DNA of 61,049 nucleotides, the filler included, from an uncultured virus (IMG/VR IMGVR_UViG_3300005239_001275) (Duplodnaviria > Heunggongvirae > Uroviricota > Caudoviricetes > Crassvirales). It is 4 parts of one record of this genome, joined end to end, with 100 filler letters (N's around TTAATTAATTAA, not from the genome) between each part and the next. Parts side by side here need not be neighbours in the genome. Positions count along the whole stretch, not along the records: positions 28,322 to 58,880 come from IMGVR_UViG_3300005239_001275; 3 more parts are not named here. One strand, given 5' to 3'. Shown here piece after piece: positions 1 through 61,049 of this stretch. Made by a program: the position numbers and the translations under genes. Numbering within the stretch: the first letter of the stretch is position 1; the number at the start of each line of letters is the position of its first letter. The notes beneath the pieces are model-generated. The model was not told where the DNA came from. It saw only the letters and a list, made by a program, of their open reading frames with translations, and did not search any database.

Positions 1-9
1 TTTTTATTA

Positions 10-1860
10 TTAATATCCATTGTTTATTATAAAATTACTTTCAACAGAAAACAATTGCTTTTCACCGCCAGGGTCTGTTGTTGTATCTGTGGAAAATGTT
101 GCTAAACCGTAAAAACCTTTAATGCCTGACACAGAAGAACCCCATATGACCTCACTATCGTTTGCGGTACTATTATTAACTATATTAGCTACATATTTGT
201 TTTCTTTTCTTTCAAAGCCAGCGTGGTGAACTGGAAATTGAGGATTACCTGTTCCAAAAACACTTTGATAGTCAGATCTATTTGTAATACTACTAAAACT
301 TAAAATTTCATTTTGAACAAAATTGCAACTTAAACTTGTATTTAGTATAAGTATATTTGTAAAAAATATTTCAGTACCAGCAGGCAATGTAACGTTAGTG
401 TTTATAACTAAAGAACCTGTAGAGTTATTAAAAGAGACAACAACAACACCAGTAGGTATATTTGCTCCAGTAACAACTGTTCCAGGTGGTATTATTCCGC
501 TAGTAGCAGTCACCGTTAGCGTGTTACTATTAGTAGCAGGCAATATAACTTGAGCTTCTACGCTACCTATGGAAGAGACTGTAGTGTTTGCCGGAACTCC
601 AGCTCCAGATACACTAGAATTAACCACTGGGCTTACATTAGTTGTTATTACAGTTGACGTTCCAACTATAGATTGATTTGTTAAAGCAGATGAAGATGCT
701 TCAACATATTCGCCTTCATAGTAACTATATATACCACTTGTCTCGTCAAAGTTTGATATCCAATTTATTGTGGGTTGTGTATCAGCTCCAGTTGGGTCAG
801 ATATGAAAGAATCTAACATCCAACCGTTACTACCTTCGTAAGCAACTGTATTAAACGTTTTTGAATTAGAAGGCGCAGCGTTAAAGGAAACAGTGACTTT
901 ACTCTGATTGTCTACGCCATAAAAATTACCTCTACTATTATTAGAATAATGTTGGTATATATTATCAGACTCTGTTGTGTAGAAGTTATTAGCTATACTA
1001 AACATTTGATTAGGTCTAAAAGTAAAGAAACTAATCCAACCTTTAGCGCCTTCATCAAAAGCTGTTGTGTTATAATCAAGATTAATATTTGCCCCTTGCG
1101 TAGACACAACATACTGGTCGTTGTGCATGTCATAGCCACCTATTATTAAACCATTACTAGACGCTGTGTATATTCTATTTACTTCATCTCTAAAATAATC
1201 TCTCATTCCGTATGAAGATATTTCCTCTATACCGTTGTTAGAAAGCCTTAAAATACAGTTGTTGTTTGTGTCTGAAAAATACTTAGCATACCCATAAACA
1301 GCAAAGCTTTCAGGGTTTTTACTTATACCGTATTCTCCAGAATAAGGCTGTATTACGCCTATAACTAAATTAGATGAAGTTACAGCGCCACCACCTTCTG
1401 CATTATATATAGCATCTTTATCTATTAAAGCTCTTGATACTTTTTCTTCTTGAAATATTACTAAATTGGTATCTTCAGCGTATAATCTTTGTATTGAGGC
1501 GTTAGCTGGATCCGCTGTTTTAGTTATGTCTTCGCCAACAGAAAACACGTTTGTTTGATTAATACCAGTTCTTGAATTAAATATACCAGAATATATTAAA
1601 GAACTATGTCTACGTGATGCAGTATTTTTGTCTTCAACTATATATGCTTTTACTCCAAAATCGACAGTAGTATTATTATATCCGCCTCTAATTCTAGACT
1701 CTTCTATAGCCCAATTTTTATCATCAGTAGAAGATACAACTGGATATCCACCTAAATCTTCAGGTATACCAAAAGAGCCATTCCAAACAGGATTGCTTGA
1801 TAGGTTTGTCTTTTTAAGAATAAAAGTGTTAAAGTATTTTACTTCTACTACTGCTCCCAT
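10..1860 (-). CDS. crAss-like tail stabilisation/structural protein
   Basis: 616 aa with IEESRIRGGYN, SLIYSGIFNSRTGINQTN, YGISKNPESFA and GWISFFTF blocks. Lies in the tail operon; paralog/ortholog at 57632-58880. Confidence 0.7.
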   Translation of the reverse strand: MGAVVEVKYFNTFILKKTNLSSNPVWNGSFGIPEDLGGYPVVSSTDDKNWAIEESRIRGGYNNTTVDFGVKAYIVEDKNTASRRHSSLIYSGIFNSRTGINQTNVFSVGEDITKTADPANASIQRLYAEDTNLVIFQEEKVSRALIDKDAIYNAEGGGAVTSSNLVIGVIQPYSGEYGISKNPESFAVYGYAKYFSDTNNNCILRLSNNGIEEISSYGMRDYFRDEVNRIYTASSNGLIIGGYDMHNDQYVVSTQGANINLDYNTTAFDEGAKGWISFFTFRPNQMFSIANNFYTTESDNIYQHYSNNSRGNFYGVDNQSKVTVSFNAAPSNSKTFNTVAYEGSNGWMLDSFISDPTGADTQPTINWISNFDETSGIYSYYEGEYVEASSSALTNQSIVGTSTVITTNVSPVVNSSVSGAGVPANTTVSSIGSVEAQVILPATNSNTLTVTATSGIIPPGTVVTGANIPTGVVVVSFNNSTGSLVINTNVTLPAGTEIFFTNILILNTSLSCNFVQNEILSFSSITNRSDYQSVFGTGNPQFPVHHAGFERKENKYVANIVNNSTANDSEVIWGSSVSGIKGFYGLATFSTDTTTDPGGEKQLFSVESNFIINNGY

Positions 1861-1896
1861 ATTTTAATTATCACTTATTTTAATTTTAAATTACAA

Positions 1897-4800
1897 CTAG
1901 TAAACAAAAGAGAATTGGTAGTTGCTTGCAGAAGGACTTAAAGGTGTTGAAGTACCTGTCCCTGCTGTTAAAGTAAAAGAAGGGGCGTATGTACCAGCAT
2001 AAACTAAGCAACCCCCTGTTATTGATTCGTTTCTAGCAAGCTTGTTTAATATTCCTGGCTGCATGTTACTACCACCAAAATCATTAACAAAGTCATACAA
2101 TTGATAAGATTGTCCACTCCAACCTTCACTATCCCAGCTAATTGGAGGATTATAATTCTGTGAATAAGCATAAGGATCTAAAAGTATGTTACTACTGCCA
2201 TTGCTTGATATTAAATTTTGCCAACTAGGAAAATCTCCGGAGTTTTCAGCTGTATTAGATCCACTCACCCAAGCATAGTATCCATTTATTCCTGTTCCAA
2301 AAAGATTGTCACCACCTGGATCGCAAACCTTAACAATTATAAACTTGCCTTGATAAGCTTGACCTGTGCTAGTATTAGAACTACATGATATAGCGTAATA
2401 ACCATCGATAGTCCACTCTTGAAGTGAACATAGTTGAAGCCCAGTTTTAATTATAGCCTTGCATTGCGTTGTGCTACCTGGATCAGAAACTTCGTAAGTT
2501 ACAGTATATACGTCTGAAGGCATGTTAGAATCCTGATAACCATTGTTAACTAAATCTACTTTAGCAGCTGAGTTGAATAATGCTGGTCCTGGGTTTTCAA
2601 AAGCAAAGTAACCTGGAGGTGGTATAGTTTGTTCTCCAGGTGTTCCAGCTCCTCTAACTTCACTTATTTTAGTAAAAGTTAAATCTTTGTATCTATTGGT
2701 GTTTCCTAATAAATCTGTTTGTCTCCAACCAGCCCCATTAACAGCTTTTAGTTCACCTATGTATCTAACGCTGGTTGAGCCAGGCTCGAACGGAGGCAAC
2801 GGACAGTCGTCCCAAAGCTCAGAAGTATCTATACATGATAAAGGTTGATCTTTTACAACTGTAACAGCTTGCGAAACCTCTAGTGTAGCTGGAGAGCCAA
2901 ATTCTAACTTAGAATTAGAAGAAGGACCAAACGCGTTTATACTTATATTATTACTTAAAGTCACGGTCATTTGACCACTAACCGGTGTGTTGTCTTGAAT
3001 AGACAGAACACAAGTGCCCTCTGGTACGTTCCCAGAAAAGCCTTGAGTTGTTAAATAACACATGTCATCTACATTTATAGCTCCACTAGCAAAAGGCCAG
3101 TTATAAGCCACAAAAGTGTTGTTATTAGAAACATCATTTATAACACCGAAAGGAACAATAGGATCTCCAGGAGGAGAGTAAGAATTTCCACTTGTCTGCA
3201 AACCAGAAGGTAGTGGATTTGAAGCATCAGTTGTTGTAACGTCCCAGCCTGAGCTAATACCACTAACGCTTGACCCAGAGTAAACTTTTACTACTGTAAC
3301 TCCAGTTTGATCTTTTAGCACTTTAACATTGGCAGAATTTCCGCTAGCTGTTGGTATATGCGGCTGAGTGTTACCTAAGTTTAATTGTTCTGATTTAGTA
3401 AAAGGCAAGCCATTTACAGTTGCTGAAAAATTAAAAGTAAAGTTTCTAGCATTAACATCTACGCCATACCATATTTCAGCCACAAAACCAGGGGCAGTTT
3501 TTATCATATATTGGCGGTTTCCTAATGTTGTTTCTGATAAAGAAAAAACAGGAGAAGTATAAGCTGTTTGAACATTTAGCCCGTTGCCATCTATTACACT
3601 CTCTAAAACTAAAGGTGTTTGATCTGAAACAGCTATAGGTGAACCAAAGTTATCCACTAAATAAACTGGAGCTTGTAAGCAGTCTTCACCAGACCTTAAG
3701 CTTTCATTAAATGGATTATCGTTCCAAGGTGAAAAACCTGCCGCGCCTGTACCAGTTAAATTCTCGTTTATTATAATATCATTTATATCTTTAACTATTC
3801 CAGTAGTAGATGTTTCCCAAAATATATCCAATAAACTTTCTACTGGCTCGGTTTCATAAACCGCTAAATACTGTATTCCTGGGGCGTCAGCGCTATAAAC
3901 ATTTATTTCGTCGCCTAAAGCTACTGAAACTGCCGAAGAAACAACTAGTTGTGCTGGTACAATAAAGTTTAATAATTGGCCTCCAGCAACCTGTACAACA
4001 TTGTTAACCTCAATGTCTAAACCTGAAACGTTTAAAACCACTGTACCTTCTGGAACACCTGTGGTAGCTCCTACGACTTGACCAGCTTCTAGAGGAATAC
4101 TACCTGCTCCTATTGAAGACAGTGTAAAAGTTGTTCCTGTAAAACCAGAAGGAGCAACTTGAGCGTTGGATCTAGCAACATTTGAATCGGTAAAACCTGA
4201 ACCTGCAACAACTAAATCTGTTGGAAACCCTGGGCCAACAACGCTATCACCAATTTCTATTTCAGCTTCGTCACCTGATACTGATGTTATTTGCAGCGTA
4301 TCTGTGGTTGCTGTCACGGCTATAGTGGCACTTACCGCGTTAAAGTTTACATTAGCTACTTGACCTATTTTATTAGCTGTATTTATTCTAGCTATATAAG
4401 GATTTGACTCTAAAGAATAAAACTGTGGAAAAAGTTTGGNNNNNNNNNNNNNNNNNNNNNNNNNNNNNNNNNNNNNNNNNNNNNNNNNNNNNNNNNNNNN
4501 NNNNNNNNNNNNNNNNNNNNNNNNNNNNNNNNNNNNNNNNNNNNNNNNNNNNNNNNNNNNNNNNNNNNNNNNNNNNNNNNNNNNNNNNNNNNNNNNNNNN
4601 NNNNNNNNNNNNNNNNNNNNNNNNNNNNNNNNNNNNNNNNNNNNNNNNNNNNNNNNNNNNNNNNNNNNNNNNNNNNNNNNNNNNNNNNNNNNNNNNNNNN
4701 NNNNNNNNNNNNNNNNNNNNNNNNNNNNNNNNNNNNNNNNNNNNNNNNNNNNNNNNNNNNNNNNNNNNNNNNNNNNNNNNNNNNNNNNNNNNNNNNNNNN

Positions 4801-7403
4801 NNNNNNNNNNNNNNNNNNNNNNNNNNNNNNNNNNNNNNNNNNNNNNNNNNNNNNNNNNNNNNNNNNNNNNNNNNNNNNNNNNNNNNNNNNNNNNNNNNNN
4901 NNNNNNNNNNNNNNNNNNNNNNNNNNNNNNNNNNNNNNNNNNNNNNNNNNNNNNNNNNNNNNNNNNNNNNNNNNNNNNNNNNNNNNNNNNNNNNNNNNNN
5001 NNNNNNNNNNNNNNNNNNNNNNNNNNNNNNNNNNNNNNNNNNNNNNNNNNNNNNNNNNNNNNNNNNNNNNNNNNNNNNNNNNNNNNNNNNNNNNNNNNNN
5101 NNNNNNNNNNNNNNNNNNNNNNNNNNNNNNNNNNNNNNNNNNNNNNNNNNNNNNNNNNNNNNNNNNNNNNNNNNNNNNNNNNNNNNNNNNNNNNNNNNNN
5201 NNNNNNNNNNNNNNNNNNNNNNNNNNNNNNNNNNNNNNNNNNNNNNNNNNNNNNNNNNNNNNNNNNNNNNNNNNNNNNNNNNNNNNNNNNNNNNNNNNNN
5301 NNNNNNNNNNNNNNNNNNNNNNNNNNNNNNNNNNNNNNNNNNNNNNNNNNNNNNNNNNNNNNNNNNNNNNNNNNNNNNNNNNNNNNNNNNNNNNNNNNNN
5401 NNNNNNNNNNNNNNNNNNNNNNNNNNNNNAGCGTTGTCTATGGTTATTGTACCTGTGTTTCCAGCTCCAGCAGTAGTAGCAGTCACCATTGTTCCTTCAG
5501 GTATACCTGGACATATAACAATGTAACCAATTTGTATAGTTGAACCACCTTTTGGCGTGTAATTAGTAAAAGTTATAGTAGTAGAACCTGTTGATATTGC
5601 GTCTGCGTCTACAGTAACCTCGTTCAAAGCCAACTCGCTTTTAGCTGAAATAGCTACATTATAATTTAAACTATCAGGAGCAGTGTGCTTGTCTTGAAAA
5701 TTACCGTATATAACTCTATTACCAGAAACCTCTTGAGCAAAAGCTCTAACTGGTACTTTATCGTAAACTCTTATTAAATCTCTTTCAGGTAATGTTTTGA
5801 TTGGCTTTTTAGAGTTGTAGTTGTATATGTAGTAATCTGGTTCACCTATAGTTAAAACTGTATTGTCTACTATTGTTTGGGCGGAACTAAGCGTTATGGT
5901 GCCTGAAGTGCTTGGGTTTTCATTAGGATCGTCAGGCGCGTAAGAACTAACGGTTACAACTGAAGTTCCTAATATACCAAAACCTGTTACTCTGTCGCCA
6001 ACGTTTATACCGCCTTGAACATTGTCTACAGTAAGTGTTGTTGTGGTCGTGTTAGCAGAAGCTTGGCACGTCGCTGCTGAGTTAAAAATAGTGTTAATAT
6101 CTACAGTATCAATAACCTTAACAGGTAATTGATCTGACTCTTTATAGAGCAGTTCCATAGATTTAACTTTTAATAAATTTTCTAACTCATAGTTATTAAA
6201 CGGTAAAGGTATTCTAAGCTTTATATTGTCTACTTTATTTTCAACAAAAGAAACTATTGTACTTCTATAAGCTTCATCTTGATCGTTAACGCTTTCTATA
6301 TTATCAGCTGAAGGCTTATTAACATACATAAAATACCCGTCTTGTTTAGGTATAAATGCGGCTTGTGTAAATGTAGAAAACAATGAATACTCATCATCAT
6401 CAAACTTAAACCTGTACCCAAACCTAACAAATTTATCTTCTAAATAAGTAGGATCTCCAGCGTAATCATTATCGTAATAAGGATTTGCATTAAAAACTAT
6501 ATCTTGAATGAAGTTTGTTAATGCTGGTAAAGTTCCACCGGTTACGGTCACTTCCCACACAGGCGGGCTAGCGGAGCTATTATAATTTAAACTACTAACC
6601 GTAGTTCCCGTGTCTACGATTGACGGTGGTATAGAGTTTGTCGTATAGTAAACTTTAGCCCCGACAGCTCCATACGCGCCATTTGCTTCGATTATGTCTC
6701 CTTCTAAAGTTCTTAAATTTACTTGACTTGCTCCAACAGATACACTATCTTGAATATTACCTTTACCCCCGTTTGGTAAGTAAAAGCTTGTTGTGTCTTT
6801 CATTGTGCTTTCGTACTCATCAGTTGAAGAAGTTGATAAAGTACTTTCCGCGTAAAGCTCTATGGCTGAGTGAGGATTATATTTAGCTACAGATATTTGA
6901 TCTTCTGTTGTATAGTAATTAGATATATTAGTGGCGTTGTCTATGTTTATTTTTCTAGGTTGATTTTTATTGTCAGTCCAGAAAAGTAAGTTTTCTAAAA
7001 CATTAGCGCCATATATAGGAAATTGTGTAGAGAAATTTAGAAAAGCACCTTGAACTAGAGTAGTTAATGAGTTGTCACTTGAATCAAAAGTTATTATAAA
7101 ATTATTTCCACTAGGACTATAGTCGTTTATCCCACCATTTTGATCTGTAAAAAACAAATAAGCTACAGCTTTTGAATCATCTACAACGTAACCTATACAA
7201 GTTAAATTAGAAACACCAGTGTGAACACCAACGTCTCCAACGTTTGTATTACCTAAAACATTTTCCAAAGAACCAACTTGTTCACCTTCAGACTTGTTTA
7301 CCTGTACATTAACTGCATTTCTATATTCATTAGAGCCAATTATACGAGCGTCCAAATCTTTATTCATTTTGGACTTTAAAAATGTATTTTTAGATTTAGC
7401 CAT
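1897..7403 (-). CDS. Large tail (stabilisation-type) protein, interrupted by an N gap
   Basis: N-terminus MAKSKNTFLKSKMNKDLDAR..EYRNAVN, plus KFVRFGYRFKF and LAVYETEPVESLLDIFWETST. Open frames flank the 4440-5429 gap, and joining them into one gene is inferred. Confidence 0.65.
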
Positions 7404-7409
7404 TAAATT

Positions 7410-8621
7410 TTAGTGTTTTATCCATTTAGACTTACCTCTCATAACTTGAACTATCTCAGTAAGCTTTATATTTGATAATCTAATCTTTGCGTTTCTAAGT
7501 TTAGAACTTTTATCTCTTCTAAGTCTTTGAACTAAATACTCAGGTTGACTAGCTCTAGTAGATACTATGTAATGCAATATAGAAGCGTATAAAGCTTCTT
7601 CTGCTAGCTTAGGTACTTTAGTGTCTTTGTCATATGCTAAACCATCAGAAATGTATTCTAACACAATAAGTCTATCAGCTAAGTCGCTTGAAAAAGACAT
7701 TTTGCCTTCTCTTTCATTTATAGTAAAATAACCATTTACATTAGCGTATTGAGGATCTGTTCCGTAGAATTGACCTAAATTCCAGTTGCCGTTGTAACCA
7801 TAAGCTTCACTAAAATAAGCCCAATCGTCTAGATTTAAGTTATTGTTTAATAAATTTATATTAAGGTTTTTCCAGCGCTCTTCTGTTATAGAAGTTCCTT
7901 CTACGTTTTCACCAAAATTGTCTTGAACTGGAATGCCGGTTGCGTCTTGGACTGGTGTATTATAAGGCGCTATAGTTAGGTTGTTAGTTGGAAATAGAGG
8001 TCTTTTAACACCAGCTCTGTCTATCCAAGAAACATTTACATAGTTTACATAGTCCTGAGGAAGTACAATGCTTAGACTAGCAGGTACTGTTAATTCTTGA
8101 GAGTGTATACTCTTTAAAGTATCATAGCTAAACTCTTGTAAAGATCTTTTAGCAAAGAATAATACATCTGATTTCTTAGCCGTTTGTATTAATTTACCAT
8201 CACCAACATAACCTACCATGAAGTTGTCTATAGCATCGTTAAGAGTTATATATTGATATCCTCCATAGTTGTCTTCAACAGTTTCTCCAAACGCATCTTG
8301 ATTTCCGTAATTACCACCACTTAGTGTTTTTAATTGAACTATTAAAAAATGATTTTGAGTTAGTGATCCTGTGACTGTTATTGTGTTGTCAGAAACAGTG
8401 TATGCCGATATGTATTCAGTAAAACTACCTGGTAAGCCAGAAGGGCTCGTATAAACTTTAAAATTGTTTAAAGCATAGTTAACTTCAGTTGGATCAAAAG
8501 AACCAAATACTAGATTTGTGTCAAAACTTGTAATAAATTTTTGATCAGAACCTGTCGTAGGTATTAAGAAAGGTTGTGCGCCTTGGTAATATTGCTGATT
8601 TGTTTCTGTTATTAAACTCAT
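7410..8621 (-). CDS. Tail tubular/ring structural protein
   Basis: 403 aa with LPQDYVNYV and LEYISDGL motifs, in the crAss-like head-tail block. Confidence 0.55.
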   Translation of the reverse strand: MSLITETNQQYYQGAQPFLIPTTGSDQKFITSFDTNLVFGSFDPTEVNYALNNFKVYTSPSGLPGSFTEYISAYTVSDNTITVTGSLTQNHFLIVQLKTLSGGNYGNQDAFGETVEDNYGGYQYITLNDAIDNFMVGYVGDGKLIQTAKKSDVLFFAKRSLQEFSYDTLKSIHSQELTVPASLSIVLPQDYVNYVNVSWIDRAGVKRPLFPTNNLTIAPYNTPVQDATGIPVQDNFGENVEGTSITEERWKNLNINLLNNNLNLDDWAYFSEAYGYNGNWNLGQFYGTDPQYANVNGYFTINEREGKMSFSSDLADRLIVLEYISDGLAYDKDTKVPKLAEEALYASILHYIVSTRASQPEYLVQRLRRDKSSKLRNAKIRLSNIKLTEIVQVMRGKSKWIKH

Positions 8622-9404
8622 TTAATTAAGATTTTTCGTTTGTTTCAATTTTTGAGCTTCCTGTTCAGCTACTTGTATTATAGTAGGATCTTTAACTATT
8701 ATTCCACAATATTTTAATATATTTATTATTATATTATTTTTTTCTGAAATATCTAACTCAAAATTAACCGTTGAAGATCCTGAAGTACCGGAAGGACTAA
8801 ATAGGTATTGGCCAAGAGCTCCAATAGTAAAACCCCAGCTTGGAGAAGATGGTTTAAACAAAGAATTTACAGAAAGTGTACTTGGTTGAGGACTAACTTT
8901 TATTAACAACTGGTTTGTTGCTTGAGGAAAAATAGGAGTTGTAGTTTGAGTTGTTAAACATATTGGGTAACTCTCTGTTGGTGAAGTTAGTTTTGATCTA
9001 GTTATTTTTGAATAATCTTTTTTACTAGCTAGTTGAACTATTGAAGTGTTATTGCTTCTGTTACCTGTATACGTAGCTTCTATTTCGCCTATAGTATATA
9101 AAACACCAGTGCCACTATAAACCCAACCATCATTAGTTGCGTTGTATGTAAAAGAAGCCTCACGCTCAAAAGGGTAAAGCTTGTAAGATATGTTTTTAAA
9201 AATATCAAAAAACTCTGTGTCGTTTTGTGAGTTGTTTTGATTTAATCTATTTATTTGATTTCCATCTGGAAAATAAGAATTAAATATTTCGTCTTGAACT
9301 TGTTCAGCTAGACTATTAAATTCAGCAGGCGTTATATAACCTCTTTGCTCTTTGTTTAATATATACAAGACTGTTTGATATACCGTATTTACGCTTACTG
9401 CCAT
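8622..9404 (-). CDS. Tail tubular/head-tail adaptor protein
   Basis: MAVSVNTVYQTVLYILNKEQRGYITPAEFN. Probable start is ATG 9404; position after the capsid genes. Confidence 0.55.
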   Translation of the reverse strand: MAVSVNTVYQTVLYILNKEQRGYITPAEFNSLAEQVQDEIFNSYFPDGNQINRLNQNNSQNDTEFFDIFKNISYKLYPFEREASFTYNATNDGWVYSGTGVLYTIGEIEATYTGNRSNNTSIVQLASKKDYSKITRSKLTSPTESYPICLTTQTTTPIFPQATNQLLIKVSPQPSTLSVNSLFKPSSPSWGFTIGALGQYLFSPSGTSGSSTVNFELDISEKNNIIINILKYCGIIVKDPTIIQVAEQEAQKLKQTKNLN

Positions 9405-9429
9405 TTTTATATTTTTATTATAATACAAC

Positions 9430-9452
9430 GGAAGACCGCTTGCGCGGCCTCC
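9430..9452 (-). promoter_or_regulatory. GC-rich 5'-leader hairpin with GCAA tetraloop
   Basis: Minus strand reads ggaggccgc-GCAA-gcggtcttcc, in the intergenic space between a putative late promoter and ATG 9404. Confidence 0.5.
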
Positions 9453-9474
9453 ATCATATTAGTATCACTTGTTT

Positions 9475-10305
9475 TTATAGTTTTTTATCTATAGATTTAT
9501 AGATTTCAACACCTTCGTCTGTTTTTAAGAAAGCTGCAAAAGCAGAATAAGGGTTTTCATCAAATGGAACGTTCATTAGTTTTCTATCATTAGAACCCCA
9601 ATGAAATGTTCTTTGATCTTGAGATAATCTAATAATTCCAGCTTCAGCTGCTCTAATAGAGAAGTTTCTAAACTGAACATTATCATCATTTGCTAAATTA
9701 ATAAATAACTGTGGATTACTTCTAGCAAAAAGAAGTAAGTCTCTTTTTATCTCTTTAGAACTCATGCTGTTTACCTTAGACCCTAACTCCACTCTTAGTA
9801 TAGCTTCTGCGTGATCTATATCTATATTTCTAGCTGCATTTAAAGCGTCAATTTGAAGATCTAGAATATCTAAATCATCAGAAGCTTCTTCAACAGCGCT
9901 AAATTCTTCATACGTTTTTCCTCTTAAAGGGTGGTATAAAGAAAGTAGTTTTTGTAGGTTTTGTTTTTCTTTTGAAACCTTTAAAGTTCCATCTCTGAAT
10001 GTAATATGACCAAGTGTTGCCTCTCCCTTTTGTTCTTCTACGAAAGGTGAAGACTGATTAGTTGCATATCTAATTTCTTTTTGATTACCTGTATTAGAAT
10101 CGAAATAAAGCAAGGAATGCTTAGACGTGTGCCTACTTGGTATAGTGTGTGTTAATGGAGTTTTATTACCTCTTAAATAATAAACTCTATCTTTTATCTC
10201 CCAGCTCGGTTTAGCTGGTTTTACTTCTTTTTTCACTGGTGCTTTTTGCACTACAGTTTCTTGAGGTGCAACCTCAATAGCTTCTGCTTTAGCTTTTTTA
10301 GCCAT
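9475..10305 (-). CDS. Conserved hypothetical protein downstream of the capsid gene
   Basis: 276 aa intact ORF with an A-rich leader. Confidence 0.6.
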   Translation of the reverse strand: MAKKAKAEAIEVAPQETVVQKAPVKKEVKPAKPSWEIKDRVYYLRGNKTPLTHTIPSRHTSKHSLLYFDSNTGNQKEIRYATNQSSPFVEEQKGEATLGHITFRDGTLKVSKEKQNLQKLLSLYHPLRGKTYEEFSAVEEASDDLDILDLQIDALNAARNIDIDHAEAILRVELGSKVNSMSSKEIKRDLLLFARSNPQLFINLANDDNVQFRNFSIRAAEAGIIRLSQDQRTFHWGSNDRKLMNVPFDENPYSAFAAFLKTDEGVEIYKSIDKKL

Positions 10306-10333
10306 AATATAATAAAATTAAATAGTTAATGAT

Positions 10334-10371
10334 AAAAATCCTGAGGCTGCAAAAGCAGCCCCAAGAATTTT
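10334..10371 (-). terminator. Intrinsic terminator after the major capsid gene
   Basis: Minus strand aaaattcttggggctgc-tttt-gcagcctcaggattttt, immediately after the stop at 10380. Confidence 0.7.
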
Positions 10372-10379
10372 AATTTAAA

Positions 10380-12172
10380 TTATGCTCCTTTGAAAAGAAC
10401 AAAGTTGTTAGCAGCTTGAGTTACTAAACATCTTTCAGATAGGAAGTTTACTTCCATAGCATCAAGAGTTGAAGTAAACGCACCACCAGCAGAACCAGTC
10501 AACCAAGACTTCATACGACGATCATCAGCTTGTGAAGCTCTGTATCGTACATGTAAAAATGGGCGACGAATATTAGTTCCTAATACTTGATCGTATACAG
10601 TTGACGTTCCAGCAGGTACTAATACACCTTCGATAGACTGAATTCCATCAATCGCACCACGAGTAGAAGCGTCGTTTAAGTATTTCCAATCAGTTTTGTA
10701 GAAATCATAAGAACCTCTACGGAAACCACTAAAACCTAAGTTTAATGCCATTTCTTCTGAGTTTTCAAATAATCCATAAGCAGTACCACCAGATTGTCCA
10801 GCAGAAATAGCAGATAGCATATCGTCAAAATCCAAAGCAGTTTGTCTTTGTAAAAATAACATGTTTTCTTCAATAGCTCCTTGAGTGTCTAAGTTTTTCA
10901 AAATAGCATCAAAAGCATCAAGACCAGCAGCAGCTGTAAATCCAGTGTTTACATTACCACGATCTTCGATAGCGGCAAACAAACCTTCAGTACCAGCTAG
11001 CTTAGCAGTTGTAACAGCAGCTATTCCTTCATTCTTTTCACCTTCAACCATAGACATTTCTAAGTAATCTTCAAAACGTAAACGAGTTTCAGATTCAGCT
11101 TTTAAATACCATAAATATCCAGAAGTACCATCTTCGGTCGCAACTTCAACCCATCCAATTTGNNNNNNNNNNNNNNNNNNNNNNNNNNNNNNNNNNNNNN
11201 NNNNNNNNNNNNNNNNNNNNNNNNNNNNNNNNNNNNNNNNNNNNNNNNNNNNNNNNNNNNNNNNNNNNNNNNNNNNNNNNNNNNNNNNNNNNNNNNNNNN
11301 NNNNNNNNNNNNNNNNNNNNNNNNNNNNNNNNNNNNNNNNNNNNNNNNNNNNNNNNNNNNNNNNNNNNNNNNNNNNNNNNNNNNNNNNNNNNNNNNNNNN
11401 NNNNNNNNNNNNNNNNNNNNNNNNNNNNNNNNNNNNNNNNNNNNNNNNNNNNNNNNNNNNNNNNNNNNNNNNNNNNNNNNNNNNNNNNNNNNNNNNNNNN
11501 NNNNNNNNNNNNNNNNNNNNNNNNNNNNNNNNNNNNNNNNNNNNNNNNNNNNNNNNNNNNNNNNNNNNNNNNNNNNNNNNNNNNNNNNNNNNNNNNNNNN
11601 NNNNNNNNNNNNNNNNNNNNNNNNNNNNNNNNNNNNNNNNNNNNNNNNNNNNNNNNNNNNNNNNNNNNNNNNNNNNNNNNNNNNNNNNNNNNNNNNNNNN
11701 NNNNNNNNNNNNNNNNNNNNNNNNNNNNNNNNNNNNNNNNNNNNNNNNNNNNNNNNNNNNNNNNNNNNNNNNNNNNNNNNNNNNNNNNNNNNNNNNNNNN
11801 NNNNNNNNNNNNNNNNNNNNNNNNNNNNNNNNNNNNNNNNNNNNNNNNNNNNNNNNNNNNNNNNNNNNNNNNNNNNNNNNNNNNNNNNNNNNNNNNNNNN
11901 NNNNNNNNNNNNNNNNNNNTGTAATCTATTTGTTCAGACCAAATAACTTGATCAGACGTCATTGGCATTTCAGCGCCGACCATTCGTAAGAATCCAGATA
12001 ACGTTCTGTTTCCATAACGCTCTACTTCTTGTTCGTAAATTTCAGGTAAGTACTGCTGAGCAAATGTATCAGTGTTTCCAGCGCCACCGTCGTTAAATTT
12101 TAGGTAGTTAGTATCTAGCAACTGTTGAGTTTGGCTAGGGATAATACTACCAAATTGGTTGTTTAAACTCAT
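10380..12172 (-). CDS. Major capsid protein (gap 11163-11919)
   Basis: N-part QQYLPEIYEQEVERYGNRT..MTSDQVIWSEQ; C-part GYLWYLKAESETRLRFEDYLE..LNLGFSGFRRG..NNFVLF. Follows portal and scaffold and is followed by a terminator. Confidence 0.85.
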
Positions 12173-12186
12173 AATATTAAGTTTTT

Positions 12187-13371
12187 TTAGTTAAATTTTT
12201 TAGTTTTAATTTTTAGTTTTGTAGAATCAGCACCAGAAATAGCTTTAACTTTAAAACCGTTTAAAAACACTTCCCCTTGAGTTGACCTAGCTTTAGTGTC
12301 ACTCACGTTTTTAGAATTGCTTACAACGTCTTTAACAGCGTCTGCTTTTCCTTGCTCATAAAAATGAGCTGCTATTTTATCTACATTTTCAGCGGCATAC
12401 ATAGCTTTATGATAACCTTTATAGTCACTAACAGAGCCATTTTTATCTAGGAACTTCCCGATTAGGTTGTTAATGTCTGATTGTTTATCAGCAACACCGT
12501 CAGTGTTTTGTAGTTTATACCTATACTTCTTTTCACCTACACTAATATCGAAACCTTCGAAATCTTCAGTAAAAAGTTTTTTAGTATTTTCTTGAAACAC
12601 TTTACGGTTTTCTTCAGCTTGTTCTTGCTGCTTATTATATCGATTGAAAAAGTCCATAGCTTTTTGAGCTTCAGGGTTTACGTTTGATTTCAACTTGATA
12701 TCAGCGTAATATTTTTCCTTAGTGCTTTCCAAAAAGTTTTTGGCTTTTGCAACTTCTTCTTTAAATGCAAGTTTTTTCTTGCGTATATCTCTATCTTCGT
12801 CTAAGTCTTCGTCATATTCAAAATCTTCTAATAACAAATCAATATCTGAACTATCGAGATATGGTTTTTCTTTTTTATAATACTCTTTTAATAATGTATT
12901 ATCATCTACATTAGAGTAATCAGCGTTGAGTCTTACGTAGTCTTCTACGCTACCACCAGTTTCTTCCATAAAAGAAACTAATTTTTCTATATTTTCAGGT
13001 AATTGTTTACCTAATACCTGCTCGTCTCTTACAGCTTCTTTTAATTCTTTTTCTACTTCAGTAACTTCTTCAATAATTTCTATTGGAGATTCTACTGCTT
13101 CTTCGGTGGTCCGTACTTCTTCAACCACTTCTTTGCTGTTGCCACTGTCTTTGGGCTTTTCGACAATAGCATTGCTATCATCTGTCTTTTGTGTTTGAAC
13201 GGCATCTTCTTTTGGTATTTCAACTTTAATAACATCAGGTATAACTTCTCCTTGAGCCTCTGGCTTTGTTAAGTCTACTTTAGTTATTTCTTCTTTTTTG
13301 TTTAGTTTTTTAGGTGTTACTTTCTTTTTCTTAAGTTTAAACTCACCTTCTTGTTTTACTTCTGTTGACAT
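12187..13371 (-). CDS. Acidic capsid scaffolding-like protein
   Basis: 394 aa, E/K-rich, between portal and capsid; homolog at 58981-59683. Confidence 0.65.
   Translation of the reverse strand: MSTEVKQEGEFKLKKKKVTPKKLNKKEEITKVDLTKPEAQGEVIPDVIKVEIPKEDAVQTQKTDDSNAIVEKPKDSGNSKEVVEEVRTTEEAVESPIEIIEEVTEVEKELKEAVRDEQVLGKQLPENIEKLVSFMEETGGSVEDYVRLNADYSNVDDNTLLKEYYKKEKPYLDSSDIDLLLEDFEYDEDLDEDRDIRKKKLAFKEEVAKAKNFLESTKEKYYADIKLKSNVNPEAQKAMDFFNRYNKQQEQAEENRKVFQENTKKLFTEDFEGFDISVGEKKYRYKLQNTDGVADKQSDINNLIGKFLDKNGSVSDYKGYHKAMYAAENVDKIAAHFYEQGKADAVKDVVSNSKNVSDTKARSTQGEVFLNGFKVKAISGADSTKLKIKTKKFN
13092..13205 (-). CDS. Overprinted 37-aa basic protein (MPFK..KW..KY) inside the scaffold gene
   Basis: Alternative frame reads MPFKHKRQMIAMLLSKSPKTVATAKKWLKKYGPPKKQ*; a homologous nested ORF is at 59443-59562. 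Confidence 0.65.
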   Translation of the reverse strand: MPFKHKRQMIAMLLSKSPKTVATAKKWLKKYGPPKKQ

Positions 13372-13401
13372 AATATAATATAATTTAAAAAATTGTTTTG
13401 C

Positions 13402-15789
13402 CTACATAAAGGCACCAAGACCTTGGTCCGGTTGATTTTCAAAGTCTATAGGTAAGCCGTCATTTTTTCTTTGACTTATCATTTCACTTTGTTGGGTCGC
13501 TTGTATTTTTGTTCTTTTATCTTTACGATCTTCTATAAACTGTTCTTTGTTTCTTTCTACTTGAATATCCATCTGCTTAAGTTGCATGTCGTACTGGAAC
13601 TGTCTTTCCATCTCGGCTTGCTTTATTTGAGCTGCAACTTGCATTTTCTGCATTTCCATTTCTTGCTTGGCTTTTTCAATATCAACTTTAGTTGATGCTA
13701 CAGCCTCTTGTTTTTGAACTTCAGCCATAGCAGTTCTCTCAGCTGTTTGAGCTTGAGCATCTGCTTGAGCGGCAATATTAGCTTGTTGAGCAGCTTGATC
13801 ACGTTCCATTTTAACCTTACGCTTAATCTTTAGCATTTGATTAGCTAACTTAAGGTTTTTAATTTGACGTATATCAATAGCGTCTTCTAAATCAATACCT
13901 CCAGACTGTAATGCAACTTGTATGTTTTGTTCTAATTGAGCTCTTTCCTCTTCATCAGGTTCTAACTCTAAGAATATACCGAAGTCATGAAGATTTAAAT
14001 CTACAACTTCATCTAATGTTTTTATGTTGTATGTAGATATAGAGTTTTGTAACGATGCTCTAGTTAATGGAAAACGTAAAGCGTCAGCTACTTTTAATGA
14101 AACATTTTCTGCTAGTTTAAGGGTCAAATATAAACTAGACTGAACAATATGTCTAGTTGCTACATTTGAAGCGTTAGCGGCTAGTTTCTGTAAACCTACA
14201 AGCGTGGATTTATCAGGCGTACTACCATCTCTAGCTTCATTAAGCCCCGTAACGTCACGTATCATTTGTAAATAGTATTGATACGTAGTTATTAAACTTT
14301 GTATTTTACCACCACCACTAGAACTATTAAGTTCTTGAATAGGTACTTTACCGTGGTTTAATTCACCATCTTGCGTTAGCGATCTACCAACAATACTACC
14401 AGTTTGAAAATACATATTTAAAGCCTCGGCTGGATTGTAGTTTGTTCCATTACCTAAATCAACCTCTGCTAAACCGTCCATATCAAGATATACACCGTCC
14501 GGCACCATTCTTGATAATACTTGCTGCAATTTTAAATGCGTGATTTGTATCATATCAGCAAATCCAACACACTTACTGACAACAGACTCTATTCTACCTT
14601 TATATATTCTAGGCGCACAAATAGCATAATTCATAGCAACCTTGGTTGTGTCAGCGTATGGTCTTGACATGTTTTCAGCCAACTCCCATTTAAGCATTGT
14701 ATCTGTTCCTAAAACAACAGCTCCATTGTAAAGAACCTCTATAGTTCTAGATACTCTCTCAAAGTTATCATTTTCTGGTGGATTAAATGTATCTGGCTTT
14801 TCAATAGCCTTCATCAACCCTTGATCAGTTTGCTTTATTTTAAATACTTGATTGTGGTATGTCTTATAATCAAAATACATAACCTGTACAGTGTTTTCAT
14901 CATAATCACCCCAACCAGTTATATATGATCTATTTCCAGGCATATTTTGAATACGCTCTAATTCTTTTTCAGATATATGTGGAAACTCTTTTTTAAGCTC
15001 AGGTATAGTTATAGCTTTTACCTCACCAACATAGTATATGTCTTCAAAGTTTGGATCTTCAGAATACGAGTAAACCATATAAGCCGGATCAACGTAATCA
15101 ACTTTAATACCTTCTGCAGTGTTAAAACTAGTTTTAGCAGCAGCAATGCCTAATACGGTTAAATCCATATTAAGTCTACGTCTAACTAAATCATATTTGT
15201 TTTGAGCAAAAACAGTGGATATACTTTCTTCTTCAGCTATCTCAATTGATTGCTTATAACTTAATTGCATTTTAAGTTCCAGCTCTTCTTTGGATTCTGG
15301 TATAGTAGTTGGATCTGGCGATTGATATAAGTCAATACCTAATGTTTGCTTAACACTTTCTATATAATCTTTAGCAACCATATCCTCGTAAAGCTTAGAA
15401 GCATACTCTGTTCTTTTCTTTACAGACTGAGGATCTTGAGCATAAGCCTTAATATCATAAGACTTTTGAGATATACCGTTAACAACAATATCTACGAACT
15501 TAGATAAAATTGGTACTGGTTTCCAGTCTAAATTAAGATAAGACAAATCGCCATTAATAGACAACTCATCTTTATATTTTTGTATAGACTGCTCACCTCT
15601 AGCATACAGTCTTAGATTATGAAAGTTATTCCAATTAGTTAAATATCTATTTCCATTAGTTCTACCTTGTCTAAACCACTCGAACTCTATGGCTTGAGCA
15701 ACTTGCTTACCATATTCTAAAGTGCCTTTTTCTTCGTTGCTTACAACTTGACTAGGAAAAGAACTGTCATTATTAGTATAAACGTTCAT
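13402..15789 (-). CDS. Portal protein
   Basis: 795 aa following TerL, with LNLDWKPVPILSKFVDIVVNG, IRDVTGLNEARDG and a C-terminal Q-rich coiled coil. Confidence 0.85.
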   Translation of the reverse strand: MNVYTNNDSSFPSQVVSNEEKGTLEYGKQVAQAIEFEWFRQGRTNGNRYLTNWNNFHNLRLYARGEQSIQKYKDELSINGDLSYLNLDWKPVPILSKFVDIVVNGISQKSYDIKAYAQDPQSVKKRTEYASKLYEDMVAKDYIESVKQTLGIDLYQSPDPTTIPESKEELELKMQLSYKQSIEIAEEESISTVFAQNKYDLVRRRLNMDLTVLGIAAAKTSFNTAEGIKVDYVDPAYMVYSYSEDPNFEDIYYVGEVKAITIPELKKEFPHISEKELERIQNMPGNRSYITGWGDYDENTVQVMYFDYKTYHNQVFKIKQTDQGLMKAIEKPDTFNPPENDNFERVSRTIEVLYNGAVVLGTDTMLKWELAENMSRPYADTTKVAMNYAICAPRIYKGRIESVVSKCVGFADMIQITHLKLQQVLSRMVPDGVYLDMDGLAEVDLGNGTNYNPAEALNMYFQTGSIVGRSLTQDGELNHGKVPIQELNSSSGGGKIQSLITTYQYYLQMIRDVTGLNEARDGSTPDKSTLVGLQKLAANASNVATRHIVQSSLYLTLKLAENVSLKVADALRFPLTRASLQNSISTYNIKTLDEVVDLNLHDFGIFLELEPDEEERAQLEQNIQVALQSGGIDLEDAIDIRQIKNLKLANQMLKIKRKVKMERDQAAQQANIAAQADAQAQTAERTAMAEVQKQEAVASTKVDIEKAKQEMEMQKMQVAAQIKQAEMERQFQYDMQLKQMDIQVERNKEQFIEDRKDKRTKIQATQQSEMISQRKNDGLPIDFENQPDQGLGAFM

Positions 15790-18000
15790 TTAACTTATTA
15801 TTTTTGATGTATATCCCCTGTTGTCATATCTTTTAATACCTATGTCAACGGGTTCTGTTTTTCTTTTATTTACCGGTGTGTATCTATGTTTATTGCAAGC
15901 CATTAATGCTAAGCCTGAGCTAATAGATGCATCGTGAGATGTTCTATTATTAATATTAAACTTAGCCCAGTCTTCAAGCGTTCTTTGAAAATACATATCA
16001 CCGTAGCCAGTTTCCTTTAATCCAACAAAGTTTTCTATATAAGATTCTATAGCTGCAGCATGCGCTTGTTTAATGTCTTCACTAGAGTTTGGTATTCCAC
16101 CTATCTCTTTTTCTGTTACAGATAGTTTGTTTCTAGTTCTATCTGGTCTGTTCATTGCAAAACCTCTATAACCTCTTTTTTTAAAGTAATATAAAAGTCT
16201 TGGCTTATTGTTTTCTGCTAGTATCGGCATGCCATAAAAAGCACAGGCCATTAACACGTCTTCAAAAAATATTTCAGCTGTTTGAGGTCTTGCTATATAT
16301 TCTAAGAAAAAATGATTAGGTGGCGCGTCTTCCATTGAAAACTTAGTTAAACCATGAAGAGATCCATTAGAACCTCTTTTATCTACTGTACCTGAAATAT
16401 CATAAGGATCACATCCAAACGCGCCTAAGTGTTCGTTTCCAGGATAGAACCTACCATTTTTACTGTATTTTTTATTTTGCAAATGCAAGGGTGGAATCCA
16501 AGATACTAGAAACCTACCGCTTTTGTTTGGTGTGAATATGACTCTACTGTCCTGCTGACCGTTCTCCCACTGAAAACTACCTTTTGTAACATTTGTAGAA
16601 TTACGCATATCTTCGTTAAAATCTATTTGCTCGTATATCTTAGTTAGATTAAACAAAGATTGTTTAGTTTCATCTCTAAACGCGTGCTTCTCTGTTCGCG
16701 GAAACTGTCTGTAAAATTCATTAAGACCATCTTGATCTTGCTTTAATCCTTCTACCTCGTTCTCCCAGTATTCTATTACACCTATTTTTATCTTTTCACC
16801 TTGAGGTCCTTCAACCGGTTTACTTGGTGTGTCGAATACAGGTAACCCATAAGAGTCAATGTATCCTTCGTAGTTCCACTCCATAGGTATGAACAAAGAA
16901 TATAATCCGCTGCGAGTCTGTCCATTGGCGTTTCTTTGGGTAACATCTGAGTCATCATAAAGTTTTTTAAAGTTTTTGCCTCCTTTATCGTGCGAGTTTG
17001 ATGTACTTCCCATCATGCACCTACCAATAATTCTACTACCTAATCTCAAACAAGTTTTTGTAACTCGCCAGTTGTTTAATATATTATTAGGTCTTTCCCA
17101 CTTACCACTTTCATCGTGGACTAGTAACTTTAGTTTCTCCCCGTCGTACGAGTTGTCCCCCGTGTTCTTCCAGTCGATCGTTGTGTCGAGCCCGTCAAGC
17201 TCTTGAAGCTTTTCGTTTGTTTCAAGCTTACGCCTGGTATACTTGGTGGCTGGTACTCTATAGGCAAGCTCTGTTTTTGGCCTGTCCATACCGTCTTGGA
17301 TCGGTTTGAAGAAGAACGGGTAGTTGACAGATATCGGTACGACTTTATCTGTGAACATTTTCTTAGCATCGGGACCAGACTTTGACAAGATACCGTACCG
17401 TGCATCTGACGTAATTGTTGCCACATTAACGGTTTCTGCTGAAGACATAAACGAAAATCCTGAACGTCTGTTCTTAAGATAGCACATCCCATAAGACCGT
17501 GAGTCGGCTTTACAAGCCTCCCAGAATATAAAGAATAATCTGTTTGATTCCCTAAAGTCTGGCTGCCCAATGTCAATTTTGCTCCACTGCAAGTACATAT
17601 AATGAGAGCCAGTAATGTAAGTAGCCACACTCTTATTATAGAACCAAAACCCTTGTTCTCTTTTATTAAATTCACTATCGATGTAATCATACCATTTTTC
17701 CTTAAAGTCCACTGGGTATTCCTCCCAATCGAACACAGACTTTATTTTTTTAAGTTCTTTAGGGTATTCTGTATATTGCCACTTATTACGTTCAAATTTT
17801 TTTACGTTATTAGCTTTAGGTAAAGCTATTTTAAGGTTTTGTATTTCATATATTTCACCTATTTCACCAGTCTTGCTAATAACAATAACATCGTAATCTT
17901 CATTATATCCATACTCCCACTTTTTAGCTTTATTTATTTTAGCTACAGTATGTGGTTTTATATGATCATCTAATACTTTATATAATGTTTGTTCGTACAT
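15790..18000 (-). CDS. terL: Terminase large subunit
   Basis: Walker A-like KNRRSGFS, Walker B LLVHDESGK, motif III MGST and nuclease GCDPYD. Confidence 0.9.
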   Translation of the reverse strand: MYEQTLYKVLDDHIKPHTVAKINKAKKWEYGYNEDYDVIVISKTGEIGEIYEIQNLKIALPKANNVKKFERNKWQYTEYPKELKKIKSVFDWEEYPVDFKEKWYDYIDSEFNKREQGFWFYNKSVATYITGSHYMYLQWSKIDIGQPDFRESNRLFFIFWEACKADSRSYGMCYLKNRRSGFSFMSSAETVNVATITSDARYGILSKSGPDAKKMFTDKVVPISVNYPFFFKPIQDGMDRPKTELAYRVPATKYTRRKLETNEKLQELDGLDTTIDWKNTGDNSYDGEKLKLLVHDESGKWERPNNILNNWRVTKTCLRLGSRIIGRCMMGSTSNSHDKGGKNFKKLYDDSDVTQRNANGQTRSGLYSLFIPMEWNYEGYIDSYGLPVFDTPSKPVEGPQGEKIKIGVIEYWENEVEGLKQDQDGLNEFYRQFPRTEKHAFRDETKQSLFNLTKIYEQIDFNEDMRNSTNVTKGSFQWENGQQDSRVIFTPNKSGRFLVSWIPPLHLQNKKYSKNGRFYPGNEHLGAFGCDPYDISGTVDKRGSNGSLHGLTKFSMEDAPPNHFFLEYIARPQTAEIFFEDVLMACAFYGMPILAENNKPRLLYYFKKRGYRGFAMNRPDRTRNKLSVTEKEIGGIPNSSEDIKQAHAAAIESYIENFVGLKETGYGDMYFQRTLEDWAKFNINNRTSHDASISSGLALMACNKHRYTPVNKRKTEPVDIGIKRYDNRGYTSKIIS

Positions 18001-18275
18001 TATTTAGACCTCCCTTCTGCAAAACCTCTAAAAGTTTTTTCTTTCTTAACTTCTTTAGGTTTATCTTCTAGTAGCTCTTGCTCGTTCTCTATTCTAGTTA
18101 ATATTTCAAAAGCATCGAATATAGCAAGTTTTTTTGTAGCTGCGGCGTTTTTAAGTCTATCCGCAGAGATATCATCATCTGAATCTACAATTGGTTCTTT
18201 AGCTACTTTAATTAGCTCTTCAACCGCCTTGCGCCCAGCTTGGATTATATTCTTCTTCGTTTCCTTGGTATTCAT
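18000..18275 (-). CDS. Small helical protein, possible terminase small subunit
   Basis: 91 aa directly upstream of TerL; overlaps the preceding gene by 56 nt. Confidence 0.4.
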   Translation of the reverse strand: MNTKETKKNIIQAGRKAVEELIKVAKEPIVDSDDDISADRLKNAAATKKLAIFDAFEILTRIENEQELLEDKPKEVKKEKTFRGFAEGRSK

Positions 18276-18825
18276 ACTTAATTACAATATCATTAGATTT
18301 CATACAATAAAGTCTTTTACCTTCAACTAAAAACTCCCATTCGCCGTTTGGTTTATAACCTACAACATCGCCTGGGTTTATTTTTAGATCTTCTAAAGAC
18401 TTATTACCATATTTTAATATACCAACAAGGCCACGCTCTTTATCAGGTGTTAGAGGATCATTGCTTTTGATAGGCGTTATAAAACATCTATCGCCAACAG
18501 TGTTCCAACCATCTTGGTTTTTATATAAATATATTTGTTCTAAAGAACATAAATGAGATTCGTCTTTTAAAAACGATCTACTTTTCTTTTTATTGCCTTT
18601 CATATCGTAGAAAGTTCTAAATACATTTTGATGTATAATAACTTTATCACCCACGCTTATGCCGCTATTGAAAGCTAAAGGTACTTGAGTAACTTCAGCT
18701 AATCTATTTACAAACTTCCAGTTTTCAATTTTAGTATTAACAACTAAGTCTTTATCACCAACTTTTATTGTGTTTGTGTACTTATCACCAACTGGCTTTA
18801 CTATAAAGTCGTAAAGGCTATTCAT
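18220..18825 (-). CDS. Protein with two GroES-like repeats
   Basis: Two halves with FIVKP..VGDKV and GDRCFITP..PGDVV..DIV patterns reminiscent of co-chaperonin 10. Confidence 0.5.
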   Translation of the reverse strand: MNSLYDFIVKPVGDKYTNTIKVGDKDLVVNTKIENWKFVNRLAEVTQVPLAFNSGISVGDKVIIHQNVFRTFYDMKGNKKKSRSFLKDESHLCSLEQIYLYKNQDGWNTVGDRCFITPIKSNDPLTPDKERGLVGILKYGNKSLEDLKINPGDVVGYKPNGEWEFLVEGKRLYCMKSNDIVIKYEYQGNEEEYNPSWAQGG

Positions 18826-19052
18826 TAGTATTCTAAATCATACTCAACAGATATAGCCATGTTAGAATTAAACTTCTTCCATGGCAATACCTCGTTGTTT
18901 TTCTTTATATGGATATTATAAGAACCATCAGAGTCTTGAAATAAAATATAAGCTATTTCGTGACCACCATATACTTGCTGGCCAACAGAATAATGCATAG
19001 CTTCATTTTTATAATCAGAACCAATACTGATTTTTCTTATAACAGAGTCCAT
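18825..19052 (-). CDS. Conserved small hypothetical protein
   Basis: 75 aa, translationally coupled to its neighbours. Confidence 0.6.
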   Translation of the reverse strand: MDSVIRKISIGSDYKNEAMHYSVGQQVYGGHEIAYILFQDSDGSYNIHIKKNNEVLPWKKFNSNMAISVEYDLEY

Positions 19053-19306
19053 TACTCAACTACTTCTAGAGTATCCTCTTCTTCTTTAATTTCAGTGTAC
19101 TCACCTGTTTTTAAATCAACAGATATTTTTCCGTACTCTTTTTCTAACTCTTGCTTTTCTTTTTCTAAGCTTTCGTTAACATCAGCTACTTTGTGTAGTA
19201 AAGCGTGTTTCTGTGTTTCTAGAGCACCGATATTGTTTAATATCGCCGTTAATTCTTCTTGGTGTTTTACAATTGTTTCTAATTGTTCTTCTTTAATTTT
19301 TGCCAT
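19052..19306 (-). CDS. Small coiled-coil protein
   Basis: 84 aa ending LEKEYGKISVDLKTGEY. Confidence 0.6.
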   Translation of the reverse strand: MAKIKEEQLETIVKHQEELTAILNNIGALETQKHALLHKVADVNESLEKEKQELEKEYGKISVDLKTGEYTEIKEEEDTLEVVE

Positions 19307-19367
19307 TTGATTTAATTTAAGTTAATTGTTTTATATTTATATAGTTACTCATGTTTTAGTAAATCTA

Positions 19368-19625
19368 CTATTCAGGTAGATCTTCGTATGCGTCTGCATA
19401 ATCAGCAGGCAAATACGATTCCATACCACTTACTTGCTCAGCGCTACATTCGTCTTTGTAAAAGTCGTTTGCTAATAACCAAAGAAAGTGATCTTTTAGA
19501 CATTGTAGATTTTCTTCTGTAGTCTCTGAATCTGCAGCTTCTGCCAATTGACCATCTACTTGACCTACAATAACATCTTTGTGACTGTCTGGTGTGTTTT
19601 CTGATGTAATTACGTTTTTGTACAT
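19368..19625 (-). CDS. Small acidic protein, possible fibre assembly factor
   Basis: 85 aa immediately after the tail fibre gene. Confidence 0.45.
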   Translation of the reverse strand: MYKNVITSENTPDSHKDVIVGQVDGQLAEAADSETTEENLQCLKDHFLWLLANDFYKDECSAEQVSGMESYLPADYADAYEDLPE

Positions 19626-19628
19626 TTT

Positions 19629-22600
19629 TTAATTATTTTGTGATTTTAAAATTTCTACTTCTTCTTTTAATTCTTGTATTGCTTTAACTAATATCGGAAC
19701 AAGTTTTCCGTAGCTTAATTCAAGCTTGTCAGGGTTTTCGTCATAAACAAGTCTTAAGGTATCGTTGTCTAACTCTTTAACCTCTTGCGCTATAAAACCA
19801 AAATCTTTTTTACCTTTGTTTGCTGAGTAAAATTCTGTTTCTACATTGTTTCCTTCTTTATCAATTTCTACTCTTGTTTCTGCTCTATTGTCCCATACAA
19901 ATTCTCTTGGTTGTAAGGCATCAATAAATGCTAGACCATAACTTAAATCTTCTATTTCTGATTTATCTCTTTCGTCTGATAAAGACGTTATAGAAGTAAC
20001 AGCACATCTTAAAGCAGTTACGCTTGAATTACCTAAAGTTATTTCATTACTAACAGAAGCGGATGAGCCTTCAGCGTCATAACCTATTATAGTATTATTA
20101 CTACCTGTATAGTTAAAATCATTAGCAGCGTAAGTACCAACAACAGTGTTGTTAGAGCCAGTACTTATTCCGCCTCCTGCTCCACCTGCGGCAGTGTAAC
20201 CACCTATAGCAATATTATTTCCTCCAGAAGCTACGCCTAAAGCGCCTGTACCTACAGCCGTATTATATGAACCACTTGAAGTCGAAGAACCTAACGCGTC
20301 TTTTCCTATTGCCACAAAACCATAAGCACTTGTTGTATTTCCTAGAGCGCCTGAACCAACCACTGTGTTTAGTTGTCCAGCAGTCAAGGCGTCGCCAGCT
20401 TGACAACCCATTAAAGTATTATCCCCTCCAGTAGTCATAGCATTACCAGCTTGATAACCTATTACTACATTTTGTGATTTAGAGCCAAAAGCACCAGACA
20501 TAGCTTGTGAGCCAATAATTACGTTTTTAGAACTTGTACTGTCTGCGTATTGTCCAGCAGCACTACCTATTGCAGTATTGTCAGCGTTTTCTAAATATCG
20601 TAAAGCATTGTTACCAATAGCGACATTTTGCGTACCAGAGCCACTACGACTGCCACCAGCCAAAGAGCCGATAAAAGTATTTGCACCACCAGTCTGCGAT
20701 TTACCAGCTTGATATCCAACCATAGTTCTAAACGCTCCAGTTGTATTACTATAACCAGCTTCATAACCTAAATTTGTGTTATTACCTCCAGAAGTTTGAG
20801 AATTACCAGCTTGCCAACCTATTGATATATGACCAGTAGCAGAAGCATTTGTAGCAGCAGATCTACCTATCGCAACAGCATTTGCGCAATTATTACTATA
20901 TAATGTAAAATAACCAAGAGTACAAGTATCATTGGATCCATTAAATCTACCAGCTTTATAACCTATATGAGTTGATCTTGTCATATTAGTTACTCCAATT
21001 GACCCAGCGCTAGTACCTACAATAGTGTTATTACCGTTACCACATTGTTCTCCAGCTCTCCAACCAATAGCAACGCTTTCACCACCACCACCGTCTCTTA
21101 AAGCCGATTGACCTACTGCAACGTTATGGTTTTGTGTTGTAGCATTTAAACCAGCGTCACTTCCAATAAAAGTATTATTACTTCCACTAGTTAAAGCATT
21201 ACCCGCATTAATACCTAGTACTGCATTATCTCTTGGGGTTCCAGATAATCCAGCTGGAACTACTCCAACGTATAAACTATCAAGTGTGCTATCAACTAAA
21301 CAATCTGAAAGACCATTTAATGATGTTGCGCCACCACCGCCAGCAGCTTGTAATTCTAATTTACCAGCACTTGCATTATAAGTTAATACATCGCCATCAC
21401 TTGCACCACTTTGGATTCCTGGTATCTGTAAAGTCGTATGACTTGAATTACCTAATACAATAAAATTACTTTGCCCGAGTGGACTTGTTGCAGCATCTTT
21501 ACCTATTAAAATACTATTTGAAAACGCTGTTGGCTGACTACCAGAACCAGCATTAAAACCAATAGCAACGTTATCATCACCAGTTCCACTAAAAAAAGAT
21601 GCACCTTGCATAGCATCTGTGCCTATTGCTACATTATTATTCCCATTATGATAACCTAACGTATTGTAACCAAGTGTAGTGTTAGATGCACCGGTAGTTG
21701 TAGAATACCCAGCTTTATAACCTACATTAGTATTTTTAGTTCCAGATGTTTGAGAGTAACCAGCTTGATAACCTATTGAAATATGTTGGTGAGCTGCGTT
21801 ATTTCTAGCAGCAGTAGCACCAATTATTACACCACTATCGCCAGTGTTGCTCAATCCAGCTTCACGACCAATAACAACTCCTAAAGTTCCACCACTTGAA
21901 GATGCTCTATGACCAATTGCAACGTGCATACCTCCAGTAGAATTTTCACCTGCTTGATTTCCAATAAAAACATTTTGTGCTCCGTTTGTAGCTTGACCAG
22001 CTTTATTACCAATCATTACAGAATCAATACCAGTTGTATAAGAATCTCCAGCTTGATGACCAATAAAAGTATTATCTGTTCCTGTAGTTAAAGCTGTTCC
22101 AGCATCAATACCTAATATTGTATTATTTTGTGGGTTACCACTTAAACTACTTGGCACTTCCCCTACATACAAAGAAGCTGTATCAACTAAACAATCACTT
22201 AAGCCATTTAAGTCTGAAGCACCGCCTGCCGCGGGAGCAGCTAAAACAATACCACCAGAAGATGAACTATAAGCAAGTACGTGACCGTCTGTTGAACCTA
22301 GTCCTGGTATTCTTAATAAATCGTTAGAAGCGTTACCTAAAGTAATTTCGTTAGAAGCCGTAGCTGAAGAAGACTCAGCGCTTTTACCAATTGTTATGTT
22401 ATTGTCACCAGTTGTAGTTGCTTTACCAGCCTCATAGCCTAAAAATGTGTTATCTATAGCGCTTGTAGAGTCTTTACCAGATTGATAACCTATCATGACA
22501 TTACTTCCGCCTGTTAATGAATGCGCTGATTGATGGCCTATAGCTATATTATAGCTTCCTGACGTATCTACAAGAGCGTTAGACCCTACGGCTACGTTCA

Positions 22601-22804
22601 TTATACCAGCTCCACCAGTCAGTCCAGCCTGTGCGCCTATAAGAGTATTGTATGCGCCAGTGCCACCTTTACCAGATCTATAACCAATTGTTGTTCTACC
22701 CGCTGCGGTTGTTGATGAAGCACTAGATTCATAGCCTATAGCAGTTAATTGAGTACCTGAGGTATTAGAATAACCTGACTGATATCCTATTGAAGTTGTA
22801 CTGG
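19629..22804 (-). CDS. Tail fibre with YadA-like glycine repeats and a C-terminal intramolecular chaperone (peptidase S74 type); 5' end in gap
   Basis: Dozens of NxxIGxxAG repeats, SDERDK..L.P..F.W..GFIAQE chaperone motif and a terminal coiled coil. Confidence 0.85.
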
Positions 22805-23006
22805 NNNNNNNNNNNNNNNNNNNNNNNNNNNNNNNNNNNNNNNNNNNNNNNNNNNNNNNNNNNNNNNNNNNNNNNNNNNNNNNNNNNNNNNNNNNNNNNN
22901 NNNNNNNNNNNNNNNNNNNNNNNNNNNNNNNNAAGGGGTTGGATTTCCGCTGTTACCAAAAGGTCCGCTAGGTATGCCTATGCCAATGCCTATTCCTAAT
23001 GCCATA

Positions 23007-23309
23007 TTATTTTGCCGCTATAAGTTCCGCTACTGTTGTACCTGTCGCTAATACATAGTCTACTGTTACAGGTAAAAATCCGCCAGCTTGTAACCCTTTA
23101 AAAGTAACAGCTTGAGCAGAGGTTGGTAAACTGCCATTAGCAGCTCTAACACCTGCAGGTATTACTTTCATATGAGTACCGACTGTCGTGTTGTCTCCAA
23201 TGTATATAACTGAACCATTTAAAAAATACTGATTACTTATAGTATCATTAGGCGTTATCTCTTGAATATTGTTAGTTGCGAAATCAGGTTGATTACCGAA
23301 TTGTCCCAT
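23007..23309 (-). CDS. Small structural protein (partial duplicate at 24240-24377)
   Basis: 100 aa ending FLPVTVDYVLATGTT. Confidence 0.55.
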   Translation of the reverse strand: MGQFGNQPDFATNNIQEITPNDTISNQYFLNGSVIYIGDNTTVGTHMKVIPAGVRAANGSLPTSAQAVTFKGLQAGGFLPVTVDYVLATGTTVAELIAAK

Positions 23310-23315
23310 TATTTA

Positions 23316-23714
23316 TTATTTTTTTGTTGTTATTGATTTTGCTTTTTCCCATGAACGACCTACAAAATATGCGCCGTACACTGTTACAAGAAGAGTTTGA
23401 AATATTGGTATATACTCTTCTGCTATTTTAAACTCCCCGATGTTTCCATCAAAAAACGCGCATACAGTAAATATAACTGTTAAGTATATAAGTACCATTG
23501 GGCGTATATTTTTAGACAAGAAAGAATCAGACTGCATATCTGATTGCCATCTTGCTGTTACTTGCTCTTGAGCCTCTTTATCAGCTTTCTCAAGAATTTC
23601 TGTAATAAGACGCTGAGCTTCTAGTTTTTCCTCTTTAGTGGTTGTAAGATTATCTAAAACCTCGCCAACTTCTTTTATGACGGAACCCGTAAGCCATTGC
23701 CAAATTTTTTTCAC
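23316..23714 (-). CDS. Holin (3TM-type), copy A
   Basis: TARWQSDM.SDS.LSKNIRP followed by two hydrophobic helices and YFVGRSWEK. Confidence 0.7.
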   Translation of the reverse strand: MKKIWQWLTGSVIKEVGEVLDNLTTTKEEKLEAQRLITEILEKADKEAQEQVTARWQSDMQSDSFLSKNIRPMVLIYLTVIFTVCAFFDGNIGEFKIAEEYIPIFQTLLVTVYGAYFVGRSWEKAKSITTKK

Positions 23715-23950
23715 TTACCTAATTGATCTCTTTTTGAAATAGTTTTATCCTTAAGCTTTAAATGCTTGTATTCTGGACTTCTTTTGTCCATTTTTATTTT
23801 TTTACCAGTTTTAGGATGCGTGTATGTATATGTTCTAGCGTCTTCTTCTGGTTCGTTTTGTTTAATTGGATTAACCATGTTTGTTGGAATATCTCTACCT
23901 GTTTTAGGCATATCACCTCTTCCAGGCTTCATTTTAAATGGTCCGTTCAT
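23711..23950 (-). CDS. Small basic protein, variable allele A
   Basis: 79 aa sharing PGR..MPKTGR.IP..M.NP with 24786-25511. Confidence 0.55.
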   Translation of the reverse strand: MNGPFKMKPGRGDMPKTGRDIPTNMVNPIKQNEPEEDARTYTYTHPKTGKKIKMDKRSPEYKHLKLKDKTISKRDQLGK

Positions 23951-23980
23951 TCTCTTGTTATTACTTGTTTATATTATTTG

Positions 23981-24219
23981 TTACTTTACCTTTCTATAAG
24001 CCTCAGCTTCCCAAGGCAAGTTTTTAGCACCTTCCTGCATTTGTGCTCTTGAATATTTTTTACCTTTCCAATATACGTTTTGATCATCGTAATCAAGGTC
24101 TCCACGTTTCATTTGGTCTATATGAACTTTTTCATGCGCAATAACTTTTTTACACTGCGAAGGATCTAAATCTTTGTTTAGAATTATAGTGCCATTTTTA
24201 TTAGCTTACCCATAACGCC
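23981..24219 (-). CDS. HExxH metallopeptidase-like protein, partial, copy A
   Basis: VIAHEKVHIDQMKRG..LPWEAEAY. Confidence 0.55.
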
Positions 24220-24383
24220 NNNNNNNNNNNNNNNNNNNNTATGAGTACCGACTGTCGTGTGTCTCCAATATATATAACTGAACCATTTAAAAAATACTGA
24301 TTACTTATAGTATCGTTAGGTGTTATCTCTTGGATATTGTTAGTTGCGAAATCAGGTTGATTACCGAATTGTCCCATTATTTA

Positions 24384-24782
24384 TTATTTTTTTGTTGTTA
24401 TTGATTTTGCTTTTTCCCATGAACGACCTACAAAATATGCGCCGTACACTGTTACAAGAAGAGTTTGAAATATTGGTATATACTCTTCTGCTATTTTAAA
24501 CTCCCCGATGTTTCCATCAAAAAACGCGCATACAGTAAATATAACTGTTAAGTATATAAGTACCATTGGGCGTATATTTTTAGACAAGAAAGAATCAGAC
24601 TGCATATCTGATTGCCATCTTGCTGTTACTTGCTCTTGAGCCTCTTTATCAGCTTTCTCAAGAATTTCTGTAATAAGACGCTGAGCTTCTAACTTTTCTT
24701 CCTTAGTGGTTGTTAAGTCGTCTATAACGCTACCAACTTCTTTGATAACGCTACCAGTAAGCCATTGCCAAATTTTTTTCAT
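24384..24782 (-). CDS. Holin, copy B
   Basis: Nearly identical to 23316-23714. Confidence 0.7.
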   Translation of the reverse strand: MKKIWQWLTGSVIKEVGSVIDDLTTTKEEKLEAQRLITEILEKADKEAQEQVTARWQSDMQSDSFLSKNIRPMVLIYLTVIFTVCAFFDGNIGEFKIAEEYIPIFQTLLVTVYGAYFVGRSWEKAKSITTKK

Positions 24783-24785
24783 TTT

Positions 24786-25511
24786 TTATTTTTTAGCTAA
24801 TCTTTGTTTTTTTTGCTCTGCTAGCTTAGCTCTTCTTTCTAATATTTTCTCGGCACCTGTTTTTTCTCCGTAAATAAATTTACCAGAAAGTCCATATTTA
24901 GATTTGTCTAAACCTTGAGAAAATACATCTTTAGTTTCTCCGCTTTTTCTTATACCTCTAACAACTGTAGTTTCCTTGCGTGGTGCTTGTCTTATAGCTT
25001 GAGCGGCGACGTCTAAACCTCCTCCATCTACTCTTCTAATAGTTTGTCTTCCATAACCCATGTATCCTTGTGGGCCTCCAGTTTGCTGTATAATTTCTAC
25101 ACGCTCGATTGGATCAACTTTTTCTTTAAGTCTACCTATGTTTATTTTAGCTTTTGGTCCAGTTGTTTTTGGCTTTGTCAAACCAGTTGTTTTTATTTCA
25201 GTAGTTTTAACGCTTTGTAATTTTTTAAATTTTGCGTCTTGTTCTTTTTTACCTTCAGGGCTTAGTTTAGCATAAGCCTCATCACCTTCTGGAGTTGTTA
25301 TTACTCTTTTTGGAGTTGTTGTAGTAATTCTTGTTGTTTTTCCTTTAAAAACATCTCCTGTTTTTTCTACTTTAGAAGTTGGTCTATCAACAACTTCTGT
25401 TACTTTTTCTTTAGTTGGATCTCCAGTAATATATAGAGGGTTTTTCATTTGAGTTGGAATACCTCTACCTGTTTTAGGCATATTCATTCTTCCCGGTGAT
25501 GGCTTATACAT
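24786..25511 (-). CDS. Basic protein, variable allele B
   Basis: 241 aa, K/T-rich, in the same locus position as 23711-23950. Confidence 0.55.
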   Translation of the reverse strand: MYKPSPGRMNMPKTGRGIPTQMKNPLYITGDPTKEKVTEVVDRPTSKVEKTGDVFKGKTTRITTTTPKRVITTPEGDEAYAKLSPEGKKEQDAKFKKLQSVKTTEIKTTGLTKPKTTGPKAKINIGRLKEKVDPIERVEIIQQTGGPQGYMGYGRQTIRRVDGGGLDVAAQAIRQAPRKETTVVRGIRKSGETKDVFSQGLDKSKYGLSGKFIYGEKTGAEKILERRAKLAEQKKQRLAKK

Positions 25512-25541
25512 TGTCTTATTATTACTTGTTTATATTATTTG

Positions 25542-25745
25542 TTACTTTACCTTTCTATAAGCCTCAGCTTCCCAAGGCAAGTTTTTAGCACCTTCTTGCA
25601 TTTGTGCTCTTGAATATTTTTTACCTTTCCAGTAAACATTATTGTCATCATAATCAAGGTCCCCACGTTTCATTTGATCTATATGAACTTTCTCGTGCGC
25701 AATAACTTTTTCACATTGTGAAGGATCCAAATCTTTGTTTAGAAT
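25542..25745 (-). CDS. HExxH metallopeptidase-like protein, partial, copy B
   Basis: AHEKVH and PWEAEAY motifs. Confidence 0.55.
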   Translation of the reverse strand: MLNKDLDPSQCEKVIAHEKVHIDQMKRGDLDYDDNNVYWKGKKYSRAQMQEGAKNLPWEAEAYRKVK

Positions 25746-25854
25746 NNNNNNNNNNNNNNNNNNNNTTAGATCGTGTTTCTACAAGCCCATTTTCTTATAA
25801 TTCTGTAATGTTTCATAAGATTGAGGTCTTTTATATCATCAGCCTCTAGTCTTC

Positions 25855-26115
25855 TCATAAAACAACTACAACGTCACCGACTTTAATAACATGATAAGCT
25901 TCTTTTTCAACTTCTATTTTGTGACCAGCATGTCGGTCGTAAAGTATAGTACTACCTTCTTTTAAAGCTGATATATCGCTACCGGCTGAAACAACTGTAG
26001 CTTCCACATATCTTATATCGTCTCTGTGGTTTTCTGCTAAAAGAAGACCACCTTTTGTTTTAGTGGTACCTTCTTTAGTCTTTTTTATAATTATGTTACT
26101 ACCTATTGCTTTCAT
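25855..26115 (-). CDS. groES: Co-chaperonin GroES
   Basis: MKAIGSNIII..TKGGLLL..ATVVSAG..DVVVVL, adjacent to GroEL. Confidence 0.8.
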   Translation of the reverse strand: MKAIGSNIIIKKTKEGTTKTKGGLLLAENHRDDIRYVEATVVSAGSDISALKEGSTILYDRHAGHKIEVEKEAYHVIKVGDVVVVL

Positions 26116-26683
26116 CAATTCTTAAATTATTAATTACACAATCTGTAGATAATATTGTTGTTGCTACTGAAGCCGCGTTTTTAAGAGCGCTTTTAGTTAC
26201 CAGTAGTGGATCAATAATCCCTGCTCGTACCATATTCACTTCCTTGCCTGTAACCACGTTTAACCCTTTGTTTTTAACTTTAGGATAAACAACTTCAAGA
26301 CCTGCGTTAGTAAGAATTGTTTCGTAAGGTGCTTTAATTGCTTGTAGCAGCACTTGTTCACCTTCGCTCTTAGCTTTTATACTATCAGAAGCATTTAACA
26401 AGGCTATTCCACCTCCTGGTACTATACCCTCTTTTATAGCGGCTTTCGTAGCACAGATAGCATCTTCGACTCTATCTGTTTTTTCTTTTAATTCTATTTC
26501 AGAATTAGCACCCACTTTTACTATAGCTACTTTAGCTGATAGTAGCGCTAGTCTTTTTTCAAGCTTTACAAGCTTATTAGGGTTTTTTTCTTTTAAGAGT
26601 TGTTCTTTTAATTCTTTTATAACATTAGCAACTTCTTCTGATACACCATCAACTTGAAGTATTGTGTCCTCGTGTGATGTTAC
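26099..26683 (-). CDS. groEL: Chaperonin GroEL, C-terminal fragment
   Basis: VGANSEIELKEK.DRVEDA..ATKAA..EGIVPGGG and GIIDP..VTKSALKNAASVA. Confidence 0.92.
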   Translation of the reverse strand, partial: VTSHEDTILQVDGVSEEVANVIKELKEQLLKEKNPNKLVKLEKRLALLSAKVAIVKVGANSEIELKEKTDRVEDAICATKAAIKEGIVPGGGIALLNASDSIKAKSEGEQVLLQAIKAPYETILTNAGLEVVYPKVKNKGLNVVTGKEVNMVRAGIIDPLLVTKSALKNAASVATTILSTDCVINNLRIDESNR

Positions 26684-26727
26684 NNNNNNNNNNNNNNNNN
26701 NNNNNNNNNNNNNNNNNNNNNNNNNNN

Positions 26728-26739
26728 TTAATTAATTAA
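26728..26739. other. Artificial contig linker TTAATTAATTAA (also 28266-28277 and 58925-58936)
   Basis: All-frame stop palindrome flanked by N runs. Confidence 0.95.
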
Positions 26740-26985
26740 NNNNNNNNNNNNNNNNNNNNNNNNNNNNNNNNNNNNNNNNNNNNTGCGCTCACGTCCTTTA
26801 GCTGTAATTCACCAGACGGTGTTAGATCACCGCGTTTTTTAAGTAGTGATATAGCAAACTCTTGCTACGAACTGCGCTGCAAGGCGATCAATTAGGCTAT
26901 TACGCCCCATGTGTGCTTGTGTCTCCATATATCTAGTGTTCTATAGTCTTATATACTTACAGATAAAGGCGGAAACTTACAAATA

Positions 26986-27030
26986 GTGACAATAGCCCCT
27001 TACTTATATACCTTATAAGGCTTATGTCAC
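26986..27030. repeat. 12-21-12 inverted repeat, copy 1
   Basis: GTGACAATAGCC-N21-GGCTTATGTCAC. Confidence 0.8.
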
Positions 27031-27200
27031 ACTTAATTTTAAAAATTGTTACAAATAGAGGGTTATGGGGTTGCCACTCCCTATCGATAACACAAAAAAT
27101 TAACAAAATCAACTTAAAAAAACCAGCCCCGGCATCATTTTTATACATTTTTCATAAACATTTAGCTTTTTTACTGAATAATTTACAATGCATTTAAGTT

Positions 27201-27232
27201 TTACAAACAAAATAGTTTTATAATTGGATAAT
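27201..27232 (+). promoter_or_regulatory. Putative phage early promoter, copy 1
   Basis: TTACAAA-N18-GGATAAT upstream of a small ORF at 27281. Confidence 0.7.
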
Positions 27233-27365
27233 AATAATGTAAATACTTTGAAACAATAACTAAATTAAAATAAATAAACTATGAAAAACTATTATGAATT
27301 TAACAATGAATTAGAGTATGAAGAATATGCTCAACTAATGTGGCTAATAAATAATACTAAATAAA

Positions 27366-27397
27366 TTACAAACAAAATAAATTGCTAATTGGATAAT
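27366..27397 (+). promoter_or_regulatory. Putative early promoter, copy 2
   Basis: Same motif and spacing, upstream of ATG 27439. Confidence 0.7.
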
Positions 27398-27438
27398 ATA
27401 AATGTAACTAAATAATAATAAATATAAATATAATAACT

Positions 27439-27666
27439 ATGCAAAATTTACAATCAAAAAGATTTGTTGTACGCAAATCACTAATCGGAAAAAATCAAAT
27501 CATTGAAGTAACTTTCAAAAATGGTAAGTCATTCACTTACAATCATGATAAAGTATATGAAATCATGAAAGACAAATTGTCTTCTATGAATTGCTTTGAA
27601 AAGTACAAGTCTTACACTTCATCAACAAGTGTGCCTGTAATACTACGTGACAAAGAAGTTATCTAG
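27439..27666 (+). CDS. Early hypothetical protein
   Basis: 75 aa ORF downstream of the promoter motif. Confidence 0.6.
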   Translation: MQNLQSKRFVVRKSLIGKNQIIEVTFKNGKSFTYNHDKVYEIMKDKLSSMNCFEKYKSYTSSTSVPVILRDKEVI

Positions 27667-27750
27667 TATTACACCTCAACGGGTGACTGTCCGAACCTGT
27701 GGTCGTGGAACTGACTTAACTGGGCAGGGTAAATATATGAAGTAAAAACT

Positions 27751-27795
27751 GTGACAATAGCCTGTTACTATATAACCTTAATAGGCTAATGTCAT
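27751..27795. repeat. 12-21-12 inverted repeat, copy 2
   Basis: GTGACAATAGCC-N21-GGCTAATGTCAT. Confidence 0.8.
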
Positions 27796-28001
27796 ACTTT
27801 TAAATAAATATAATTTATAGTGATGGATTATGAGTCATCGCGCTATACCTCAACTATAAAATAAACTAATAAATAACTATACACCTATAAACAAAACTTA
27901 TTATGAGAAAATTTACTCACAAACTATTAATAAAACTTATTGACTATAAAGAAAACTTATATAAATTTCTTGGTCCTTCTCCATCAGAAACTAGATGGTA
28001 A

Positions 28002-28033
28002 TTACAAACAAAACAATACAACTATTGGATAAT
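28002..28033 (+). promoter_or_regulatory. Putative early promoter, copy 3
   Basis: Same motif and spacing, upstream of ATG 28047. Confidence 0.7.
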
Positions 28034-28046
28034 ATAATAAACAACT

Positions 28047-28221
28047 ATGCAACATAAAAATATACCATATAACTATCGTGAGTGGACTGCATCAAATGGA
28101 CAAAAGTGTTCATCATACACATGCAAGTACTTTAACTTCTATCCTTATCACATTATATCATTTCCTGCAAATACAGAACAAGAAATGAAAGATAAAATCG
28201 ATGAGTTGTTAGATAATCGAG
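28047..28221 (+). CDS. Early hypothetical protein, truncated at contig end
   Basis: ORF runs into the N gap. Confidence 0.5.
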
Positions 28222-28342
28222 NNNNNNNNNNNNNNNNNNNNNNNNNNNNNNNNNNNNNNNNNNNNTTAATTAATTAANNNNNNNNNNNNNNNNNNNNNNN
28301 NNNNNNNNNNNNNNNNNNNNNTCTCAGAGGCCGATTCTAGCG

Positions 28343-28434
28343 GCAACTAGGTGTGGATGCAACAGGAGTTATTAAATTAACCAGAGTTCATTACTGCTGA
28401 CGAGTATGAGGGTTCGATTCCCTCACTAGTTACA
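28343..28434 (+). ncRNA. Atypical tRNA-like element
   Basis: T-arm GAGGG-TTCGATT-CCCTC and GCAACTAG/CTAGTTAC closing stem; no canonical D or anticodon arm. Confidence 0.45.
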
Positions 28435-28515
28435 AATGTGCAGCGAATAAATAACAAAGACGCGCACCGGTCTAACGACAGTGGTGCACCGCGCTTAGGA
28501 AATGACTGCACACAC

Positions 28516-28593
28516 GGGGGTGACCTGGTATTGACGTGATAGAAAGCCTATATGGAACTATTACGGAAGACAGTTCGATTCTGTCCACCTCCA
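28516..28593 (+). ncRNA. Mini tmRNA-like RNA (tRNA-like domain only)
   Basis: Acceptor GGGGGTG/CACCTCC with G3.U70 and A73, stemless D-loop ACCTGGTATTGA, helix CGTGATAG/CTATTACG, GAA linker, T-arm GACAG-TTCGATT-CTGTC. Confidence 0.75.
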
Positions 28594-28666
28594 CTAATCA
28601 ATACACTCGTTAACCGTTTACGGCTACGGGCGATAACCCATGATAACGCGGGTGTATTGAAGATAT

Positions 28667-28739
28667 AGCGCTGTAGAGCAGTGGCCAGCTCGCAAGGCTC
28701 ATAACCTTGAGGTCGTCGGTTCGAATCCGGCCAGCGCAA
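28667..28739 (+). tRNA. tRNA-Met(CAT), initiator-like
   Basis: Cloverleaf with 1:72 mismatch (A/A), D-stem GAGC/GCTC, anticodon arm CAAGG-CTCATAA-CCTTG and T-loop TTCGAAT. CCA is not encoded. Confidence 0.9.
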
Positions 28740-28759
28740 CTAATTTTAAATATAACACT

Positions 28760-30609
28760 ATGTCAATTAAAGAATTTTTAGACAACAAAAACAAAATGCT
28801 TGATCGAGGTATTGTAGCAACACCTGGAAACAGAGAGCGGTTAGAGTTGTTTGCTAACGCGAACAATGGAAGTAACGACTTATTACTAATGCAAATGGCT
28901 ATTAACTTCGGTTATAAAATAGCCTTAGAACACGTTGAGGAGGATTTGTTATGAGTCAGTATAACGGATGGACTAACTACGCTACTTGGCGTGTAAACTT
29001 AGAAATACTCGGAGATATTGAATTTAATGAGCATGTTTCTGCAGATTATTTAAAAGAAATAACAGAAGATTGTGTATTTAGTAATTACGAAATGCACAGC
29101 GGATCTCACTTGATTGAAGATTACGCTAGAGCTTTTATTGATAAAGTAAACTATTATGAAATTGCTGAACACATCAACGAAGAAATAGATTTACAAATAA
29201 AAAACGAATACTAACGGATAATATAATAAAATAAACAATTATGCAAAAACGACTAAATTTATGGCAAAGGCTAAAGCCTGAGTGCAAAGAAGCTATCAAA
29301 GAACAATACAAAAAGTATACTTACAGAAGAGCTGACATTAAAGAAGAATTAAAATCTAAAGAATTTTTTACAGAAGTAAGCTATGGCATAGCTTTTGATA
29401 TAATGATACCTAACAAGCTGAGCTTTCTAGGCGATGCTTTTAATCCTCAAGTCCATGAATAGTGAAATCAAAGAACGTGCAAGACATAAAGCTTTTGCTA
29501 AAATTAGCTTTCTAGAGTTAGAAAACAAAGCTTACATAAGAGATATTAAAGCAGGTGGCGATGGTCGTATAAGTGTAGACTTACTTAAAACATGCTTAAG
29601 CTCTAACAAAAAAGAATTACAAACCTGGCAGTATATTGCCAAATTAATAGAAACAAATGAATAAAATTATTACAGACAAACTAATCGAAGAAAAACTAAA
29701 AGAAAAAGGTCTATCAATGTATGATCAAGTTGATGATTCTCTTAAAAAACTACAAGATTACTACGAATTTGAACTAACTGATTCTTACAACAGAACGCCA
29801 GACTATTCTATATTTGCAGAATCTACTGCTGATGGCTATGAAGTATGGGTTGCAACAAGCGGTGACGGTAGAAATATATGTATCAACGAAGATGTATACT
29901 ACTACGACAGTGATCTTAGCGATCCTTTATATGACGCTATAATGGATTACAACGAGCTTATATACGTAGACGACCTTGAAGCTTATTACGTGCAAACGCT
30001 ATTGATATGGCTTGGGGAAGCGTTTATTACAGAAATGATAGATGAAGTTGAAATGAATTATAGACAGGATATGACGTGAGAAGAAACAGAATTGCCTAAT
30101 GTTTACGTAGTTTATATAGCGAAGGCGACACAGTTGCAAATCAATTTACAGGTGAAGAAATCGAGCTTACTAGTGTAGAACTTAGTCTTTATGACTTTAT
30201 AATGGGTTGCAATATGCTATTCGCTAGAGGATCTAACAGAGTTAATGATGATATGATTAAAGATTTTGATCGAGCATTGACTTGGTTTAGAATTAATAAC
30301 CCACAAGCCTATATGGTATTATTAGATTAAATGACAGAAAAAGAAATAGAAAAACTAGCAGAATTAATTACAGATAAATTAATAGCTAAACAACAAGAGT
30401 ACGATGAACAGTTCCACATTGACTTACAAGAAACAATGATGAAAGACGGAGGGTTTGTACGTCAAGTGTCTGAGGAAGAACTATTACTTGCTGAGATTGC
30501 TAGGCTTATGACCCTTTTGTCATCATATGAAGATAAAGAGCAGTACGAAAAAGCTGCCATTATTAAAAACAAAATAGATAAATTAAAAACTAAATTAGAA
30601 AATTTATGA
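28760..30609 (+). CDS. Cluster of small early hypothetical genes (28760-28954, 28951-29214, 29241-29462, ~29455-29664, 29657-30079, 30331-30609)
   Basis: Tightly packed, overlapping start/stop ORFs; 28951 begins YNGWTNYATW. Confidence 0.6.
29191..29222 (+). promoter_or_regulatory. Putative early promoter, copy 4
   Basis: TTACAAA-N18-GGATAAT upstream of ATG 29241. Confidence 0.7.
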
Positions 30610-31433
30610 TAAAACCAATGCTCGCATACAAAGTAGGCAAAAAAGATGTCGACTGGTCCGGGAAAATATTTATACAACCTAAACTTGACGGTGTTCGTTG
30701 TATATTTACTAAAGACGGTGCGTTTTCACGTACTGGCAAACAATTTAAAAATGTTGCTCATCTTGAAGAAGATCTTGAAGACTTCTTTAATGACAATCCT
30801 AACTCAGTACTTGACGGTGAGTTGTATAATCACGATCTAAAGCACGATTTCGAAAAAATCATATCATTGGTCAGAAAAACTAAACCAACTGATAAGGATC
30901 GGTTTGAAGCTGGTAATCTTGTACAATACCATGTATATGATACCATAGCTGAAGGCGTTAACTATGAAGACAGATACAATTGGCTAAGAATAAACTTACC
31001 AATAGCTAGAACTATGACTCTTATTGTTAATACTACAGTTGATAGTATAGATGAAGCTAAAATGCTTCACGACGTACACTTAGCGCAAGGCTATGAAGGA
31101 TCTATGCTACGCACAAACGGCTTTTATGAGCAAAAACGTTCTTATAATTTACAAAAGTTTAAAGACTTTCATGACACTGAAGCTACAATTATTGGCTATG
31201 AAGCAGGTAAAGGCAAGTTTACAGGTCTTATAGGTAAATTCTTTATGCAAGATGATGATGGCAACAAGTTTGGCTGTCCAATCGGTAAAGGTTACAACTT
31301 CAAAGATCGTAAGTTTATATTAGACAATATACATAACTATATCGGTGAGCGTGCTACGTTTACATACTTTCAACGTACAAACGCAGGTTCTTACAGACAC
31401 CCGCTATTTAAAGCACTTAGAAATTATGAATAG
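30606..31433 (+). CDS. ATP-dependent DNA ligase (minimal)
   Basis: Motif I QPKLDGVR, LDGELY, YEGSMLR, KFK and a C-terminal RHP.F. Confidence 0.92.
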   Translation: MIKPMLAYKVGKKDVDWSGKIFIQPKLDGVRCIFTKDGAFSRTGKQFKNVAHLEEDLEDFFNDNPNSVLDGELYNHDLKHDFEKIISLVRKTKPTDKDRFEAGNLVQYHVYDTIAEGVNYEDRYNWLRINLPIARTMTLIVNTTVDSIDEAKMLHDVHLAQGYEGSMLRTNGFYEQKRSYNLQKFKDFHDTEATIIGYEAGKGKFTGLIGKFFMQDDDGNKFGCPIGKGYNFKDRKFILDNIHNYIGERATFTYFQRTNAGSYRHPLFKALRNYE

Positions 31434-31620
31434 AGATAAACATATATGGGAAGGTTGGACAGTCGGTGACTTTATTGATGATGTAGAGTTTGCTTTTAAT
31501 AGATGCGCTCCATTTCACGACAAACAAAGCCTTAAGCGTTGGGTTGCGCAAGAGCAACCTTATTACAAAAAACACATACCAGAAGTATATAAATACTTTT
31601 TACAAAAATCAGGGTTATGA
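31426..31620 (+). CDS. Small hypothetical protein
   Basis: MNRDKHIWEGWTVGDFI..QPYYKKHIPEV, overlapping the ligase stop. Confidence 0.55.
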   Translation: MNRDKHIWEGWTVGDFIDDVEFAFNRCAPFHDKQSLKRWVAQEQPYYKKHIPEVYKYFLQKSGL

Positions 31621-31699
31621 GTAAATTAATATGGAAATTATATCACGAGAATATGATATCAGACGAAGTAGTAGGAATTTTATTAGATAAACTATACGA

Positions 31700-32194
31700 A
31701 TGAACATATTTTACCTACACAGAGACCCATACAAAGCTGCAACATACTTTTATGATAAGCATAAAGTTAAGATGATCTTAGAATCAGCGCAAATGCTTTG
31801 TACAGCTCATCACGTATATGGTAATGGTGATAATGTACCTTATAAAAAAGCACATTTAAACCACCCGTCTACGATCTGGGCTAGAACTAGTAAGTCAAAT
31901 TACTATTGGCTATACGAGCACATGCTAGGTATCGGCAAAGTATATACTAAACGATACGGTAAGTACCATCTTAGTATTGAAAAATGCAGAGATGCTTTGG
32001 CATTTGCTCCTGTAGGTATGCCTGACATTGGTTTTACAGAACCTCCGCAGTGTATGCCAGATGAATATAAAGTTGATGGCGATAGCTTATCAGCTTATTG
32101 GAATTATTATGAACAAGATAAATTTAAAGTAGCAAATAAAAATGAGCAAAAAATTATACGACCATCTTATAAAGACAAACTACAATGGACTTAG
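31700..32194 (+). CDS. Pyrimidine-dimer DNA glycosylase (DenV-like) family protein
   Basis: MNIFYL..DKH..KMILESAQML..H.NHP..IW. Confidence 0.7.
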   Translation: MNIFYLHRDPYKAATYFYDKHKVKMILESAQMLCTAHHVYGNGDNVPYKKAHLNHPSTIWARTSKSNYYWLYEHMLGIGKVYTKRYGKYHLSIEKCRDALAFAPVGMPDIGFTEPPQCMPDEYKVDGDSLSAYWNYYEQDKFKVANKNEQKIIRPSYKDKLQWT

Positions 32195-32304
32195 AGATAA
32201 AATTAAACAGCAATCAAAAACTAGAAAACCTAAAAAAACAAATTCATAATAATGAATTTTTAAAAAACCGCATAATTATATGTACCTTAAAACCTCACGG
32301 GACT

Positions 32305-32349
32305 GTGACAACAGCCCCTAATAGTAAATAAGTAATAGGCTAATGTCAC
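32305..32349. repeat. 12-21-12 inverted repeat, copy 3, covering ATG 32343
   Basis: GTGACAACAGCC-N21-GGCTAATGTCAC. Confidence 0.8.
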
Positions 32350-32963
32350 AAAACAGAAACATAAAATGGTTAATAGATAAGCATGTCATATACAGGAGAG
32401 ATCCCGTTAATGACCTGCCAACTATAGAAACCGCGCATTATAAATACTATGAAGATGGTACACACGAATGTTATCACTTGTTTAATAGCAAGGCTAAGAT
32501 TACTACGTACAAATCTTTAAAGTGGCATTTTTATGTTTTGTATTTTCTAAATCAAGACAGACCTGAAGGTTTATTACCTACTTACGTTTACAGGTTTATA
32601 GCTGATAAAGAAAACGGTTTTGTTACTTTCTTTATTAGTGATAAGAGGCTAGAGTCAATGATAGACGACGTTTTTGAAAACGGCGGTGAACCACCAAAGA
32701 ATAAAAAACGTAAAGTTATATTCAAAGACTATAGCGGATTAACACCTGAACAGAAAATGAGTATTGTAGGTACATTAATCGGTAGATCAAAGCGTGCTAA
32801 CGATGAAGCAATTTATCAATGCATGCTTGATCTAAACGATTTTGGTAAGAAAATAACAATAGGTAGAATAGCAGAATTACTAAACTGTTCGGCTAGAACA
32901 ATACATAGAAATATGCACGAAGATCTTAAAAAAGAAAAAGATTATTTAAATCAAAAATTATGA
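32343..32963 (+). CDS. DNA-binding protein with C-terminal HTH (possible initiator/regulator)
   Basis: KITIGRIAELLNCSARTIHRNM HTH pattern. Confidence 0.6.
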   Translation: MSQNRNIKWLIDKHVIYRRDPVNDLPTIETAHYKYYEDGTHECYHLFNSKAKITTYKSLKWHFYVLYFLNQDRPEGLLPTYVYRFIADKENGFVTFFISDKRLESMIDDVFENGGEPPKNKKRKVIFKDYSGLTPEQKMSIVGTLIGRSKRANDEAIYQCMLDLNDFGKKITIGRIAELLNCSARTIHRNMHEDLKKEKDYLNQKL

Positions 32964-33056
32964 GTAAGGAATTTAACGAATGGATGGCAAGCATAGGTAA
33001 TATATACTACGCTAATAACGAGCTAATGTCACAAGCTTACGATAAAATAGAACAAT

Positions 33057-33812
33057 ATGAAAAAGTATAATGTACAAAATTATATAAGATATAAAGAAGA
33101 TCTTAAAAAGTCTATGCCTCCTGAAAAGTTTTACGACTATTACAAGAGAGACGAACTTATTGTTAAGTTTTTACCTCTTGTAGAAAATTTAGCACGTAAG
33201 TTTTCAACAACACAGCAAGCATCAGGTGTACTTAGTATAAACGATCTTATACAGATAGGATCTGAAGCTTTAATAAAAGCCGTAGACAAACTAGACTGGG
33301 ATAGATTAATTGACTCACAAGACATAGAACAAACATTAAAGTCGTTTTTTGCAAAACGTGTAAAAGGACATTTAAGAAGGCGTATCGATATGGCTAGAGG
33401 AGGCATGCGTATACCAGAGCATAAGCTAAATGAAATACGCAAAAATCCTAAAGATAAAAAGATGGTTGCTATGTTTTTTAATAGTATGTTTTTAAGTATC
33501 GATGCTCAAATAACGGACGACGACGAAGAAAATATGATGTATCAAATAGCAGACAAGTCAGAGCCTTATAACATACAAATACTTAATGTTTATTTAAAAG
33601 GTTTGATGGAAAAATATCTTGATAAAAACGAATACGAAGTTTTAAGATTATCTTACGGTCTTGACTGCGAAAAACACTCAGCTAAGCAGATAGCAGAAAA
33701 ACTAAACATAAAAGGCATTAGTTCTTATGTACGTGTTTCAGAGCTTAAAAAGCAAGCTGTAGATAAATTAATAGACAGTGTCGACCACTCGCAAGTGCTT
33801 GACTTTGTGTAA
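33057..33812 (+). CDS. Sigma-70 family RNA polymerase sigma factor
   Basis: Region 2 LPLVENLARK..DLIQIG..LIKAVDK, RIP motif and region 4 VLRLSYGL..IAEKL..RVSEL. Confidence 0.88.
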   Translation: MKKYNVQNYIRYKEDLKKSMPPEKFYDYYKRDELIVKFLPLVENLARKFSTTQQASGVLSINDLIQIGSEALIKAVDKLDWDRLIDSQDIEQTLKSFFAKRVKGHLRRRIDMARGGMRIPEHKLNEIRKNPKDKKMVAMFFNSMFLSIDAQITDDDEENMMYQIADKSEPYNIQILNVYLKGLMEKYLDKNEYEVLRLSYGLDCEKHSAKQIAEKLNIKGISSYVRVSELKKQAVDKLIDSVDHSQVLDFV

Positions 33813-33874
33813 GTTAAAATGTAAAACTATAAAACAATGTGTAATTATATTAATATACCAAAACAATAAACCAT

Positions 33875-34423
33875 ATGACCATAAACGAAAAACTGGCTAC
33901 TGTCCAGACAAAGTTTAAATCGAAAAAAAGTAGGTTTAACTCATTCGGCAAATATTACTTCAGATCAGCCGAAGACATTCTCGAAGCAACAAAACCCTTT
34001 CTCTTAGAGTTAGGAGTATCAGTAACAATTGATGAGCAACTAGTTGAAGCTCACGGTCTACCTATTATCGCATCTACTGCAACAATAAGTGACGGTAAAG
34101 ATTCAATAAGTGCTTCAGCTCTTGTAGGGGTTGATCTAAACCAAAAAGGTATGCAAGTACCTCAACAGTTTGGATCTGCGTCGAGTTATGGAAAGAAGTA
34201 TGCGTTAGGTAATTTATTCCTAATAGACGACACGCAAGACTCAGATGCGGCAAACACTCACGGCAAAGCGCCAAAAGCTAAAACTAAAAACACCATAACC
34301 TCAAAAAAAGATCCAGCATATGAAAAAGCGGTTCAATACATAATAGCAGGTGGTAAATTAGAAGCTATTAAAAAGAAATACAATCTTTCTAAAGAAGTAG
34401 AAGGAATGTTAAATACTCTATAA
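33875..34423 (+). CDS. ERF-family ssDNA annealing protein
   Basis: FNSFGKY.FRSAEDI and QQFGSASSYGKKYAL..LF.IDD..DSD. Confidence 0.8.
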   Translation: MTINEKLATVQTKFKSKKSRFNSFGKYYFRSAEDILEATKPFLLELGVSVTIDEQLVEAHGLPIIASTATISDGKDSISASALVGVDLNQKGMQVPQQFGSASSYGKKYALGNLFLIDDTQDSDAANTHGKAPKAKTKNTITSKKDPAYEKAVQYIIAGGKLEAIKKKYNLSKEVEGMLNTL

Positions 34424-35148
34424 TGAAAGACGTATTAAAAAAGTTAGAAAATGATGAGCATTATTATGGTGAATTTGGAAAACAATACCTTAGTAATTCT
34501 GATATTTCTACATTACTTACAAACCCTTTAGCTTTAGGAAAGCAGCAAGCACCACGCCCTGCTTTCTTAGTTGGTGGTTATTTCCACACAGCTATACTAG
34601 AACCTGATAAGCTTAAAAAATATAAGATTATCGATGCTAGTACTAGAAACACTAAAGCATATAAGGAGATGTCTGGTGGCGAATTATGTCTACTACAACA
34701 CGAGGTTGATCAAATCGACCTAATGACTGATAAAGTCTTAGCTAACGACGTTTGCAAAGATTTGATACGTGGTATAAGTGTAGACTATGAAAGACCAGGT
34801 ATTACAGAGCTTGAAGGTTTAAACTGGAAAGGTAAAGCTGATATTGTTAATCACGACGAAAAGCTTATTATTGATCTAAAGACTACTGCAGATCTTAATA
34901 AGTTCCGTTGGTCAGCTTCTAAGTACAACTACGACAGTCAAGCTTATATTTACAGCAAGTTATTTGGCTATGAATTTGTTTTTATAGTCATTGACAAAAC
35001 AACTCATCAACTAGGCATATTTGACTGCTCGCCTGAGTTTTATGAGCGCGGTAAAGACAAAGTACAAAGAGCAGCAGAACAGTATAAATTATTTTATCAA
35101 TCAGAGGATTTTGATCCTCAACAATTTTTTATTAACCAAACGTTATAA
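34423..35148 (+). CDS. PD-(D/E)XK exonuclease (RecE/ExoVIII-like)
   Basis: LSNS, G..FH..ILEP, KGKAD, IIDLKTT and Y..QAY.Y motifs. Confidence 0.8.
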   Translation: MKDVLKKLENDEHYYGEFGKQYLSNSDISTLLTNPLALGKQQAPRPAFLVGGYFHTAILEPDKLKKYKIIDASTRNTKAYKEMSGGELCLLQHEVDQIDLMTDKVLANDVCKDLIRGISVDYERPGITELEGLNWKGKADIVNHDEKLIIDLKTTADLNKFRWSASKYNYDSQAYIYSKLFGYEFVFIVIDKTTHQLGIFDCSPEFYERGKDKVQRAAEQYKLFYQSEDFDPQQFFINQTL

Positions 35149-35150
35149 TA

Positions 35151-35336
35151 ATGGCAAGAAGAAAAACCACAACACCAAGAACTAAAGTATGTACAGTAAC
35201 AGGATTAGAAACTAATGTAAATAATTTTTACGCTAATCAAAACCATGTTAAAGCCGTAGACAACTTAAGGCGGAATAGCGGCGCGACTAAAGAACAGTTG
35301 CAAAGAATGTTTAATCAATTAAATCAATACGTATAA
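35151..35336 (+). CDS. Small hypothetical protein
   Basis: 61 aa, coupled to its neighbours. Confidence 0.55.
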   Translation: MARRKTTTPRTKVCTVTGLETNVNNFYANQNHVKAVDNLRRNSGATKEQLQRMFNQLNQYV

Positions 35337-35644
35337 TGGCAAGTATTATTAAAGCAAGTATTAATCTAAATAACATTGATAAGTCAAAAATTATCGATGG
35401 TAAAAAAGGTAAATACTTACCTATAACAATTACGCTTAACGATGAACCAGATCAGTTTGGAAATCAAGGGCCTATTGTTGTAGCTCAAACAAAAGAAGAA
35501 CGTGAAGCTAAAACAGCTAAAACTTATTTAGGTAACGTTCAAGTAGTATGGACTAACGGTGATAATGTAGCCGCAGCTCCAAGACAAGACCAACCTCAGC
35601 AGGCTGCACCAGTTATTCAGCCAGTCGATGATTTACCATTTTAA
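35336..35644 (+). CDS. Probable single-stranded DNA-binding protein
   Basis: GKKGKYL..DQFGN..YLGN and an acidic DDLPF C-terminus. Confidence 0.7.
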   Translation: MASIIKASINLNNIDKSKIIDGKKGKYLPITITLNDEPDQFGNQGPIVVAQTKEEREAKTAKTYLGNVQVVWTNGDNVAAAPRQDQPQQAAPVIQPVDDLPF

Positions 35645-35653
35645 TTAAATTAA

Positions 35654-37363
35654 ATGCAGACAACAGAGATCAATGGATTTTTGATTGACGAGTTCAATCA
35701 ACATAAGCTAGAAACAGGTAAAAAGCAGGGCGTATGCCCTCTTTGCTCTGCTGATAGAAAACCCAAAAATCAAAAGGCAAAATGTGCGTCTTATGATTGG
35801 GAACGGGGTCTCGGTACTTGTCATAACTGTAATTCAACTTTTCAATTGCATACGTATAAACGTAAAGGCGAAACTGTTAAGGTTTATGAAAGACCCAAAA
35901 AAGAGGTCATCAAACCACCTGATAGTAAAGTTGTTGAATGGTTTAAATCAAGAGGTATATCTCAGTCAACTCTTACCGATCTTAAGGTCGGTGAGGGTTC
36001 TGAATATATGCCGCAAACCGGTAAACCCGAGAACACGATAAAGTTCAATTATTTTATGGGTGGTGATTTAGTTAACATTAAATACCGCGATGGAAGAAAG
36101 AACTTTAAATTATATAAGGGTGCTGAAAAAGTATTCTACAATATTGATAGCATTATTGGCTATGAGTATTGTGTTATAGTTGAAGGCGAAATGGATGTGC
36201 TAGCTTTACATGAAGCTGGTGTTACAAACGCTATATCAGTTCCAAACGGAGCTACGTTAAACACAAACAACTTAGAATACTTAGACAACTGTATAGATTA
36301 TTTTGACGATAAAGAAAAAATAATTTTAGCAGTTGACACAGACGAAGCAGGTCAAGCATTGCAAGCTGAACTTGTAAGACGATTAGGTTCTGAAGTTTGT
36401 TACTTAGCATCATTTGACGATTGTAAAGACGCTAACGAATACTTAATTAAATATGGAACAGAAAAACTGGTACAGCGTATTACCGGAGCGAGACCGGTAC
36501 CGCTTGAAAATGTCACGACATTTAGGGACATTGAGGACGAAGTCACGGACTTTGTTCGTAACGGGTTTAAACCAGGATATCAAATTGGCTTATCTAATTT
36601 TGACGAAATCTTTTCTACTTATACTGGTCAGTTTATTACTGTTACTGGTATTCCGAGTAGCGGGAAATCAGATTTTGTCGACCAGATGGTTGTTGGGTAT
36701 AACCAAAAGTATGGCTGGAAAACGGCGTTCGCTAGTCCGGAAAATGTACCGACTTACCTCCACGCTCACAAGTTAATGCGTAAGACTTGGCAAGGTATGC
36801 CAACTCAAGCAGATATTGGTGGAGACAAATGGAATCAAATAGCAGATCATTGTAATACTAATTACTTTCACATTGATATGGAGCGTTACACTCTAGAATC
36901 AGTGCTTAAAAAAGGTGCTGAGCTAGTTAAACGTAAAGGCATTAAATGCCTAGTTATTGATCCGTTTAATAAAGTCAGAGACGTTGACTGTAAGACGGAA
37001 GACGTTAACAGGTATACGATGGAGTATCTAACTAAAATCGAAACATTTGCTAAAAAGTTTGATGTGTTAGTTTTTGTAGTAGCTCACCCAACTAAAATGT
37101 ATAAAGATAAAGATGGAAAAATTGAGGAACCTACGATGTATAATATCAAAGGCGGTGGTGAATGGTATGACGCTAGTTATCATGGCATATTGGTGCATAG
37201 GAATTATGAAGAAAAAACGGTCAAAGCTAAGGTGCTTAAAGTAAAGTTTCAAAACCTAGGACAAAACGGTGAAGAAGCTCATTTTAAGTGGGAGCCTAAG
37301 TCAGGTTGTTTTGTACCTCATGAACCTATAAATATCGGTGCTGAAAAAATGCCCTGGGAATAA
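35654..37363 (+). CDS. Primase-helicase (T7 gp4/Twinkle-like)
   Basis: Zn finger CPLC..CHNC, TOPRIM EGEMD/D.DEAG/KDANE, Walker A TGIPSSGKS, VIDP and VAHP. Confidence 0.92.
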   Translation: MQTTEINGFLIDEFNQHKLETGKKQGVCPLCSADRKPKNQKAKCASYDWERGLGTCHNCNSTFQLHTYKRKGETVKVYERPKKEVIKPPDSKVVEWFKSRGISQSTLTDLKVGEGSEYMPQTGKPENTIKFNYFMGGDLVNIKYRDGRKNFKLYKGAEKVFYNIDSIIGYEYCVIVEGEMDVLALHEAGVTNAISVPNGATLNTNNLEYLDNCIDYFDDKEKIILAVDTDEAGQALQAELVRRLGSEVCYLASFDDCKDANEYLIKYGTEKLVQRITGARPVPLENVTTFRDIEDEVTDFVRNGFKPGYQIGLSNFDEIFSTYTGQFITVTGIPSSGKSDFVDQMVVGYNQKYGWKTAFASPENVPTYLHAHKLMRKTWQGMPTQADIGGDKWNQIADHCNTNYFHIDMERYTLESVLKKGAELVKRKGIKCLVIDPFNKVRDVDCKTEDVNRYTMEYLTKIETFAKKFDVLVFVVAHPTKMYKDKDGKIEEPTMYNIKGGGEWYDASYHGILVHRNYEEKTVKAKVLKVKFQNLGQNGEEAHFKWEPKSGCFVPHEPINIGAEKMPWE

Positions 37364-37608
37364 TGGCTAAAAAAGGTAAAGTAAATATGGGTAGTTACAC
37401 GCCTGATGAGCTAGAGTTTAAAGCTTATCGTTGGTGTATTAACAACAACATATATATTGCTCCTAAGGCATTAACTGAGGCTAGATGGTCTATTGTTATA
37501 ACTAACAATAATAAAACCAACGAAGATCCTAATAGCTATACTAGAGCTGACATATGGATTAAGATTTATGAATACTATAAATATTATTACAATAAATATG
37601 AGAAATAG
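37363..37608 (+). CDS. Hypothetical protein
   Basis: 81 aa, coupled to the primase stop. Confidence 0.55.
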   Translation: MAKKGKVNMGSYTPDELEFKAYRWCINNNIYIAPKALTEARWSIVITNNNKTNEDPNSYTRADIWIKIYEYYKYYYNKYEK

Positions 37609-38239
37609 TTTTGACAATGCAAATGAAGCTTATGAAGCGTTATTAGATGAAGTCGTTATAAACGGTATGGACTTTGATAACACTAAAGCTTTGTTTAACT
37701 GTGGGTTTTATATTAGAGACCCTCAGAACAATCATATAACTAACGAGCAACGTAATTGGAGTTTAGATTATGCCGAGGCTGAATGGCAGTGGTATTTATC
37801 TGGTGATCCTAGTATACACAAGCTAGGTGAGTTGTATGGTAAAATACCACCAATATGGAAACGTATGGCTGATGAGCACGGTAATGTTAATTCAAACTAC
37901 GGTTATCAATGGAAGCGTAAAGCTCAAATAGATTATGTATGTGCTAAGCTTAAAACAAATAAAAAGACTAGACACGCAGCAATATCTATTTATGACGGTA
38001 AAGAATACGACAAATATAAGACCGATACGCCGTGTACATATGCAGTTCAGTTTACAATTGTAGATGATCAGCTATGTATGTCTGTCTATATGCGTTCTAA
38101 TGACATCTGGTACGGTTTCTGTAATGATCAGTATCAATTCTCATCATTGCAAAAAATGATTGCTAGACGTCTTAATTTAGAAATAGGTTGGTATTACCAC
38201 CACGCGCATAATATGCACCTATATAACGATAAACTATAA
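37598..38239 (+). CDS. Thymidylate-synthase-fold enzyme, dCMP hydroxymethylase-like
   Basis: NSNYG, catalytic PCT, MRSNDIWYGFCND (Asp at the specificity position) and H.Y. Confidence 0.8.
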   Translation: MRNSFDNANEAYEALLDEVVINGMDFDNTKALFNCGFYIRDPQNNHITNEQRNWSLDYAEAEWQWYLSGDPSIHKLGELYGKIPPIWKRMADEHGNVNSNYGYQWKRKAQIDYVCAKLKTNKKTRHAAISIYDGKEYDKYKTDTPCTYAVQFTIVDDQLCMSVYMRSNDIWYGFCNDQYQFSSLQKMIARRLNLEIGWYYHHAHNMHLYNDKL

Positions 38240-38241
38240 TT

Positions 38242-39045
38242 ATGTATTATTTATACCACATACCGGGTAAAAAGATCGGTGTTACACGTGATCTTAATAG
38301 TCGGGTTACGCAGCAACAAGGTTATGCTGCAGACGAATACGAAGTTCTACTTACTAGCGATGATATTGATTTTATATCAGACAAGGAAATAGAACTTCAA
38401 CAGTCTTATGGCTATAAGAAAGATAGAACATTATATAAAAATTTATTTAAATCAAATATGAATATAAACCCAACAGAACAAACAAGTACATTTCCAGTTC
38501 CAGCTAACAAACTAAAAGGCCATTTAATGGACAATATAGGTTTAAGCTGGACAACACCACAAGGTTATAAGTTTTTAATTAAAAGAGAATACATACCTTG
38601 GATAGAAGCAAATGCTAAAACCTCGATGTACAACGAAAATCGAAGCTATATTTACAACAAGGCTTTTTATGAAGCCTTTTTTAATCCAAAGCATAATCAA
38701 GCTAAGCTTAAGTATGATACTAGCGTAGACAAAGTTCCAAACAGATTTGATCTTATAAGATCTTGGGCTAATGAAAGAGGTATATACGATAAAGGTAATT
38801 CTCATACTCAGTATGTTAAGCTTATGGAAGAGGCTGGAGAACTAGCTGCGGCATTGCTTAATAATGATAAACCAGAAATTGTAGATGCAATTGGCGATAT
38901 AGTTGTTGTGTTAACAAATCTAGCAAAGCTAGAAGGTTTTGATATAGAAAACTGTGTTGATTCAGCATACAATGAAATAGCTAATCGCACAGGCGTAATG
39001 CACAATGGAACATTTGTTAAAACTGGAATAAAAGAAACATTATGA
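38242..39045 (+). CDS. GIY-YIG-like N-terminus fused to a MazG-like NTP pyrophosphatase
   Basis: YLY..KIGVT..L..R at the N-terminus; KLMEEAGELA..DAIGD at the C-terminus. Confidence 0.7.
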   Translation: MYYLYHIPGKKIGVTRDLNSRVTQQQGYAADEYEVLLTSDDIDFISDKEIELQQSYGYKKDRTLYKNLFKSNMNINPTEQTSTFPVPANKLKGHLMDNIGLSWTTPQGYKFLIKREYIPWIEANAKTSMYNENRSYIYNKAFYEAFFNPKHNQAKLKYDTSVDKVPNRFDLIRSWANERGIYDKGNSHTQYVKLMEEAGELAAALLNNDKPEIVDAIGDIVVVLTNLAKLEGFDIENCVDSAYNEIANRTGVMHNGTFVKTGIKETL

Positions 39046-39398
39046 AAATAAACACTAAAGACGAAATAGTATTATCAGTGCTTAAGAAAATGGATCAACG
39101 TAGTATTATTGGCCAAGAAAAATACGGCGCTACAATGATGCAAGAAATACAAGGTCAAGAAAAAGATCTTAATCGTTTCTTAGTTGATGTGCAAGAAGAA
39201 TTAATGGATGCGCTGCTTTATATTGAAGCTGCTAAACGTTGTTTATCAGATGAGATCGAAGAAGCTATGATCAACAGAATTAACATAGTTGGTCAAAATG
39301 GTAACGATGGTTTACACTACGACGAAGATCATAACTTAGATGTAGTTTTAAATGACATTGTTAAAGATATTGAAGTAAATGAAGAAAATACCTTATAA
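39042..39398 (+). CDS. All-alpha nucleotide pyrophosphatase-like protein
   Basis: G.EKYG.T..QEELMDALLY. Confidence 0.5.
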   Translation: MKINTKDEIVLSVLKKMDQRSIIGQEKYGATMMQEIQGQEKDLNRFLVDVQEELMDALLYIEAAKRCLSDEIEEAMINRINIVGQNGNDGLHYDEDHNLDVVLNDIVKDIEVNEENTL

Positions 39399-39840
39399 AA
39401 GAAAACGTAGTAAAAAAGGTCCAGTACAGTCGAAGAAGGTGTCATATGATGGCATCAACTTCGCCTCTGGCCTTGAGCGTTATATGTATATGGCTTTGAA
39501 AAAAGCTAAAATAAAAGCTAAATACGAAGGAGAAACTTTTGTTTTATTAGCTGGTTTTCATTTCGATAATGAAGTATATGAAAGACAAGCCAATGGTAAG
39601 GGTGATTACAAAAATAGAGGATGCAAACGCATACTACCTATTAAGTATACACCAGATTTTATTGGCGAAGATTTTATAATTGAAACAAAAGGTAGAGCTA
39701 ACGAATCTTTTCCAATGCGTTGGAAGTTATTTAAAAGATTAGTTATGAATCAATTTCCTAACGTAACATTGTATAAACCACAAAATCAAAAAGAATGCGA
39801 CGAAACAATACGCATAATCCTTTCGAAGCGAAAAGGATAG
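39379..39840 (+). CDS. T7 endonuclease I-like Holliday junction resolvase
   Basis: SGLE..YE..YTPDF..IIETKG. Confidence 0.75.
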   Translation: MKKIPYKRKRSKKGPVQSKKVSYDGINFASGLERYMYMALKKAKIKAKYEGETFVLLAGFHFDNEVYERQANGKGDYKNRGCKRILPIKYTPDFIGEDFIIETKGRANESFPMRWKLFKRLVMNQFPNVTLYKPQNQKECDETIRIILSKRKG

Positions 39841-40404
39841 CTAGACAGAAGTATGCCGAGCGTCAAATTGATAAGTTTGTCAAATGGAGTTGGGAAATTA
39901 GAGGTAAAGTTAAATATAAAGAACTAGTAGAATTACAAGATCAATATGGAATCAAATGTTATTAACTATGTCTTAGAAAAATATCCTAAGACATTTAAAA
40001 ATAAAAATATAATAGTAGAAGACAATGACACGTGTTATTTTGTGTCAACAAACAAAGACGAATCACCATTAATACTAAGTAAAAACATATGAAAGAAGAA
40101 CCGAAAAAAGTTTGGAGTTTATCAATAGGTACATATCCAGGAATATTGTTAGGTATGAGAACATATCACGAAGATGAGCAAACAACACATGTTTTTTACT
40201 TACCGTTTATTGACTTAGCATTAGAAGTATATAAGTAATGATGGAAGATAAAGACTCACAATTAGAGGTCATATGTGTTTTTGTAGATGATATATTAGAC
40301 GATATATCTAAACTTAAAAGAACGACTAAGAAAGATGATCTATTTGCTTATATAGACTCTTGGGAAACAAACTTAAAAACAATTAAAACAATAACAGAGT
40401 TATA

Positions 40405-41192
40405 ATGGGATTATTCGACGAAAGAATAGCATACAAACCTTTTGAGTACCCTGAGTACTATACAGAAGGTTGGTTAAAACAAGCGCAAGCATTTTGGTTG
40501 CATACTGAAATCTCAATGCAAAGCGATATTAAAGACTGGAAAGAAAAACTAAATGATAAAGAGAAGAATTTGGTCGGGAATATACTACTCGGCTTTGCAC
40601 AGACGGAATGCGCGGTTTCTGATTACTGGACCCAAAAGGTAGTTGGTTGGTTTCCGAAGCACGAGATACAACAAATGGCAATGATGTTTGGCTCGCAAGA
40701 GACAGTACACGCAGTTGCATATAGTTATTTAAACGAAACATTAAACTTAGAAGATTATGAAGCATTTTTGCATGAGCCTGCTACCTCACAGAGATTTGAT
40801 AATTTGGTTGCTTATGACGGCTCAAGTTCTATTGGTATTGGTAAGTCTCTTGCCGTTTTTTCTGCTTTCGCTGAAGGCGTTAGTTTGTATTCAGCTTTTG
40901 CTGTACTTTATAGCTTCCAGCTTCGTAATTTGCTTAAGGGTATTGGACAGCAGATGAAATGGTCAGTAAGAGACGAGTCATTGCATAGCAAAATGGGTTG
41001 TAAGCTATTTCGCGATATGTGCAGTGAAAACGATCAACTACTGAATTTATGTCGAGAAGATATAATAAAATCTGCGGAAACCATGATAAGACTTGAAACT
41101 AATTATATAGACAAGATGTTCGAAATGGGTGACATTGAAGGCATTAAGTCTAATGATCTAAAACATTTTATAAAAAAGAGAGCAAATGAAAA
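40405..41192 (+). CDS. nrdB: Ribonucleotide reductase class Ia beta subunit, 3' end in gap
   Basis: KPFEYP, FW..E, E.VH..AY, EG..L and DESLH motifs. Confidence 0.9.
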
Positions 41193-41264
41193 NNNNNNNN
41201 NNNNNNNNNNNNAGACATTTGGTAATGTGATAACTGAAGAAGAAATATACGAACAATTATATAA

Positions 41265-41857
41265 ATGAAAAACTTTATTAAATACACTATTATATGGATC
41301 AGTCAAAATCTAGCAATACCATTTTGGGCGGTGGGTCATGTGCATTTATCTATACACGATTTTAAAGATGCGTATGAAATACTAGCTAGTTTAGCTATGA
41401 ATATAATAGTGTTAATAGGGTTTATAATAGATTACAATAATGAAAGGACAAAAACAAAGTAGAACAGATCTACTTGAAAAAAAGATACAAGCCCTAATAG
41501 GTGTTGTACAACAACTGCTAGATGAAAATGCTTATTTAAAAGATTTAGCAGTAGGAACATTAGAAACAATTAAATGCATGCCAGATTATGATGAAGCAAT
41601 CGAGAAGCTTAAAGAACAAGTTGCTAAGGACTCTAGTGAGACAAAAGAGACTGAGTCCTTGGAAACGACTAGCGACTAGGTCAGGATATATGGGCAGTGG
41701 TTTTTTAATCGCTGCTCAATGGACTATAGAGCCTAAACTTTATATTGTAGGCTTTATAATGGTTATGGTTCAAACAGCTTCAAGAAAGCAATGGAATCTT
41801 GTAGCTTTAAATATGAACGGATTAATAGCATGGATTAAACACTTAACAATTATATAA
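41265..41857 (+). CDS. Three small genes, two membrane-type (41265-41462, 41440-41679, ~41588-41857)
   Basis: Overlapping ORFs between nrdB and nrdA, with hydrophobic helices in the first and last. Confidence 0.5.
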
Positions 41858-43578
41858 ATGTGGAATGAAAACTGGAAAAAAGGTGAAGATTACCCTGCGT
41901 GGGGTAATAACGACGTATACAAGAAGACTGTATCCGGGGGATATTTACTCGACGACGAGTCGCCTAGAGAAGCATACATGCGCGTCGCTAAAACGGTTGC
42001 TCGTAGATTATATAAGCCGGAAATGGCAGAGACTTTCTTCGAGTACATTTGGAATGGCTGGCTTTGCCTCGCTAGCCAGTACTATCTAATACAGGTACTG
42101 ATCGCGGCTTGCCTATTAGCTGCTTTGGCATTGATGTGGCTGATAGTATACAAGATATAGGACAGAAAAATTTAGAGATGATGCTACTCGCTAAGCACGG
42201 CGGTGGAGTTGGTATCGGAGTTAATATGATTAGACCCGCTGGCGCTAAAATTACAGGAAATGGAACATCAGACGGAGTCGTCCCTTTCTGCAAGATATAC
42301 GACTCAACAATTCTCGCAACTAATCAAGGATCTGTCAGACGAGGAGCTGCTTCAGTTAACATTAACATTGAGCACGATGATTTTGAAGAGTGGCTTGAAA
42401 TCAGAGAGCCAAAAGGAGACGTTAACAGACAGTCGCTTAATCTACATCAATGCGCAGTTGTTGGTGACAAGTTTATGCGTAAGCTTGAACAAGGAGATAA
42501 GGACGCTAGAAATAGATGGAGTAAACTACTTAGAAAGCGAAAGGCAACTGGAGAACCGTATATCATGTTTAAAGGAAATGTTAACAAATCAAATCCAAAA
42601 GCATATAAAGAAAACGGACTAAAAGTACATATGACAAACATATGTTCAGAAATTACATTACACACAGATGAAAACCACAGCTTTGTTTGTTGTTTATCAT
42701 CATTAAATCTAGCAAAATATGAAGAGTGGAAGGGTACTAACCTTATATACGACGCTATATGGTTTCTCGATGGCGTTATGGAGGAATTTATTCAAAGAGC
42801 CAAAGGGCTCAGGGGTTTTGAAAATGCCGTTCGTTCTGCTACTAAGGGACGAGCACTTGGGTTGGGTGTACTCGGATGGCACACGTATCTCCAGGAAAAT
42901 GGCCTTCCTTTTGAAGGTCTCCTCGCTCAGTTTGAAACTAGGAAAATCTTTTCGCAGATTAAAATCGAAAGTGAAAGAGCTTCCAGAGATCTTGCTGAAA
43001 TTTATGGCGAGCCTTTGTGGTGTGCTTCTACTGGTATGCGTAATACTCATCTTCGTGCTATTGCTCCCACTGTTAGCAATTCAAAGCTTAGTGGGAACAT
43101 CTCGCCTGGAATAGAGCCTTGGGCTGCCAATGTATTTACAGAGCAATCTGCTAAAGGTACGTTTATACGTAAAAATCCTACGTTACTAAAACTATTAAGA
43201 AAACTTAAAATTAATACAAATGAAACTTGGGATAAGATACTCGCAGATGGTGGTAGCGTTCAAGGTTTATCTGAGCTTGATGGGGTTGTTGTTGGCTCAC
43301 ACGAAATCCCTGCGAAAGAAGTATTTAAGACGTTTAAGGAAATTAATCAATTAGAGTTGGTTAATCAAGCTGGTATACGACAGCAATACATTGATCAAGC
43401 AGTAAGTTTAAATCTAGCTTTTCCTAGCGTAGCAACACCAAAGTGGATTAATCAAGTTCATATGCAGGCTTGGAAAAATGGTATTAAAACTTTGTATTAT
43501 ACAAGAACTGAGTCAGTATTAAGAGGAGATATAGCGCAGCAGGCTATGAGTGAAGATTGTGCTGCTTGTGACGGTTAG
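41858..43578 (+). CDS. nrdA: Ribonucleotide reductase class Ia alpha subunit (frameshift near 42075, probably an error)
   Basis: PISCF, GGGVG, TNICSEI, VCCLSSLN, AIAPT, KTLYY and C-terminal CAACDG. Confidence 0.92.
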
Positions 43579-43581
43579 TAA

Positions 43582-43755
43582 TTAAAAAGGCTTTTTAATC
43601 ATAGAGAATATTGCATAAGTAATAAGACTGAATAATAAACCCTCCATTATTTTTTGTTCAGTTTCATAGTTTTCTTTTTCACTACCAACTTGCTTTGTAG
43701 ATCCACAAGTAACTAGTGATAAACATAAAAAAAATATTGTTAATTTTTTTTTCAT
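43582..43755 (-). CDS. Small lipoprotein with C-terminal hydrophobic helix (spanin-like)
   Basis: MKKKLTIFFLCLSLVTCGSTK..GLLFSLITYAIFSMIKKPF*, overlapping the endolysin stop. Confidence 0.5.
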   Translation of the reverse strand: MKKKLTIFFLCLSLVTCGSTKQVGSEKENYETEQKIMEGLLFSLITYAIFSMIKKPF

Positions 43756-44095
43756 ATTACTTTATATTTTGTTTTACCGTTTTCTTTGTATGCTTTTAAA
43801 CACCTGTTACGGTTCTGATCTTCAGAAACATAACTAACGTGAACCCAAGCTGGGTTTTTATCATTACCAAACTCCCAGATCATTTGGTCAAAGTTTAAAT
43901 TATCTTTAATCCAGCTATACATCTGAGCGTTTGTTTTGTAACCATAAGTATCGTCGATATCAATAGCTCTACCTTGGCAGTGTTGAGATCTTAAGCTTCC
44001 ACCTATAGCTTTATTGAGCTCCGGTCCTCGATAAAAAGAATTTATTTTTATAGGACCTGATACGTACTTTCTAAGAGGCTCAAATATTTTTTCTG
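43752..44095 (-). CDS. Peptidase M15 endolysin, partial (not in the ORF track)
   Basis: Hand translation: IFEPLRK..INSFYR..LNKAIGG..SQHCQGRAIDI..WVHVSY. Confidence 0.85.
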
Positions 44096-44182
44096 NNNNN
44101 NNNNNNNNNNNNNNNNNNNNNNNNNNNNNNNNNNNNNNNNNNNNNNNNNNNNNNNNNNNNNNNNNNNNNNNNNNNNNNNNNN

Positions 44183-44674
44183 GCGGCGCGTAGATGATGC
44201 TACTTCGTCAGATGTAGGTAAATTCATGAACTCAGGCGCTGGTGCTCCAGATCCCAAATGTCTAACCTTACTTTTGTTCTGTATCGATAGATTGTAATCT
44301 TTTGGTCCATCAGAATAACCAAACGTTGTTGGATTTTGAAGTTGTCTATTAGATTTTTCACTTTCTTTACCTCCGTATTTAGAAAATTCTAGTTGAGCAA
44401 CATTAGATTTAATACCACCCTGCACAACGTCGATGCCAACCTTACGAGACAATTTAGAATCATATCCATCATTAAAACGAGGTGTAGCAGACATTTCTTT
44501 AGGATTTCTAAAAGAAGGTCTATCAGAAACTCCAAAATTTGAAGCCATTAACTGTTTATCTGCTCTTGATTCTAGTTTATCACTAACAGAGGTGTTTAGT
44601 CTTGGATTTTCTTGACGAAAAGGTGATGATTTTGTTAAGTACTGTGCACAGTGTTTTGATGTAAATGGTTTCAT
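44183..44674 (-). CDS. Basic hypothetical protein, partial
   Basis: Starts MKPFTSKHC..SSPFRQ. Confidence 0.5.
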
Positions 44675-44786
44675 TATTTCTCCTTTTTAAACATTAATTT
44701 ATATAGTAACGAGTTCCATTTACCTTTTAAGTATTCGTTAAATGCAACTAACTTATTTCCAATTTTTATAAAAAATTTTCCCATAG

Positions 44787-45368
44787 TTATTTTTTGTAGT
44801 TTGGATTTTTCATTCTTTGTAAAACTCCATCTTCTGGATCTACTTGTACTTTAAATTTTTCACTATAAATAACTTTACCAGCGTCCATAGCCTTTTTATG
44901 TAAACTGTCTTTTTGCTTTTTAGTTAGTTTAGCAAAGTTAGGATTTATAATAGTGCTTTTTTGTCTAACAGCTACAGAAGGTGCTTCTTTAGCGCTAGCT
45001 TGTTCTTGAAATTGATTTAACGGCGATCCGTAATTAGCGGCGCTACAACTTTTCTTTTCTAATGGTGTACCATAGCTTACTGGGCTACAGTGTTTTGACA
45101 TAAATGTTCCAGCCTTATCGTCAATAGGCATATATTTAAGATCTTTGTTCATTTTTTTATTATTTTTTATTGGTGTTTCTATTACATACTCTGCGTTTGG
45201 AAATTTGTAGTTATTACCAGGCGTCATAACTTTAGCATAACCATTGCTATCTACACCGTGTACATTGAAATCTACTCCTTTCATTGTTATATCACCTCCT
45301 TTTATAATATTTTGAGGTTTGTTAACATCTGGGCTGTTTCTTAAATACCCTTTTTTAGATGTTTTCAT
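44787..45368 (-). CDS. Basic hypothetical protein
   Basis: ITMKGVDF..M.PG..Y.FP...V.E.P plus SP-type repeats. Confidence 0.55.
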   Translation of the reverse strand: MKTSKKGYLRNSPDVNKPQNIIKGGDITMKGVDFNVHGVDSNGYAKVMTPGNNYKFPNAEYVIETPIKNNKKMNKDLKYMPIDDKAGTFMSKHCSPVSYGTPLEKKSCSAANYGSPLNQFQEQASAKEAPSVAVRQKSTIINPNFAKLTKKQKDSLHKKAMDAGKVIYSEKFKVQVDPEDGVLQRMKNPNYKK

Positions 45369-45369
45369 T

Positions 45370-45651
45370 TTATTTTTTAGATTTATTTTTTTGACAAAAG
45401 TTTCTAGCAGCTTCTACACTACCAAATCCCCATTTTTTTAAAGCCATCGCTTTTTTAGTTGGTTCTCCTTTAGCGTCTTTCATTGCACCTGCCATACCGG
45501 CAAATCTACAAGCAAATGATACTCTTCTTTTACTAACACCTTTAGTTAGTCTTTTACCTAAAGTCTTACCGGTTTCAGATTTATACTCCTTACGCATTTT
45601 TCTGTTCTGCTTTTCGTAAGCCTTTTCTTTTATGTTAAATGGTGTATTCAT
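45370..45651 (-). CDS. Small basic phage protein
   Basis: RRVSFACRFAGM..ALKKWG. Confidence 0.55.
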   Translation of the reverse strand: MNTPFNIKEKAYEKQNRKMRKEYKSETGKTLGKRLTKGVSKRRVSFACRFAGMAGAMKDAKGEPTKKAMALKKWGFGSVEAARNFCQKNKSKK

Positions 45652-45652
45652 A

Positions 45653-46006
45653 TTAATATGTCCAGATTACGTTTTGTGTTTTATCTTTGTCGATGTCTAC
45701 GTGTATAAAAGTACCTGCAACACCTATTCTGTTGAAACCTACTTCTAGTAAAGCGTTAAGCATTTTAAATCTTTCATCAGACCTTACACAAGCTACATCT
45801 ATTGCTAAACCTTTTAAATGCGAAGACGAACTTTTACCTCCAACCTTACGATTGTGAGATGAAGTCCTATATCCACTGTTGACGTGTATTGGCTTACCAT
45901 AGATCTTTCTAGCTTCGTCTATCATGTCTAAAAGCTTTGGATCCATAAGTTGTCCACTACCTTGTATGTCAGGTGAATCAAATTCTTCGTATTCAAAATA
46001 TTGCAT
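45653..46006 (-). CDS. Peptidase M15A endolysin
   Basis: NSGYR..HN.KVGG..SSHLKGLAIDV..FIHVD. Confidence 0.88.
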   Translation of the reverse strand: MQYFEYEEFDSPDIQGSGQLMDPKLLDMIDEARKIYGKPIHVNSGYRTSSHNRKVGGKSSSSHLKGLAIDVACVRSDERFKMLNALLEVGFNRIGVAGTFIHVDIDKDKTQNVIWTY

Positions 46007-46007
46007 T

Positions 46008-46162
46008 ATTTATTATCTCTTTTTATATGTACCCACTTAGATATAGTATAGCCAATGGTTATTACCAATAGTAGTATTTCAAACTGTCTTCTATTTGTGT
46101 AAATGTTGTTACGCCTAACGTTCCCGCGTTCATTGCGTATAGCTTTATGTCTGATAAACTCA
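46008..46162 (-). CDS. Small membrane protein, holin-like (frameshifted)
   Basis: MSLSDIKLYAMNAGTLGVTTF..(shift)..LLVITIGYTISKW, directly upstream of the endolysin. Confidence 0.4.
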
Positions 46163-46170
46163 TTTTATTT

Positions 46171-46918
46171 TTATTCGCCGCAAGGCTTTCCTGTTTTAAC
46201 GTTAATCCAATTTTCTTTTTCAAACCAGTCACGTAACGTAGCACCTTTTTTGCGAGCGCCTTTAACCTCTGATTTAGTTGATCTTTCTCTTTTGCCTTGT
46301 GCGGCTGCAGATTCTTTAGCTCGGATAACTTTTTCTTTAGCTTCTTTACTCATTGATCTTACTTTTGCAGCAGGTAAACACACTTTACGTGTACCACCAC
46401 CTTTTGCTTTATGTAGCGGAGATCTTTTTTCTTCTGCGTGAGACAAACCTGTTTTATTGCTATCTCCTCTACCGGAAATAGCAGCAGTTCTATTACGCAT
46501 TTTATTCCACGGCTTAGAGTGCATAACCGTAGCAGCACAATGCATCATTGGTGTTTTTTGTGAATATGCCATTATTTTTTACCTTTATCTAATTTGCGCA
46601 TTGCTGCGTTTCTAGCACACTTCATTTTAGCAGCGTAGCTAGGATTCTTTTTTCTATTAAATACTATTTGCTGGTTTAGACTACCAACAATAGCTTTTTT
46701 ATTTCTGTTTCTAGATCTAATTAGCCAGTTAGCTAAAGCGTCACACCCAAGTTTTTTGAACTTACCTTCTGCGTCTTCGTATTTAGAGTCTTTCCACTCA
46801 GGTCTTTTACTTGCCATTATTTCTTTTTATTACCGTAGTTTTGCGGTCCACCAGCTTTAGTACATCTTACACCCCAACCTGAAGCGTAAGCGCTAGGCCA
46901 AACCTTGAATTTTCTTTT
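46171..46918 (-). CDS. Three small basic proteins (46171-46572, 46572-46817, partial 46817-46918)
   Basis: LRDWFEKENW..GKPCG and KVWPSAYASG motifs; K/R-rich. Confidence 0.55.
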
Positions 46919-46937
46919 NNNNNNNNNNNNNNNNNNN

Positions 46938-49900
46938 NGCTTCTTCAACTTAGGTGATTTTTTATCTGCTTGCTCAGCTATTGTCATTAAGGCGTTTTTA
47001 ACACCAGCAATAACTGCGCCTTGAATACCAAGACCTTTTAACTGCGAATCAATAGCACCATTTATAGTTCTTTCTAACTTTTGCTCTTTATTCTTTTCTG
47101 TTAACTCTTCATCATCTTCGTCATCATCAAACAATGCCCAAGCTAAACCGCTTTGTAGCGCGTTAAATAAAAGGTTTTGCATAGCGCCATAGTAAACTAT
47201 TTTAGATATATTGCTTCTCCAATCACCTCTTTTGTTTACCAAATCTTGCACAGCTCTTTTTTGTATACGCACATACTGAAGCTGCGTGTTACCAAACTGA
47301 AGTATAATACGACCAATTAAAGATCTTTGCTGCTGACTAATTCGCATTGGACTACTAGACTGCTGGTTTTCCTCAGCTATAGCTCTAAAGTCATTAAAAG
47401 CCTGTTCTTCCGCTGCTTTTCTGTCCATACCTTGTTCAACCAAGGATTCTATTCTATTTCTATAAAATGTAGCACCACCAGAAGCAATAGCAAAACTATC
47501 CGCGTATCTTGTGAATACAAAACCTTTATTAAGCAAGTATGATATAGCAGCGTTAACTTTATTTTTGCTACCTTCAACAGCATCAGCTATCTCAGACTCA
47601 CTTACATTAATTTTAAGACCATCTCGTCTTTCAAGCAAGTAATCAGAGTTCATAAGAGTTAAGAAGTCACCCCAAAATTGTTTTTGGTTAGCAAACGCTT
47701 TACCCGCCTTTAATATATTATTATCACCCCAATTTATAAAGTTTACCGCAGATATGGTCTGTAATACTGCAGATCTTGTGTTTAAGAACATTATAGCACC
47801 AACAGAGTTGTTTAGCCAGTCTAATATACCGTTTGATACTCTATCGCCGCCTAACGGTCTATTGCTACCAGTCTTCATTGCTCTTAGCGAGTCTTTCAGT
47901 GCTTCAACATACTTAGCGCCAAAAGCAGCTTCTAGCTTATTTATGTTCTTTTCAGAAAATATAATATCTACATTTTCTTGCCACTCTTGTAAATATTCTT
48001 TTCTATTAACCTTATTAATACCACCTATAACGTCTGTAGTTATAGTGCCAGCTGTCCAGTCTTTACTAGGTTCCGGATATGGCTTGTCTTTTTGTATTGT
48101 TATTAAGTTGTCAGCAAATACACTGAGTTCAGCGTCATTAGCTATAAAATCAGTTAATCTTTTTTGATCACGCTTAGAAAGTCCTGGAACTTCAATACCT
48201 TGTTTATTCCATATGTAAGTTCTAATAGCATGCTGATATGTATACTTAGCAATACCAGTTTCTTTTTCTAAAGTTTTNNNNNNNNNNNNNNNNNNNNNNN
48301 NNNNNNNNNNNNNNNNNNNNNNNNNNNNNNNNNNNNNNNNNNNNNNNNNNNNNNNNNNNNNNNNNNNNNNNNNNNNNNNNNNNNNNNNNNNNNNNNNNNN
48401 NNNNNNNNNNNNNNNNNNNNNNNNNNNNNNNNNNNNNNNNNNNNNNNNNNNNNNNNNNNNNNNNNNNNNNNNNNNNNNNNNNNNNNNNNNNNNNNNNNNN
48501 NNNNNNNNNNNNNNNNNNNNNNNNNNNNNNNNNNNNNNNNNNNNNNNNNNNNNNNNNNNNNNNNNNNNNNNNNNNNNNNNNNNNNNNNNNNNNNNNNNNN
48601 NNNNNNNNNNNNNNNNNNNNNNNNNNNNNNNNNNNNNNNNNNNNNNNNNNNNNNNNNNNNNNNNNNNNNNNNNNNNNNNNNNNNNNNNNNNNNNNNNNNN
48701 NNNNNNNNNNNNNNNNNNNNNNNNNNNNNNNNNNNNNNNNNNNNNNNNNNNNNNNNNNNNNNNNNNNNNNNNNNNNNNNNNNNNNNNNNNNNNNNNNNNN
48801 NNNNNNNNNNNNNNNNNNNNNNNNNNNNNNNNNNNNNNNNNNNNNNNNNNNNNNNNNNNNNNNNNNNNNNNNNNNNNNNNNNNNNNNNNNNNNNNNNNNN
48901 NNNNNNNNNNNNNNNNNNNNNNNNNNNNNNNNNNNNNNNNNNNNNNNNNNNNNNNNNNNNNNNNNNNNNNNNNNNNNNNNNNNNNNNNNNNNNNNNNNNN
49001 NNNNNNNNNNNNNNNNNNNNNNNNNNNNNNTTGTGATATAGCCATTTCAGCTCTATTATAAGGATCAAGTAAATTTGTTTTGTAAAAAGCCATTTGAGCA
49101 TCTCCAACCTTGCCTTCACCTAGTGTTCTGTAAAGCAAACCAACAAAATCTTCAGCTGATGGTGTTGTGAAGAAGGTAAATTTACCTTTATTTGCGCCAA
49201 CTGTTTTGGCTTTAGCAGCAGAAAACTGTTTATAAGATTTAATACCTGTTTTAGCTTCAATAATGTCATTAAATATTTTATCGAAAGTTTGTTCTTTACT
49301 GAGCTTAGCTTGTTGAACTTTTGATTTAACATCTATTTGGCTTAATACGTCTTTAACAGCTTTAACATTTTTAATTGCATCATCAGCAAAGTAAAAGTCA
49401 TTATAACCTTCAGCTGCTTTACCAGCTACCCATCTACCTTTTGCAGCAGCAGTACCATCACCTAAACCTGTTATGTTTGCTAAAGGTATATCAATACCAT
49501 TAGCTTTCATGAAATCTTGTATAGGCTTAGCAGCGTCAGCAGGTCTAGCTGTTAATATAAATACATCATCAGTACCTCTTGCTTTAGCTATTTTTTGAGC
49601 CACACTAAATAATGGCCCTTTTTCACCTTCAATTACTCTGCTAAACTCTCTAAAATCAAACTGTGCGCCTTGACTTTCTAAAACATCATATTGAGTAGCA
49701 AAACTGCTTGCGTCAACTTTACCAACTTTATTAGTATTTATACCAGCGTAAACTTTTTGTAAAAAGTCATCAGGTAAAGGTTTACCGTATTCTATAGTCT
49801 CCGTATTAATCTCGTATAAACGATCACCAAAATCTTTTCTATATTTAGCTAAACTTTCTTGAACTTGATCATAAGTTTTTTCTACAACAAAGTCAGGTAA

Positions 49901-52900
49901 TGATCTTTCAGTTCTAGCTTTATTTCTTTCAATAGCTGTTTCAAGCGGCGTAGTAGCTACAACCATGTGCACTTCATAACCAGCTCTTGTAAAGCTTTTA
50001 TTTTTTTAGTAGTAGCGTTATAAGAAGCACCTGTACCATCTATAACCATACCATTACCGGCAGCAGCATATTTATCAAATTTAGCTACAGCGGCTTTTCT
50101 AGCAGCAGCACCAAGCTTAGACCTTATAGATCTTTGCTCTGCGGTGTAATCAGATTCTTTAGCAGGTAATCCAGCTTCTTCTTTCATAGCTTCTAGAGCT
50201 ATATCTTGATTTACTACTTTATAACCTCTTCTACCAAGTTGTAATCCTTTACCAACGTTCGTTTTACCAGCGCCAGGACCACCAACCATAAATATAGCTT
50301 TTAATTTTGTAGAACCTTCGCTAAAACCTTCTTCGACATTTGGCATTGTATATAATACGTTTGACTCCGTGGTAGCTAAAGTGTCGTCAAAATCCCAAAC
50401 GCTTATGCCTTTAGGGTTTTCAGCGTAAGAAAACTTAACAGCATTATTTATCGCTTTTTGCTCTGTATTTATTTTGTTTAGTTCAGTTTTAGAAAATTTA
50501 ACTGAAGATCCTACTACTCTTTTTTCCTTAGCATCGTAAAATTGTATACCTAAACCATAGTATCTAGTATCAATAGGTGAATCTCCAGGTTTATAGTCTA
50601 AGCCCATATCTTCCTGCAGTCCATTTTCTTTTAATATGTCATCTAGCTTTTTTGGCAATATACTAGTATCATAGTTTTCTAACTCTAACTTTAATTGGTC
50701 TAAAATAGATTTGTCTCCAGTTAAAATATATTGAAGAGAAAGCGNNNNNNNNNNNNNNNNNNNNNNNNNNNNNNNNNNNNNNNNNNNNNNNNNNNNNNNN
50801 NNNNNNNNNNNNNNNNNNNNNNNNNNNNNNNNNNNNNNNNNNNNNNNNNNNNNNNNNNNNNNNNNNNNNNNNNNNNNNNNNNNNNNNNNNNNNNNNNNNN
50901 NNNNNNNNNNNNNNNNNNNNNNNNNNNNNNNNNNNNNNNNNNNNNNNNNNNNNNNNNNNNNNNNNNNNNNNNNNNNNNNNNNNNNNNNNNNNNNNNNNNN
51001 NNNNNNNNNNNNNNNNNNNNNNNNNNNNNNNNNNNNNNNNNNNNNNNNNNNNNNNNNNNNNNNNTGTTCCATCGCTATTTCTCATTATTTCGTTTTGAAA
51101 AAGCTCAAACAATTTTTAAGTTCGTTTATAGAATCATCTTGGCGTTTAACAAAATCAGAATCATTTAAAGCTACTGACAGATCACCTTTTTTAGTAAAAA
51201 CATCTTCTTGCTTTAACATATTTTTAAAAGCATCAGTTTCTTCGGCAAAGTTTTGCTTGCCAATACTAGCTATCCACTGTCTAGCTTCTATAGTATTTTT
51301 AAAAGGTAAGTTTCCTGTATACTCTCTTAAACTAGCACCATCCATTGTAAATGGTTTTCCTACTATACCTTCTTCTTTAAATTCTCTTTTTTGTTTTTTG
51401 GTGAAAGCACTTTCTGTAACGTAAGCCATTCCTATCCAAAAACTTGGAGGAGTTTTCTTTGTTAAACCACTATCTACAGCAAATTGTAAAAATCTTTCCC
51501 TACCTTCAGGCGTTTTCATATCCATTCTAGAAACACCAGTATCTTTAAGTATTTGATCTAGAGTGTTGTTGTAATTTACTTCATAAGCGTTTACGCCTAT
51601 AGACTCAGATTTCTTGTTTGTTTTTTGAAATATATTTGTAATTTCTTTGCTAAACTTAGCGCCACCAACAGCTCTTTCTGCAGTTGTAGTTACTAAATCT
51701 TCAAACATGCGGTTTCTAATATGTAGATTTAATAAACCTCGTATTGTTTGACCTACAGCATCTCTATATATTGGTTTAACAGGTTTTTGTCTAATAAGAT
51801 CCATGTAATCTTTTAGAGTACCTGTAAGCTTACCATTTGTATACAACGCGTTCATTACGTTTCTAGGTAAGAAAGTACCTTTTCCAAAACCATCTTTAGT
51901 TTCAGGTAACCTAGCAAAATCATTGTTAGCGTTTTTAAGCAAGAACTGTTTAGCAGTTGTTAATCCTTCAGCGTCTTTTTTCTGATAGTTTCTAGTTTTA
52001 TCAGTTATAGTTTGAGGATTTAAACCAAACATACCAGAGTAAATATCAGCTACGGCTTTAGGTACATTTCTAGTTTGTCCAAAAGTTTTAATATCTTTGT
52101 CTTTAAAAGCTTCGTTAGTAGCTTCTGTTGTTCTAGTTTCAACTTCAACTTTATCTTTAGCGCCTATTTTTTCTATTTGTGTTTGTGAAAACTCTACTGT
52201 TTCAGTTGGTTTTTTAGCTATAGGTTTTTCTTTTGTATCTATAACCGTACCTCTTCAGCTGTAACACCTTTTGCTTCTGTTACATCAGTTGTAAACTCTT
52301 CCCCTAAAACTCTTTTAGAAGCCTCTATAGCTCTAGCTGGTAAAAATTTATTGATATAAGCAGCTAGTGGCACACCTGATTCTGGCTTATAATCCATTAT
52401 TAAATCAAGTATACCTCTTTTACCAGTTTCTATTTCATCAGTTAATAATTGACGATCAAAATTTGGCGCTTGACTACGAGATTCTACTATTTTACTAGTT
52501 ATAGGTTTAAACTTTTGTATAATATCCATAGCAGCGCTAACACCTTGCTCTTCATAAAGTTCTTGAACCTTGTTAGAGGCTTCTTGACTTAATTTAGCTT
52601 CTGCGCTAGCAGCCTTACCTGTTACGACAACTTCATCTAACTCTATAGGTTTTTTACCGGCTAATCCTTCTTCTTGTATTGTTTTAACATCGCCAACAGT
52701 TAAAGTTCCGTCTTTTAATTTTCTACCTAATTCTTTAGCAAAGTTTATTATATCTGTCTCTCCCTTAAAGTTGTAGTTATAGTCAGTGTTAGACGCTTTA
52801 GAAGTACCCATGTTTAACAGTGTACCTAAGTAGCCTAAGAAACCATCGTTTCTAGCTTTATCTAGTTTTATTTTACCATCTGCAACTTCTTCAAAAAACA

Positions 52901-55860
52901 CGGTTAATACTTCATCTGCTCCTTGACCTTTTGTTCTAGTTAATATTCTAGTATAAGCTTCTGGATTTGCTTCTTTTAAATATGATAGTATTAGTTCGCT
53001 TGATTGTTTAAACGCGCTAGAGTCTACACCTAAAGCCTCGGTTAGTATAACGTGTCCTAACTCGTGGAGACTTGTTTGACTTCTCTCGTTAGCTATAGAG
53101 TTTTGAACAGTTGTTACTGAATCGTAAACTGTTTTACCTGTTTTTGTATTTGTTGACGGAATATTTATACCATTTATTCTACCGCTATTTACTCCTTCAG
53201 TAAAATCTTCTATATATTTTTGAGCTTGTTCTTCTGTAATGCTGTTATTAGAGTCTGNNNNNNNNNNNNNNNNNNNNCTTTTTTAAAGTTATTTATACCA
53301 TTTTGAATAGTATTAAATTCAAACTCTAAACTTTTAAGCATAGATTCTTTCTGCTCAGCTGGTATACTATCACTATTGTCTAGTGCTTCAGCTTGAACTC
53401 TAAGCTCCTCCTGTCTTTTCATAGATTGCTCTAATAAAGAAGCTCCTTGTTTATTTAAATTATTAGTTGTTAAATTTATTCTATTTTCTAATATTTTTTT
53501 ATTTTGATCTTCTAGTTCTTGTTTCTGTTTTCTAAAAGCTTGTTTGTCTGATTCTGATACAAACGGACTTTCTATAGCACTGTCTAAACTTTTTATCATT
53601 CTAATATTAGCTCTATAGTCTGAGGTTGTATTATAATCACTTAACACGGCTGCAGCTGCTCCTTTAAAGAAACCAGCTCCTTTAAAAGTTGAAGCAAACA
53701 TTCCTCCTGAAAATACTGATTCCTTAACATTTTCAAATAAAGGTCTACCATCTATTCCATTTTGAAATATAGTGGTTAAACCTTCACCGCCAGCGTCAAG
53801 AAGAATTTCTCCAACGTCTTGACTAGCGTTGAGTCTAATGTTTCTAAAAAAGTTTTTCCAACCGTCTAATATTTGTCTTTTTCCGTTTTCACTAGCTCCT
53901 CTTAATGTTCCTTTTAGAATTAAAGAAGTAGGAGCCACGCCAAAAGCGTATTCGGCAGCACCAAAGCCTAATGACTGTAAGAAAACATTAAACTCGTTGT
54001 AGGCTCTACCACCTTTTGTTTCTGCTTCTAGCTGTCTTTGAGCTTGATATTCACCGCCTGAACTAGCCGATACAGCTAACATACCTAGATTGCCAGAAGC
54101 TATAGCAGCGAATATAGGCGCTTGATTTATTGTTTGATCTAAAGCGTATTCCCCGAAATTAGATAAACTTTTAAATGCGTTTTTGAAACTTACAGGTTTA
54201 TAATATTTGTTAGCTACAAATTCTTTTACTTCAACAAGCTTTTTAGCTTCATCTTGAAAAAATGTAGCGGGTTTTGCGGCTCCAATTACTTTTCCTTCAT
54301 TGTCTACTTCTAAAGTTGTAGCAGACATAAAATTATTAGCTTTTTCTAAAAGCGCTGCAGTGTTTAAGCCTATACTTAATGCGCCTAGTTTTAAGTCTGT
54401 AAATCTTTTTTCAAATTTATCATAATTTCTTTTTAAAGCATCTAATTGAACGTCAGAATCCTCAATAACAGATATCATGTCATTATACTCTGTCATTCTA
54501 TTCTCTAGATCTAACTGTTCATTTTTTAAATTAGATCCTTGTATATTATAATATTGTATAAAATCCTTGTAATTATTAGCTAAGTCCCTATATTCAATTA
54601 AGTCTTGAGTTATATTTTGACCTTTTTTCTGCTTGTTTTGAATTCTATTTTGAACAGATTTTATTTGTTGTTGTTTAGATTTTAAAGATTTACTATAATT
54701 TTCAAAATTTTTAACTAAACTACTATCTTTAAATTTGTTTAAATCTAGTTCAAGCTCTTTAGCAAAATCATTAATTTCCCAAGTAGCTCTATTTCTTTTT
54801 CANNNNNNNNNNNNNNNNNNNNNNNNNNNNNNNNNNNNNNNNNNNNNNNNNNNNNNNNNNNNNNNNNNNNNNNNNNNNNNNNNNNNNNNNNNNNNNNNNN
54901 NNNNNNNNNNNNNNNNNNNNNNNNNNNNNNNNNNNNNNNNNNNNNNNNNNNNNNNNNNNNNNNNNNNNNNNNNNNNNNNNNNNNNNNNNNNNNNNNNNNN
55001 NNNNNNNNNNNNAAACCTACAGTTGATCCAGCAGCTAATTTACCAGTTGTAGTGACAGCGCCACCAGCCATCATACTTAAACTTACAGGCGCGCTTCTTG
55101 TTATTCCTTGAGCTAAAAGTTTAAAGCCATCACTGTAGTTACCTTTTTTAAAGTTTTCGTATATACCTTTTGAATCATAATTTTCATTATCATATATATC
55201 AACTACGTTTTGTAGTTTTTTTGCTTCTTCCTCGTAATAATCTAGTATGGGATTTGATAAACCTTCTTCTTCTTTAAAACTTTTAGAAGATGTTTCAAAA
55301 TCTAAATATCCTTTAGCTTTTAAAGTCTGTATATAAGGTCTTAGCGTAACAGGATAACTATCTGGATCAGCGGCTAGGTTCTGCGGTATAGAAGCTATAT
55401 CATATAGAGTTTCTGGTATAGAAGCAGCCATTTTACCTAAATCAATAGAACCAAGCTCAAAAGATAAACCTAACCTATCTAGCCAATCCATTTCAGCGGC
55501 TTCTCTTTTCTTTTCTTCTTTATCTAAATAAGATTTCCACTCGTCTTTACTTACGTATTTACCGTCTATATTGTATGTTATTTCAGGTTCTGGTGATACC
55601 GAAAAAGTATCTTCCAAACCAAATTCCGTAACGGGTTTTGGTGCTTGTTGAGGTCCCATTGACGGAGCAACTGCACCCGGTACACCGTCTTTTTTCTTTA
55701 CTGCACCAAGATCTACTTCTTCAAGCTCTACAGTTTCAGAAACTTCAACTTCTTGCTCACCCCATTTATTAGATTTTTTCCACTCTTTAACCAATCTAAC
55801 TTTTTCATCATTAGAAAGTGATGGATCTAAAGAATCTACGTATAGTTCTAATTCGTTCAT
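46938..55860 (-). CDS. Giant polyvalent ejection-type protein (roughly 3000 aa), fragmented by gaps and frameshifts
   Basis: Co-oriented open fragments with HELGH peptidase, a sigma-2-like segment, HAD and P-loop motifs and a helical C-terminus. Follows two ejection-type genes; joining the fragments is inferred. Confidence 0.6.
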
Positions 55861-55870
55861 TTAATTAAAT

Positions 55871-56917
55871 TTATAGGTTATTAGCTTCGATAAACGCTTG
55901 TGCTTTAGCTTTTTTAGCTTCAGCTAAATCAAACACCATAGCATCCTCAGGCACTGTAGGTAACTGATTTTTTGTAAATTGAAGTAAATAATTATTCATA
56001 AAGTAATCTTTATATTTTTTAGAGAACTCATTTTGCTTGTTTTGGTCTAATGGTAAATCCTCCGTATAAGACCAATATTTACCCTCAGACAAGTAAACGT
56101 TCCAAGCAGCTATAGTTTCTTCCTCAGAAGCCATCGTAGCGGCTATCTCGGCTTCTATAAATGGAGTAGAAACTCTTTTTATTCTATCCATATCGTATTT
56201 CAATATGTTTCTACCTTTACCATTACCTATTTCTACGATTTCGTAATCAAAATTACCATCTGCAGTTTTAAGTATAAACTCTTCTTTTATTTTAGCACCT
56301 GATTTTAATTGACCAGCTTCGCTAACATCTTCTGGTGAAAATATATTAACCTCAGTTAATAGCTTAACCATATCTTTAGTTATATCTGGTGTCGATGCAA
56401 CTATTGTAGTGCCTGCTTCATTCAAAGAATTTAATGCAGAGTTATTTATAACTAACGGTTTTTCAAACGCTGGTCCAGTAAAAATAATATCTTGAGTACC
56501 ATCTTCTAGCAAATGTAAAGCAATATCATAACCATCAGTTTTAGAAAAGCCTGGTCGTTCTTTTAATATAGAGTTTATTACAGTATATTCAAAGTTATTA
56601 TTAGGATCAAAGTTTGGTTCTTCTGTTATTTCAACATTAGAAATGAGCATAGATAAAAAATCTAAAGCAGCTTGAGGCGCTTGCTCTAGTTGCTTTACTT
56701 TGTTTAATTCATACTCACAATAGTCAGATGTACAGTTGTTTGTTTCTATAGCTATTTTAAGCTTAGCATAGATTTTACCTGTATCTCTAAAAGCTTTACC
56801 CAGAATATCAAAGTTAACATCAGATGATCTAGCTATATAGTCTTTATTAAAGCCCATAGCACTACTTTCTGCCATTTGCTTTATAGTAAGATTTGTAATT
56901 ACATTTTTATTACTCAT
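55871..56917 (-). CDS. Putative ejection/internal virion protein
   Basis: 348 aa between the tail genes and the giant protein; call is positional. Confidence 0.45.
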   Translation of the reverse strand: MSNKNVITNLTIKQMAESSAMGFNKDYIARSSDVNFDILGKAFRDTGKIYAKLKIAIETNNCTSDYCEYELNKVKQLEQAPQAALDFLSMLISNVEITEEPNFDPNNNFEYTVINSILKERPGFSKTDGYDIALHLLEDGTQDIIFTGPAFEKPLVINNSALNSLNEAGTTIVASTPDITKDMVKLLTEVNIFSPEDVSEAGQLKSGAKIKEEFILKTADGNFDYEIVEIGNGKGRNILKYDMDRIKRVSTPFIEAEIAATMASEEETIAAWNVYLSEGKYWSYTEDLPLDQNKQNEFSKKYKDYFMNNYLLQFTKNQLPTVPEDAMVFDLAEAKKAKAQAFIEANNL

Positions 56918-56923
56918 TTCTTA

Positions 56924-57621
56924 TTATTTAAATAAATCATCAAAACCACCAGATAATCCAGCTTGAGCGACAGTTCCAAACATGCCAGTTATAGCGGATG
57001 TTTGATCTGCTTTGGCTTGAGCTTGAGCTGCCTGTTGTTGACCCAGCATTGCAGCTGTTCTATCTAATACTTGTTGTTCTCTTTGCTCTGTAGCGCCAAA
57101 AACAAATTGTTTTCCAGCCGCACCAGCTTGCTGCATGCGTCTTTCTTCAGCCATTTTTTGTTGTTGCAATTGCTGCTCTCCTTGTGCTTTTAGTTTTTCG
57201 TTCTGCGCTTCTTGTTGCTCTATACTAGCTGAAACTCCTTTTTTACTTCTAAGTGCTGCTTGAGCTAGCGCTGTTGCTCCACCAGCCGAAGCACCTGTAG
57301 CTCTAAGTGTATCTAAAGTATTTGCTAAAGATATATCAGCTTCTTCACTTGCATTTCAGCGGCTTGAGTAGCAACACCTAAATTAGCGTATGGATTTGAA
57401 ACCATACCACTTAAATCTGTAGCTAATGACGATATATCTTTAAAGTCTTGATAAGGGTTTGTGATAGCTTGTCTACTGTTTTCTAATGCTGTAAGTTTAC
57501 CTTCTAATCTTTTCTTTTCTTTTGCCGCTGCTCTAGCTCTTTTTCTAGCTTTGCCTCCACCAAAAAGACCACCTATTAGTGATACTGCTCCTCCTATAAG
57601 GGCACCTGTTATTGGTTCCAT
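56924..57621 (-). CDS. Putative DNA ejection/pilot protein (frameshift near 57345)
   Basis: Gly-rich hydrophobic N-terminus GALIGGAVSLIGGLFGGG and a Q/A-rich coiled coil. Confidence 0.6.
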
Positions 57622-57631
57622 AATTTATTTT

Positions 57632-58880
57632 TTAGTATGATGATTCCACTATGTCTGATGACACAGAGAACAATTCTTTTTTAGTTGTAGGATAAATTGA
57701 ATTATTTAGTTTCATTTTTACAGTTGAATAAAAACCTTTTATACCTGACATATCTGCTCCATATAGTATTTCACCACTTACAGCAGGTGAATTATTTATA
57801 AGGTTTGCAAAATATTTATCTTCTTTTTTCTTAAATGTGTTAGACCATATTTGAGTCTCTAAGCTAGCTAAATTATCCTGAAATACATATTTACCTATTG
57901 GTAAAGTTTTGTCATTAGAACTAGCCACCATGCTTTCTAACTCCCAACCTAAAGCACCCTCGTAGTTAATTGTTTTAAAGTTTTTAACAACTGAAGGATT
58001 AGAGTTTAGTATTATCGTTACATCTGAATCGTAACTAAATCCATAAAACTGAGCATAGTTACCTAAATAGTGTTGATAAAGTTTACCAGTATTAAATGTA
58101 TAAAATACATTACTTAAACTAAAAGAATAATTAGGTTTGTAACTAGAAAAACTAGTCCAACCTAATACGCCCTCGTCAAAAGTAACTGTAGAAAAAGGTT
58201 CTGTCCAGCATATTATAGTTTGTAAAGCTGGTATTGGATTTGTTAGATTAGCTACAAAAGAAGCTGGATTAGATGTTTGTATAACAGAAACGATAGTTCC
58301 ATAAAATTCTCCTGTTATTTGACCTGACGTTGTATATTTATATATATTATCTCCAGCAGCAATGTCACCTATGGTAGCATTTAATGTTACAGTTACATTA
58401 CTACCTGCATTGGCAATATTTTGACCATTTTGGGCTACGTTACCCGTATTTCTTTCTTGCTGTGTAGATACAACATAGTTTTTAGAATGTGAGTTCCACC
58501 CTCCAACTACTCTAGCCGCGTTAGCTAGTTCGTCTCTAAAAAAGTCATGCATACCATAAGATGATATTTCAGTTATACCATCAGCTGATAATCTTAGTAC
58601 ACAACCTCTTTTTTTATCTGTAAAGTATTTTCTATAACCATATACAGCAAAACTTTTCTGGGTTTGTGCTTATACCATATTCACCAGCGTAAGCAACAAT
58701 TTGACCTATAACTTGTAATGATGATGTAATCGATGCGTTACCTTCTGCAGAATATATAGCATCTTTATCTATTAAAGCTCTACTTACTTTGTCTTCTTGA
58801 AATATAATTAAGTTAGTATCTTCAGCATATAATAATTGTATTGAACCATTTGCTGGGTCTGCAGATCTAGTTATATCTTG
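57632..58880 (-). CDS. Tail stabilisation protein, second divergent copy, partial
   Basis: DTNLIIFQEDKVSRALIDKDAIY, GWTSF and SGIKGFY match 10-1860. Confidence 0.7.
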
Positions 58881-58980
58881 NNNNNNNNNNNNNNNNNNNN
58901 NNNNNNNNNNNNNNNNNNNNNNNNTTAATTAATTAANNNNNNNNNNNNNNNNNNNNNNNNNNNNNNNNNNNNNNNNNNNN

Positions 58981-59683
58981 AAAAGTCCATAGCTTTTTGT
59001 TGGTCTTGTGTCGTACCAGGTCTCAACTTGATTTCCTCGTAATATTGACTTTTTAAACCATCTAAATGCTTTCGGGCTTTTGCAACCTCTTCTTTATACG
59101 CAAGTTTCTTTTTACGAATCTCACGCTCCTCATCCACTTCTTCATCATATGAAAAATTATCTTCAATCATGAAGTTAATTTCACTTGAATCTAAGTGTGA
59201 TTTGGCTTGTTTGTAATACTCTCTTAATAGAGTATCATTATCTACATTAGAATAGTCTGCATTTAATCTTACATAATCTTCTAACGTTCCACCAGTTTCT
59301 TTCATAAAGTCTACAACTTTTTCGATGTTTTCTGGTAGCTTAGCTACTTCTCTTGCCTCTTCAGGCGTTGGAGCAATAACTTTTTCTTCAATTTTTTCCC
59401 CTAATTCTACTATTTCCTCTTCAACAACCTGCTCTACAGGTTTTACTTCTTCTTCAACTTCAGAAATCGGGCTGGACTCTGGTACTTGTTCGTCCACTTC
59501 AGGGCTATTTCCGGTTTGTTCTTCCACAACCACCTTCTTTGTTTCTCCGACTTGAATGGCATCTGTTTCTTTTTTAGGTTCTTCTTTTTTTGATAAATCG
59601 ACTTTAATAATATCGTTTTTTACCAATTGTTTAGGCTTCTTTTTTATTTTAAAAGAGCCTTCTTCTTTTACTTGTTCTGACAT
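58981..59683 (-). CDS. Scaffolding-like protein, second genome, partial
   Basis: LPENIEKVVDFMKETGG.LEDYVRLNADYSNVD matches 12187-13371. Confidence 0.7.
59443..59562 (-). CDS. Overprinted 39-aa basic protein inside the second scaffold gene
   Basis: MPFKSEKQRRWLWKNKPEIALKWTNKYQSPARFLKLKKK*. Confidence 0.7.
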   Translation of the reverse strand: MPFKSEKQRRWLWKNKPEIALKWTNKYQSPARFLKLKKK

Positions 59684-59714
59684 AATATAATATAATAAAA
59701 ATTAATAAATAGAT

Positions 59715-61049
59715 TTATTGCGGTGTAAACTGCTCTAAACCAAATCCGCCTAAGTTATCATTACCTGCTGATTCAAAATCTGTAGGTAGTAAATCATTTT
59801 GACGTTGTTCAATCATTTGTGATTGTTGTGTTGCTTGTAGTTTTGTTCTTTTATCTTTACGATCTTCTATAAACTGTTCTTTTTCTTTGTCTCTACCAAT
59901 TTGAGCTTGAGCTAGTTGTAAACTATACTGAAACTCTTCAGCCATTAATTGTTTTTTAATTAACGCTTCCTGCTCCATTCTTTGTATTTCAAACTGTGAC
60001 TTAGCTTGTTCGATTTGTATTTCAGTTTGTGCTAAAGCCTCTTGTTTTTGTACTTCATTTAAAGCAGCTTGCTCAGAAGGCTGCATGTTAGCTTGAGCTT
60101 GGGCTTGTATTTGTTTTTCTTGAGCAGCTTGATCTTGTTTTTGCTTTTGTATTCTTCTGTATTTTAATATCTGATTAGCTAAAGTTATATTTTTAACTTC
60201 TCTAATATCAATAGCATCTTCTAAATATATTTGACCAGACTGTAAAGCAACTTGTATGTTTTGTTCTAACATAGCTTTTTCTTCATCATCAGGTTCAAGT
60301 TCTAAATAAATACCAAAATCATATAAATGAAGATTTTTAAGTTCTTCTAAGTTTTGAGTGTTAGTTAAAGATATACTTTGCATTAATGCTTGCTTAGTTA
60401 AATCAAACTCTAAAGCATCGGCTAATCTTAAAGATATATTTTCACAAGCTCTTAAAGTTAAGTATAAACTAGCATCAACAATATGCTTAGTTGCTATATT
60501 TGAAGCGTTGGCAGCCATTTTTTGCAAGCCAACTAAAGCGTCTTTGTCTGGTAAACTGCCGTCTCGCGCTTCATTTAATCCTGTCACATCTCTTATCATT
60601 TGTAAATAATACTGATAAGTAGCTATAAGTGACTGTATTTTTCCATTAGAACTTGAAGTCTGTAATTCTTGTATAGGTACTTTACCCCTATTAGGATCTC
60701 CATCTTGTGTTAAACTTCTACCAACTATACTACCAGTTTGAAAATACATGTTTAATGCCTCTTGTGGATTATAATTGGTACCATTACCTAAATCAACCTC
60801 TGCTAAACCATCAACATCTACAAATACACCATCTGGTACCATACGTTGAATTACTTGCTGTAATTTTAACGATGTTAATTGTATCATATCTGCAAAACTT
60901 GTACATCTACTAACTAAAGATTCAATACGACCTTGATATAAATTAGGTGCACATATAACATAGTTCATTTTAACCTTAGTTAAATCACTATTAGGTCTTG
61001 TCATGTTTTTAGCTAACTTCCACTCTAACATTTGTGAACACCCATAACT
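59715..61049 (-). CDS. Portal protein, second genome, 5'-truncated
   Basis: Colinear with 13402-15789 (DGLAEVDLGNGTNYNP, IRDVTGLNEARDG) but diverged. Confidence 0.85.
   Translation of the reverse strand, partial: SYGCSQMLEWKLAKNMTRPNSDLTKVKMNYVICAPNLYQGRIESLVSRCTSFADMIQLTSLKLQQVIQRMVPDGVFVDVDGLAEVDLGNGTNYNPQEALNMYFQTGSIVGRSLTQDGDPNRGKVPIQELQTSSSNGKIQSLIATYQYYLQMIRDVTGLNEARDGSLPDKDALVGLQKMAANASNIATKHIVDASLYLTLRACENISLRLADALEFDLTKQALMQSISLTNTQNLEELKNLHLYDFGIYLELEPDDEEKAMLEQNIQVALQSGQIYLEDAIDIREVKNITLANQILKYRRIQKQKQDQAAQEKQIQAQAQANMQPSEQAALNEVQKQEALAQTEIQIEQAKSQFEIQRMEQEALIKKQLMAEEFQYSLQLAQAQIGRDKEKEQFIEDRKDKRTKLQATQQSQMIEQRQNDLLPTDFESAGNDNLGGFGLEQFTPQ

Follow-up and report, generated by a model that had tools for sequence, protein, structure and literature searches.

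Evidence for a small basic protein gene nested out of frame within the scaffold-like genes of probable tailed phages

Introduction

In phage phiX174, gene D encodes the external scaffolding protein and gene E, which is read in the +1 frame of D, encodes a membrane lysis protein; given this role of D and this frame of E, the pair is the textbook example of a gene nested in a scaffold gene. In phage T4, a short N-terminal capsid targeting sequence is common to otherwise unrelated proteins that reside inside the head. Gene E nested in D is described as an internal overlap, in which a small gene lies wholly inside another in a different frame, and E as a de novo frame of restricted distribution (PMC8227390). 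Among tailed phages, the Rz/Rz1 spanin genes of lambda and its relatives occur in embedded, overlapped and separated architectures (PMC6139136).

Here, we describe a gene within a gene in a window of 61,049 nucleotides (the whole stretch of DNA that was analysed, filler included) from the uncultured virus record IMGVR_UViG_3300005239_001275. Each of two scaffold-like genes in the window very probably nests, in full, a separate +1-frame gene for a strongly basic protein of 37–39 residues. The likeness to E and D is that a small gene lies wholly within another gene in a different frame. However, phiX174 is a single-stranded DNA microvirus of 5.4 kb under extreme size pressure, whereas the genomes considered here are probably those of double-stranded DNA tailed phages; E is described as de novo and restricted, whereas the present gene comes from a wide and older family; and E is a membrane lysis protein, whereas the present peptide is strongly charged (net +11) and lacks a hydrophobic segment. 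With Rz/Rz1 the locus shares the occurrence of one family in several architectures, the family defined below being embedded, separate or fused in frame. The Rz1-type proteins, however, are outer-membrane lipoproteins with a lipobox that function in lysis, whereas the window peptides are encoded in a head module and contain no cysteine, hydrophobic stretch or signal sequence on inspection of both, and no sequence relation between them and Rz/Rz1 was found. An embedded lysis gene, whether like phiX174 E or like an Rz1-type o-spanin, was considered and rejected, as neither a transmembrane segment nor a lipoprotein signal is present in the window peptides. The T4 targeting sequence offers an analogy of layout alone, a short N-terminal module on varied cargo; the two share no sequence similarity, no site of cleavage was found in the module described here, and its packaging is hypothetical.

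The scaffold-like host genes

The first genome spans roughly 44 kb of the window, judging from the layout of open reading frames (ORFs). Its host gene (12187–13371, minus strand) encodes 394 amino acids and is preceded directly on its 5′ side by a portal gene (13402–15789, minus; phrog_6547 portal protein, E 1.1e-145) and followed directly on its 3′ side by a probable major capsid gene (10380–12172, minus; phrog_13704 virion structural protein). The phrog_13704 match (E 3.7e-58) covers 10380–11057, and the probable capsid gene reads as two ORFs because it is partly masked by an N run (11163–11919). The gene order is terminase (phrog_6681), portal (phrog_6547), host gene and phrog_13704 virion protein. 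In the second phage genome, the 3′ part of the scaffold-like gene (58925–59683, minus) is masked by N so that its true end is out of sight, and the neighboring portal gene (59715–61049, minus), cut at the window end, resembles the first, its translation being by eye close to the C-terminal part of the first portal.

According to an alignment of host proteins (A3), the first host protein is conserved at its N-terminus and, from residue ~124, in its C-terminal domain; the acidic linker between them, whose DNA contains the nested gene, is hypervariable. The two window proteins are 47% identical overall, and host proteins from four other loci with the nested ORF are 42–47% identical to those of the window. 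The linker around the nested site is gap-rich, which bears out the first-pass annotation of this DNA, where the host-frame acidic linker had been called poorly conserved. The host gene matched no Pfam family at E ≤ 10, its PHROG matches are weak and to function-less families, and no match to described scaffolding families was found; it does lie between the portal and major capsid genes, as a scaffolding protein gene should. We call it scaffold-like from its position and composition only. Its closest cultured relatives are annotated as "structural protein", and scaffold-like proteins of Flavobacterium and Maribacter phages are 37% identical to it, which suggests a Bacteroidota host; marine Flavobacteriia are the likely hosts of the lineage. 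In scaffold-like proteins that are more distant (elemo phages, MW202828), the linker is missing and the alignment begins only at residue ~121.

The nested reading frames and their products

The copy in the first genome ("H type") occupies 13092–13205 and that in the second ("S type") 59443–59562; both ORFs are present as first annotated and lie on the minus strand. They consist of 37 and 39 codons, respectively, each followed by a stop codon, and encode the peptides MPFKHKRQMIAMLLSKSPKTVATAKKWLKKYGPPKKQ (copy 1) and MPFKSEKQRRWLWKNKPEIALKWTNKYQSPARFLKLKKK (copy 2). The nested starts lie 166 nt (copy 1) and 121 nt (copy 2) past the host-gene starts, and both ORFs are therefore in the +1 frame of their hosts. 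The T of the nested ATG falls on the third position of an Asp codon of the scaffold frame, where a change to ACG would be silent. A 47-residue form of copy 1 could start from an upstream in-frame ATG at 13235, but that ATG is not conserved. The two peptides share 12 identities over 34 positions (E 0.001, in a single comparison). The expectation of a small and very basic product agrees with a net charge of +11 and a pI of about 10.9–11.0 for both. AlphaFold2 predicts helices at residues 6–13 and 18–31 for copy 1 (pLDDT 84) and at 6–15 and 17–27 for copy 2 (pLDDT 78), so that the predicted product is a two-helix hairpin broken at a conserved proline.

Conservation in related loci

Viral contigs were scanned with three scaffold queries, and each of the three scans returned at least about 600 matches, from which at least 240 loci were obtained. 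The lineage is abundant in marine viromes by the same count. Among the matches listed, 239 of 240 loci cover the site; the exception, L322, shares one contig with L229, which shows the nested ORF. A +1-frame ORF beginning with MP[F/Y/I] is kept in all 239 covering loci among the matches listed, which include 209 distinct 400-nt contexts; the start codon is ATG in 238 and TTG in one, and the ORF is 30–54 residues long in 238. The first-pass annotation had held the ORF to be kept in both genomes, and it proves to be kept far beyond them; random stops or loss of the ATG, which would have spoken against it, are limited in these homologs to one premature stop and one TTG start. In the same host genes, the +1 frame outside the nested ORF has one stop per 13.5 codons, and the conservation is therefore more than chance would give.

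A few sequences depart from this pattern. L002, one of the 239 listed loci, has a premature stop after 25 codons of the nested ORF, a deletion in L028 joins the N-terminal part of the scaffold to the small ORF, and four database proteins (P0001–P0003 and P0007) switch from the +1 frame, in which they start, to the scaffold frame. Such cases may be indels from assembly or genuine disrupted variants. Wherever the host ORF was traced (79 + 79 + 71 = 229 loci), no stop interrupts the scaffold frame over the small gene, and the ORF runs continuously from the conserved N-terminus for 385–442 residues.

Selection and composition

The alignment check for constraint that had been suggested for this region was made with 47 distinct sequences of the S type and 20 of the H type. 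In the overlap, variable columns at scaffold codon positions 1/2/3 number 21/13/7 of 29 for the S type and 20/4/2 of 35 for the H type, whereas in the control, the conserved domain of these genes, they number 10/4/28 of 29 and 12/7/31 of 35, respectively. The rhythm is reversed: variation is greatest at the third positions of the +1 frame in the overlap and at those of the scaffold frame elsewhere in the gene. Of the possible changes that leave the nested product as it is but alter the scaffold residue, 26 of 44 and 22 of 60 are seen in the two sets; of those with the opposite effect, 7 of 61 and 2 of 68 are seen (Fisher p 3.5e-7 and 5.9e-7). Pairwise comparison of the amino-acid sequences likewise gives a higher mean identity in the +1 than in the scaffold frame (0.78 vs. 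0.63 and 0.93 vs. 0.73). Judged by this pattern of substitution, purifying selection acts on the nested frame in its own right, beyond what the host frame can explain. With the nested frame selected and the scaffold frame kept open, the DNA is truly dual-coding.

The stretch had also been noticed as rich in G+C and in rare codons, and both features are evident. The nested stretches have a G+C content of 44.7 and 45.0%, whereas the remainder of their host genes has 31.1 and 32.8%, respectively; read in the scaffold frame, the overlap has a codon-adaptation index of 0.51, lower than the 0.72 and 0.68 of the other parts. More generally, embedded copies have 46.1% G+C versus 34.9% in their loci, whereas 35 stand-alone short genes of the same family have 37.1% versus 39.3%; such an island in embedded and not in stand-alone copies is expected if stops are avoided in two frames. 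The index of the +1 frame, 0.41 and 0.32, is lower than the 0.51 of the scaffold frame in the same stretch, and the codon-usage test of age therefore does not favor the small gene as the older resident. This low adaptation could reflect horizontal acquisition or simply the dual constraint.

Initiation and expression

The nested start follows an A-rich stretch (13206–13235, minus, for copy 1), a putative initiation region lacking a Shine-Dalgarno sequence. In 93 distinct upstream sequences, A occurs at −13 in 92%, at −12 in 77%, at −6 in 95% and at −3 in 67%. A at these same four positions stimulates initiation in Flavobacterium johnsoniae (PMC6847099). Among 35 long ORFs of the window, only 4 are preceded by a Shine-Dalgarno-like core. 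The ribosome would thus start independently at the conserved ATG behind an A-rich leader without a Shine-Dalgarno sequence, which would suit a host of the Bacteroidota type.

The position of the gene implies co-expression with scaffold and capsid, as the first reading had it, and the protein would then be made late, from a portal–scaffold–capsid message. Contigs from two libraries labeled metatranscriptomic (X2 and X7) cover the ORF; as these are contigs only and DNA carry-over is possible, cover is not proof of transcription, and the gaps in two further RNA-library contigs that do not cover it (X6 and X10) are not informative. One of the two that cover the ORF shows four differences; each of them changes an amino acid of the scaffold protein, and none alters the nested product.

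A family of small phage proteins with a common N-terminal module

By profile and sequence comparison, the nested product is a member of a large family of small phage proteins, undescribed and unnamed, that share an N-terminal module of ~30 residues. This family, for which we use the name MPFK, is defined by two alignments, A1 and A2, the latter of stand-alone members only. The signature of the module is Met-Pro-Phe-Lys, Gln8, Pro17, Ala20 and Trp23, usually followed by a basic tail. In A1, M1, P2, F3, Q8 and W23 are invariant and K4, K7, P17 and A20 nearly so, and both window peptides carry all of them; in a wider alignment (A4), only M1, P2, F3 and Q8 remain invariant.

Stand-alone homologs, proposed earlier as something to look for, were found. 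A search with a 44-residue embedded peptide returned 175 small proteins, the clearly stand-alone ones with E values down to 1e-8, and a profile search of 1.84 billion representatives returned 3372 clusters at E ≤ 1e-3 and 963 at E ≤ 1e-10, the best 150 of the 3372 matches lying in proteins of 45–767 residues. Against the stand-alone profile A2, hhalign gave E 1e-22 for copy 2 (probability 99.5%, 66% identity over 32 columns) and E 7.9e-6 for copy 1 (probability 84%, 38% identity over 29 columns). The module occurs in three architectures: as separate small genes, at the head of proteins of 100–800 residues, and embedded in the scaffold gene.

Neighborhoods were annotated for nine loci (of 15 picked from 80) and for one GenBank phage, 023Pt_psg01. 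In L168, L173 and 023Pt_psg01, and partly so in L184, the short stand-alone form has a portal gene on one side and GroES-like, scaffold-like and major-head genes on the other, whereas the long form in L221, L224, L205 and L219 stands after a phrog_3287 virion protein and before a phrog_4287 "DNA ejection protein". In L196 a short form is followed directly by the remainder of a long form. The scaffold-like gene beside stand-alone short forms (phrog_28737) was considered as a relative of the window host gene and rejected (hhalign probability 0.2%), and therefore no shared ancestry is claimed for this synteny.

Known families offer little to which the module could be joined. In the PHROGs, the sole library family touched is the function-less phrog_1375, which copy 2 matches weakly (E 0.0088) and copy 1 does not match; stand-alone members match it at E 3.8e-4 to 0.34, through residues 3–27 against profile positions 17–41 of 70, and the profile begins 16 positions ahead of the module. 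Nothing above chance was found in Pfam for the window peptides, stand-alone members, long forms or divergent embedded types. The ESM Atlas contains unnamed viral clusters and a neighboring DUF3008 cluster (score 0.84, with that family in 15% of its members), but DUF3008 (PF11450) was rejected, since 2 window peptides, 9 members and 7 divergent embedded types had no Pfam match at E ≤ 10. Sequence-profile matches to the PDB were summed weak repeats in designed propellers and are regarded as spurious. Foldseek found no match in the PDB at E ≤ 0.001 and only uncharacterised family members in BFVD, and a full-text literature search with the peptide motif found no paper.

Alternative explanations

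The gene might be real and its protein unrelated to the head, a small basic regulator or host-takeover factor that modulates through binding to RNA, the ribosome or DNA. Small two-helix basic proteins are common nucleic-acid binders, and the contexts of the family are mixed: a member adjoins the holin gene in Streptomyces phage FlowerPower, copies lie among small unknown genes, in unannotated gaps of the GenBank records, in P-RSP2, S-CBS2 and C75C1, and one member weakly matches phrog_385, a "transcriptional regulator" (E 0.027). Nevertheless, the module lies within structural modules in all three architectures (embedded, short and long), and no early-gene context was seen among the annotated loci, so that we regard a regulator as rather unlikely. 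A frameshift product, in which the ribosome slips into the +1 frame on an A-rich run to make a fusion of the scaffold N-terminus with the peptide, could draw on the A runs abundant upstream, and the DNA of L028 encodes exactly such a fusion. It is very unlikely in view of a +1-frame stop that lies 1–23 codons 5′ of the nested ATG, at varying distance, in all 158 loci measured, of the start kept in all 239 listed loci (238 ATG, one TTG) with an invariant Met-Pro-Phe in A1, and of the module match that begins at residue 1 or 2 in 149 of the best 150 of the 3372 family matches.

Two other explanations would remove the overlap or the gene. The scaffold ORF could be a short upstream gene and a separate C-terminal domain, with the small gene between them and the frame open by accident, as the poor conservation of scaffold-frame residues over the small gene and the linker-less proteins of the elemo phages and MW202828 might suggest. 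However, the frame is open in all 229 traced loci, the first ATG past the small gene comes only at residue ~134 of the window protein, and the G+C island is found in embedded copies and not in stand-alone ones; we consider such a split extremely improbable. Lastly, a chance or decaying frame, conserved through constraint on the scaffold protein or on RNA structure, would fit a short ORF with low +1-frame codon adaptation, but is barely credible when the three-base rhythm of variation follows the +1 and not the scaffold frame, the peptide has homologs among thousands of proteins that were called independently, and the ORF is intact in 238 of 239 listed loci despite the stop rate elsewhere in that frame.

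Origin and function

With a genuine nested gene as the preferred reading, the label "overprinted gene" given to it at first stands in one part and falls in another: there is a second gene in the scaffold-like gene, but birth inside that gene does not suit a family that is older and wider. As the family is mostly stand-alone or at the head of larger proteins, and is far wider than the scaffold lineage, the scaffold linker is the likelier newcomer, and the acidic linker is more likely the younger reading and the small gene the older. The small gene would have come first; a scaffold frame that later extended across it would have given rise to the acidic linker as a mirror image of the basic peptide.

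The head or DNA-binding role proposed for the product in the first-pass annotation was too firmly put, the relevant observations being its charge and the neighborhoods of the nine annotated loci and the one GenBank phage. From gene neighborhoods only, a head-internal or DNA-associated role is a tentative reading, somewhat short of probable. The protein may act in or on the head, either as a DNA-associated internal protein or as an adaptor whose module docks an assembly component and whose basic tail binds DNA, and we hold this with the same reserve. A targeting role like that in T4 would explain why the module stands at the N-terminus and heads cargo of any length. A bolder and doubtful extension is that the module is a general signal for loading into the head in many marine and soil phages, which docks the portal, the scaffold or the capsid interior and carries cargo as small as a DNA-binding tail of ten lysines or as large as an ejection protein of 800 residues; here a gene for signal plus tail would have been swallowed by the scaffold gene, so that a single message would yield linker and peptide at a constant ratio, and the two may even pair during assembly.

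Significance

The gene has never been annotated and is borne by a large group of uncultured marine phages. It provides very well supported out-of-frame nested coding in probable tailed double-stranded DNA phages, where such genes are rarely annotated, as gene callers forbid out-of-frame nesting by design. It also reverses the usual story of overlap, with an old and widespread nested gene and a host linker that is likely the newcomer, and is thus a test case for the origins of overlaps. In addition, a large small-protein family without a Pfam entry, of 3372 representative clusters, has been uncovered, some members of which are missed even in GenBank phage records. Its three architectures lead to a testable hypothesis on how small basic proteins or large internal proteins may be loaded into phage heads.

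Nested ORFs and Their Host Genes

The window includes two related phage genome segments, each with a scaffold-like gene that entirely contains a second, much shorter ORF. The first host gene (12187-13371, minus strand; 394 aa) contains an ORF at 13092-13205 (minus strand) with a 37-aa product, MPFKHKRQMIAMLLSKSPKTVATAKKWLKKYGPPKKQ, and the second (58925-59683, minus strand), the 3′ part of which is masked by N, contains an ORF at 59443-59562 (minus strand) with a 39-aa product, MPFKSEKQRRWLWKNKPEIALKWTNKYQSPARFLKLKKK. The nested starts lie 166 and 121 nt, respectively, downstream of the host starts, which places both ORFs in the +1 frame. Upstream of the host genes is a portal gene (phrog_6547, E 1e-145), itself preceded by the large terminase gene, and on the other flank is a probable capsid gene (phrog_13704). 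They have no match among Pfam families or scaffold PHROG families; we call them scaffold-like, a name taken from their composition and their position between the portal and probable capsid genes only.

The first-pass annotation had proposed an overprinted gene at these two places, and its description of the DNA holds. The nested peptides share 12 of 34 aligned residues (E 0.001, a single comparison), and the host proteins, 47% identical overall, are gapped in the linker around the nested ORF. The nested stretches are richer in G+C (44.7 and 45.0%) than the remaining host gene (31.1 and 32.8%) and in rare codons, the scaffold-frame codon-adaptation index being 0.51 there versus 0.72 and 0.68 elsewhere.

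Other genes of the window also include +1 ORFs: one of 186 aa (17130-17690, minus strand), with an N-terminus resembling a membrane or lipoprotein leader and a very basic tail, in the large terminase gene (15790-18000), and two, of 120 aa (42260-42622, plus strand) and 131 aa (42719-43114, plus strand; hydrophobic in its C-terminal stretch), in the ribonucleotide-reductase large-subunit gene (42109-43578). N-masking (18 stretches, 3609 N in total, for example 4440-5429, 11163-11919, 48278-49030, and 58881-58980) breaks up several structural genes, among them the probable capsid gene and, in its 3′ part, the second scaffold-like gene, and the ends of masked genes are unreadable.

Conservation among Relatives

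Viral contigs were scanned with three queries (host protein 1, host protein 2 as far as it is unmasked, and a relative of 42% identity that turned up later), giving at least 80 loci per query and at least 240 loci for the three. Among the 240 listed, 239 cover the site (209 distinct 400-nt contexts), and all 239 carry a +1 ORF at the same place starting with MP(F/Y/I). Its length is 30-54 aa in 238 of them. Random stops or loss of the ATG are confined to one premature stop after 25 codons (locus L002) and one TTG start (L147); outside the nested ORF, the +1 frame of the same host genes has one stop per 13.5 codons. L322 falls short of the site, and L229, from the same contig, has the nested ORF. 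In L028 (about 1430-1640), a deletion with a frame change has put the small ORF in frame behind codons 1-24 of the scaffold-like gene, and the scaffold body has lost its start codon; the locus is either misassembled or a variant dependent on slippage on the A run.

The nested peptides fall into types S (that of the second window ORF), H (that of the first), K, A, C, and Y, whose positions on a rapidly built tree of scaffold C-terminal domains (L001-L327; branch support unassessed) are scattered, the H type falling in about 14 separate runs. This scatter suggests that an N-terminal linker cassette has been exchanged between related phages. In eight relatives (L252-L256, L262, L266-L268; about 2694-2867), the nested ORF is divergent, 46-48 aa long (MPY.G.Q..ACK...PKWHCG), and encodes two cysteines; it is below family-profile detection at E 1e-3. 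A cysteine pair is also found in the nested types of L046, L153, L291, and L299, and these types may represent a metal- or disulfide-bearing variant.

Selection on Two Frames

Variable columns, and observed versus possible single-base changes to the consensus, were counted in the overlap and in the conserved domain of these genes, which served as control. At scaffold codon positions 1, 2, and 3, the variable columns number 21, 13, and 7 of 29 in the S-type overlap (47 distinct sequences) versus 10, 4, and 28 of 29 in its control, and 20, 4, and 2 of 35 in the H-type overlap (20 distinct sequences) versus 12, 7, and 31 of 35. As scaffold position 1 is nested position 3, the rhythm of variation shifts to the nested frame exactly across the nested ORF. 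Of the possible changes silent only in the +1 frame, 26 of 44 (S) and 22 of 60 (H) are seen, and of those silent only in the scaffold frame, 7 of 61 and 2 of 68 (Fisher p 3.5e-7 and 5.9e-7; rough values, as the counts are of alleles and not of tree events). The robust part of this evidence is the reversal against the internal control, by which the nested frame is constrained. Translated in the +1 frame, the overlap gives a mean pairwise protein identity of 0.78 for the S type and 0.93 for the H type; in the scaffold frame, the same DNA gives 0.63 and 0.73. Both readings count: the scaffold frame is uninterrupted across the small gene in all loci with a traced host ORF, and the first host ATG after the small gene is at about residue 134.

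Embedded copies have 46.1% G+C versus 34.9% for their loci, whereas the values for 35 short family genes that stand alone are 37.1% versus 39.3%. The G+C island is thus a property of the overlap and not of the peptide, as would be expected if an A+T-rich genome had to keep two frames free of stops. The nested peptides have a net charge of +11 and the scaffold segments from the same DNA -6 and -10, because the lysine codons AAR, shifted one base earlier, read GAA or AAA.

Expression

How would the small gene be translated? In Flavobacterium johnsoniae, which is described as not using Shine-Dalgarno sequences, initiation is stimulated by adenines at -3, -6, -12, and -13 (PMC6847099). Among 93 distinct sequences, A occurs upstream of the nested ATG at -13 in 92%, -12 in 77%, -6 in 95%, and -3 in 67%. 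A Bacteroidota host is plausible for the window phages, since a Shine-Dalgarno-like core precedes only 4 of 35 long window ORFs and the hosts of the nearest cultured relatives are Flavobacterium and Maribacter. The small gene would accordingly start from its own ATG behind the A-rich stretch. Production by frameshifting as a fusion with the scaffold N-terminus is argued against by a +1-frame stop 1-23 codons upstream of the nested ATG in all 158 loci measured. Contigs of two metatranscriptomic-labeled libraries, which may contain DNA, cover the nested ORF; in one such contig, all four differences are silent in the +1 frame and amino-acid-changing in the scaffold frame.

A Widespread Small-protein Family

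The 44-aa embedded peptide of a relative matched 175 small proteins in a collection of 5.8 billion; most of the 24 examined are 38-67 aa long and read MPFKSEKQRRYLWKNxPxIAxxWxxKYGSK before ending in a lysine-rich tail. A profile was built from 32 sequences, embedded and stand-alone, in which M1, P2, F3, Q8, and W23 are invariant and K4, K7, P17, and A20 nearly so; among 1.84 billion representatives it gave 3372 matches at E ≤ 1e-3, of which 963 reached E ≤ 1e-10. In 149 of the best 150, which are of 45 to 767 aa, the match begins at residue 1-2. A profile of stand-alone members only recovers the window peptides (second, E 1e-22; first, E 7.9e-6), so that the stand-alone homologs sought by the first-pass annotation exist.

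AlphaFold2 predicts two helices meeting at a proline for both window peptides (pLDDT 84 for the first, 78 for the second). Pfam gave no match for window peptides, stand-alone members, long forms or divergent embedded types, a PDB profile search and Foldseek found no relative among solved structures, and a full-text literature search found no paper containing the motif; phrog_1375 (function unknown) matches family members weakly. The GenBank copies in Prochlorococcus phage P-RSP2 (L165, 3001-3120), Synechococcus phage S-CBS2 (L166, 3001-3108), and C75C1 (L167, 3001-3102) lie in unannotated gaps between annotated genes and are missed genes.

Which Frame Came First?

Scanning with the stand-alone profile gave 80 loci, 74 with a motif match, in three architectures: a separate gene of 34-63 aa, the N-terminal ~30 residues of longer, glycine-rich proteins (100-800 aa), and a module embedded in the +1 frame of ORFs of 379-422 aa (five loci). 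Four of the five embedding hosts are 42-47% identical to the window host protein; the fifth, L229, cut by the locus end, has no BLAST match to it. Scaffold-like proteins of Flavobacterium elemo phages and MW202828 align with the window host from residue ~121 (37% identity) and have neither the linker nor the nested ORF. In L196 (4001-5622), a short form of 44 aa is followed without any gap by a 496-aa ORF with the same weak tape-measure-like C-terminus (phrog_5448) as two long forms; the pair resembles a long form broken into two genes, or the precursor of one.

As the family is far wider than its host scaffold lineage, the small gene is most likely the older, and the scaffold reading would later have run through it. 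The overprinted gene of the first-pass annotation is a real nested gene but most likely not a newborn one. Codon usage, described as a test for the older frame in overlaps (PMC8227390), points against this order or to horizontal acquisition, since by the codon usage of the window the nested frame has the lower adaptation index (0.41 and 0.32, versus 0.51 for the scaffold frame).

Possible Role

Of 15 loci chosen from the 80, nine were annotated with PHROGs. Short forms in L168, L173, and partly L184 have a portal gene (phrog_1216) on one side and GroES-like, scaffold-like (phrog_28737), and major-head (phrog_371) genes on the other, a layout shared by the annotated phage 023Pt_psg01. The long forms of L221, L224, L205, and L219 come immediately after a phrog_3287 virion protein, and in L221 a phrog_4287 “DNA ejection protein” lies two genes beyond. 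The neighbors of the module are thus head proteins and internal or ejection proteins, and on the most economical reading the product would be either a small DNA-associated protein inside the head or a basic tail carried by an N-terminal module for docking. We hold this tentatively, as somewhat short of probable; other family members lie beside a holin in one phage and among small unknown genes in others. Of the small basic head or DNA-binding protein first proposed, size and charge are confirmed, and the head or DNA part stays at this tentative level.

Comparison with Known Nested Genes

The external scaffold gene of phiX174 is gene D. Gene E is described as sitting within it, out of frame (PMC8227390). 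In lambda-like phages, Rz1 lies within Rz, and embedded, overlapped, and separated forms of this one family are described (PMC6139136), a range of architectures like that of the present module. Compared with both pairs, the genomes here are probably of tailed dsDNA phages and the host gene is scaffold-like; the product is basic and soluble-looking, unlike membrane lysis proteins, and the nested partner is old and widespread rather than a lineage-restricted newcomer. Nested out-of-frame genes are thus already known, and what is new here is a scaffold-like host with a nested partner that is most likely older than it and widespread.

Follow-up and report, generated by a model that had tools for sequence, protein, structure and literature searches.

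A 78-nt segment of an uncultured Crassvirales genome (IMG/VR IMGVR_UViG_3300005239_001275) raises the question of whether a phage can encode the tRNA-like domain of tmRNA as a gene of its own and, if so, what such an RNA would do in the infected cell. The stretch of DNA that was analysed, hereafter the window, is 61,049 nt long, filler included, and consists of four parts of one record of this genome; all positions given below count along it. A sequence-only reading had described the segment as a mini-tmRNA, that is, an alanylatable tRNA-like domain with no mRNA/tag domain, and proposed that the RNA either sequesters host SmpB or rescues stalled ribosomes without tagging their products, which might serve as a counter-defence against systems that cleave mRNA or tRNA.

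A gene for the tRNA-like domain of tmRNA

When the window was searched with the Rfam tmRNA model, RF00023 matched 28516–28596 with 62 bits (gathering cut-off 47, E 7.5e-22). The match spans model positions 1–374, with 11 nt standing in for 304 model positions, and no full-length tmRNA was found in the window with the same model. The parts of the gene and its trailer are as follows.

28516–28593, + strand: mini-tmRNA gene (tRNA-like domain only) from G1 to A73, 78 nt; Rfam RF00023, fold equal to the model structure
28516–28522, + strand: 5′ strand of the acceptor stem, GGGGGUG, with G3 at 28518; 7 bp with 28586–28592, positions 5 and 6 covarying with 68 and 67 (85 sequences)
28523–28534, + strand: D-loop analogue, stem-less, 12 nt (A, GG, U.GA), with UUGA just before C28535; aligned to the tmRNA consensus
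28535–28542, + strand: 5′ strand of the helix 2a-like stem; 8 bp with 28558–28565, 7/8 pairs with compensatory changes and 91.6% of cells paired
28543–28557, + strand: inner module, internal loop AAAG, 2-bp hairpin CC-UAUAU-GG, then AA; from family folding and the DS6A layout
28558–28565, + strand: 3′ strand of the helix 2a-like stem; from sequence and covariation
28566–28568, + strand: GAA linker; in the Rfam alignment, G-A of the linker pairs non-canonically with G-A of GAC at the base of the helix
28569–28585, + strand: T arm, GACAG-UUCGAUU-CUGUC; 4/5 pairs covary, 100% of cells paired
28586–28593, + strand: 3′ strand of the acceptor stem, CACCUCC (U70 at 28590), and discriminator A73 (28593); U70 and A73 in 113/113 contigs when left free
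28594–28596, + strand: CUA trailer, CCA unencoded; from the sequence

The acceptor stem, in which G3 (28518) pairs with U70 (28590), the discriminator A73, the D-loop, the 8-bp helix, the GAA linker and the T arm thus lie, by sequence and by folding, exactly where the sequence-only reading had placed them. The minimum free energy fold of the gene is the tmRNA-model structure (−26.8 kcal/mol, 43% of the ensemble, z −2.53), and only 1/200 shuffled sequences folded as well. The consensus alignment and the covariation described below showed that the stem-less D-loop analogue, the GAC...GGA joint, helix 2a and the T arm are all present. The mRNA-like domain, with its resume codon, tag frame and stop codon, is absent, only 15 nt being left inside the helix; the pseudoknot ring is absent as well, and no sequence remains to form one. 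ARAGORN left the gene uncalled and reported neither tmRNA nor tag in the window, calling only the adjacent tRNA-Met, a miss that is expected because the gene has no tag frame.

Two other identities were tried and rejected. RF00023 was the retained best match in clan CL00001, the weaker overlapping matches of the clan being dropped, and this decides against a mitochondrial tmRNA (RF02544), as does the order of the gene, which is standard and not permuted. A tRNA is contradicted by the absence of both the D stem and the anticodon arm, and the Rfam tRNA model was outscored by tmRNA. The covariance-model comparison that had been suggested as a check therefore placed tmRNA above both the mitochondrial tmRNA and the tRNA models, and the description as a tmRNA tRNA-like domain without mRNA/tag part was borne out by the extent of the RF00023 match and by covariation. 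We concluded that 28516–28593 is a real gene, predicted to specify an alanine-accepting, tRNA-like tmRNA domain of the SmpB-binding type without a message.

Genomic setting and integrity of the locus

Genes for a large terminase, a portal and virion proteins that contain crAss-type 'muzzle' domains, together with lysis genes and a block of replication genes, mark the window as phage DNA; its G+C content is 34.6%. Its terminase is 63.5% identical to that of MW202828, an uncultured freshwater podovirus, and 32–44% identical to those of phages of Flavobacterium, Maribacter, Cellulophaga and Tenacibaculum; judging from these terminase relatives, the host is probably a member of Flavobacteriia. Between 71 and 86% of the sampled words of 28322–30300 were found in 14 DNA runs from 9 studies (marine, sediment and aquatic).

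The mini-tmRNA gene sits at the start of a rightward gene block and on the same (+) strand as the block. The order in the downstream direction is a promoter-like motif at 28002, a tRNA-like RNA at 28345–28432, a structured 78-nt linker, the mini-tmRNA and tRNA-Met.

28002–28034, + strand: bipartite motif resembling a promoter and preceding the RNA gene cluster, putative promoter
28345–28432, + strand: unclassified tRNA-like RNA, a separate upstream neighbour, candidate only; uncalled by ARAGORN and Rfam
28667–28740, + strand: tRNA-Met (CAU), downstream neighbour; ARAGORN, and Rfam tRNA with 62 bits

The bipartite motif occurs in four + strand copies (27201, 27366, 28002 and 29191), compared with none in 100 shuffles, and relatives carry the same motif upstream. 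The linker at 28437–28515 (GCA GCG AAU AAA UAA) was considered as a message domain lying near the gene, and this was rejected, since the linker is missing in two relatives (L003 and L050). In these two loci the mini-tmRNA gene adjoins the upstream module with a spacer of 3–4 nt.

An assembly deletion within a full tmRNA had been named among the findings that would undo the interpretation. A 496-nt DNA contig from run X5 spans 28322–28750 with 0 differences and no gap, and the DNA of run X1 covers the same interval in overlapping pieces. Because the independent contig of run X5 has the identical short form, an assembly artefact is excluded for the mini-tmRNA; the short build also recurs in over a hundred viral contigs independent of this one. 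Metatranscriptome contigs from runs X15 and X16 have their first base at 28806, downstream of the gene, which they leave uncovered.

CDS-less mini-tmRNAs in uncultured phages

To survey the form more widely, a search pattern was derived from the ends of tmRNA, which permitted 20–50 nt between 'GAC' and the T loop and fixed G1–G4, C69, C71 and C72. Positions A8, G12, G13, U16, G18 and A19 (counted from G1) are likewise fixed by the pattern in all 85 sequences, so that their invariance is uninformative alone. The strict pattern returned 113 IMG/VR contigs with 84 distinct sequences of 63–90 nt, while in 185,579 prokaryote species genomes (one for each species) it returned 8 contigs, all of them MAGs. 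The 88 loci that were clustered (80 from IMG/VR and 8 from MAGs) form 49 groups at 85% identity. RF00023 scored at or above its cut-off in 18/20 sampled family loci, the two below it being L018 and L044, and in 10/10 close relatives.

Base pairing was counted in 85 sequences aligned by MAFFT alone, with no fitting to a structure. In this alignment 96.3% of cells are paired; shifting the 3′ partners by 1–3 columns lowers the figure to 44–51%. Both members of the pair have changed in 13/20 pairs. For covariation the score was 0.728 compared with 0.154 in shuffles, and none of 500 shuffles reached 0.728. Covarying pairs make up 7/8 of the long helix and 4/5 of the T stem; the remaining invariant pairs are those fixed by the search pattern and hence uninformative.

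At 60 family loci ARAGORN made three tmRNA calls (L002, L006 and L063), all long and probably spurious. It placed tRNA genes within 1.5 kb of the mini-tmRNA at 23 of them and called no tRNA in the 1.5-kb flanks of the other 37. A blastn search of 50,697 cultured-phage records with four queries (the window gene, the copy of Mycobacterium phage DS6A and two further members of the family) yielded no cultured carrier other than DS6A; what matched were fragments of T arms, from either tRNAs or complete tmRNAs. The CDS-less form is common in uncultured phages. In the literature searched we found no paper on the breadth of the mini-tmRNA family or on its inner module.

No SmpB found in carriers, and a dispensable gene

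Gene content was compared in 10 carrier genomes that are at least 90% complete according to CheckV, five from the window's own group and five unrelated phages of 84–167 kb. The mini-tmRNA gene was the sole tmRNA match over the cut-off in each of them. SmpB was found in 0/10 of these genomes and was not found among the 82 ORFs of at least 45 aa in the window (Pfam on 67, PHROGs on 29). With no SmpB of the phage, the RNA must therefore use the AlaRS, SmpB, EF-Tu and ribosomes of the host. Domains of the RF-1/ArfB type and Pth were each found in 0/5 of the five large carriers, and neither appeared among the window ORFs; an integrase was not found among these ORFs either. The surroundings of the gene hold no conserved neighbour protein, the best cluster spanning only 5/49 mini-tmRNA clusters (1,698 stop-to-stop frames at 88 loci), and the top neighbour families were DNA methylase, NlpC/P60 and zinc ribbon.

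RF00023 gave no match over the cut-off in MW202828, Flavobacterium phage elemoE, phi19:3, phi13:2 and Gundel_1, and a partial one in Panino (26 bits, 92 nt). Since neither the closest deposited relative, MW202828, nor elemoE yields a tmRNA match that exceeds the cut-off, the mini-tmRNA gene is accessory and dispensable in the lineage.

Alanine identity and the 3′-end

The G3.U70 pair is the determinant recognized by AlaRS and is completely conserved in tmRNA, as stated in the cited section of Himeno 2014 (PMC3985003). To examine the partner of G3 and the discriminator, the scan was repeated without any constraint on positions 70 and 73. The same 113 contigs were returned, and U70 was present in 113/113 and A73 in 113/113, conditional on the fixed G1–G4, C69, C71 and C72. 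A lack of conservation of G3.U70 and the helix in relatives had been named as a refuting finding, and it was not observed, both being kept. The features of alanine identity are under selection across the family, and the invariance of U70 and A73 argues for charging and against a pure SmpB sponge.

The nucleotides that follow A73 in the 113 contigs are CCA in 32, CUA in 32, CAA in 13, CGA in 8 and other triplets in 28. In the window's group the form is CUA, so CCA is unencoded there and would need to be added.

A conserved module inside the helix

The 15 nt that close the helix had been taken for a plain loop. Their length is confirmed, but their nature is different: they read AAAG / CC-UAUAU-GG / AA, an A-rich internal loop followed by a small hairpin, and this arrangement recurs in the family. 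The inner hairpin folded in 73/85 distinct family sequences. In these, the unpaired strand on the 5′ side is 62% A, most commonly 4 nt long (32/73) and most commonly AAAG (20 sequences); the hairpin has 2–5 bp in 67/73 and a loop of 4–5 nt in 52, and 0–2 nucleotides are unpaired on the 3′ side in 63/73. These counts come from energy folding and are hence biased towards pairing. Among the other 12 sequences, six belong to a short subtype (63–68 nt) whose helix is closed by 4–6 nt, and six fit neither form. The linker between helix and T arm is GAC in 39, GAA in 27 and otherwise composed in 19 of the 85 sequences. On the basis of the predicted folds, the 15-nt insert is a conserved module made up of an A-rich internal loop and a small hairpin.

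Relation to known tmRNAs

Short tmRNAs of this kind are not new, contrary to what had been implied, for the 'TLD-only' form of DS6A is already published. A 'Mycobacterium phage DS6A (TLD only)' tmRNA is listed in the cited part of Hudson, Lau and Williams 2014 (PMC4131195), and this molecule or a similar one is quoted there and in PMC11915505 as one that 'strongly inhibit[s] tmRNA' in E. coli (Mao et al. 2009). According to the same passage of PMC4131195 the inhibition occurs 'whether or not chargeable', the RNA 'perhaps acting by titrating SmpB', which means that charging is not needed for that effect. The SmpB sponge and the tag-free rescue offered by the sequence-only reading are readings already in print for DS6A.

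The DS6A copy (tmRNA Website tmID 11587, Phage__Mycobacterium.9) was located at 28478–28560 of JN698994, where it scores 43.2 bits, under the Rfam cut-off, and is unannotated in GenBank. It shares with the window gene its phage origin, a length of about 80 nt, the G3.U70 acceptor, the T arm and the helix 2a-like stem; both are without a tag frame, and in both the inner module consists of an A-rich strand and, after it, a small hairpin of G+C pairs. DS6A, however, is a high-G+C actinophage, while the window comes from a marine Bacteroidota-type podophage of about 34% G+C, and the acceptor stem is followed by CA in DS6A but by GA in the window family. DS6A was missed by the search pattern because of this replacement. 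The window gene is a further member of the DS6A-type CDS-less 'TLD-only' tmRNAs and an ordinary one within its family.

CDS-less tmRNAs are also known from organelles. The cited passages of PMC11915505 describe plastid forms of ~65 bp in Mallomonadaceae and mitochondrial forms (RF02544; jakobids and oomycetes), which likewise consist of the tRNA-like domain without a tag frame and are retained together with SmpB. According to that source, the mitochondrial genes are usually circularly permuted, in contrast to the standard order of the window gene. The organellar RNAs serve their own ribosomes, whereas the window RNA would act in a foreign cell.

Full-length tmRNAs are encoded by other phages, namely Cellulophaga phage phi38:1, mycobacteriophage Kumao and Gordonia phage Forza. 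They represent phage-borne ssrA genes with the same kind of tRNA-like domain, but are 360–407 nt long compared with the 78 nt of the window gene. Those of Kumao and Forza are annotated, while that of phi38:1 (NC_021796, 26803–27164, 362 nt, 87.6 bits) is unannotated; ARAGORN reads a tag frame in it. Phi38:1 infects the same host class as that proposed for the window phage and shares the 3′ trailer ACUAAU; it agrees with the ends of the window gene at 22/27 and 31/43, only modestly closer than the actinophage tmRNAs (19–20/27 and 25–27/40), so that origin from a full tmRNA of the phi38:1 type through deletion is a candidate at most.

Two further comparisons concern the design of the RNA. The T. 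thermophilus TLD construct of 63 nt (25 + 34 nt + UUCG), which was crystallised with SmpB (PDB 2CZJ; cited section of PMC3985003), has the same parts, and the short phage subtype of 63–64 nt equals it in size and design, helix 2a being closed by a tetraloop; the construct is man-made, however, and the window gene has the A-rich loop and hairpin in addition. A tRNA-Ala resembles the window gene in G3.U70, A73, the T arm and the 7-bp acceptor stem, but differs from it in having a D stem and an anticodon arm.

Possible function and alternative explanations

The reading that we favour, with a confidence only slightly above even, is that the gene specifies a functional TLD-only tmRNA of the DS6A type, a charged competitor of host tmRNA by which host tagging would be suppressed. 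Its biochemical steps are drawn from established tmRNA biology (cited section of PMC3985003) and from the quoted DS6A-type experiment. A phage promoter of early type would drive the RNA along with the tRNA-like genes next to it, and the tRNA-processing enzymes of the host would trim the RNA and add CCA. Host AlaRS would load alanine via G3.U70 and A73, and host SmpB would bind the RNA. Competing with the tmRNA of the host, it would be delivered by EF-Tu to ribosomes that broken mRNAs have left stalled with an empty A site. The RNA would then accept the nascent chain without providing a resume codon, a tag frame or a stop codon, and since these are missing the chain would gain one alanine instead of a degradation tag, the ribosome being freed by back-up routes of the host. 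The net outcome would be that rescue-and-tag is suppressed in the host during infection.

The same sequence features would also suit an RNA that helps the phage by tag-free rescue, in which the charged mini-tmRNA and host SmpB add capacity when phage-induced mRNA decay strands ribosomes, and free them for phage messages without needing a tag, a role that CDS-less tmRNAs of mitochondria are likewise assumed to play. The cited passages of PMC11915505 argue that such a mitochondrial tmRNA 'nonetheless helps' with incomplete mRNAs, and the full-length tmRNAs of related and other phages (phi38:1, Kumao and Forza) suggest that phages gain from rescue. Without a stop codon, however, the RNA itself cannot release the ribosome, and the carriers and the window, as shown above, yielded neither ArfB-like nor Pth genes that could assist it. 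Moreover, the only quoted experiment reports inhibition of tmRNA, not help, in the passages cited, though a tagging read-out is blind to the difference. This reading is a minority option that we nevertheless take seriously. An RNA that merely titrates host SmpB would need no alanine, EF-Tu or ribosome, and the inhibition quoted in PMC4131195 as independent of charging, together with the conservation of the features on the SmpB side, is in its favour. A sponge would, on the other hand, need neither G3.U70 nor A73 nor the 7+5-bp acceptor/T stack, yet U70 and A73 are invariant in the 113 contigs while other positions of the stem vary freely, and we regard the pure sponge as improbable. The charged-competitor model, for its part, assigns no role to the conserved A-rich loop and hairpin. 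A role would exist if successive Ala-mini-tmRNA/SmpB complexes added alanine tails to stalled chains repeatedly and without a template: after transfer and translocation the mRNA channel would be empty, the ribosome would again be 'non-stop', a second Ala-mini-tmRNA/SmpB would enter, and the A-rich loop and hairpin would aid hand-over or release. We strongly doubt that such tailing takes place.

The row of tRNA-like RNA, mini-tmRNA and tRNA-Met behind a promoter-like motif, and the spacer of just 3–4 nt to the upstream module in L003 and L050, would fit a tRNA-like module whose sole use is to mark a cleavage site for RNase P / RNase Z in an early transcript; but cleavage signals need no G3.U70, no tmRNA-type D-loop and no GAC...GGA joint, and the 37/60 family loci at which ARAGORN called no tRNA gene in the flanks speak against such processing punctuation, which is thus very unlikely. 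A decoy for other proteins that bind the tRNA-like domain, e.g. those of defence systems with SmpB-like domains, is conceivable in that CoCoNuT systems of types II and III-A have OB folds that resemble SmpB and for which tmRNA binding is predicted (cited passages of PMC11090510). No link was seen between CoCoNuT-type systems and these phages or their hosts, however, and a decoy leaves the selection on alanine identity unexplained, which makes it a far-fetched candidate. The 3′-end of ssrA is frequently duplicated in the att sites of phages, and the related cultured phage phi38:1 has a full tmRNA, so the gene might be imagined as a dead remnant of a phage tmRNA or as a fragment of a host ssrA integration site. 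Against this, neither half of the domain is missing and the two pair with each other, compensatory changes extend across the 49 sequence clusters, the size class is constant at 63–90 nt, and no integrase was found among the window ORFs; the probability of a remnant is close to nil.

Significance

Trans-translation, a near-universal quality control of bacteria, is also a drug target, and a small natural RNA directed against it appears to be encoded by phages. Such RNAs seem much commoner than the published record suggests: of the 97,179 sequences in the 2025 tmRNA database, 9 are classed as 'Standard, no CDS' (PMC11915505), against 113 viral contigs returned here by one pattern. What goes beyond the published descriptions consulted is the frequency of the form in uncultured phages and its conserved inner module. 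Together with the invariant alanine identity, this module provides a handle for deciding whether these RNAs block ribosome rescue, replace it or do something else. Should the tailing reading prove true, phages would have their own equivalent of RqcH-type alanine tailing, and the RNA would do more than block tagging, since it would change what becomes of stalled proteins of both host and phage.

A second tRNA-like RNA upstream of the mini-tmRNA

The 78-base mini-tmRNA gene (28516-28593, +) lies in a cluster of RNA elements. The copies of a promoter-like motif and the other members of the cluster are:

27201, 27366, 28002 and 29191 (+), copies of a bipartite promoter-like motif, TTACAAANAAAA-N13-GGATAATA, of which that at 28002 is upstream of the cluster
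28345-28432 (+), unclassified tRNA-like RNA, a short way upstream of the mini-tmRNA; relatives at loci L264-L343
28437-28515 (+), structured 78-nt linker between the tRNA-like RNA and the mini-tmRNA
28667-28740 (+), tRNA-Met (CAU), called by ARAGORN and Rfam

The tRNA-like RNA, for which neither ARAGORN nor Rfam gave a call, has an acceptor-like stem of 6 bp (AACUAG/CUAGUU) plus U8, and its 3′ end is formed by a T arm and A73 followed by CAA or CUA. It shares two hairpins with its relatives. One differs widely in length, from 17 to 69 nt; the other, UACY-GACG-RGUA, has 4 bp and covaries: among the 38 parsed sequences, the pairing strands were TACC/GGTA in 26, TACT/AGTA in nine and TAAC/GTTA in one. 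Two single bases, at 28412 and 28420, are missing from some contigs of the DNA sequencing runs X1 and X5; the two strands of the T stem are thereby shortened in step. A pattern scan of IMG/VR returned 83 loci, part of them chance matches, and since a mini-tmRNA was found within 450 nt in only 14 of the 83, the tRNA-like RNA is independent of the mini-tmRNA.

The linker folds into a stem, GUGCAG/CUGCAC, around A-rich strands and a G+C hairpin, with a folding energy of -23 kcal/mol (z -1.15). Among the loci of the family it is kept in L026, L035, L038 and L054 and is missing from L003 and L050. On the other side of the mini-tmRNA, the Rfam alignment of the tRNA-Met places A1 opposite A72, a non-standard first acceptor pair that can be an initiator-like trait; its anticodon stem does not carry the usual three G-C pairs. 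All four copies of the promoter-like motif are on one strand of the window, versus none in 100 shuffles, and relatives, too, have the motif upstream of their RNA cluster.

Duplicated segments of the window

The duplicated segments of the window, and other protein genes noted in it, are:

13402-15789 and 59715-61031, portal gene in two diverged copies
1303-1532 and 58650-58879, virion-protein segment in two diverged copies
10-1860, 4410-7403 and 57632-58552 (-), virion proteins with crAss-type 'muzzle' domains (PF25729, PF25731)
23192-23491 and 24260-24559, 300-nt direct repeat, 99% identical
23316-23714 and 24384-24782, two GTA_holin_3TM-like ORFs in the duplicated holin region
25855-26515 (-), GroES-like and GroEL-like ORFs, the latter interrupted by masked stretches

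The portal copies share about 74-79% DNA identity at a spacing of 46,334. The window seems either to be longer than a single genome and to continue into that of a relative, or to be a join of two related phages.

tmRNAs of cultured phages and RNA elements near other family members

The cultured model phage Cellulophaga phage phi38:1 carries a full-length tmRNA (NC_021796.1 26803-27164, -; locus L255 1503-1862), which scored 87.6 bits with Rfam and for which ARAGORN gave the tag AQIEANMEAVNAILNLEVAVGV*. It is unannotated in the RefSeq entry, in which the gene call for gp041, a 'hypothetical protein', runs across the same stretch. In Maribacter phage Panino, a 333-nt 'tmRNA' is annotated (PP540027.1 27557-27889) that overlaps two tRNA genes. 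Rfam tmRNA support is limited there to a 92-nt, 26-bit match (locus L256, about 1501-1592), good in its 3′ half (T arm plus CACCUCCA) and poor in its 5′ half; the annotated gene may be a mini-tmRNA that has decayed, or may have been miscalled.

Other RNA elements were seen near individual members of the mini-tmRNA family, namely a Pistol ribozyme (L109 35-96, 50.8 bits), a type II hammerhead (L006 199-263, -, 44.1 bits) and, at L066 209-282 (-), a tRNA whose anticodon is CUA. The last, labelled Pyl by ARAGORN, may be an amber suppressor.
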